Shown piece by piece: positions 1-36,931 of a DNA stretch of 36,931 nucleotides. The stretch comes from Nemertoderma westbladi. Its lineage: Eukaryota > Animalia > Xenacoelomorpha. Below the pieces are notes generated by a model. That model saw only the letters and a program-made list of their open reading frames with translations. It had not been told where the DNA came from and did not search any database. The DNA lies in contig JAUCBJ010001925.1 of the NCBI GenBank assembly GCA_032718475.1, positions 1 to 36,931 on the forward strand, in the 5' to 3' direction. The position numbers and the translations under genes were made by a program. Every line of letters begins with the position of its first letter. Positions within the stretch are counted from its first letter, which is position 1.

Positions 1-90
1 GGCAGAGTATTAGGAATGCAAAGTTCAGATCCTCGTGTCTCGGCTAAACCAAGCTCTGGGTAGACCTTGGAAAGTACTCTGCGTTGATAC

Positions 91-276
91 CACTGCTTCC
101 GAGACGGTGGCGCCCCCGGCGTCCACCGTGGCGTACCGGATGGTGGGGCCCGGTTGGTTGTCGCCGTCCACCGCCGCCCCGTCCGGGCAGGTGTACTCGC
201 ACAGACCCGAGAGGACCCACACCTTGAGGAAGTTGGTGTCGAAGTCGTTGGGGTTGCCCAGAGCGACCACGGTTAC
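91..276 (-). CDS. ITFG1: ITFG1 coding exon 3 (gene continues beyond window start)
   Basis: Acceptor catttaccaccag|GTA ACC in phase 0. DTNFLKVWVLSGLC...NQPGPTIRYATVDAGG matches the conserved ITFG1 segment. The donor position is uncertain (exon ends at 91 or 94). Confidence 0.85.
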
Positions 277-419
277 CTGGTGGTAAATGAAATCAGTTTA
301 GCGGAACAGAATGACAACTTATATAAATAATATAAATAATTAATTCTTAAGAAATACAAAAACGTTTAAATGCGCAGTCTTGAACAAATTTGAAGCCAGC
401 CAGAGTCCCACAATGAAAG

Positions 420-620
420 ACAAAGGAAAAAAAGTACCGGTAATAGAAAATATAAAAAATAAAGAAAAAGGTAGAAAAAGGATTAAAATATGAAAAAAAG
501 GAAAAAAAAAGAGAAAAAAAGAGTTTAAAAAATAAAGAGAGAAAAAAAATAGTAAAATAAAGAGAGAAAAAAAATAGTAAAATAAAGAGAGAAAAAAGAG
601 TAAAATAAAGAAAAGTAAAT
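420..620. repeat. Purine-rich low-complexity tract with short tandem AAAATAAAGAGAGAAAAAAAATAGT units
   Basis: Seen directly in ITFG1 intron 2. Confidence 0.8.
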
Positions 621-881
621 TTGGAATATAAAAAATGAATAAATTAAGTCACCAGAAATATCTGGTTTCAACTTTGAAAACAGAAGGGCGAAAGAACACT
701 TAAAGGATCAAAATTGGTAAATACATATACAGATATTATTTAATGAGATTCCAAGTCGACTTCCGGAAATCTCAAGTTCGCGACTTTTCCATATTTGAAT
801 AGTCGCAACTCGAGAACCGTTCGACAGTTTACGTAACTCTTGACTTCTCTGCAAAAATTATAAACAAACTTTAATACATTT

Positions 882-3523
882 GGGTCAGTCCATATCAAAA
901 CGACCAATGTTAAAAACCACTATGTCTTGGATCAGTCTAATTTTTGGAGAGATTGATGATGGGTTCATGATATGAAGAACAAAAAAAACATTTCTCAGAA
1001 ATATTGAGTAGAAGTCAAGATATGACTATTTGAAAAATTCAAGTTTTCGCATGACCGCACACATTCGCGACATTATTTTTTACGCCCTAATTTTAAAAAA
1101 TCCAATTCAAATTGCTCTGTATGGGGTGTAAATTTTGTTATGGGGGTAATTTTCTGTGCTGAATCCGAAAATGTCATCAAAAATTTGAATTTTTAATGTT
1201 TTCTTGTGATATATTTTAAATTTCATTTCGTCCGCGACTGAAAAATTAAGGGTTTTCAGGGACATAAAAACATGTGTGGCACTGTCACTTAGGTGATGAA
1301 ACTTTGTATGCTAAACCACAACACTATTGTATTCGATCTGTGGGTATTTGTGGGTCGATCTGTGGGTACAAAATCTATGGGTATTTGACAACTTCATTAT
1401 AATATTTGTGTTCAAATATTTGTCTAAAAAAGTAACCGGGCGGTCCAATTAGTCCAATTAAATCCCATAGTACTGGACCACGAGAATTGTATGGGAAACG
1501 CAAAGCAGCTGAGATTGATGATGCAGTTAGATCAAGTATCTTTGCAGTCTTCCTCTACGATGGAACCGGTTTCTGAAAATTGTTCAGATTGTAGTAGACT
1601 TGTAACAGGATTAAAAGTTCAAGTTTCACTAGCAAATACTACAAAGGAAAAAATTAAACTTCTTACACTTGCTCCACAGAGTTGGACAATACAGAAAGTG
1701 GTGTGTGAATTTCAAGTGACAAATTGGACTGCTAAGCAAGCTCGAAAATTACGCAATGAACACGGGTTGCTTCCAAATGTAGAAAAGAAACAAGGATCCA
1801 GAACAATTAGTCTAGACAAACAATCTCAGACTGCATAATCCTCTTAGACTTTGCTGAGAATTACAGTTTTGTTTGTCAAGATGCTGTTCAAGGGTATCCC
1901 CGGGACAACACACAGGCAACTGTTCATCCTTTTGTTGTTTACCTTAAAGATCCAAGTTCAACAAAATTGGTGTCCTACAGTTAATGTGTAATTAGTGATG
2001 AGAGAGATCATGGAGTAGGCACTGTACATACATACATTTCTAAGCACATTAATGCGCCATATAAAGAATCAGTTTCCCCAAATTCAAGGTACAGTTGATT
2101 ACTTTTCTGATGGTTCTTCGCAACAGTATAAGAATTGTAAAAACTTTACAAATCTTTGTATGCACCAAGTAGACTTTGCTGTAGAAGCTGAGAGGTATTT
2201 TTTTGCCACATCCCATGGGAAAAGTACTTGTGATGGCATAGGCTGATAGGAGGAACCAACAAAAGGTTGGTTGCCAGGGCTAGTTTGCAGGCAACAAGTG
2301 ATAGTCAGATATTAACTCCAGCAGATGTTTAAATGGTTAAACACAAATGTCAAAAAGGTCCACTACTTTTATATTTCTAAAGAAGTTGCACAACATACTT
2401 CTAAAATAACTTCCAAGACTTACTGATGCAGCAACAGTATCTGGCACACGGAGTCATCATAAATTTGTTCCTATTGCAGGATATTCGAATCATCTAAAAA
2501 TGTTTAGAATCTCTGCTGATTCTGACTTCACCATCGTGTCACCTGCATCATATTTGTCACCATTTTCAGCTGAGGTAGATATAGGAACAGGAAAGTGGGT
2601 TTCAGTAAAATATGATAAGGCCTGGTACTTAGGAATTGTAGAAGATCATTCTGACGAATATAATGATATATATGTCACATTCATGCACCAAGCACAACAA
2701 GCATCTAAACTAAACTGGAAATGGCCTGCACAGAAGGATGAGTGTTGGGTTCCAAAATATCATATAATAAAAGGTATTGATGCACCCCTACTAACTAGCA
2801 TTAGTGGTAGAATATACCAAATTCCAAGCTATGAAGTGGAATGTATTGAAAAAATGGCTTCTCTCAAAAATCGTATTTAAATGAGCTTAAATGGAAGCAA
2901 TATATCCAACTAGAGTACCTAATGGTCACATTAGGTCTGCCAGAATGTTAAAGAAGGCAAATCAACTGATAAATTCTTCTCGCGATCCTTCGCGATTACT
3001 CAAAAAACGGTATTTTTGATCTGTGATAGAATTTAAAGATGTCATATACCCAAGAATTTTAATGGTTAAATGAAATAACTATAATGTAGTAACGATACAC
3101 ACCAAGTTTCAGCTTTGTAGTAGCAGTGCCACATTGGTAGTTCTAGATCTTTCTTTGGCTATCGCGAAAGAAAAAAAATTGCTGATTACATCACTTTATC
3201 TTTCGAATTTTCCCTTTTTGTGGTCATTTTTGAGATCAGCACCACAAACATACCCCATAACCAATTTTTCATGCCTTTAGAGTTCCCTTATAGTCTATTG
3301 TGTACTAAGACTCCAAAAGTACCAATGCGATAGATGCCGCGAGCGCCCGAAAACTCTAAATTTCAAATACTGATATCTCAGCTTCTAATGAATATTTTTG
3401 ACTCATTTTACTTTTAAATTTCATTACATATGTTTATATTCATTATGTGACAAAATTTAGTCAAACTGGCCATGTTGGGTTTTTCAGTTTTACCATTTTG
3501 GTCGTTTTCATATGGACTGACCC
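882..3523 (+). mobile_element. Sola2-like DNA transposon with decayed transposase, in ITFG1 intron 2
   Basis: TIR GGGTCAGTCCATAT[C/G]AAAACGACCAA with GGG...CCC termini and 4-bp TSD ATTT (878-881 / 3524-3527). Imperfect subterminal inverted similarity extends further in. Transposase fragments DFAENYSFVCQD..QATVHPF, FSDGSSQQYKN and FFATSHGKSTCDGIG are broken by stops, frameshifts and a deletion. Confidence 0.85.
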
Positions 3524-3622
3524 ATTTATGTAAAATATGAATGGCAACAATTTGATTCTAAGTCTTTTGGGGGAATCAACATGTTATATGCGATACATTC
3601 TGCGAAAAAAGTAATAAACTAC

Positions 3623-4159
3623 CTCGCTGGATTTCTCGACCGACAAAACCACGTCGAGGATTCCGTTCCCATTGAGATCGAAGAACGAGGCGAGAATCGG
3701 AGTTCCATCCAACGCGGGTAGGGAACGAGGTCGGAACGTCCGCGTTCCTTCGCAGACCTCGACGGGACCGAGGCATTCAACGTTCTCCAACACAACGGCG
3801 GCCGTGGAGTCGCCGTCCTTCACGATGACGACGGCGTCGGGGAACCGATCGAAGTTGTAATCCGCGAAGTTGAGTTGCACGGGGTACCGCGGGGGTCGGG
3901 AGTGGAACTGTACGGAACGGCCGGACAGTTGGAGGTCGGACACCACGAGGTCCCACTGCTGCGACGCGAAGGAGTACGCGTAGACGCGGCTACTACCGGA
4001 GCCGCAGTCCGAGGCGACGCAGCCCGGTTGGACGATGTCGACACGGCCGTCCGCGTCGAGGTCCACGAACCCCGCCCGGCCGAGGTACTCCAACTCGGTC
4101 GGCGCGGTGACCGTGGTCTCCAGGTACAGACGGCCCGCCCCGCCGTCCATACGCCACAC
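3623..4159 (-). CDS. ITFG1: ITFG1 coding exon 2
   Basis: Acceptor tttgcag|GTG TGG joins in frame to give RQFE|VWR. Motifs GFVDLDADGRVDIVQPGC, FADYNFDRFPDA and ASFFDLNGNGILDV. Donor GAG|GTAGTT, 537 bp, phase 0-0. Confidence 0.9.
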
Positions 4160-4251
4160 CTGCAAACGGAATCGAGAGGTTTGGGTGTCATGATTCAGTA
4201 AAAGTTGCCCAAAAATATCATCAAAAAAAATACAAGATATATAAATATCAG

Positions 4252-4717
4252 TAGTGATGTTGCGAATGTCACATTTTTAACATCCGCACGGATGCGGGCG
4301 GATGTCTATTAAAACATATATATTTTTGCCTGGCCTCCCTTTTACATCAAGGTTATACCAGCATTTTAATATTATATTCTAATCTTATATTAATAAACTA
4401 ACAAGAGTCTAAGGTTATAGAACAGAATGGGATATAATATAACAAAACAATAAAACAACAAACATTTTTTATATTGTTCCCGTCGAGTGTTAGTGTATTT
4501 TTAGTATTAGTATAATATTAAGATAAAATAAAAAAAAATTCATAAGGGAAAAAGTAATTATTATTAAAAATTTAATTGAGTGGTTGCTGGGCCTTCAGAC
4601 AGGATGCTTGAATAGTGCATGTAACATCCGCATGTCACATCCGCATGACGTGGGTGCGGATGCGGATGCGAAAAATCATGCGGATATCCGCGGATGCGGA
4701 CATTCGCCACATCCCTA
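4252..4717. mobile_element. Non-autonomous hAT (Ac-like) MITE in ITFG1 intron 1
   Basis: 19-bp imperfect TIR TAG[T/G]GATGT[T/G]GCGAATGTC and perfect 8-bp TSD AATATCAG (4244-4251 / 4718-4725). Subterminal GCGGAT/ATCCGC repeats. Confidence 0.9.
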
Positions 4718-5499
4718 AATATCAGTATATTCAATATCCTACCGATAAACCGACCGATCTGGATAATATCCAGTAACAGCTGACCAATAATTAATGGAAC
4801 ATTGAATTCCCACTATGGAATACAGATTGTCTGATTATGCCATTTAAAACAAATGTCTCACAATATTTCATAAAATAGCCACAAAAAATAGAAGTAAAAT
4901 CTAATTCAGTACGGTACGAGCACAGTTAGTCCACATAATCGGCTAGGCAGGTAGGCCTATTCAATTTCGCTTAAACCAACAAAAAGGTGCTGGGATAGTG
5001 TACAGGAGGTTGATGCACCAGAGTAGTGTAGTGTATAATACTATATAATATCCATTAATCAATTGTTTCTAAAACTATATAAAACACAGTATATAACGGT
5101 ATAACATAAAAAAAACAATGTGCACTGCATGGTGGATGGGATCTCACTTGTAATTAAAACAATTTCAATAATTGGACCATGTGTAAAAAGATTACAAAAT
5201 CACCATATACCTTCAACTGTGTGTGATGTATTATAATCCTTACATTCCTTTGTATTTTATTCTCCAATTGTTTAATTGTTTTGGAAATCGAGCACTAATA
5301 AGGAACAAAATGGTTCTGTGGGGCTTACATAAACATTATCAGAGTGACACATCTTATTCAAGATACAAAGCAGCTATATAAACGAGTGTACAACTCGAAT
5401 CAGGGAAACACAACACAATCATGAAAAGGAGATTGCTAGGAAAGCCTCAACTAACTCTAAAGAATTCTGGAAATTCATACAAACTAAACGCAAAACAAA

Positions 5500-6020
5500 G
5501 GCTGGTGGTCTCCGATCTTAAGGACACTAATGGGAAACTGGTGACCTCTAGTACAGATAAAGCTACAGTTATCATCAAACATTACAACTCGTTCCATTCC
5601 TGGAATTACTTTATATTTGGCCTGAATAATTCGTTATATCCAGCAATAAACAATTATATCAACTTATGGATGTCCTATTTCCGGGTAATTTGTATTTTTT
5701 TAAATCTATTCCAGCCCAACATTTTAATATTTGTATTGTATTATATTTCATGTCCGCGATCGCCTAAGTACCTTTTTACTTGTAACTTTATGGTGCTTTT
5801 AGCTTTTAATTTAGTTTTTATCTACCGTATAATGTGTAGGCCTACACTACAATGTTATTTAATAGTGTGTACAGCTAGCTGTACAGTATGACTTCGTTCA
5901 TTGAGTTTACCAATGTTTCTGTTCATTTTATTTATGTATAGTGTGTACTGTAAAGGCTTTATAAGCAATAGCTTCCGTTATCATTGAATCATTACATGTC
6001 TCATGAACATATGAATAATA
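5500..6020 (+). mobile_element. Decayed CR1-group LINE remnant
   Basis: LKDTNGKLVTSSTDKATVIIKHYNS resembles the linker upstream of RT in CR1-group ORF2. It is followed by AT-rich 3'UTR-like sequence. Confidence 0.4.
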
Positions 6021-6148
6021 ATCGGAAAATCACCCCGTTCTTTCCTGACTAAAATAAAAATCTATCTAAATTCTGAAATTTCAGAATTATAAAAATATAA
6101 TTTAAGATCTACCAGTCTGCCAGTATACCGGTACCAAACCAAACCCAC

Positions 6149-6880
6149 CTCGAATTGCCTCCGATTGCCTTCCCCTACTGTTGCTATGACAACATCGGCC
6201 TCGAGATCTTCACCAACGACATCGACGAAGGCGTTGGTATTGGGAACGACAACATCCGCGGCGTCCTCAAGCCTCTCGAACAAATCATCGGTCTGCACCA
6301 CGGTTCGATTGGTGCCGACGGACCAGACGGCGCGCCGTCCGCTCGCCGAATCGACGCCCAGGATGTCAGGAATCATATCCCCGTTGGCGTCGAGAACCAA
6401 CGGCTGATCGGCCAGGCCGTCGGCCGCTACGTCGAGTCCGTCAACCAAGGTGGCCGGCACGCCGCCGCCCCAGTAGATGGTAAGATGCGCCAGTGAAGAG
6501 TCGCTCTTCTGCGCGACCACTAGGACGTCCATGAAACCGTCTCCGTCGAAGTCCCCCGGTGCGACGGACGTGATCTCGCCGACTCCGTCGTACTCGATAT
6601 TTACTTCCGCCTCGGTCGAACCGAAATGCGGCTCGGCGTCCTTCCAGAAATGGATCAACACGGTTCGCTCCCCTACGACTACGAATATATCGACCTTTTT
6701 GTCGCCGTTGTAATTCCCGTAAGCGGCGATTCGGCCCGGCATCTTCAGACCAAATTGGAAGCGAGAAATGTCAGTGAAAATTACGTCCGTGGTGTCGGAA
6801 TTGACAAAGTTTGCGAAAACGAACAGACAGTAGATAAATCCACAATACGGAAACACCGAGTTAGTTTTAGACATTGCCAT
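6149..6880 (-). CDS. ITFG1: ITFG1/TIP/LINKIN (integrin-alpha FG-GAP repeat protein 1), coding exon 1
   Basis: Signal-peptide-like N-terminus. FG-GAP/Ca-binding motifs (AAYGNYNGDKKVDIFV, VAPGDFDGDGFMDVLV, QPLVLDANGDMIPDILG, PNTNAFVD) match the ITFG1 family as recalled. GC-rich exon of 732 bp ending at donor GAG|GTGGGT, phase 0. Confidence 0.9.
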
Positions 6881-7104
6881 GTCTTTTCAGCTTTTAGGCT
6901 GCACGGAACGGACTGCAGGACTGGCTATCCAATTCAGCAATTGGAAACTGACTGGACTGCTGGAAGAAATGAAGATTACATCTCAAAGTCAACATGCAAC
7001 AATTACAAATTAGGCCTACAGAATTACTGAACTAGGATACTGCAGTACTGCTGTACTCTGGTACTGCAGTACTGAATTTACGACTGAAGGTCTACAGAAG
7101 AACC

Positions 7105-8290
7105 TGAAATTGAAATTGAATTTAATGACATGACATTATAGATAAACAAATAATAAACGGTTAACACGGATTAAACAAACGTGACATCGTCACTAAAAGT
7201 AAAATAAGCACCCAGCCATTTAACACCACTGGGGCTGCACACAGTGAACTGTACATTATATGTGCAATATGCAATGCACAAAAAAGTGTTTAAAATTTAA
7301 TTTAAAATAATTACGTACATAGTCATTATGGGTATATAATTAAAACCAAAAGTAAAATATTAAGTTAATGCTAGTTATTGCTAGGTATCTATGGAGTATT
7401 ATGAGTTCCATAGTGTATCAGATCAGCCTGGGACTAGGGAGAACCGGAGCAGTTGTGATTGGTGCAGGGGGAGGGCGGATTGTCTCCATTGTGGTCTTCC
7501 AGGATCCCTTGCACGTATGGAGCAGATCAGTCTCATCTAGGTTCTTTTTAAATACTTTGAGTGATGGTGACATTACAACTACATTGGGAAGAGAGTTCCA
7601 GGTGGGGATATGACGCACAGTGAAATGATGCTGGTGAATAGCTACATTTGAATGGGGGCGTTCTAATTTCCATGGGTGTCCTCTAGTTCTTGAATTAGAA
7701 GCAATGTGAAAGTAAACTCGATCTGATTGCCCACTTCGAATTATTTTATACATTTCAGTGATATCGATTTTGATCCGGCGTTCTTCTAGAGATTTGCATT
7801 TCAATTTAGTTAGTCTGCTGGATTAGCTTAAACCAGATAGACCGGGTAACCACCGCGTAAACTCTCTTTGAACCTGTTCTAACCTGTTTATATCTTTGTC
7901 GAGCATTGGAGACCAAATGGGGCTATTATATTCGAGAATTGGTCGAACAAAAGTGCAAAATAGATAGAATTGAAACTGGCTATTACGGTGGCCGAATGAA
8001 CGTCTAATTTGAGAGCTCGATTTTCTTGCCTTGGCACAGATGAATTCGACATGTTCACTAAAGAGTAAATCATTTGAAATGATAATTCCAAGGTCTTTGT
8101 TGCATTCATTAGTGTTCAAGAGAGTTCCATTCATATTATAAGTATGAGTAACTGAGGTAGAAGAATTTGGGGCCTTAAGTGAGACTAGACAGCACTTTTT
8201 AACATTAAACTCCATATTCCAATCAGAAGCCCAACTAAGGAGAGAATCGATGTCTGGATCGAATCGTGTCTGAATCATGTCTGAATCGAA
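7105..8290 (-). mobile_element. 5'-truncated CR1-type LINE
   Basis: WASDWNMEFNVKKC, KDLGII, FVRPILEYNSPIWSP, LEQVQREFTR, TRGHPWKL and WNSLP motifs, with a (TTTCAA)n-like tail at ~7105-7122. Confidence 0.88.
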
Positions 8291-8387
8291 CCTGGAACCA
8301 GTTGTCAGGTTATGCTACAGTGCAGCAGTGCTATGAGACAACAGGACAGATCGAATGGTTGCTGACTCAACCAAATCGAAGAATCGT

Positions 8388-9140
8388 AATATAATAATAA
8401 TAATAATAATAATAATGCACTCTTTTATTAATCATTAACATATAACAATTAATTAAAAGGGAGAACATCACCCAGGTTACAAGGACACTTACGGGCAACA
8501 ATTGCACTTAAAAATATCGTTAAATTAAAATACTAAAATACATGTTTCTTATATATTGTAAAAATTACAAATCCAAAAATCTATCAAAACTACAATAAGG
8601 TAAAAGATCTACTTTTTTTAACAAGTTCTTAAAAACATTAATATTAACTGCCATAACTACGTCTGACGGTAAATCGTTCCATACACTTACTACACGGTTT
8701 GAATAGGAATACTTAGTTATCTCTAATCTAGTAAAACGTTTATAAGAATGTCCTCGATTGCACCGCACCGTATTTGCAAAAGTAAAAAAAATTTCTTGCG
8801 GTAGATCAACAAGTTGATGTAGAATGTTGTAAGTCATTGTAAGATCAAAAATATGTCGTCGTACTTCTAAAGGCTGTAGTTCTAAGATTCTCAGCCTGTT
8901 TAGATAACTTGTACGGCCTAAGTTACAACGGGCAAAAAGTCTACGAGTAAAGTACCGTTGGAGACGCTCAATTAAATCAATTGTACCAAAGTCAAAGGCG
9001 GTGAGCTAACCGGAGTACAGTATTCTAGAATAGGTCGCACGTAGGACTTATAGGCAGTAATAATTGCGTTTAAATTACCAGTATGAAAACATCTGAAGAT
9101 CATATTAACTATTTTATACGCCTTCTTCACCTGCTCCCTT
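8388..9140 (-). mobile_element. 5'-truncated CR1-type LINE (second family)
   Basis: AYKSYVRPILEYCTP, NRGHSYK and SNRVVSVWNDLP motifs, with a (TTA)n tail at ~8388-8416. Confidence 0.85.
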
Positions 9141-9302
9141 AAGTTATTTCATATGTATTTCATATGGACATAACTGAAAAATTGAAAAATCCGGCAGCAG
9201 TAAGAAAATGTGTCGATCTACCATCATACCAAATTTCATAGCATCTTATTTAAATTTTAAATAAATTAGGGGGGGGGCTCCGACCGCATTAGGTCAATTG
9301 AT

Positions 9303-9896
9303 ACAACGAGTCAAAGGGAACAAAACGAGTCAAAGAGTACAATAGCAAAGGGTACAACGAGACAAAGGGTACAAACACGGCGGTCAAAGGGTACAAAACA
9401 TAGGACGTCAAAGGGTACAAACAAAACGAGTCAAAGTGTACAACACATCAAAGGGTACAACGAGACAAATGGTACAAACCAGGCGATCAAAAGGTACAAA
9501 ACATGACGTCAAAGGGTACAAACAAAGCGGTCAAAGGGTACAAAACATAGGTCGTCAAAGGGTACAAACAAAACGAGTCAAAGTGTACAACACATCAAAG
9601 GGTACAACGAGACAAATGGTACAAACCAGGCGATCAAAAGGTACAAAACAGGACGTCAAAGGGTACAAACAAAACGAGACAAAGTGTACAACATCAAAGG
9701 GAAAAAAACGAGTCAAAGGGTACAACATGAAAGGGTACAACGAGACAAAGGGTACAAACCAGGCGGTCAAAGGGTACAAAACATAGGACGTCAAAGGGTA
9801 CAAACAAAACGAGTCAAAGTGTACAACATCAAAGGGTATAACGAGACATAGGGTACAAACCAGGCGGTCAAAGGGTACAAAACAGAACGTCAAAGT
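9303..9896. repeat. Complex minisatellite built on CAAAGGGTACAA with a 147-bp higher-order duplication
   Basis: The core recurs every ~16-24 bp, and the block starting at 9421 recurs at 9568. Confidence 0.9.
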
Positions 9897-11429
9897 CAGA
9901 AAATGTTAGCGCATTTGATAAAAAAGACGTTCTTTTAATCTCAATTTTCATATATTGTGACTTCTTCCTGTTACTTAATAAACCATGCAATAATGAAGCA
10001 AAATGTCCGGTCTGATACACTGAGCGGAATGGCGCTAGTGTACCGTCAACGAAGGCCGCTCTAGTATATCTATTTATTTCCCCTTTCTCCCTTCGATGAA
10101 TTGATTTGCTCTATATTTCGCTTAGTCTAATACGGTATTTGATCATCTATTATATTTCACTAGTATACAGTACCGGAGGGTGTGGCAACGCAATACAACA
10201 AGCAAATGTCTGACTAATTAATTATGTAAGGACTCAAGTCTGGTGATTGTGTTTCCCTTTAGGGGAAACGTAATGCGACAAGTCTCTGGTCTAATTATAT
10301 TGATATCGCTACAGTATTCAATTTATGACAACTCTCAATCGTGATGTAATTAATAATAAGAGCTTCGCTTATATTAATGGTCTGAAATATCGCCATATAT
10401 TAGTTGAAACCCTCCCACATCTAAAAAATATTATAGACCAAAGCAGTAAATACTACCGCTACAGTTTCATGTTTAGGTAATAGCGCACACAATTAATATT
10501 AAGATCGGGAATGTAACATCATCAAAACAACTAATAGAGCATATGGAGTGCCCGAGTATTGGGTATAAAGCTATTCTATCTCTCAATGACCAACGATTTC
10601 TACCTGGTCATTGATGAATCGTTCGTAAAACTAGGTATCTCGAAGATTGCTGAAAGGGTCTAACTGATGACGGAAAACTAAGTTGAACTTTGTTTATAAC
10701 CGTGATTGCACATCTAAGTCCACCCACATCAGCTGTAACGCGCCGCAATGTTTAATTAGAACTGCCGTCAAATAGGACTTGGATAATGCGGAGATGATTG
10801 AATGTAACGCAGAACATGAATTCAAGTTCTATACTATGAAACTATGAAAGCTATAAATATAGTTTTTTAGAATGCATTTAGTTATGTAGAGTAGAATACA
10901 AAATATTTCTTAACGGATCCTTAAAGGTGCCTTCTGGTGGATGGTGTAAAATACCTTAACGGAGAGTCCTCCGTTAGTGTACCGGAGCTTCGAGTCGCTG
11001 GCTTCCGTTAGTTAAAGTCGCCGTTAATTTAACGGAGGTTTCGTGTCGCTCACAATTTTAGTTAACGGCGCCGTTAGCACTAACGGAGCTTCTTGTCGCC
11101 CGCCCCAGGTTAATAAGCAGGGCAACATTAGTTTCATATAATTTAATAATATTATTAAAGCTTTAATAACCGCACACCTAATACTGGACGCAGCTATAGG
11201 TCTACAGTATACTGTAATAAGGTACTGTAATACTGCACTATAATAATAATCCAGTATTGCAGAAGTACAGAACTGTAATAAGGATATAAAATGCTTACTG
11301 TACATAAAGCTAACACCGACCAATAAGTAAAAAAATATAGAGTTTACTGTGCGACATTGCACTAGTTATTGAAAATACATTACAGAATAACATGAGATAG
11401 AAAAAGGCAAATATTAATTAAGTATAGCG

Positions 11430-11594
11430 TTATGAAAGTTTGAGTTTATCAAATTTCCCCTGAACCCTAACAGAATATACCAGCAAGCGTTCTAGAATAA
11501 TGCAAACATCAGACTTATCCAATGGAGCAGCCATTGTGTCATGGGCATCGTTCGATGTTTCATAACTAGAAGTGGTCTCTGTCGCCGCAATTAA
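11430..11594 (-). CDS. Orphan helical protein, terminal coding exon 4: LIAATETT...DVCIILERLLVYSVRVQGKFDKLKLS*
   Basis: Strong acceptor ttttatttattatcttcag. Open in phase 0 for 54 codons to TAA at 11430-11432. Confidence 0.6.
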   Translation of the reverse strand, partial: LIAATETTSSYETSNDAHDTMAAPLDKSDVCIILERLLVYSVRVQGKFDKLKLS

Positions 11595-12048
11595 CTGAAG
11601 ATAATAAATAAAATAACATAAAATATCATCTGCTATACTGTATTAATATACTATTAAATATGGAAGATATTTAATTATTAAATCATTTAATGCAAACCTT
11701 AAGCAATTGTAACGGTTCCAATATCACAGTTATTACATATGTCACACACACTACAATCTACTGTATGAAACAGGAAACAGTGAGTAAAACTTACGAGCCG
11801 TAGAAAAGGTTCCGATATTTTGGAGAATTGGGGATATTTGGGGAGGAACAATTGGATACAGTATAAGGGGGGGGGGGGGGGGTGGAGTGGACGCAAATCC
11901 CATCTCGGCGAATTAATATATCGACTCTCTGCTCCTCGGAAAGGAGCAGGTTACAGAGGCAATTTATTCTAACCAAATCAATTAAATAAAGTCAATAGAA
12001 CAGGTTATACAGTTTTATATTTTACAGAAATCAGTTGTTATTAGCGAT

Positions 12049-15000
12049 GTGATTATGATTATGTCATCTGCTAATCTACATTTCCTGGCGGATACAGAAA
12101 CCTGGTTTGACAACACAATTTTAGGTGATGAAATTAATGTTAGTAATTTCGGCATTTACAGGAATGACAGGAATAGACATGGTGGGGGTGTTGCAATATA
12201 TTACAGATCGTCACTAGAATTTCCCAAGTCCGAAACAATTGTCAATGGAAAAATAGAAATACTGTTTGGAGAACTGCGGTTGCCAAATACTAAACCAATC
12301 TTGATAGGCGTTGGTTACCGACCGCAGTGGGTTTCTGGCTTCTTTGATGAACCTCAATCAGCATTAAAAGATATCCCAATCTATAATGAAATATATATCC
12401 TAGGTGACTTTAACTATGATACTTTATGCAAAGGCCTGCCTCTATCTGCTAGAGGTCCAGAAGTAGAAACAAGATTAAAGGTGTCTTCTTATTGTGATGC
12501 AACAGGGTATGTCCAACTAATCACAGAACCAACCAGAGTAACATCGACAACAGCCACAACTCTCGATTTAATATTTGTTTCCAATAAGGATTTTGTCAAT
12601 GGAAGTGGTATTGTTGCTAAGTGTGCTAAGTTGCTAAGTATTGGTCTAAGTGACCATTATCTAACTTACGTGACTAGAAAGAGATGCAAATTGAAGATTC
12701 AGGGTGAAAAGACTAAACCAAAGCATTGTAGGAAGTATGCAAATTATTCCAAACGGGTTTTGTTAACAAGTCTGGAAGGTAACCAGAATATCAAAGATAT
12801 TTTAAATGAAGAAGATCTACTGTAGATATAGCTACCACTAAACTTTCTGAGGAGTTGATTTCTACCTTGGACACTGTCGCCCCATTGACACTTATTCGAG
12901 TGAGCCCAATTACTGAACCTTGGGTTAATAAAGAAGTGAGGCAAGCTATAACGGCAAAAAACAATGCGATGAGAAAATTCCATGCGTTACGGACTCGCGA
13001 AAATGAATTATCCTTTAAAAAACTAAGAAATATTGCCACCAAGGTAATTAGACGATCTAAAACCAACTTTATTAAAGACAATCTAACGATGAATAAAGAC
13101 AAACCAAAGGAACTATGGAAGACTCTAAAACGAATAGGTGCGCCAACAAAACGTAGTATTCCAGTCTCCTCTTCTATTGGCTTAACTGTGAATGGATCAA
13201 CTAGCAATGACAATTCTGAAATTGCTGAAGAGTTTAATAAATTCTTTACATCAATTGCAAAGTCTTTGGTGAGTGAATTACCAACTCCAACAGGGAAATA
13301 CGGAGAGGAGTATGTAAGAGAGTTCTACGCGAAGAAAGGAGTGGAACTCAACTCATTTTCTTTAACCCCAACTGACACTGAAGAGGTAGATACAATCCTA
13401 AAAGACCTGCATGTAGATAAAAGTCCAGGTCCAGATGGTATACCGCCAAGATTATTCCGTGATGGTTCAACGGTGCTTGCCAGAATTATTTGTCATATTG
13501 TAAACCTATCAATAAAGACAAGCAAATTTCCACAATCCCTGAAGACAGCCAAGGTAGCCCCTGCATATAAAAAAGGACCACGGTTAATTACTGAGAATTA
13601 TAGACCAATAGCTCTGCTTGCTATACTAGGGAAGATCATAGAGAGGGTCGTTCTAATACGTATACCCCGTTATATCATCAGGAAACGTCTACTCCATAAG
13701 TTCCAATCAGGTTTCAGACTTGGATTTTCTACTGAATCAGCACTAATGTTAGTGGATGAGGCAGTTCGAGATGCAATAGAAAATGGTAAAGTCACAGGAA
13801 TGGTGTTACTGGATCTTAGGAAAGCTTTCGACACCATAAATCACAGTATCCTACTGATGAAATTAAAGTATATTGGTTTTGACAAACCTGCAGTAGAATG
13901 GATTGCTTCATACCTAGCTAACAGAAAGCAATATGTATCAATAAATGGTACTCGTTCCTCAACAAGACATCTAGACGATAATGGCTTGCCACAAGGAGGC
14001 ATACTACCCCCTCCCCTCTTCCTCCTATATACTAATGACTTTGAAGAAGTTCCAACCATAACAACAATCCCACCAACGATTCCACCAACCCACCCTGGCA
14101 CTGTGGCATTGAATGAAGATGTATTACCACCAATGTTCGCGGATGATACTAGTCTATTGAACTCTCAGATCCACTCAACAGATATTTCGAGAACACTAAC
14201 AGCAACCATGGCTAGAGTATCTATGTGGTTGACTGACAACAGACTCAGTTTAAATCTGAATAAAACAGATACCATACTTTTTGGTAGTCACCAACGCCTA
14301 TTATCGGAGCCAGGACTTACAAATATCATGTAACGGTTTAGTCATACCGCCCAAAGATTGTGCCATTTATCTGGGTTGTGAGCTGGATGCGACTCTATCT
14401 GGTAAAGCCATGGCATCGAAAGTTATCAAGAAAGGTAACAGTCGCCTGCAGTTCTTACACAGGAATAGTGCAGTTCTTAGCGGAGGGTTACGAAGACTGC
14501 TTTGTAATGTTTTAATCCAGCATCACATCGACTATGCAGGTCAATGTTGGTTCTTTACAACTCACAAATCACTGCGATTAAAACTGGAATCCCTCCTGCG
14601 GAAATGCATTCGTTTTTGCCTTTTCCTTGAGAAACGCACGCACATTAGTATAGAGCACTTCATTCGGTTGAATTGGCTACCCTTAAAGGAGCGAACCCAA
14701 GTTGCTACTCTATCCCATATGTTCAGAATAGCCAATGGACTAGCCCCAGAATACTTATCAGATATGGTTAAATTCTCTGTTAGAGAGAATCGTCGTGGAC
14801 CAAATCAATACGCTGTTATTCCAAGTCGCAAAACTGAATACGGCCGACAAGCTTTCTCATTTCGAGGCCACCGGCTTTGGAATGATCTCCCTAATGAAAT
14901 AACTCGTATTCCCACGTTAGAAGGCTTTAAACATGCGTTGAAGGACCACTACTTTGAAAAACTCATAGCTGATGATCAGGCAATCTTCTTTTAGCAAGCG

Positions 15001-15510
15001 ACCCAACCTTTTATATTGAAATAACTTTTTAAAATGTTTGATATCTTATATTTTATCCTTTAGGGCAATTCCACGATAAAAGATGATGATTTTAAAGCTT
15101 TTTAAATTTTATTTAAAACTCTTTCGAAATGACTATCAGCCGATACCTATTTTAAAAGATTTAGAATTTTATCACTAATATTTTTAAATATGATACGATG
15201 TTCCGCAATATTATTTTTATCTCATATAGCAATACCTTATTATGGCCTACATTTGCAATATTTTTTCTCGGGGACCCCCATGAAAACGAGTTAAATAACT
15301 CATGAGGCTATCCCCTGCACTATAAATTTACGATGAATTTTTTATCTCATATATACAGTAGATAGTAACACATTCTCTGCTTGTTCTTTGACAGAACTAT
15401 TTAAATGTTATTTGATACTAAATGATATTTGTTACCTACAAAATATTTTTATGATGGTTTTTTAACTTTTTATGCATGGCAATTTTTTTTAAAAAGATGT
15501 AATAAATGTA
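12049..15510 (+). mobile_element. L2/Crack-like LINE ORF2 (APE endonuclease + RT), frameshifted, with 3'UTR
   Basis: APE motifs TETW, GGGVAIY, ILGDFN, TTLDLIF, SDH. RT motifs KSPGPDGI, NYRPIALL, QSGFR, LDLRKAFDTINH, GLPQG, MFADD. C-terminal WNDLP. Three frame-shifted ORFs and a 3'UTR stem GGACCCCCATG...CATGAGGCTATCC. Confidence 0.9.
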
Positions 15511-15535
15511 AAATTAATTGCCTTATGTGTTGTAT

Positions 15536-16680
15536 GTGGGGCGAGCCACGAAGTTAGCGGAGCCTTAGCGAATTGACACTGTTAGGGGGTGGGTCAATTT
15601 ATGCAAATAGTTGTCGTCGTCGTCGTCGTCGTTGTCGTCGTCGTCGTCGTTACGATTTTGACATGCTAATAACTTTGTTGGATTTAAAGCTGCCAAGTTG
15701 AAAATTTGTAGGTATCAATATGAGCAAAAGTTGAGATTTTTGAGAGACTTTCAGACACCATCAGTGCAATGGTCTCCCGCTAGAGGGCCACATGTCTAAA
15801 CATTAAATGGCCACCCATTTCTTTGCTTTTAATCCGTTTAAGCTGAAACTTGGGAAGTATGTACTAGACCATTAGCTGTAAATTTCAAAGGAGGCTAATC
15901 TGTCTGCAGTTCTCCAGTCTGCCGCTAGAGGGCGAAATGTCCCTAATGTGAAATTATTCTTCCATTTAGTTGTTTATGATCTGATTACGCTGAAACTTGT
16001 CATATATGTACTAGATGACATCCTGAGTCTTTGTGTGGATTGTAATCGGTCCGAAGTTTTCCAGTCTGCCGGTAGAGGGCCACATGTCTAAACATTAAAT
16101 GTCCTTCCCATTTTTTGCTTTTAATCCGTTTAAGATGAAACGTGGCAGATATGTACTAAACCATTAGCTATGACTTTCAAATGAGGCGAATCCGTTTACA
16201 GTTCTCCAGTCTGCCGTTAGAAGGCAAAATGTCCCGAAAGTGAAATTAATCTCCCATTTAGTTATTTATGATCTGATCAAGCTGAAACTTGTCATATATG
16301 TACTAGAAGACATCCTAAGTCTTTGTGTGGACAGTAATCGGTCCGGAGTTTTCGAGTCTGCCGCTAGAGGGCGAAATGTAGGAAAGTGATAACCTTCGCG
16401 AATTCCTTGATCTTAATCTATTTAAGCTGAATTTTGGAATATACAGTACCGGTATGTACTAGACCACATGCCTCGTCTTTGTGAGGAAGGTGATCGATCC
16501 GTAGTTCTTTAATATGCCGCTAGAGGGCTAAATGTATGAAAGTGAAAACCTTCCAACATTTCGTTATTTATGATCCGTCAATCGGAAACTTGGTAGATAT
16601 GTAATAGACCATAGGCTGTGGCTTTGTAGGGAAACTAATCCTTCCTTCTTCAGTTACCCAGTCTCCCGCTAGAGGGTTAA
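15536..16680 (+). mobile_element. Helentron/HINE-like non-autonomous element with (GTC)n microsatellite and ~146-bp internal tandem array
   Basis: The 5' motif TGTGG[G/A]GCGAGCCA[C/A]GAA is shared with 22129 and 25948. (GTC)n lies at ~15611-15650. Seven units with CCGCTAGAGGGC-like cores at 15777, 15922, 16069, 16214, 16361, 16517 and 16666. Confidence 0.6.
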
Positions 16681-16719
16681 CGTTTTCCGGGAAATGTATT
16701 GAATCTGGGATTAACTCAC

Positions 16720-16953
16720 TTCTTGAAGCTGTGACTTTCTGTATTTTTCCAGTACAGTTTCCAGAAACAGTTTTATTTTTCCGTCTACAACTTCGATAGA
16801 CGCCACAAGATGCTCCAATTGTTCTTCAGTAACGCCATACTGTAATAGCTGCTCTCTCTGAGCTGTTGAGATATCCCGAACAATCTTCTCCAACACCGAA
16901 TTGTATTTATTGTAATCCGAGAGCAATTGCTGCCAAAACGAGGGATCTTCCAG
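16720..16953 (-). CDS. Orphan helical protein, coding exon 3: LEDPSFWQQLLSDY...EKYRKSQLQE
   Basis: Acceptor ttattattatttag, donor GAA|GTGAGT, 234 bp, phase 0-0. Encodes amphipathic helical sequence unlike a TE protein. Confidence 0.7.
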
Positions 16954-17292
16954 CTAAATAATAATAATTATTGTTAATTAGCCCATAATCAATGAAATTA
17001 ATAATATTATAAGTTGCCATGGTTTCACCATGACCAATCCTACATAAGAATACGACCATCAGAGCTCATCTACATTCTAACCACCAATAATTAAGTCGGT
17101 AAAGTTTTTTTATTATTTAATTTTCACCTAGAAGTATGTGATAATCTGTAATATCTTTGTGATAATCTAGCCTAAAGTACTGTAGGTTACGGTTTCAACA
17201 TAGTTAATCAATAAAAAGTTAATTAATTCAAGAAATATTTCTGAAGAACAATAAAGTGGAACAAGTGGAAGATCAAGTTTTCGAAACAATGA

Positions 17293-17433
17293 TTACTACT
17301 ACTACTATCGGCATGCTGCATTGCAGTGCATTATATAAAAATTACATTAAGAACGATGTGCCGACTTGTCGACAAAAATGTGCCGCCACAACTAGTCCTC
17401 ACGGCGAAAGCAATGTCCTGCAAAGCAGAGGCG
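17293..17433 (-). mobile_element. RTE family A 3' fragment with internal deletion
   Basis: (TAG)n tail plus two non-adjacent blocks matching 26910-27000 and 27145-27183. Confidence 0.8.
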
Positions 17434-18255
17434 GGAGGAGGCATTTTGCTGCACACGCTAACTGTATATCGAAATCTTATATTTTTATCAAAGAATCATT
17501 CAATTTCTGTGCGTATTATATTTATGCCTAACTCATATTGTATGCCACCGTGAACCTTGTTTATATGTTGCCTAGCAGCAGTTATGGTAGTGCTGAACTC
17601 TCATTGGTAACTACCGGAGTAGGTATTCTTGCGTCCTATTGGCTGTTCTATTTTTGCAGTATTGCTTGCTTATATAGTCGATGTTCATCCCATTATTTCC
17701 AGGCGTAACCTAACAACATATTAGCCTGTTGCGAGTCATTGTAACTACAGGACTCGTAATATTTCACCTTGCTGTATTACATTATCAAATTGTTGCATAT
17801 ATTATTGCATTATTATTATTTACTATTATTGGTTTACTATTGTTGATGAATATACAAGACCAGAGATCAGACCAACTCGATTTCCACACGGTTAGTGCTG
17901 ACTGCGCCCTGTCTGTAATAGATTCGGTTCATTCGGAGTGTGTGCGTCCATAGTACTACAATATTATTCCCCAACTGGTAACTAACATCTATTGACACTA
18001 TGTATGCAGCACGAGTGAACTGTGCGCTTACCACGCACTAAGTCCAACATCCTGTCCTACCTGTAATATATGTAAGCCACACGTACATTTATTCGCCAAT
18101 AACACAATATAACGGAACGGTTTACACGTAACTGTCACTTTACTCCCTTGAAGCAGTTTATAAGCGCCGAAACTATATACTTACCGTGATTGATTGTATA
18201 TTCAGGTCAGATATATATATTAGATAATATATATATACACACATACTTTCGTAAG

Positions 18256-18797
18256 TGTTCCTGCTGTGCGGCAGGTACCCCAAGGCACTTGATAACACCC
18301 ATAAGAGTTACAGACAGACTCGTAACGGCATCTGAAGGGTAGCCTCCCGTTAAAAGCCTTGACAAGGCAGCTAATCTGTTCGTAATCGCACAGGTAACCT
18401 AGGCTAACCAGGTAACAACTGACTCGCTGCCTTAGGAACTTGATTGCGGGGACGCAGTTATGGTTTTCCGATTGACCCAAAGGACGACGGCAACCTTCCG
18501 TTTCCAGGAATATGCTTTCCTTATAAAATACTCAGCAGCTCAACGCGTTGCCCTTCCAGCCCAATGTCCGGTAGTTCCCCATTGGTCGGCGCGTGGAATG
18601 CATCTGTGTTACTATGACGATACGCAGATCCCCACTGCACTGTCAGGCCTTCGGATGTCGGTACATTCCCTCCAGTTGAGGAACCGAAGTTCTACTTCCT
18701 TTATGAATTTAACTATTTCTGGGTTAATAAATACATTTATTTTCGTTGTACAAGGAATAGGTTTCCGTTCACCCTGTAGTCTTATAAAGCGATAACA
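18256..18797 (+). mobile_element. Possible solo LTR
   Basis: TG...CA ends (TGTTC...TAACA), TATAAAA at ~18522 and AATAAA at ~18726. No TSD was found, so the 5' end is uncertain. Confidence 0.35.
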
Positions 18798-19094
18798 TAG
18801 AAGACTTGAACGAAATATTTATTAACACCGAATAGTCCTATATTTATTATTATTACAGTATTAACTAACCAGGTTTGTATTTTCCGTTTCTATTCTGATG
18901 GGTAAATGTCGTCTAATGCGCGGAATGTTGGACGTTGAATTGAATCTTGCGTTACACTGGAACTGAAATAGTGAAATAATGAAAATAATATTTATATTAT
19001 AAACTAACAACTTAGTAAATAGGCGACTATACAGTAGCATTCAAGAAAGTAATTTATTGTAAAATATTTCGATAATACAGTGAGTGTCTACACT

Positions 19095-19205
19095 CTCTGG
19101 ATCTGCATCCTTGAAAAGCCGACGAACGCATGTAATTGAATGGCCTCCATATTTGTTGAAGCAATAAGGCTGGCTGCCACAGGACGAGCGTTTGTATAGG
19201 TTGAT
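19095..19205 (-). mobile_element. Old RTE C-terminal fragment
   Basis: DQPIQTLVLWQP followed, after a frameshift, by KYGGHSITCVRRLFKDA. Similar to EDQPVHNLVLWQP...KHGGQPTTFLRRILKDT of RTE-A. Confidence 0.65.
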
Positions 19206-19431
19206 CCTAAATTAAGAACAAGTTTACAACAAATCTGAAATTTTCTTTATGCGAGGTGATACTCCATCTTAGAAGTGGGTCATAAATACGTCACCCATTG
19301 GAAATAATAGGTACAGTATGTGTTCTTGTTCTAAACCCTATGCAGCATGCAGATGTTTGTTTAATCTATTATATTGTTGAGACCTCTGCGGCACTAATAC
19401 GTTTAGAGTGGTTTGGTTATGGGGGTTGTTT

Positions 19432-19656
19432 GCAATCTTCACCCGCGAGCAACCTTCGCCCAATAAGATATGTGTTACTAACCACTTTAGTTACAAATTG
19501 AGGGAAAGGAGCAGGTTACAGAGACGGCTTTTTCTAACCAAAACAATAAACGATGTTGTTATTGATTGAGTGAAATGGGCAGGTTACAGAGACGGGTTTT
19601 TCTAACCAAAACAATAATTGTTTATTGGACGAAGGTTGCTCCCGTGCGAAGATTGC
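19432..19656. mobile_element. Small fold-back element (35-bp arms) with duplicated central core motif
   Basis: 19432-19466 is an imperfect inverted copy of 19622-19656. Two AGGTTACAGA-N10-TCTAACCAAAACAATAA copies lie between the arms. Confidence 0.7.
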
Positions 19657-19834
19657 CGCCGGTTGATAGTTTCTCATTTTAAGGGCGAAGATTTCTCTGG
19701 GCGAAGATTGGGCGCGGGTGAAGTGTTCTGCGTACCGCTATGGGTGGTTAGAGCATCAGCCATAGAAACCTAAGGTGGCGAGTTCCAGCCTACAGAGAAT
19801 TATAGTTTTTTAGTTATTGAATGGGATAATCTTT

Positions 19835-20206
19835 TAGGCTCGTTAAGCCAAGGAATACCTGTTCATCACCTTGGGTGATCTTCCACAGTAAACCCTTCCA
19901 CTCTGTTTCCTAAAGGAATGCCTGTTCACCACCATGGGTGATCTTCCACAGTAAACCCTTCCACTCTGTTTCCTAAAGGAATGCCTGTTCACCACCATGG
20001 GTGATCTTCCACAGTAAACCCTTCCACTCTGTTTCCCAAGTTGCCTTGGTTCCCATTTATCGACCACTGAAGGATGAAAGCCGGGGTTGGGCTAGGCTGC
20101 AGCATTTAAAGCACTGTGCCCAAACAGTGCTGCCCCATCTAGGGATCGAACCCGGCCAACCCGGCGAACTAGACCAATCTGCATCCTGCATTAACTATAA
20201 CTATCC
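19835..20206 (-). mobile_element. tRNA-derived SINE with Deu/Nin-like core and 3x63-bp tandem amplification
   Basis: Box B GGTTCGATCCC (~20142-20152). Core GCTTTCATCCTTCAGTGGTCGATAAATGGG (20052-20081) resembles the Deu/Nin domain as recalled. 63-bp units start at 19851, 19914 and 19977. Confidence 0.65.
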
Positions 20207-21550
20207 TGTTATAAACTATAGGCTTGTACACATTGAAATAACAACCCCGGAATCAAGCTTTTAACTTAACTTATCACTTAGGTTGTTATAGTTGTTATAT
20301 TTGTTATTTAGGCTTTTATCGCTGACTTTTTATTAAGCATTTATCATCCTTGTAACCGGTTCATAAATAAACTCTGGTCATTTCGCTGAAAAGTACTAGT
20401 TTTCATACAATGATGTAAGTAGTTAAAAACCCCTGGTACTACTTTTTATATCTATGTTATAATTTTGAACTGGTGGTTGATTTATAAACTGGGGTTTTCA
20501 AAAATTTATCCTTTTCAATTTCCGATAAAAAAAACTGGGAGTTGTACTAAACAGAATATAAAACTCCCGGGTTTATCAAATTAATGATAAATATTACTGG
20601 TCACTTTAGATTCCGCTTCTTGTACTGTTTGCAAGAGTTTGTGCGTCTGCATTATGTCATCTATAATTACTGTTTATGCGAACCTACAGACATAAAGACA
20701 CATAAAGTCACCGCAGCCATGTCGATTGGTACTTTAGTGGCTCTAAATGGTGGGATCAACTGCGCAAATTGAAAAAAACGAAACTAAATTTAATTTGAAA
20801 CATGTCCGGTCTTTTCTAACCAAAACAATAAAATACTTTATTTTATTTGCGACCAATTTACGTTGGAACCACTTTATTCAATCGTGGTCAATGTGCGGCG
20901 CCTCTATCGGGACTTCTGCTACAAAAGGAAGTCAAATTCCCCAGTGGATGCCTTTGGGACCAGAGGTCGGTTTTATGGTAACTTTCCAATAAGTTTCATT
21001 TAAACCTTTTTTATGTAGAAAAATTCTGTTCGGTAAACCACTGAGTCCGGACCTCCCCAATAGTTACTAATAAATCTCCAGTCTATTTACCACAATTAAA
21101 TATTCGTGGGAGTTTGTTAGAATTATAGGAAAGATCGCAATAAGCAGAGATGTCGGACTGCATAAATAACCAAATAAATGAGTTCAAATGAGGTTACATA
21201 ATGTCGTCTAAATTCATTTAAATACATTTAAAATTTAATTGTGAAACATCATGATTTTAATGTCAAAATACCATTAATATTAGTTTCTAAACAGTAATTT
21301 TGTCGTTAGTAATTAAATATCGATACATACCACACTTATTATTTTACTACGGCAAATTCTTGGCACCCAATGATGTATTTATTTATACTATCTGCGTTGG
21401 CCAAAAGTAAATAACAATTATAGTGGTGTGGACTTTAATTTAATGCGTTTACAAAATACAAAATATCAACGTAGACTGATCGGGTTTCCAATTTTCCGAT
21501 GTAATTATTAATGATTAATGTTAATGAATAACGTAAAGGTAAAGGGTCCC

Positions 21551-22115
21551 AAGCTGATGTTTAGGGCTGCCCTTAGTAGTCTTGTGTAACAAACATCAAT
21601 TCGGTGTTCTAAGTGATTTCGTCAGTGTCCCGGTCTCACCCCGTATAAAAGTACACTTTCCACTGTGGCTCGAAAGAACTTAGTCTTCAGGTGCCTGGAG
21701 AGATCTGATTCCCAGATGGTATCCATTTTTGATAGAGCTACCCATGCCTTTGCCTTCCTAACTTCTATGTCCTTTTTGCTACTCTCTATCCATGATCCTA
21801 GGTACTGGAATTCGTCAACCTTCCTTAGTTAATTATTATCAATTGTTGTCAAGTCCATTAAAAGTCATGAATTCGGACTTGGTAGCATTTATATGCAATC
21901 CAACCTCCTTAGCAGCCCACTCCACTTTATTCAGTAGAAGCTGCGCATCTGCTAGCGTTTAGAGACCAGGGCGATGTCATCCGCAAAGTCGGTGTCTGTG
22001 ACTGTAGTTTCCGGATATCTGGTGCTTCTATGATCATGTAATGTAAACCAAGGATCTCAACAGTTGTGGCCGCCCTCAGAATTCAGTTTCACCATCTGGT
22101 GAGAGTACCTGAGCG
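21551..22115 (-). mobile_element. RTE family B decayed fragment
   Basis: Clear nucleotide similarity to ~31205-31855. Confidence 0.85.
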
Positions 22116-22128
22116 CTGAGCTTCTGAA

Positions 22129-22330
22129 TGTGGAGCGAGCCACGAAAGTAAGCGAGCTTAGCATCCAGGTACCACTATAACTCAATCGGTGTGTCTGTCG
22201 TTCTGTTGTGTTCAATTTTAAAGGTTAATAACTCAGCCAAATCTCGATGAAATCTATCCAAACTTTGTAGACATGTAGTCGGGCAAAAGTTTAGAAATTT
22301 TCCAAGTTGAATTTGGGTGGGGTCTTCGTG
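22129..22330 (+). mobile_element. Helentron/HINE-like element 5' part
   Basis: Aligns with 25948-26165. Confidence 0.6.
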
Positions 22331-22839
22331 TACCACCTGTCTAACTGTCATGCAATTATAATAAATTAATCTATCCAAAATTATTACCTGGTCGCTAGGA
22401 GACTGCAGGATATATACCGTACTGCAGTACTGCTATTGCTGTACGTGGTAGGCCTAGCTTTCAAGGCTGGTTGTCAGGGTGCAGGGTGGTACTGCAGTAT
22501 TGGTACGTGCGGTGGTAGGGCTGTAGGGTAGACCTGCAATCGCCAGATGTCTGAATTGCGATGTTGCGACTATTCAGCCAGTAGCTATATCATGTACGGT
22601 GCTGTAATATTATTAAACAGATGTTTAGCAGTACCGGTACTGCTGTACTGGTGCAGTGGTACCGTAACCGCAACCGTACCTGTACTGCTGTAGGTTACAG
22701 GTACTGTCTTCAGGTCGTTCGCGCCACCCACCCATCGGCTCGGCAGCAGCAACCATGGAAGTTTTGATATTATGCGGACTTACAGACTTAACAGGTTAAG
22801 GTTGTAAGGACTACAAACCTAGACACACCTAACTCCAGA

Positions 22840-23514
22840 TGACTTTTCTGAATCTGGACTACTTAACTTAGATAGTAGAGTTAAGCAGCTACGCCTTAAC
22901 CATGTGCATAAAGTGTATAATGGTAAATGTCCTAATTACCTAAAACAAAAATTCAACAGAGTACGCGATACACACTCTTACAGTACCAGAGCTAGTGCTT
23001 CAAACTTCTACCTCCCGAATTGTAAATCCTTTGAGTCTGATACTTTCTTTTTTAACGGCATTAAAAATTGGAACGCTCTGCCTAATGAAATTAAAAACCT
23101 AGATAATCAACATTCTTTTAAATCTGCAGTTAAATCTCACCTCCGTGTGCAATGTAAAAATAGGTACAATAGTCCTACAGTAAGTTATTAGTTTATTAAT
23201 TATTTACTATTTATACTGTAATTACGTTTTATAATAAATTGTTCTGTACATTACATCTTTATCGTTGAGTCGGGCATTGTCACGCTCTCGGTAAAGTTGT
23301 ACATTACATAGTGTAATTACGTTTTATATGGGCTTTAGGTTAGCGTAGTGTAATATTGTATTTGTAACCAAGTAACATAAAGGACCCCCTTGGAAATAAG
23401 CTGCAAAGCTTTAGGGGTAATCCTATTTGTTATGTTGGACAATACCTTTATACCGGTACATTGTTTGGTGTATTTGTTATTGTTTTTACATAATGTATAA
23501 ATAAATCTATCTAT
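22840..23514 (+). mobile_element. L2/Crack-like LINE 3' end
   Basis: CPNYL...HSYSTR...TFFFNGIKNWNALP motifs, 3'UTR stem GGACCCCCTTGGAAATAAG...GGGGTAATCC, and AATAAA followed by a (TCTA)n tail. Confidence 0.85.
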
Positions 23515-24141
23515 GACTTGTGTAAGTGGCTTGTGAAACGGACTGACAGATTGTCAGGTTGTACCAGCTGACCTTTATTCCATGGTTCCGGTACCCACTA
23601 TACACTAACTGCACTACCCCTATACACACACAGCAACGTGTTGGAATTGTACTCAAACAACTCGCCATCAAGGCCACCCCCTCTGTCTGTCGCAGTGTCG
23701 TTGGCGACCTGGACTTTTATTGTATCGCTACTGCGCTAGCGCTACAGTTAAACTGGACTAACCGAGGAGCTACAGTACAGTAAGACTGGAGAATGCATGG
23801 AACTTTTTGAGTAGTTTGAATGTGGACTTCTATGACATCGATGCCAAGCTGCCAATGCGAAAGTTTTTTTAAAGTAACGGTAACTCACTGCCATCACCCG
23901 GTGTCCAGAGTCCAGCCACGTTTGCCTTGACATGTTGCCCTTGACACGGCTCCGAGCTTCCGGCTCGGGTGCAACAGATGCCCTGCCACACATTAACTCA
24001 TGTTTATGTTCGCCCCAAACTGCCAAATCTCTGCGGCGTATTCTGTCGAAGGGCTTCGAACCGTACCCGTAACGTTAGGCGGATGCCGGTAAAGAATTAA
24101 GACTTAAGTGACGTGAGATCGGATGGATCATTCTATGGTTA

Positions 24142-24293
24142 CTACTAGGATCGGCATGCTGCATTGCAGCTGCATTTTTAAGAATGCTGTGCCGGCTTGT
24201 CAACAAAATTGCGCCGCCACAACTCCCTATCACCCATGACATTTGCTAGATCATCCGCATCTTTAAGGCCAGTGTCCTTTAAGATGCGTCTCA
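24142..24293 (-). mobile_element. Short 5'-truncated RTE family A insertion
   Basis: Near-identical to 26918-27072, with 12-bp TSD ATTCTATGGTTA (24130-24141 / 24294-24305). Confidence 0.9.
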
Positions 24294-25180
24294 ATTCTAT
24301 GGTTAAGTTTAGTTAGTGTACCAGCCAGCCAGCCAGTTTGTCACAGTGTCGCCCACGTGGTAATAAAAACTTTGGTAAATATTGAATGATATAATAGGAA
24401 TAGGGACAGATGGGGAGGGGGTGGGGGGGCTTTCGATGCAATAAAAATTCATCCCTCTCCAGGTGAAAATCAAAGCCAAACAGCTGATTACTAATTTGTT
24501 ATTTGTTTAGTGGCGGCCCACACCCTAATTAAGATTTGATCGATGTAATGTCATTGTATTGTTTTTTTTTGTTATAGTATATTAGGTCGTTAATAAATTA
24601 GAATATTTATTTAATTATTCCATTGTTGAATAAATATATTAGTTGGATAATAACTATATACGTCATTGTTCATAAAATAGAACTTTATTTATAGGGCCTA
24701 GCGTTACGGCACGGGTGATTTTGAATAAAATGAAATTCTGTATTAACCTCGCTACGCTCGGTAAATAAAATATCTCAAGTCTAGTGAAAATAATGTTCTA
24801 CATTATTTACCATGCAATAAATAATTTAAAGTGCAAATGAACAATGGCGAATCTAATTTTATTTATTTGTGGGTAATTATTTGTAATTATGCACTTAAAC
24901 TTTCTAGAACAACCTAATAATGACGCGGTGACATATTGGATATACTGGAAATAGATAGTATAAATGTATGGCGTAGGGACATACTGAGAAATAATGTCGC
25001 ACTCCGATATAAAGTTGGAAAATATGTCGCCCTGGCGATTTGATAGTACAAAATTAATTCCGTACAAATAAATAAAAATGGATATGAATTTCATCAATAT
25101 TCCTAGACATCACTATTAAAGTGATTAATTAATTAAGTTAAGCGTTCGGAACCCCATGCTCCATGCTGAGTGAGAGGATA

Positions 25181-25300
25181 GCCCATGACTTTCTTGAGAA
25201 GTCTCTTACTAAGGAACACCGGTCTTGAAGATGCGGATGATCTCGTGGAAGTCATGGAGTTGTGGCCGCGCAATTTTGTCGATAAGCCGGCATAGCATTT
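25181..25300 (+). mobile_element. RTE family A decayed fragment
   Basis: Similar to 34043-34168. Confidence 0.7.
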
Positions 25301-25374
25301 CAATGTACAATTGTGGATTGCTTATAAAGGCCCTCGTGCTGCGCGAAGGTCCCCAACGTGTCACAATGTAACAA

Positions 25375-25603
25375 TCCACTACCAGCGAGAATTAGTTCTG
25401 GTATGCCATTAGGATTTCCAGCACTGTAGGCCTACCTGTAGGCTCTATGTATGGAGTCGAATTCTTTCTTGAAGTCCACAAATGTCAGGACTGCGCGGGG
25501 AAATGCTTTTACTTAATTCCTTCAATCAGTCTCCGTAGCGCAAGTATCTGAGCTATTGTTGATTTGGTCGAAATCAATTTTGACTCTTACTCAGCAGTTT
25601 CTC
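25375..25603 (-). mobile_element. RTE family B decayed RT fragment
   Basis: Similar to ~31880-32100. Confidence 0.75.
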
Positions 25604-25752
25604 AAAAGTGATTCTATTTATTTTTAATAATTACAGCAAACTCAACGTTATTAATATATTTATTTCCTAACCTTATGTATTGCTTCCTCCACGCTTTTTT
25701 GTAAAGACAGTTGTTGCATCATTATTTCAACGAAGGACGAGTAGTTAATTAC

Positions 25753-25838
25753 TCTAAGTGATTGGAGTTCCCCTGTACGAGGAGCTGCACTGGTCACGGC
25801 CTGTTGGGTCGCGGCATTTCTTTCAACACCTAATTTAT
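25753..25838 (-). CDS. Orphan helical protein, coding exon 2: (Y)KLGVERNAATQQAVTSAAPRTGELQSLR
   Basis: Strong acceptor ttttctttcttag. 86 bp, open in phase 1 to phase 0, donor AGA|GTAATT. GC-richer than its flanks and phase-compatible with both neighbouring exons. Confidence 0.6.
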
Positions 25839-25947
25839 CTAAGAAAGAAAATATAATTTGAATTTAATCAGAATTTAAGACATTACTTTATTACGCACGT
25901 TATTTTCTAACCAAAACAATAAACTGATGTGAAAAGAACATGTTCTG

Positions 25948-26622
25948 TGGGGCGAGCCAAGAAAGTGTGCGAGCTTCGCATACGGCTACCAATAACTCAT
26001 TCGGTGTGTCTGTTGATGGTTGATCTGTTGTGTCCAATAATTTAAAAGTTAATAACTCAGCCAAATGTTAATTAAATCTAACCAAACCTGGTACACATGT
26101 TGTTTGGAAAAACTTTAAAAATTTTCAATAAGATTTTTAAAAATTATCCAAGTTGAATTTGCGTGTGGCCTTTGACAAGCTAAGATAAAAGCAGTTAATT
26201 AAGTTGATTAAGGTAAAAAATAGCATTTTTCTGCCGTCCCTTTAATGGAAATTAATTATTTTCTAGTATTTGATTTAAATAATTATACTTAAAAATTATA
26301 CAGCTGCAATCCGCATACCCCATTCCATTATACTGTAGTTTTAATTAGTTCAAGTGATTTACTTTAAGAAAAAATATGTTTTTAATTGATATAAACGTAA
26401 TTAAGTTATCAAAATGCAACCGTCTCTCCACACCCTATACTTCCAGCTCCACACTCCTGCAGGGCTAGCGTGCTTGCTATTGCCTAGCTGGGAAAACTAG
26501 TCAAATCTACTTCACCACTGCTAGAGCAAAGGGTAATTACATCTATATGAGCCTCAACCCCTAAAATATGTAATTCATTTGTATTTCATAACTGAGCCTC
26601 GTGCTGCGCGAAGGCTCCACGA
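25948..26622 (+). mobile_element. Helentron/HINE-like non-autonomous element
   Basis: 5' GTGG[G/A]GC and 3' GCTCCAC subterminal inverted motif, with 3' structure GCCTCGTGCTGCGCGAAGGC (a similar 3' end lies at ~25330-25356). It appears to span the outer boundary of the left inverted arm. Confidence 0.55.
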
Positions 26623-26907
26623 ACGTGTTATTTGTGTCGAATCTCCCTCATTAATTTAATTTTTTTGGAATAAGTTTCAAAATCCCCCTTTTTCTTAAAA
26701 ACATATATTCTTGAGGAAAACGGAAGGAAGATAAACTCGTATGTGTATTTTTGATGGTTAACCACATTTATCGACAATGGCTTTAGTGATAATGGTTTAA
26801 TTTTAGTTCCGAAAACACAATGAATGGCAATGTTTAAATTTGTAAAATCTAATCGTTTAAAAGTAACGGCTGCGCCCAAGAATAAATATTACCCTCAAAA
26901 CTCGGGC

Positions 26908-27767
26908 GTACTACTACTACTACTAGGATCGGCATGCTACATTGCAGCTGCATTTTTAAGAATGCTGTGCCGGCTTATCGACAAAATTGCACCGCCACAA
27001 CTCCCTATCACCCATGACATTTGCTAGATCATCCGCATCTTCCAGGCCAGTGTCCTTTAAGATGCGTCTCAAGAAAGTCGTGGGCTGTCCACCATGCTTA
27101 TACACTCCATGAGGCTGCCAAAGTACAAGATTATGCACTGGCTGGTCCTCACGGCGAAAGCAATGTCCTGCAAAGCGGAGGCGATTTTGTTCTAGTGTCA
27201 AGCTTGGGGGAACCAATGAGACACCTCCAATGTCTTATAGTGTCTGGTTGGAGATGTGTGCATTGTACTTGACACAATGAACCCGGCGTAGCATTCTTGT
27301 GAATGTGCCATCCAGAGATTTGGTGTCCTCAGCAGTTAGAGCCCAGCACGGACTCCCATAGAGGAGTACTGGAACTACTGCTGCTCTAAATAATCGGACC
27401 TTAAGTCTTCCTCTACTTCCAAATCCTGGAAAGCCTATTTAAGGCTGACCATGCCTTTCCCTTACGTATTCGAAGGTCCTCGCCTGACTTCCGGATCCAT
27501 GATCCCAGGTAACAGAAGTCATCCACATGCTCAAGCATACCATCTTTTGAGCTTGTGCTCATCCGATCAGAGACTTGCTGAGGACTTTCAAAGTTAACTG
27601 TGAAAATTTTGGTTTTTCTGGAGTTAATAAAAAGACCAACACTAGAAGCATCATGTTCTAATGAGCTGAGGAACCGTTGGGCTCCCTCTAGTGATTCTGA
27701 GAGTACTCCTAAGTCAACAGCAAAGTCTAGATCAGTTAGGTACTTGCCAGGAATAAATACCACATCA
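26908..27767 (-). mobile_element. 5'-truncated RTE family A LINE with 35-bp TSD
   Basis: LDFAVDL, VDDFCYLGSWI and RLRFAGHCFR motifs, (TAG)n tail, and TSD at 26873-26907 = 27768-27802. Confidence 0.9.
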
Positions 27768-27898
27768 CGCCCAAGAATAAATATTACCCTCAAAACTCGG
27801 GCTTTATTTTAGTTGTACTAACGAGTATTGACTCTAATGTTGTTGAAAACAGATACTTGTTCTAAAATATAATTATAATTATACAAAAAGACACTTAC

Positions 27899-27971
27899 AC
27901 ATAATCACCGGCACGCTTATCAATGCTAAAACAATAAAAGCTATCAAAATGATCCATTTTGCTCCAATCAT
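27899..27971 (-). CDS. Orphan secreted/type II helical protein (candidate four-helix cytokine), coding exon 1: MIGAKWIILIAFIVLALISVPVIM
   Basis: Acceptor attatacag lies 6 nt upstream of the ATG (context aaaATGA). Hydrophobic signal or anchor peptide, consensus donor T|GTAAGT, phase 1. Confidence 0.65.
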
Positions 27972-28179
27972 TTTGTTCTGTATAATTTTAGTATTATCGT
28001 TAATTTTAATTAAATTAGAAAAATCCATTTGATAGTGTGCTCTCACAATCGTTTTGTATTTTATAGCGAACCCATTGTTTTCGGAACTAAAACTATTTTG
28101 GTTCACTTTCCCACCTAACCGTTTAAAAATCTACGAGATTAAGTATCCTTAATCAGGTAGTGAACTATCCGATACCTAA

Positions 28180-28470
28180 TAGCGTACCTCAATGTGTTAG
28201 ATTAACGATACCAAAGTACCACCCAGTTGGCCAATCAGAAATGCTTCCTGAAGTAAGCCCAATCTGCTACCGCAAACCAGAATCAATCCAATGTTAGTAA
28301 TAGTGTGAGCAATCTCAAAGCTGATTGGTTAGATATGGTGATTCCCGGTTTGAAATCCATAGCATGGAACTAATGTAAATACGTCATCAGCTTTTATTCT
28401 CATTTCCTCTTTCCTGTACTTACAAGCCAATGCAAAACAATATTATCTGTTATGCCAATTCTAGGAGTAA
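28180..28470 (-). promoter_or_regulatory. Probable promoter and 5'UTR exon of the orphan gene (mirrored at ~32660-32950)
   Basis: About six CCAAT/ATTGG boxes within ~230 bp and a TGACGT (CRE-like) site, followed by a possible 5'UTR donor GAG|GTACGC upstream of the ATG exon. Confidence 0.4.
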
Positions 28471-28729
28471 AGGGATAATATTAATGGGAAGTGGAGTTTA
28501 CTGAGGTGGTGTAACTGTAACATTTATACAAAATATGTGTGAAGAAACCGGGGTATTATTTATGATGTATTACAACAGTTCTTCTATTGATTCCGCTAAG
28601 CTAAATTTATATTTAAAATTCTTACGTTAATGTGGTTATAGTACGTGATGTGGTAAATAGTAGGGTAACTCGTAAGTTAGATTGTAGTGAGGCTATAATT
28701 AATACATTAAGGTATGTATGGTATCTTAG

Positions 28730-29010
28730 GCGCGAGGCTGTGTGTGGTGAGGCTGTGTCGTCTGTGGTAAACCTTACGGTGTGGTAAGGCCGTGTTTGGT
28801 AAACCTCACTGTGTGGTAAGGCTTGGTGGTAATTTATTGGGGTTAAGTAAGGTTAGGTGGTAAACATTAAGGTGTGGTAACGTTTTATTTAGTAAACCTC
28901 AAGATGTGGTAAGGCTGTGTTTGGTAAACCCCACGGCTTGGTGTTATATAGCGGGGTTAAGGCTATGTGGTAAACATTAAGCTATGTGGTAAAGCTGTGT
29001 GTGGTAATTT
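28730..29010. repeat. Degenerate GTGTGGTAA(A/G) minisatellite
   Basis: GTGGTAA/TTGGTAA cores recur every ~15-20 bp. Confidence 0.75.
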
Positions 29011-29049
29011 TCATGTTGAGATTCATGTGTTATTTTATTTTGAAACTAT

Positions 29050-29455
29050 GTGAAATTTCACAATGGTGGTTTTCGTGGTGTGAATTCATTTCTGATATCA
29101 GTTTTAATGCTTGGGAAAATCTAGTCTGCCTGCCGCTGTCAGGCTGTCCGTTTGTCTGTTGGTTTGTCCATCAAAATTTAATAAAACACACGACATAGCT
29201 AAAATTGTCGCTATGGGGGTTTTCCTGATTAATCATTTCATTTCCAATGTGAGTTTTTATGTTTGGTGATATCTTGTCTGCCTATCTGTCAGTTTATGGT
29301 TGTCTGTCGGTATGTCTGTCTGTCTGTGGGTATGTCTGTCAACAATACAAAACATGACCGAGCTAAATTTTCCATGTGTGCGTTTTTGTGGTCGCTGAAT
29401 TCATTTCCGATGTCAGTTTTGGTGTTTGGCGAAATCTAGTCTATCTATCTGTGTG
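29050..29455. repeat. Three diverged ~155-bp tandem units with (CTGT)n
   Basis: The block ATG..G.TTTT...ATTCATTTC..AT.TCAGTTTT recurs at ~29062, ~29213 and ~29374. Confidence 0.6.
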
Positions 29456-29620
29456 GAAACACATTTTTTTGTTTAAATAATGTTCTTTAGATTTTAATGA
29501 AAACATACATACAATACAAACATCATATCTCCAAAAGTAACCATGATGAGAAATTATAACTGACATATTCGGGCCCATGTGAAGAATACCAGACTTTCTG
29601 CCGTTATATTTCACTTTGCA

Positions 29621-29910
29621 GTTACCCCCATGTGAAGAATACCAGGTTTTCACCAAAAATATAGGTTACAGAAGGGCTGAATCTAACCAAAACAATAAAC
29701 TAATTAGCATATGTACAGGTTATAAGACAGAAATAAGCGCTATAAAACACTTCATAAAGATAAAATAAAAAAAATAAAAAATCTTCATATATAAATATAT
29801 ATAAATAAATATAAATATAAATATAATAAAATAAAAATAAAATAAAATATATGTAAATAAAAGTTCGACCGAAAAGTGAAATCCTGGTATCCTTCACATG
29901 GGCGGGTAGC
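29621..29910. mobile_element. Small fold-back element/MITE (~33-bp arms) with central core motif
   Basis: CCCATGTGAAGAATACCAGGTTTTCAC is inverted at 29876-29902. The core motif lies at 29663-29699, and a one-armed relative lies at ~30685-30756. Confidence 0.75.
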
Positions 29911-30139
29911 AAGGTTCACCATTGAGAGTTATAGGTTACATCGAATGGTATACCATAGGCCTATAGGAATAGGGCACTGTGAGCATTTGTTATACTTACT
30001 TACTAATGATGGTTTTTTTTGTCTGATGGCATTACTGATAGAATGTAGGCCTACACTATTTTTAAATAAATAAATTGGAGTTGAGCTGTTAGTGCAACTG
30101 TAATTAAAGATGTAATATTATGGTTTTGTTCAGAAATGG

Positions 30140-30246
30140 AAAAAATGAGAAAGCGCGTCACCGGGGGTTGAACCAGCGCTATACGTACGTTTCAGCCTAT
30201 CAGGCCTCATCAGTAGCGCTAACTAGTTCAGCCACTTGTCCCTGAC
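30140..30246 (-). ncRNA. Putative ~105-nt Pol III transcription unit enclosing the hammerhead
   Basis: Box A-like TGGCTGAACTAG (30223-30234), box B GGTTCAACCCC (30164-30174), terminal pairing GTCAGGG/CCCGGTGAC and a T6 run (30140-30145). Confidence 0.55.
30175..30220 (-). ncRNA. Minimal type I hammerhead ribozyme
   Basis: Minus strand reads AGCGCUA-CUGAUGA-GGCCU(GAU)AGGCU-GAAA-C(GUAC)G-UA^UAGCGCU. It has an intact core, a 7-bp stem I, a 5-bp stem II, a minimal palindromic stem III and a GUA cleavage triplet (cut between 30182 and 30181). Confidence 0.88.
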
Positions 30247-30782
30247 ATTCACTATCCCACCTAAACCACTTCTATTGAACAGGCAGTCTTAAGTTGCATA
30301 TCCATATCCGATCCAATGTTAACATTATCACAATAATTCCAACCATGAACAAACCAATATCTCAGTTAGCAGTCATTATTCTAATAAGATATCACAACAT
30401 ATGTTGCTTTACCCGACCGACCCTAAGTGTACACACTGTTGCCTGCCTTTATGATAGTATCCAACCACCAACCCCCCCCCCCCCCCCCCCATTGATTGTA
30501 ATCAATGTCTTTAATTTTGTATTCTTATAATACTGGAGTATATAGTAGTTTAATACACTTTGTGTAAATTAAAGGTGAGTTGTGAATCTCCATTATGAAA
30601 AAGCCATTAAAATATTTTATAGTTTTCTATTCATATCGTATCTTTGGGACCAAACTGTATCGAAAACGTGGCGAACTCCCATGTACCCCCATGTGGAGAA
30701 TACCAGTTTTCACTAAAACCACAGGTTTCAGAAGGGACCATTCTAACCAAAACAATATACGAATATGTATCTATACAGATTA

Positions 30783-32460
30783 TACTACTACTACTAGGTC
30801 GAGTGAACTCGGACAGTGGAAATGAGATCCTTCTAGGCTTCCCGATTCTCCATAGTTGTCGCAATTTCGTTTCTCCTGTAATGTATAGAAGGAGTGACAG
30901 GAAGAGAAGGAGTAGCAAAACCTCCACCAGTAGGCCTATCTACCATGGCCTACTTTATACACAATATACTAATATACCATCTCCCAAGTTCAGTATCCCT
31001 TTCAAGTTGAAGCTTTCTATATATGTTATGGCTTGTCGTCCACGACTACGCTTTCCATGAGTTGGTTGCCAAAAAAGTAGATCTGGTATGACCTCGTCTT
31101 TACTTCGCCAGCAGTGCCCACTGAATCTTAATCTGCGTTCACAGAGGGTGGTTGATACAGGTGGTATTGTACCATAAAGCTCGGCTTTTGTCATGTGTTG
31201 TCTCCAGCTGATGTTTAGGGCTGCCCTTAGTAGTCTTGTGTAGCAACCATCAATTCGTTGTTCAAGTGATTTCGTCAGTGTCCAGGTCTCACCCCCGTAT
31301 AAAAATACACTTTCCACTGTGGTTCGAAAGAACTTAGTCTTCAGGTGCCTGGAGAGATCTGATTACCAGATGGTATCCATTTTTGATAGAGCTACCCAAG
31401 CCTTTGCTTTCCTAACTTCTATGTCCTTTTTGCTACTCTCTATCCATGATCCTAGGTACTGGAAGTCGTCGACCTTCCTTAGTTGATTATTGTCAATGGT
31501 TGTCAAGTTTCCATCAACATTAAAGGTCATGAATTCTGTCTTGGTAGCATTTATATGCAATCCAACCTCCTTAGCAGCCCTCTCCACATTATTTAGTAGA
31601 CGCTGTGCATCTGCTAGGGTATTAGAGAGCAGGGCGGATGTCATCCGCAAAGTCGGTGTCTGAGACTGTAGTTGCCGGATATCTACTACTTCTGCGTTCT
31701 TGAAGTGTGAATCCCAGATCTTCACCCGTTGTGGCTGTCCTCATTGCGTAATCCAGCACAATTACAAATAGTATTGGTGCTAATGTGTCACCTTGCAGTA
31801 CCCCAGCCAGGATTGAGAAAAACTCAGTTTCACCATCTGGTGAGAGTACCTGCGCTTCTGTGTCACAATATAACAATCCAATGCCAGCAACAATTACTTC
31901 TGGTATTCCATAAGCTTTTAGGATTTCAAGCATTTTGCCTCTATGGATGGAGTCGAATGCCTTCTTGAAGTCCACAAAAGTCATGACTGTGGGGAGAGTC
32001 TTCGACTTAATTCCTTCAATCAGTCTCCGTAGTGCAAGTATCTTAGCTATTGTTGATCTACTTGGTCGAAATCCGTTTTGGCTCTTACGCAGTAGTTTCT
32101 CTATGTGAGGCCTAATTCTATATAGAATCATTTTATTGTATATTTTGGCAGCTACCACAAGCAGACAGATCCCACGATAGTTTGTTGGTATGCCGAGGTC
32201 TCCTTTCTTGGGGAGAGGCTTTAGTTGACCTTTAGTCCAAATTGGTGGAGGCTTTTCCCCTTTTAACATCCGGTTGCAAACATTCAATAATGGTCTGTTT
32301 AGCACTCCTGTTTTCCATACCTCCGCTGAGATTTCATCTAATCCACTCGCTTTATTATTGGACATGCTTTTAATGCTTCTTTGGAGTTCGGCAGGTGTGA
32401 AGTCCCCTGTTTCTATAGGTAGTGTCTTGTCATATATTTTCCTTGTAGGGCTGACCTCGA
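30783..32460 (-). mobile_element. RTE family B LINE, 5'-truncated and frameshifted RT
   Basis: KASGLDEI, NYRGICLL, QNGFR, FVDFKKAFDSIHR, GVLQGDTLAP, DFADD, FQYLGSWI and RRLRFSGHCWR motifs, with a (TAG)n tail. Confidence 0.93.
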
Positions 32461-33156
32461 TGTTTTAACTTTGTAGGCTATCTTAAGATCTTCTCTCTTA
32501 CAAGTAACCTCAGGCTGTCAGGGTTTTGCCATGGCACATACTGTTTTCGTTTGGGCTTCTGGGGGATATCCATACCCCGGTTTCTTCACACATATTTTGT
32601 ATAAATGTTACAGTTACACCACCTCAGTAAACTCCACTTCCCATTAATATTATCCCTTTACTCCTAGAATTGGCATAACAGATAATATTGTTTTGCATTG
32701 GCTTGTAAGTACAGGAAAGAGGAAATGAGAATAAAAGCTGATGACGTATTTACATTAGTTCCATGCTATGGATTTCAAACCGGGAATCACCATATCTAAC
32801 CAATCAGCTTTGAGATTGCTCACACTATTACTAACATTGGATTGATTCTGGTTTGCGGTAGCAGATTGGGCTTACTTCAGGAAGCATTTCTGATTGGCCA
32901 ACTGGGTGGTACTTTGGTATCGTTAATCTAACACATTGAGGTACGCTATTAGGTATCGGATAGTTCACTACCTGATTAAGGATACTTAATCTCGTAGATT
33001 TTTAAACGGTTAGGTGGGAAAGTGAACCAAAATAGTTTTAGTTCCGAAAACAATGGGTTCGCTATAAAATACAAAACGATTGTGAGAGCACACTATCAAA
33101 TGGATTTTTCTAATTTAATTAAAATTAACGATAATACTAAAATTATACAGAACAAA

Positions 33157-33229
33157 ATGATTGGAGCAAAATGGATCATTTTGATAGCTTTTATTGTTTT
33201 AGCATTGATAAGCGTGCCGGTGATTATGT
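33157..33229 (+). pseudogene. Duplicated copy of orphan gene coding exon 1 in the right arm of the inverted repeat
   Basis: Exact mirror of 27899-27971. Exons 2-4 are outside the duplicated arm. Confidence 0.6.
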
Positions 33230-33360
33230 GTAAGTGTCTTTTTGTATAATTATAATTATATTTTAGAACAAGTATCTGTTTTCAACAACATTAGAGTCAA
33301 TACTCGTTAGTACAACTAAAATAAAGCCCGAGTTTTGAGGGTAATATTTATTCTTGGGCG

Positions 33361-34220
33361 TGATGTGGTATTTATTCCTGGCAAGTACCTAACTGATCTA
33401 GACTTTGCTGTTGACTTAGGAGTACTCTCAGAATCACTAGAGGGAGCCCAACGGTTCCTCAGCTCATTAGAACATGATGCTTCTAGTGTTGGTCTTTTTA
33501 TTAACTCCAGAAAAACCAAAATTTTCACAGTTAACTTTGAAAGTCCTCAGCAAGTCTCTGATCGGATGAGCACAAGCTCAAAAGATGGTATGCTTGAGCA
33601 TGTGGATGACTTCTGTTACCTGGGATCATGGATCCGGAAGTCAGGCGAGGACCTTCGAATACGTAAGGGAAAGGCATGGTCAGCCTTAAATAGGCTTTCC
33701 AGGATTTGGAAGTAGAGGAAGACTTAAGGTCCGATTATTTAGAGCAGCAGTAGTTCCAGTACTCCTCTATGGGAGTCCGTGCTGGGCTCTAACTGCTGAG
33801 GACACCAAATCTCTGGATGGCACATTCACAAGAATGCTACGCCGGGTTCATTGTGTCAAGTACAATGCACACATCTCCAACCAGACACTATAAGACATTG
33901 GAGGTGTCTCATTGGTTCCCCCAAGCTTGACACTAGAACAAAATCGCCTCCGCTTTGCAGGACATTGCTTTCGCCGTGAGGACCAGCCAGTGCATAATCT
34001 TGTACTTTGGCAGCCTCATGGAGTGTATAAGCATGGTGGACAGCCCACGACTTTCTTGAGACGCATCTTAAAGGACACTGGCCTGGAAGATGCGGATGAT
34101 CTAGCAAATGTCATGGGTGATAGGGAGTTGTGGCGGTGCAATTTTGTCGATAAGCCGGCACAGCATTCTTAAAAATGCAGCTGCAATGTAGCATGCCGAT
34201 CCTAGTAGTAGTAGTAGTAC
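33361..34220 (+). mobile_element. Mirror copy of the RTE family A insertion in the right arm
   Basis: Reverse complement of 26908-27767 including the TSD, so the insertion predates the duplication. Confidence 0.9.
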
Positions 34221-34742
34221 GCCCGAGTTTTGAGGGTAATATTTATTCTTGGGCGCAGCCGTTACTTTTAAACGATTAGATTTTACAAATTTAAACATTG
34301 CCATTCATTGTGTTTTCGGAACTAAAATTAAACCATTATCACTAAAGCCATTGTCGATAAATGTGGTTAACCATCAAAAATACACATACGAGTTTATCTT
34401 CCTTCCGTTTTCCTCAAGAATATATGTTTTTAAGAAAAAGGGGGATTTTGAAACTTATTCCAAAAAAATTAAATTAATGAGGGAGATTCGACACAAATAA
34501 CACGTTCGTGGAGCCTTCGCGCAGCACGAGGCTCAGTTATGAAATACAAATGAATTACATATTTTAGGGGTTGAGGCTCATATAGATGTAATTACCCTTT
34601 GCTCTAGCAGTGGTGAAGTAGATTTGACTAGTTTTCCCAGCTAGGCAATAGCAAGCACGCTAGCCCTGCAGGAGTGTGGAGCTGGAAGTATAGGGTGTGG
34701 AGAGACGGTTGCATTTTGATAACTTAATTACGTTATATATTT

Positions 34743-34930
34743 CCAGTTACGAATTTTAGTTCCTGGTTACAAATCTGTGTTCTTGGTTACAAATCAGTAT
34801 ATTTAGTTACATATATGAGCGAGCACCCTGTCGTAACTTGATGTCCCTGGTTATGATTTGTTACAAATAGTTACAAATCTCAGCACCCAGTTACAAATTG
34901 AACTGCCCAGTTCCAAATACATGTAACCAG
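34743..34930. repeat. Dispersed GTTACAAAT-type short repeats
   Basis: About eight GTTAC(A/G)AAT-like units in under 200 bp. Confidence 0.6.
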
Positions 34931-35389
34931 TAATAAATCCAAGCAGCATGTGCAAATCGTAGTACCCATGAGCATATCAGATGTCTATTGTAATAGACAT
35001 TCACATTCATTGAATCCAGGGCAAGAGTCTGTGTTGTATTCTGTGAAAGGAGCTATCAGCTGGGTAAAATGATTATTTACCTTTGGTCAGAGAGAGATCC
35101 CACTCTGTATTAATGTTTGCCTATAGTCTGCATGGAAATCTGACTGAGAGTAATCTTAGCCGTTAAATGTCATTCATCTATAACATATTTTGCAATCAAT
35201 AGTGAGTAACCTGATATAGGTAATAAGCAGTGATTTTTACATTTCAAACTATAATGTTAGCCTATGGAGAATCATGAAGCTGAGTAAACATACAGCCTTT
35301 TAAACATACAGTCTCCATAGTTTAATGTTGGCCAAAAGATTTATAAATAAAACAATTATTATCAGATAAGAGTATCCAACCAGTCATTC

Positions 35390-35625
35390 ATACCAATTCC
35401 ACCATTGCCACTATCATCTGCTGAAGCGAGGGCGAGTCGCCAACCGCCCCCCATGTCCTTAATCAGAACCTCATCAGTATGTCCACCCTGCATTCCGTGC
35501 TCTTGAATACCCACTGCGCTAAGAGAAAGCTTATCTGCCAAGGCAGTCAACTCATCTTGTCGCAGTGGGGACCCAAGTGTTAGGGTATTTACTTGAGGCT
35601 AGTCTAGTGACTTGCCTCAGATTCA
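35390..35625 (-). mobile_element. RTE APE endonuclease N-terminal fragment
   Basis: With one frameshift it reads RLASVNTLTL...ELTALADKLSLSAVGIQEH...GNGGIG. Confidence 0.7.
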
Positions 35626-35822
35626 CCAATGGCTTAGTTGGTCGGGGTGGAACATGAGAGTAGCCTCCAACTCCAGAATCCCCCCCCCCCCCCCCCCCCC
35701 CCCCCCCAGATAGGTATCTGGGAGTGTCTTTGTCGGATACTTGAGCATTCCATGGCCAAAGCCACAGGAGATTTTGTAACGGCAACGTGTGGTGCAGAAC
35801 AGCGAACAGAAGGGCGTCAGTT

Positions 35823-36140
35823 GGCACATCAGCGGGTGTCGAGGCCGCAGTCCATATAATGACTGAGGTGTTTTTGGAAAGCAGTGAATGAAGACGGCTA
35901 GGGGTTCTCCTCGTCGATGCTTCGAATGCCTTTAACTGGTTAAACCAAACAGCTGTGCTATGGAATTGAGCCACGAACATTGTCTGTGAGCCGGGGGTGA
36001 GAGAGGGGCAGGGAGTCGACGGAGCCGCTGGCCTTCGGTGCGACGTGCGCATTCGGGAAGCTCTAAACGGACAGACCCAGGTGTTGATCGATATTAGAGT
36101 ATTAAACCTTGACGCCGGGTCATACGTGGGTCGCTTCCCT
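35823..36140 (+). mobile_element. CRE-like (RLE-type) non-LTR retrotransposon remnant
   Basis: RT-like GVEAAVH...GVLLVDASNAFN is joined to restriction-like endonuclease IVCEP...LRCDVRIR...QVLIDIRVLNLDAGSY. Confidence 0.7.
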
Positions 36141-36203
36141 ATGTCTGTCGATCGGCCAAAGACGATAAGAAGCGGCTCTATTTTGGCACTTAGAAGGATA
36201 AAT

Positions 36204-36603
36204 TTAAGAGTTATCAAAAAAAGAAAGACAGGCATCTGGCTGTTATCTTTGTTGACTTCTTCAAGGCCTTTGATTCAGTCTCTCACTCACGTATGTTCAG
36301 CATACTTTCATTATATGGGATTCCTGATGAAATTATTGCAGCAATCAGATCAGTATACTATGGTTCGACAATATTCGTGTCTACTGTTGACGGTGACACA
36401 GAACCATTTGAAGTGTTATGAGGCGTCCTCCAGGGAGACACACTTGTACCATTATTGTTCCTAATTGTGGTTGATTATGTTCTACGCATGTCCTTAGGGG
36501 TGATGATAACTCCACTTACTGGCTCCAGAAGTCGAGGAAATCCTGCCAAGTACCTAATTGATCTATAGCCTTTGCTGACGACTTAGGAGTACACTCAGAA
36601 TCG
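36204..36603 (+). mobile_element. RTE family A RT fragment
   Basis: VIFVDFFKAFDSVSH...GIP...GVLQGDTL..LLFLIVVDYVL...FADD with an internal stop. Its 3' end overlaps the 5' end of the 33361-34220 copy. Confidence 0.85.
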
Positions 36604-36931
36604 GTTTGCCATTCCACAGGGTGGGTGTCGCAGTGAAGTGCACTCAGAGTGGACATGAGAACACTCTACTCATGACCGGCCATTGGTAGATCACCATCTA
36701 CATTCTTACAATCATGTTTACTTTAGCGTTTCGCGTATATTCTAGAATACCTGCATCAGATAATTATATTATTAGATGTGTTAGAATGTTACAGTTTAAG
36801 AGCAGTATTTAATCTTCTTTTGATCTATTTGGACTACTTTACATGTACTTATGATGATATTCTATACTTCCATAAATTGTGCTTTATTATTATAATATTC
36901 TAATGTATTTCATATGGACTTTGGCTAGAAT

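Follow-up and report, generated by a model that had tools for sequence, protein, structure and literature searches.

The stretch of DNA analyzed here, 36,931 nt of contig JAUCBJ010001925.1 from Nemertoderma westbladi and hereafter termed the window, contains ITFG1 as the only host gene found, together with a chain of minus-strand exons that an original prediction had joined into a four-exon gene for a candidate helical cytokine. The four exons of that prediction (27971-27899, 25838-25753, 16953-16720, and 11594-11430; 73, 86, 234, and 165 nt), with GT-AG borders, phases of 1, 0, and 0, and a 185-aa product, were reproduced exactly. These exons exist and join in frame, but exon 2 appears to have been ended too early and a 93-nt exon overlooked, such that the model was probably incomplete; the accompanying caution that extra exons may have been missed fits the predicted exon at 18962-18870 and the predicted extension of exon 2. 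The revised gene comprises five minus-strand exons with GT-AG borders, phases of 1, 0, 0, and 0, and an open frame of 243 aa, and the features of the locus are as follows:

27972-28556, minus strand: promoter-like region with six CCAAT boxes and a TATA-like site at 28065
27899-27971, minus strand: exon 1, 73 nt, phase 1, with the start codon, a 20-residue hydrophobic segment, and a GTAAGT donor
25672-25838, minus strand: extended exon 2, 167 nt, phase 1 to 0, encoding a stalk and predicted helix A, with sequon N56
18870-18962, minus strand: new exon 3, 93 nt, phase 0-0, encoding 31 aa that may form the A-B loop and include Cys83, sequon N88, and RIRR at 95-98
16720-16953, minus strand: exon 4 (exon 3 of the earlier four-exon model), 234 nt, phase 0-0, encoding predicted helices B and C and a short linker helix
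11430-11594, minus strand: exon 5 (exon 4 of the earlier four-exon model), 165 nt including the stop, encoding an S/T-rich C-D loop, Cys220, and putative helix D
32572-34740, plus strand: inverted duplicate of 26389-28556, 2.17 kb, with a second promoter and an exon 1 copy at 33157-33229

The donor that closed exon 2 in the four-exon model, at 25753, is a weak one, scoring -1.1 and ranking 169th among the 935 GT sites in the span, whereas a phase 0 donor at 25672, 81 nt further on and with the same frame open that far, scores 3.5 and ranks 14th. The resulting 167-nt exon is the highest-scoring internal exon among six candidates in the span, and exon 2 likely extends to this donor. The 93-nt exon 3, which starts after a T-rich acceptor (TTTCAG) and ends at a GTTAGT donor, probably belongs to the gene as well. 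When a splice score of at least 6.8 was combined with an exon GC content at least 0.15 above that of the flanks, thresholds chosen after the exon was known, the plus strand yielded no candidate; on the minus strand, three loci passed, namely an exon of ITFG1, exon 2 in its extended form, and the 93-nt exon. Shuffled introns yielded a 60-150 nt, 0-0 exon passing both filters in 3/500 and 4/500 cases, and by splice score alone in 29/500 and 24/500, the splice matrix being a generic approximation untrained on N. westbladi. GC content is 0.43 in exon 2 vs. 0.23 and 0.24 in its flanks, 0.41 in exon 3 vs. 0.24 and 0.25, and 0.34-0.43 across the five exons vs. 0.17-0.29 in nine of ten flanks. All five exons are free of stops and phase-compatible, and exons 2-5, though not exon 1, are single-copy GC islands within the window, separated by repeat-filled introns of 1.9-6.7 kb. 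Exon 4 could also begin, in the same frame, from an acceptor at 16929, which scores 4.4 against 0.5 for that at 16953, and GC3 in the four-exon frame is 0.39 vs. 0.63 and 0.71 in ITFG1 exons. All junctions of the five-exon model are predictions.

A signal or anchor had been proposed at the N-terminus, and a hydrophobic segment is indeed present (19-residue hydropathy maximum, 2.95); exon 1 and its duplicate are the most hydrophobic among 146 initial-exon candidates. This 20-residue segment could be a signal peptide or a type II anchor. It is long, simple -3/-1 cleavage sites follow residues 16 and 19 and are poor elsewhere, translation from an in-frame ATG further upstream, at 28028, would lengthen the protein by 19 residues, and exon 2 opens with a 20-residue stalk rich in A, T, Q, S, and P. 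The six upstream CCAAT boxes were equaled in 9 of 1000 shuffles and in none of the window's 59 other tiles; no STAT, NF-kB, IRF, or CRE motifs above chance were found within 27972-28556.

Folds were predicted by single-sequence AlphaFold from isolated exon pieces, which are readily drawn as helices. Within the 55-aa exon 2 piece, a 34-residue helix A (21-54 of the piece, approximately residues 46-79 of the protein) was predicted with pLDDT blocks of 92, 95, and 87, and lies mostly past the exon 2 end of the four-exon model; the exon 2 part of the 185-aa model (residues 26-53) is mostly of low confidence (57, 60, and 79). Exon 4, folded alone (mean pLDDT 87.9; helices at 4-29, 32-38, and 43-77), is predicted to form a B-C hairpin, placing helix B at 115-140 (26 residues) and helix C at 154-188 (35 residues), while the sequence pattern of exon 5 and the Atlas matches described below suggest that helix D lies there. 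The helical moment of exon 4 was reached by 6 of 500 shuffles; helix A is no more amphipathic than shuffled sequence (406 of 500), and for helix D, in exon 5, the excess is marginal (55 of 500). The connections (A-B approximately 35 aa, B-C 13 aa, C-D approximately 27 aa) are long, short, and long, which is compatible with up-up-down-down packing, a topology reported to need long connecting loops (PMC7378365). Exon borders coincide with helix ends, each exon encoding one structural unit (leader; A; A-B loop; B and C; C-D loop and D). The 243-aa protein contains exactly two cysteines, Cys83 where the A-B loop begins and Cys220 where helix D would begin, 137 residues apart, as well as two N-glycosylation sequons (N56 and N88) and a furin-like RIRR site (95-98) at which cutting would sever the A-B loop. 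The added exon 3 supplies the second cysteine. No more than three long helices fit into the 185-aa product, which holds one unpaired cysteine; a cytokine reading needs both the longer exon 2 and the additional exon.

A blind search of the ESM Atlas with exon 5 gave a recognition of 2613, a value reached by 9 of 100 shuffled proteins. Class I cytokine clusters account for four of the seven matches listed (of 30), the best cytokine match among those listed being somatotropin (PF00103 Hormone_1; 0.83, 185 of 256 features shared), with cardiotrophin-2-like (0.79), CNTF/Hormone_1 (0.79), and IL-11 (0.75) also present. The best three matches (0.88-0.86) are unrelated clusters, the ‘named’ filter of the Atlas lies outside the score calibration, and, as all scores fall below 0.9, the cytokine matches are a lead only. 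The original prediction had likened the last helix to the CNTF D helix. Exon 4 gave low recognition in the Atlas (1603) and zero matches; Pfam cytokine families matched none of exons 2-5 searched singly at E<=1 or 10, a weak test with pieces of 31-78 aa; and these searches found no sequence homologue of the gene. Absent homologues weigh little here, since even the neighboring ITFG1 peaks at 40% identity among 10 matches of 430-2000 aa.

Taken together, the exon 5 matches and the five-exon layout favor, with a probability of about 0.65, the reading that the gene encodes a long-chain class I helical cytokine; the cytokine idea of the original prediction gains support in the form of the revised gene but not of the 185-aa product. 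Genes for IL-6, G-CSF, and GH have phases of 1-0-0-0 and the same mapping of exons to structural units as found here. The predicted layout, with five exons and with three introns inside the mature domain, matches that reported for the IL-6 gene (PMC13081863), and both 243 and 185 aa fall within the 150-280 aa precursor filter used for these cytokines (PMC13081863), as the originally proposed class I cytokine-like size would have it. IL-6, IL-11, CNTF, and cardiotrophin-2 (PF00489, PF07400, PF01110, and PF06875) resemble the candidate in length, exon layout, and predicted helix and loop order, the last three with Atlas feature likenesses of 0.75-0.79 to its last exon. GH/PRL (PF00103 Hormone_1) genes, reported to have five to six exons (PMC9546618), are alike in exon number and in a possible long-range disulfide, a bond described as typical that encloses 112 residues in hGH and 126 in LIF (PMC4063663).

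Several differences set the candidate apart from these families. It shows no detectable sequence similarity to vertebrate gp130-family cytokines and, unlike them, has a 20-residue stalk, a long B and C exon (78 aa), and RIRR in the A-B loop; relative to IL-6, it has two cysteines rather than four, and intron 1 follows the hydrophobic segment rather than lying inside it; relative to GH/PRL, it has no second, C-terminal cysteine pair, no sequence match, and a seemingly non-chordate host. IL-6 proper, which is linked to TOMM7 and conserves four cysteines, or two in the case of hagfish and some fish (PMC13081863), was rejected on the two cysteines and on ITFG1 as the sole host gene found in the window. 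The LIFR-binding group (LIF, OSM, and CT-1, with CNTF and CLCF1 also binding LIFR) carries an FXXK site-III motif at the helix D N-terminus (PMC9601804) and was likewise rejected: FXXK is absent, no phenylalanine precedes Cys220 in exon 5, and that stretch ends in PLDK. Judged by these features, the candidate is not an IL-6 or LIF orthologue. GH/PRL membership was rejected on the two cysteines, the vertebrate proteins having four conserved cysteines in two disulfides, a pattern reportedly also missing from lancelet GH-like proteins (PMC9546618). Drosophila Unpaired 1-3, reported Domeless ligands (PMC7378365; PMC13203501), share the proposed role of secreted invertebrate ligand of a gp130-like receptor; the searches made with the candidate returned no similarity to them. 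Class II cytokines (IFN-lambda, IL-10, and lamprey and lancelet IFNs) are also reported to have phase-0 introns between helices (PMC2654155; 10.64898/2026.05.30.728932), following a phase-1 first intron in IFNL2/3 (PMC2654155), but their helices number at least five and their core is 0-0-0-0, whereas four long helices are predicted here and all Atlas cytokine matches are class I. Screens combining gene structure with helices reportedly yield many false positives (PMC2654155).

The principal alternative, which we consider unlikely, is that the five-exon gene is real and encodes a helical protein, secreted or type II membrane-bound and specific to the lineage, other than a class I cytokine. Examples would be a surface protein of the helical-bundle or coiled-coil type, or a proprotein whose cleavage at RIRR frees a C-terminal part with three helices. 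The poorly cleavable hydrophobic segment, the upstream ATG, the RIRR site, the unremarkable amphipathicity of helix A, the lack of a cytokine Pfam match, and the unrelated best Atlas matches all suit such a protein; against it stand four separate cytokine family sets within seven Atlas matches listed, the long-short-long loops, the exon borders at helix ends, and the positions of the only two cysteines. It is highly improbable that the gene mainly yields the 185-aa form, which would have three helices and one free cysteine: the junctions of this form are all GT-AG and in frame with no extra exon needed, but it uses the lower-ranked exon 2 donor, stops short of an open extension that folds as a confident helix, and skips a 93-nt exon that passes filters rarely met by shuffles.

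Also improbable, if slightly less so, is that part of the chain is a product of chance, dead sequence, or mosaic assembly; exon 1 in particular may come from another gene, moved here by inversion or duplication. Exon 1 does lie inside the near-identical inverted duplicate, whose native copy is not distinguishable by junction sequences, and the repeat-filled introns, low GC3, and lack of homologues agree with such an origin; five stop-free, phase-compatible exons, four of them single-copy GC islands, and the upstream CCAAT cluster argue against it, and the missing homologues are a weak argument given the ITFG1 comparison.

Under the cytokine reading, the five exons would be spliced to yield a 243-residue precursor folding as a long-chain four-helix cytokine with up-up-down-down topology, in which a Cys83-Cys220 bond would tie the A-B loop to helix D. 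The protein is likely secreted or membrane-tethered, and would be released either through signal peptidase or through shedding at the 20-residue stalk. By analogy, it would bind a gp130/Domeless-type receptor and signal through JAK/STAT, making it a likely but unproven JAK/STAT ligand. A 2026 survey reportedly places IL-6 only in jawed vertebrates, with no IL-6-like ligand in most invertebrates and with JAK, STAT, and receptors older than the ligand (PMC13203501); structural and exon-layout evidence has extended the vertebrate-type ligand to hagfish and lamprey (PMC13081863), and a GH-like protein is reported from lancelet (PMC9546618). Xenacoelomorpha are a proposed sister group of all other bilaterians in which Toll and complement signaling are reportedly largely lost; a term search of the main text of that source returned no mention of JAK (PMC12849515). 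If the cytokine reading is true, a ligand candidate would come from this group, and its five-exon, four-helix form would offer a concrete gene for expression and receptor tests. It is possible, though we hold this only tentatively, that the gene is a true IL-6/growth-hormone homologue with the vertebrate five-exon layout, in which case family and gene structure would already have been present in the last common ancestor of living bilaterians, and the protein may be a type II membrane-tethered form freed by shedding.

The duplication of exon 1 was absent from the original prediction. No copy of exon 2 follows the duplicate exon 1 within the window, and the two arms of the duplicate differ by one indel in 2169 nt.

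The candidate gene on the minus strand of the window is predicted to comprise five exons of 73, 167, 93, 234 and 165 nt (27971-27899, 25838-25672, 18962-18870, 16953-16720 and 11594-11430), with intron phases 1,0,0,0 and a product of 243 aa. That a real gene lies at this locus is highly probable, and this five-exon form of it is probable. The original prediction implied four exons at 27971-27899, 25838-25753, 16953-16720 and 11594-11430 (minus strand); all are present, each intron is GT-AG, the phases are 1,0,0, and the 185-aa joined translation was reproduced. While these exons stand, the end of exon 2 at 25753 probably does not, and one 93-nt exon was probably absent from the model, whose caveat that exons might have been missed is supported by a candidate exon, 18962-18870, in the long second intron.

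Splice sites were scored with a generic matrix of approximate frequencies, taken from general knowledge and not trained on this animal. On this matrix, the earlier donor of exon 2 has a score of -1.1 and ranks 169th among the 935 GT sites in the span; a phase-0 donor at 25672, up to which the reading frame is uninterrupted, scores 3.5 (rank 14 of 935); 25838-25672 is the top of six internal-exon candidates in the span. The three-helix form of the original prediction, for all its GT-AG introns, is very improbable as the main product. Within the long second intron the best candidate is 18962-18870, a 93-nt, phase 0-0 exon whose acceptor is T-rich (TTTCAG) and whose donor is GTTAGT. Both it and 25838-25672 are GC islands (0.41 and 0.43, respectively, versus 0.23-0.25 in their flanks). 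Filtering at a score of at least 6.8 and a GC excess of at least 0.15, cut-offs picked post hoc once 18962-18870 was known, leaves no candidates on the plus strand and three minus-strand loci, namely an exon of the neighbouring gene ITFG1, 25838-25672 and 18962-18870. In shuffled introns, a 0-0 exon passes both filters in 3/500 and 4/500 trials, and arises in 29/500 and 24/500 when the GC filter is dropped (18/300 in a separate run). With 0.5 and rank 94 of 986, the acceptor at 16953 is weak on the generic matrix. An alternative in-frame acceptor at 16929 scores 4.4, and its use would drop eight residues. A chain that is partly chance, dead or mosaic is improbable. Between exons 2 and 3 there is also a 48-nt, phase 0-0 candidate exon at 20759-20712 (minus strand; score 5.6, GC excess 0.16) which, if used, would make the A-B loop 16 residues longer.

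The window has a GC content of 39% and contains many retroelement fragments, and its sole recognisable host gene is ITFG1, which lies downstream of the candidate on the same strand and continues past the left end of the window.

Features of the window around the candidate gene
6886-6062, 4276-3584 and about 276-137, minus strand: ITFG1 (T-cell immunomodulatory protein, FG-GAP repeats), few large exons
11986-14994, plus strand: near-complete LINE, antisense in the last intron of the candidate gene
30955-32571, 21546-22078, 25358-25603, 26956-27808, 35362-35598, 36194-36421 and 7418-9005: many LINE fragments of at least two further families, from self-matches and translations
9302-9895, 15772-16676 and 19850-20039: tandem or minisatellite-like arrays, from self-comparison
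1428-1838, 2019-2246 and 2410-2880, plus strand: three open frames within an intron of ITFG1

The GC3 of ITFG1 (0.63-0.71) is well over the 39% background. The near-complete LINE consists of an endonuclease frame (11986-12825), a reverse transcriptase frame (12810-14333) in a different frame, and a tail to 14994; among the LINE fragments, Pfam confirmation (RVT_1) was obtained only for the frame 31625-32464. The array at 15772-16676 has a unit near 145 nt and stops some 45 nt beyond the donor of exon 4. The three open frames resemble remnants of a DNA transposon, and a Pfam scan of two of them gave no match.

Residues 6-25 of the predicted protein are hydrophobic (19-residue mean 2.95), and an A/T/Q/S/P-rich stretch comes next. 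Piecewise prediction gives three helices. For exon 2 alone, AlphaFold2 predicts that residues 46-79 are helical; the pLDDT blocks are 92, 95 and 87 within the extension, as opposed to 57, 60 and 79 in the part kept by the original prediction. Exon 4 folded alone gives a predicted hairpin in which helices 115-140 and 154-188 flank a 7-residue helix (best-model mean pLDDT 87.9; range over five models 52 to 88). Exon 3 supplies a loop-like 31-aa piece with Cys83, one sequon and the furin-like site RIRR (residues 95-98), while exon 5 encodes an S/T-rich loop and then Cys220, after which helix D would follow. Exon 4 has a significant helical moment (reached by 6/500 shuffles); that of exon 5 is marginal (55/500) and that of exon 2 not significant (406/500). 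The connections between helices measure about 35, 13 and about 27 residues; with the helices so placed they are therefore long, short and long, matching what up-up-down-down bundles require according to the accessible part of PMC7378365.

No homologue of the predicted protein was found in any sequence search (against the large protein sets, searches with exons 4 and 5), which is weak evidence because even a 245-aa ITFG1 exon has its best database relative at 40% identity. The sole independent pointer to cytokine relatives, at the level of a lead, comes from exon 5, for which a feature search of the ESM Atlas, restricted to named clusters, gave a recognition of 2613. Among the best 7 of 30 matches, the top three are unrelated clusters (0.88, 0.87, 0.86) and rows 4-7 are somatotropin (0.83), cardiotrophin-2-like (0.79), a CNTF/Hormone_1 cluster (0.79) and IL-11 (0.75), where scores below 0.9 count as leads only and a first match of 0.8 is reached by a third of shuffled proteins; weight is given to the result because four separate family sets of one cytokine fold co-occur. 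Exon 4 gave no match in the Atlas.

The vertebrate IL-6, G-CSF and GH genes have phases 1-0-0-0 and a corresponding exon-to-helix mapping, and the disulfides of hGH and LIF run from loop to helix D. Long-range disulfides of a span similar to the putative Cys83-Cys220 are described for these two proteins in part of PMC4063663. The predicted gene shares the length and five-exon structure used to find lamprey IL-6 (PMC13081863, in part). Caution is due here: screens on helix and gene structure yield many false positives, and IFN-lambda 2/3 too have a phase-1 first intron (PMC2654155, in part); lancelet and lamprey IFNs have phases 0-0-0-0 (10.64898/2026.05.30.728932, in part). Cysteines and synteny set the predicted protein apart from IL-6 proper, the lack of FXXK from the LIFR-binding group (PMC9601804, in part), and its one cysteine pair from vertebrate GH/PRL (PMC9546618, in part). 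In invertebrates no IL-6 is reported, other ligands being Unpaired and a lectin-borne IL-like domain (PMC13203501, in part). Xenacoelomorphs have largely lost Toll and complement signalling, as stated in the accessible portion of PMC12849515, in whose main text JAK goes unmentioned; a literature search turned up no account of a comparable gene from xenacoelomorphs, and the accessible parts of PMC4929537, PMC3296744, PMC11193209 and PMC7535936, which serve as background only, do not address this ligand.

Taken together, we favour, at a probability of roughly 0.65, a long-chain helical cytokine, and give the same weight to the path as a whole. The predicted protein would enter the secretory path, become glycosylated and fold as a long-chain four-helix bundle, in which a Cys83-Cys220 bond would tie the A-B loop to helix D; following release by signal peptidase, or shedding from a stalk, the ligand would dimerise a gp130/Domeless-type receptor and so activate JAK/STAT. 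Exons, frame, phases, cysteines and the hydrophobic segment can be read directly from the sequence, while the splicing, the disulfide, the topology, helix D, the receptor and secretion are inferences. If the predicted fold holds, its mode of action would resemble that of IL-6/IL-11/CNTF/GH-type cytokines. A rather unlikely alternative is that the gene is real but encodes a helical protein, secreted or on the surface, that is no cytokine and may be cut at RIRR; against it stand the long, short, long connections and the co-occurring cytokine sets in the Atlas.

In the proposed cytokine gene the ATG at 27971 has A at -3, and exon 1 has the highest hydrophobicity among 146 initial-exon candidates. 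A further in-frame ATG, at 28028 (minus strand), lies 37 nt beyond a TATA-like site; its use would extend the N terminus by 19 residues, and such a tail would make a type II membrane anchor more likely. Six CCAAT boxes lie in the 585 nt that precede the ATG at 27971 (matched by 9/1000 shuffles and 0/59 other tiles), with no excess of immune-factor motifs over chance. Exon 1 and the promoter lie inside 26389-28556, of which an inverted 2.17-kb copy with one indel is found 4 kb away at 32572-34740; the duplicate arose either by very recent inversion and duplication or in the assembly. Which of the arms is native is not apparent from the junction sequences, and within the window the second copy of exon 1 has no exon 2 after it. 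At its inner end, the right arm adjoins a retroelement reading frame that is interrupted mid-course.

What the first reader, a model, noticed from the sequence alone, without database searches (positions are those of the whole stretch)
30140..30246. Hammerhead ribozyme nested between Pol III box A and box B in a vault-RNA-like panhandle
Seen in sequence (minus strand): GUCAGGG-acaag-UGGCUGAACUAG-uu-[AGCGCUA CUGAUGA GGCCUgauAGGCU GAAA CguacG UA^UAGCGCU]-GGUUCAACC-CCCGGUGAC...UUUUUU. The catalytic core is intact. Box A (UGAACU) can pair with box B (GGUUCA), extending stem I past an AGUU bulge that could contact loop II. Established: minimal type I hammerheads with palindromic stem III occur in Penelope-like elements and metazoan retrozymes and cleave as dimers. 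Schistosome Sm-alpha repeats combine hammerheads with Pol III boxes, and a panhandle containing both boxes is typical of vault RNAs. Inference: this could be a compact self-cleaving Pol III RNA or SINE-like retrozyme in which the promoter boxes double as ribozyme scaffold. No Penelope ORF or second tandem copy is visible here.
Basis: partly seen in the sequence, partly recalled or inferred. Interest (0 to 1): 0.8.

Follow-up and report, generated by a model that had tools for sequence, protein, structure and literature searches.

The report
Hammerhead ribozyme inside a jumping promoter
This is one solo copy of an abundant, protein-free repeat of about 260 bases in an animal genome, with a complete hammerhead motif set between two tRNA-type promoter boxes; it is likely a small jumping element whose RNA is predicted to cut itself in pairs through its own promoter sequence, so that only rejoined or uncut RNA would give new copies with a whole promoter.

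Summary
Observation confirmed. A complete type I hammerhead lies at 30175-30220 (minus strand, predicted cut 30182/30181) between an A box, a B box and T6. None of 1500 shuffles gave as good a hammerhead, and 7 of 2000 gave the boxes.

The unit is larger than reported. DNA contigs from three studies show a high-copy, mostly dispersed repeat from about 30065 to just beyond 30303. Family-majority bases perfect the A box and the G10.1-C11.1 pair. The arms outside the 105-nt vault-like unit pair into a rod, stronger on the ribozyme strand (z -3.6 against -1.9); the 105-nt unit alone folds no better than chance.

It is not a vault RNA. Best reading (0.6): a solo copy of a non-LTR retrozyme, likely copied by a Penelope-type enzyme (no target duplication; two AT-rich 3' ends 44 nt apart). 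Unresolved: T6 would stop Pol III before unit length. Cleavage, expression and circles are untested.

Ten paper searches showed no hammerhead nested between the boxes; Sm-alpha is described with the two in series. This scan noted the same layout twice before, in tandem arrays elsewhere in this genome. New variant of a known kind.

The parts
30065..30303 (-). Whole repeat copy; the family continues about 13-17 nt further 5', which this copy lacks
   Evidence: Contig depth rises at 30062-30067 and falls at 30303 in 4 of 4 runs; loose ends
30247..30303 (-). 5' arm of the rod, upstream of the predicted Pol III start
   Evidence: Predicted to pair with 30093-30155, pair probabilities mostly above 0.9
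30223..30234 (-). A box (1 mismatch here, perfect in the family majority)
   Evidence: scan with a recalled consensus; 30224 differs in 93-99% of family depth
30214..30220 (-). Hammerhead stem I, 5' strand
30207..30213 (-). Catalytic core CUGAUGA
   Evidence: none of 22 family changes of 3% or more in run X1 falls in the 13 core bases
30194..30206 (-). Stem-loop II; G10.1-U11.1 here, G-C in 60-85% of family depth
30183..30193 (-). GAAA and self-complementary stem III (8-mer 30190-30183)
   Evidence: Self-duplex -9.8 kcal/mol; two copies fold into a double hammerhead
30181..30182 (-). Predicted cleavage site, after GUA
   Evidence: Hammerhead consensus; not tested
30175..30181 (-). Hammerhead stem I, 3' strand
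30164..30174 (-). B box (perfect match), predicted to pair with the A box
30140..30145 (-). T6, candidate Pol III terminator; three of its U are also paired in the rod
   Evidence: No substitution of 1% or more in X1 or X3; helix E
30085..30139 (-). 3' arm of the rod, downstream of T6
30067..30110 (-). Optional 3' extension of about 44 nt between two frequent ends (Penelope-tail-like, inferred)
   Evidence: Loose ends into unlike flanks at 30066/67 and 30110/11 in X1 and X3
30061..30074 (-). AT-rich (TTTA)n end: tail or target site
   Evidence: no target duplication above 5 nt

Best explanation
This is a solo copy of a high-copy, non-coding repeat of about 260 nt with a hammerhead motif between tRNA-type A and B boxes, likely a non-autonomous retroelement of the non-LTR retrozyme kind that is predicted to cut itself in pairs and is likely pasted into AT-rich DNA by a Penelope-type reverse transcriptase. 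Shown: the motifs, the high copy number, the extent of the unit, mostly unlike flanks and the self-complementary arms. Inferred steps: (1) RNA longer than the 105-nt Pol III unit is made, from tandem source loci or by read-through. (2) Two hammerheads pair through stem III and cut. (3) Unit-length RNA is ligated into a rod-like circle, which rejoins the A box to the B box. (4) Reverse transcription starts at the AT-rich end of the rod opposite the ribozyme and goes once round, or copies uncut RNA, giving solo copies with the order A box - hammerhead - B box intact. (5) Solo copies would make only a 105-111 nt Pol III RNA ending at T6, a dead end for copying.
For: High copy: 3118, 2036, 1710 and 132 contigs laid in runs X1-X4 (3 samples, 3 studies); summed depth about 2x10^5 in X1 against 25 on the flank (the tool warns this is no copy number). 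Dispersed: loose ends into unlike flanks, agreement 0.44-0.51; one head-to-tail joint giving a 264-nt unit, within the 170-400 nt of animal retrozymes (PMC7229834). Hammerhead has the canonical metazoan form (helix I 6, helix II 4, short palindromic helix III; PMC4209133). Dimer -41.2 against 2 x -15.8 kcal/mol with both cores open. Common variants in the ribozyme keep it: G-U to G-C at 10.1-11.1, a wobble in the stem III duplex, a loop II change; one X4 contig of depth 1108 rebuilds stem I by a 4-nt insertion plus a matching change (read by hand). Rod 30127-30281: z -3.58 (0 of 200) on the ribozyme strand, -1.92 (6 of 200) on the other. No target duplication; two 3' ends about 44 nt apart in AT-rich DNA, like the optional 30-40 bp Penelope tail (PMC11167929, PMC8557442). 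Solo retrozyme copies are described (bioRxiv 10.64898/2026.07.22.740005).
Against: T6 lies 36 nt after the cut and is kept in the family, so Pol III should stop long before unit length; the source of long RNA is unexplained. Tandem arrays, which define retrozymes, are rare here: no head-to-tail joint among the 15 of 53 joints listed, and one in the side table. The rod limits were chosen after seeing the fold; the whole copy gives only z -1.44 (17 of 200). Of 11 informative changes in paired positions 7 keep and 4 break pairs (p about 0.07). Absence of variants in the core and in T6 is expected by chance in 30% and 51% of cases. The 44-nt spacing is outside the published 30-40 bp, and the 30110 end lies in an indel-rich stretch. 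No Penelope partner was identified. Eight of nine frog retrozyme dimers did not cleave in vitro (bioRxiv 10.64898/2026.07.22.740005).
Confidence: 0.6

Rival explanations
1. A DNA-level foldback element (MITE or Helentron-associated type) whose long imperfect inverted arms are for a transposase, carrying a short Pol III hammerhead unit as cargo.
For: The copied unit reaches beyond both ends of the predicted Pol III RNA; the arms are complementary; a kept T6 fits a self-contained short transcript; no target duplication fits Helentron-type insertion (recalled).
Against: Pairing is better on one strand, with 6 G-U against 1 A-C among 57 helix positions (p about 0.06, and biased by how the helices were picked). 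The 3' end is not single. The inverted match is subterminal and 7 nt long, and no 3' hairpin was seen by eye.
Confidence: 0.13
2. A tRNA-derived SINE carried by a LINE (RTE or CR1/L2 type), with the hammerhead in its head and a (TTTA)n tail.
For: tRNA-type boxes at normal spacing (48 nt); AT-rich repeat at the 3' end; LINE reverse transcriptase remains in the window. An unchecked scan note reports a LINE-linked hammerhead repeat in this genome.
Against: At least 69 nt of family sequence precede the A box; T6 lies in the middle of the unit; no target duplication; no match of the 3' part to LINE remains in the window. A ribozyme behind a SINE head would cut the head off (argued for HDV-type ribozymes in PMC5786205).
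Confidence: 0.1
3. The terminal repeat (pLTR) left by 5'-truncated autonomous Penelope elements; the boxes are incidental.
For: Palindromic stem III; Penelope-like ends; 6 of 15 listed joints change strand, as in inverted Penelope insertions, though the self-complementary arms could cause these.
Against: Penelope minimal hammerheads have helix II of 7-8 and helix I of 4-5 pairs with an unpaired base at the 5' side of helix II (PMC4209133); here 4-5 and 7 with none. Family likeness ends about 13-17 nt beyond 30303. Perfect boxes are unlikely by chance.
Confidence: 0.1
4. A vault RNA or other host Pol III gene that self-cleaves.
For: A box near the 5' end, B box near the 3' end, T run, 105-111 nt, A/B pairing; vault genes use such boxes (PMC7904556).
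Against: No Rfam vault match even at E 10; high copy number with unlike flanks; short unit folds like shuffles; this copy carries private changes, one in the A box.
Confidence: 0.03
5. A solo LTR of a Helenus-type TRIM (tRNA-like sequence inside an LTR).
For: tRNA-type boxes inside a repeat with upstream sequence, as in Helenus (PMC10886601); the subterminal inverted match contains TG...CA.
Against: Family sequence continues outside TG...CA on both sides; no 4-5 bp duplication at those positions and no primer-binding site seen by eye; one copy in the window.
Confidence: 0.03

Closest known systems
Metazoan non-LTR retrozymes (PMC7229834, passages and sections 14, 17; bioRxiv 10.64898/2026.07.22.740005, parts 1-3 of 5)
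   Same: Non-coding 170-400 nt unit, canonical type I hammerhead with short palindromic helix III, self-paired RNA, many solo copies, proposed Penelope dependence.
   Different: Internal A and B boxes flanking the ribozyme and a T6 ('Pol III' 0 occurrences in PMC7229834); tandem arrays seem rare for this family; circles not shown.
Sm-alpha / Sj-alpha SINE-like hammerhead repeats of Schistosoma (PMC6765202, PMC2770079, PMC8490949, passages; originals not seen)
   Same: High-copy repeat of similar size (335 bp) joining a Pol III promoter and a type I hammerhead.
   Different: Described as promoter followed by ribozyme, with single copies losing the ability to propagate. Here the cut falls between A box and B box, the boxes pair to extend stem I, and solo copies keep the order intact.
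Penelope-like element pLTR hammerheads (PMC4209133, PMC8557442 passages; PMC11167929 parts 1-2 of 4)
   Same: Palindromic helix III and dimer requirement; AT-rich targets; optional 3' tail; target duplications often not discernible.
   Different: Canonical rather than minimal geometry; no ORF; tRNA-type boxes; tail-like spacing 44 rather than 30-40 nt.
Vault RNA (PMC7904556 passages; Rfam)
   Same: Type 2 boxes, T run, about 100 nt, ends paired.
   Different: No Rfam match, high-copy mobile repeat, ribozyme in the middle.
Helenus / Cassandra TRIMs (PMC10886601, part 1 of 6 and passages)
   Same: Pol III promoter buried inside a larger copied unit.
   Different: No LTR pair, primer-binding site or short target duplication; carries a ribozyme.

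Membership tests
Type I hammerhead ribozyme | CUGANGA, GAAA and UH core with three helices, open at helix I | tested here: met
   0 of 1500 shuffles as good
Type I hammerhead ribozyme | Match to an Rfam hammerhead model | tested here: not met
   the very short stem III may fall outside the models (inference)
Type I hammerhead ribozyme | Self-cleavage | not testable with these tools
   Dimer fold predicted only
Non-LTR retrozyme | Non-coding unit of 170-400 nt with canonical type I hammerhead | tested here: met
   About 255-265 nt
Non-LTR retrozyme | Tandem copies, each with a hammerhead | tested here: inconclusive
   Solo in the window; one head-to-tail joint in X2; short contigs cannot show arrays
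Non-LTR retrozyme | Highly self-paired unit RNA | tested here: met
   Core rod z -3.58; whole copy only z -1.44
Non-LTR retrozyme | Linear and circular unit-length RNA in tissues | not testable with these tools
   No RNA run was available
tRNA-derived SINE | A and B boxes | tested here: met
   (consensus recalled)
tRNA-derived SINE | Head at the 5' end and no terminator before the tail | tested here: not met
   At least 69 nt before the A box; T6 mid-unit
tRNA-derived SINE | Target-site duplication | tested here: not met
   Longest shared word 5 nt, background 5-7; one locus only, and its 5' end is missing
tRNA-derived SINE | 3' tail shared with a LINE | tested here: inconclusive
   No match within the window; no genome held
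Vault RNA | Match to the Rfam vault model | tested here: not met
Vault RNA | Few-copy host gene | tested here: not met
Vault RNA | Association with vault particles | not testable with these tools
   Needs biochemistry
Penelope pLTR | Adjacent RT plus GIY-YIG ORF | tested here: not met
   15 of the 40 ORFs of 100 aa or more scanned: RVT_1 and AP-endonuclease only; window only
Penelope pLTR | Minimal hammerhead geometry | tested here: not met
   against PMC4209133; some Penelope variants have other geometries
Penelope pLTR | Optional 30-40 bp tail, AT-rich target | tested here: inconclusive
   Two ends 43-45 nt apart
MITE / Helentron-associated element | Terminal inverted repeats with a fixed end, or subterminal repeats plus 3' hairpin | tested here: inconclusive
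   7-nt subterminal inverted match, two 3' ends, no hairpin seen; defining features recalled
Helenus TRIM | Two LTRs, primer-binding site, polypurine tract, 4-bp duplication | tested here: not met
   against PMC10886601

The most novel reading that the evidence does not exclude
A retroelement that cuts its own promoter in two. The A and B boxes work as DNA promoter and, in RNA, as the outer helix of the ribozyme, so only circularised RNA hands on a promoter. The many solo copies would pour out a 105-111 nt Pol III RNA that supplies the second hammerhead in trans through the palindromic stem III, switching on cleavage of source transcripts and of any host pre-mRNA that carries a sense copy.
Probability: 0.15. 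Interest if true: 0.8.

Novelty: new variant of a known kind. Interest (0 to 1): 0.52.

Why it matters
How animal retrozymes are transcribed, and which enzyme copies them, is open in the papers read. A family with tRNA-type boxes wrapped around the ribozyme makes both questions testable: Pol III dependence by box mutation, and the copying enzyme by the ends of many insertions. The nested layout would tie promoter inheritance to RNA rejoining, unlike Sm-alpha as described. The kept terminator predicts a short ribozyme RNA separate from the copying template, which could act in trans. The ribozyme class and the promoter-plus-ribozyme pairing are already known, which caps the score.

Tried and rejected
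No whole genome is held, so copy number, arrays, empty sites and Penelope partners could not be counted. No RNA holder listed; this says nothing about expression. Rfam and ARAGORN gave nothing relevant. Pattern scans: viral 0 hits; GTDB 0 hits twice; metagenome 1 hit, L001, a chance match in bacterial coding-like DNA with no likeness to the element; a looser viral scan gave 9 loci (2 distinct sequences) with stem I of 0-1 pairs and no intact boxes, all dropped. The 5' flank 30320-30460 had no cover in any run and the 3' flank one X1 contig, so no empty site was seen and it is not shown that the runs are of the window's own species. A plain DNA alignment of the two arms was too gapped to use. 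Conservation of core and T6 was tested and is not significant. Three of the 30 breakpoints of the 15 listed joints lie within 3 nt of the predicted cut (30180, 30183, 30184; about 0.7 expected by hand count), but each is at single-locus depth and picked after the fact, so they are not used. Host placement by ITFG1 gave 32-39% identity to mollusc, sea urchin and priapulid proteins: animal, phylum unresolved. Sequence look-ups among earlier scan notes found no look-alike. Ferbeyre 1998 and Lunse 2017 are not held.

Full report
Setting. The window is animal DNA, 33-51% GC, with LINE remains (RVT_1 and AP-endonuclease hits in 5 of 15 ORFs scanned, of 40 listed) and an ITFG1-like gene 32-39% identical to mollusc, sea urchin and priapulid proteins. 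No genome is held.

The observation. My descriptor found one type I hammerhead in the window. Of 1500 dinucleotide shuffles, 5 had any hammerhead, 1 had stems as long, and 0 also had the short stem III. An A box with at most one mismatch, a perfect B box and a T run occur once, at this site, and in 7 of 2000 locally shuffled windows (box consensus recalled). Rfam and ARAGORN find nothing relevant. The 116 nt around the proposed vault-like unit fold no better than shuffles (z +0.27). The monomer mispairs its core; forcing the active fold costs 2.5 kcal/mol. Two copies fold into a double hammerhead with both cores open, -41.2 against 2 x -15.8 kcal/mol, as described for metazoan type I motifs with a palindromic helix III (PMC4209133, passages).

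It is part of a larger high-copy repeat. Four DNA runs of one coded organism (3 samples, 3 studies) hold 44-56% of the sampled words. Laid at 80% likeness, 3118, 2036, 1710 and 132 contigs fall on about 30062-30303 and almost none outside. Summed depth in X1 is about 2x10^5, against 25 for the one flank contig and 10-27 for listed single-locus contigs. The tool warns that this is not a copy number, and overlapping contigs inflate it. With 699, 610, 598 and 61 contigs only partly on the stretch, I read at least hundreds and likely thousands of loci. At 30303 the loose ends of all four runs agree for about 13-17 letters and then diverge, so the family starts slightly further upstream than this copy. 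At the 3' side, loose ends run into unlike AT-rich DNA at 30066/67 (21 and 10 contigs, agreement 0.44 and 0.51) and at 30110/11 (18 and 19 contigs, 0.44 and 0.45) in X1 and X3. Those at 30093, 30120 and 30126 carry family-like letters and reflect indels (12 of 232 rows shown). No head-to-tail joint is among the 15 of 53 joints listed; one appears in the side table of X2 and gives a 264-nt unit. No target duplication longer than 5 nt flanks this copy.

What the variants say. All 22 changes of 3% or more in X1 were classed: 10 unpaired, 7 keep or improve a pair, 4 break one, 1 neutral. Seven of 11 against an expected share of 0.37 gives p about 0.07, and one helix was drawn knowing a variant. 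Two of the changes, 30250 and 30155, face each other and could be compensatory, but contigs could not be phased. None falls in the 13 core bases, which has a 30% chance anyway. The direction is more telling. G at 30224 (93-99% of depth) completes the A box. C at 11.1 (60-85%) gives the conserved G10.1-C11.1 pair. The stem III change leaves a G-U pair in the dimer. One X4 contig of depth 1108 has a 4-nt insertion beside the core and a change at 30180 that together, read by hand, rebuild stem I with a bulge; it also shortens T6 to T5. T6 shows no substitution of 1% or more in X1 or X3, also unremarkable by chance (51%). This copy has three near-private changes (30092, 30224, 30265), so it is young but not pristine.

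The rod. Sequence upstream of the proposed start pairs with sequence downstream of T6. The stretch 30127-30281 folds at -55.0 kcal/mol, z -3.58, 0 of 200 shuffles, on the ribozyme strand, and at -38.1, z -1.92, 6 of 200, on the other. These limits were chosen from the fold; the whole copy gives z -1.44, 17 of 200. The helices hold 49 Watson-Crick, 6 G-U, 1 A-C and 1 U-U positions. The family's missing 5' bases include a 7-nt complement of 30091-30085 (by eye). So the structure lies largely outside the short Pol III unit, and the unit's two ends meet at the pole opposite the ribozyme, as expected of a rod-like circle opened at one point (inference).

Mechanism. The best reading is a solo copy of a non-LTR retrozyme. 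Such elements are 170-400 nt, self-paired, expressed as circles and proposed to depend on Penelope elements (PMC7229834); solo copies can be any share of a family (bioRxiv preprint). A Penelope enzyme nicks AT-rich DNA and starts inside the RNA at two sites, leaving an optional 30-40 bp tail (PMC11167929). The two 3' ends here, 71 and 114 nt past the cut, resemble that but are 44 nt apart. Because the cut lies between the boxes, a linear cleaved monomer would carry B before A; only a rejoined circle or uncut RNA yields the order seen. The weak point is T6: Pol III would give a 105-111 nt RNA (65 plus 40-42 nt after cleavage) that cannot template the whole unit. Long RNA must come from read-through, from Pol II, or from source loci not seen here. 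No RNA evidence could be obtained.

Comparison and novelty. Sm-alpha is reviewed as a promoter followed by a hammerhead (PMC6765202, passages). I could not see the original papers or any supplement, and either could describe a nested layout. Ten full-text searches listed no paper whose title or abstract start, or whose passages I read, describes a hammerhead between A and B boxes. Also read as passages: PMC8557442, PMC2770079, PMC8490949, PMC7904556, PMC5786205, PMC6155905, and PMC10886601 (plus part 1 of 6). Vault RNA, classic SINE, Penelope pLTR and Helenus each fail a tested defining feature; retrozyme membership is open on tandem arrays and circles. Unchecked notes of this scan report the same nested layout in two tandem arrays elsewhere in this genome, and promoter-then-ribozyme units in four more. 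They were not found by sequence look-up, so they are probably other families, and they are not counted as support.

Verdict. A real feature and a new variant of a known kind. Interest 0.52; confidence in the retrozyme reading 0.6.

Noticed in passing
window 26394-28556 and 32572-34734: Two 2163-nt inverted copies, 100% complementary, enclosing 4 kb that holds this element and a broken LINE reverse transcriptase: a very recent duplication or an assembly artefact.
   Followed up: no
window 3584-4276 and 6062-6886, minus: ITFG1-like gene with long, GC-rich open frames; the second was searched and is only 32-39% identical to other invertebrate ITFG1.
   Followed up: partly
window 30357-30373, minus: By eye, 12 of 17 bases match the family's 5' bases missing from this copy, 53 nt further upstream; possibly an insertion into the 5' end, possibly chance.
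   Followed up: no
window 30128 and 30198 (loose ends in runs X1 and X3): One contig shares only the 3' part of the element and continues in other sequence; three contigs appear to carry a B-box-like word upstream of the 3' half of the hammerhead. Possibly related families with other layouts.
   Followed up: no
window 30214-30221 and 30175-30181, minus: Both strands of stem I are themselves nearly palindromic and nearly identical, which would ease strand exchange between molecules.
   Followed up: partly
window 11960, 19525, 19593, 20807, 25898, 29674, 30734: Seven copies of a 26-nt word of another short repeat family, two of them flanking this element (D8).
   Followed up: no
L002-L008 and L010 (match about 1040-1540): One identical hammerhead-core-like stretch in eight viral contigs, with no stem I; other hammerhead topologies were not tested.
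   Followed up: no
window 9319-9892 and 15772-16553: Degenerate tandem repeats with units of about 147 and 292 nt; no hammerhead core in them.
   Followed up: partly
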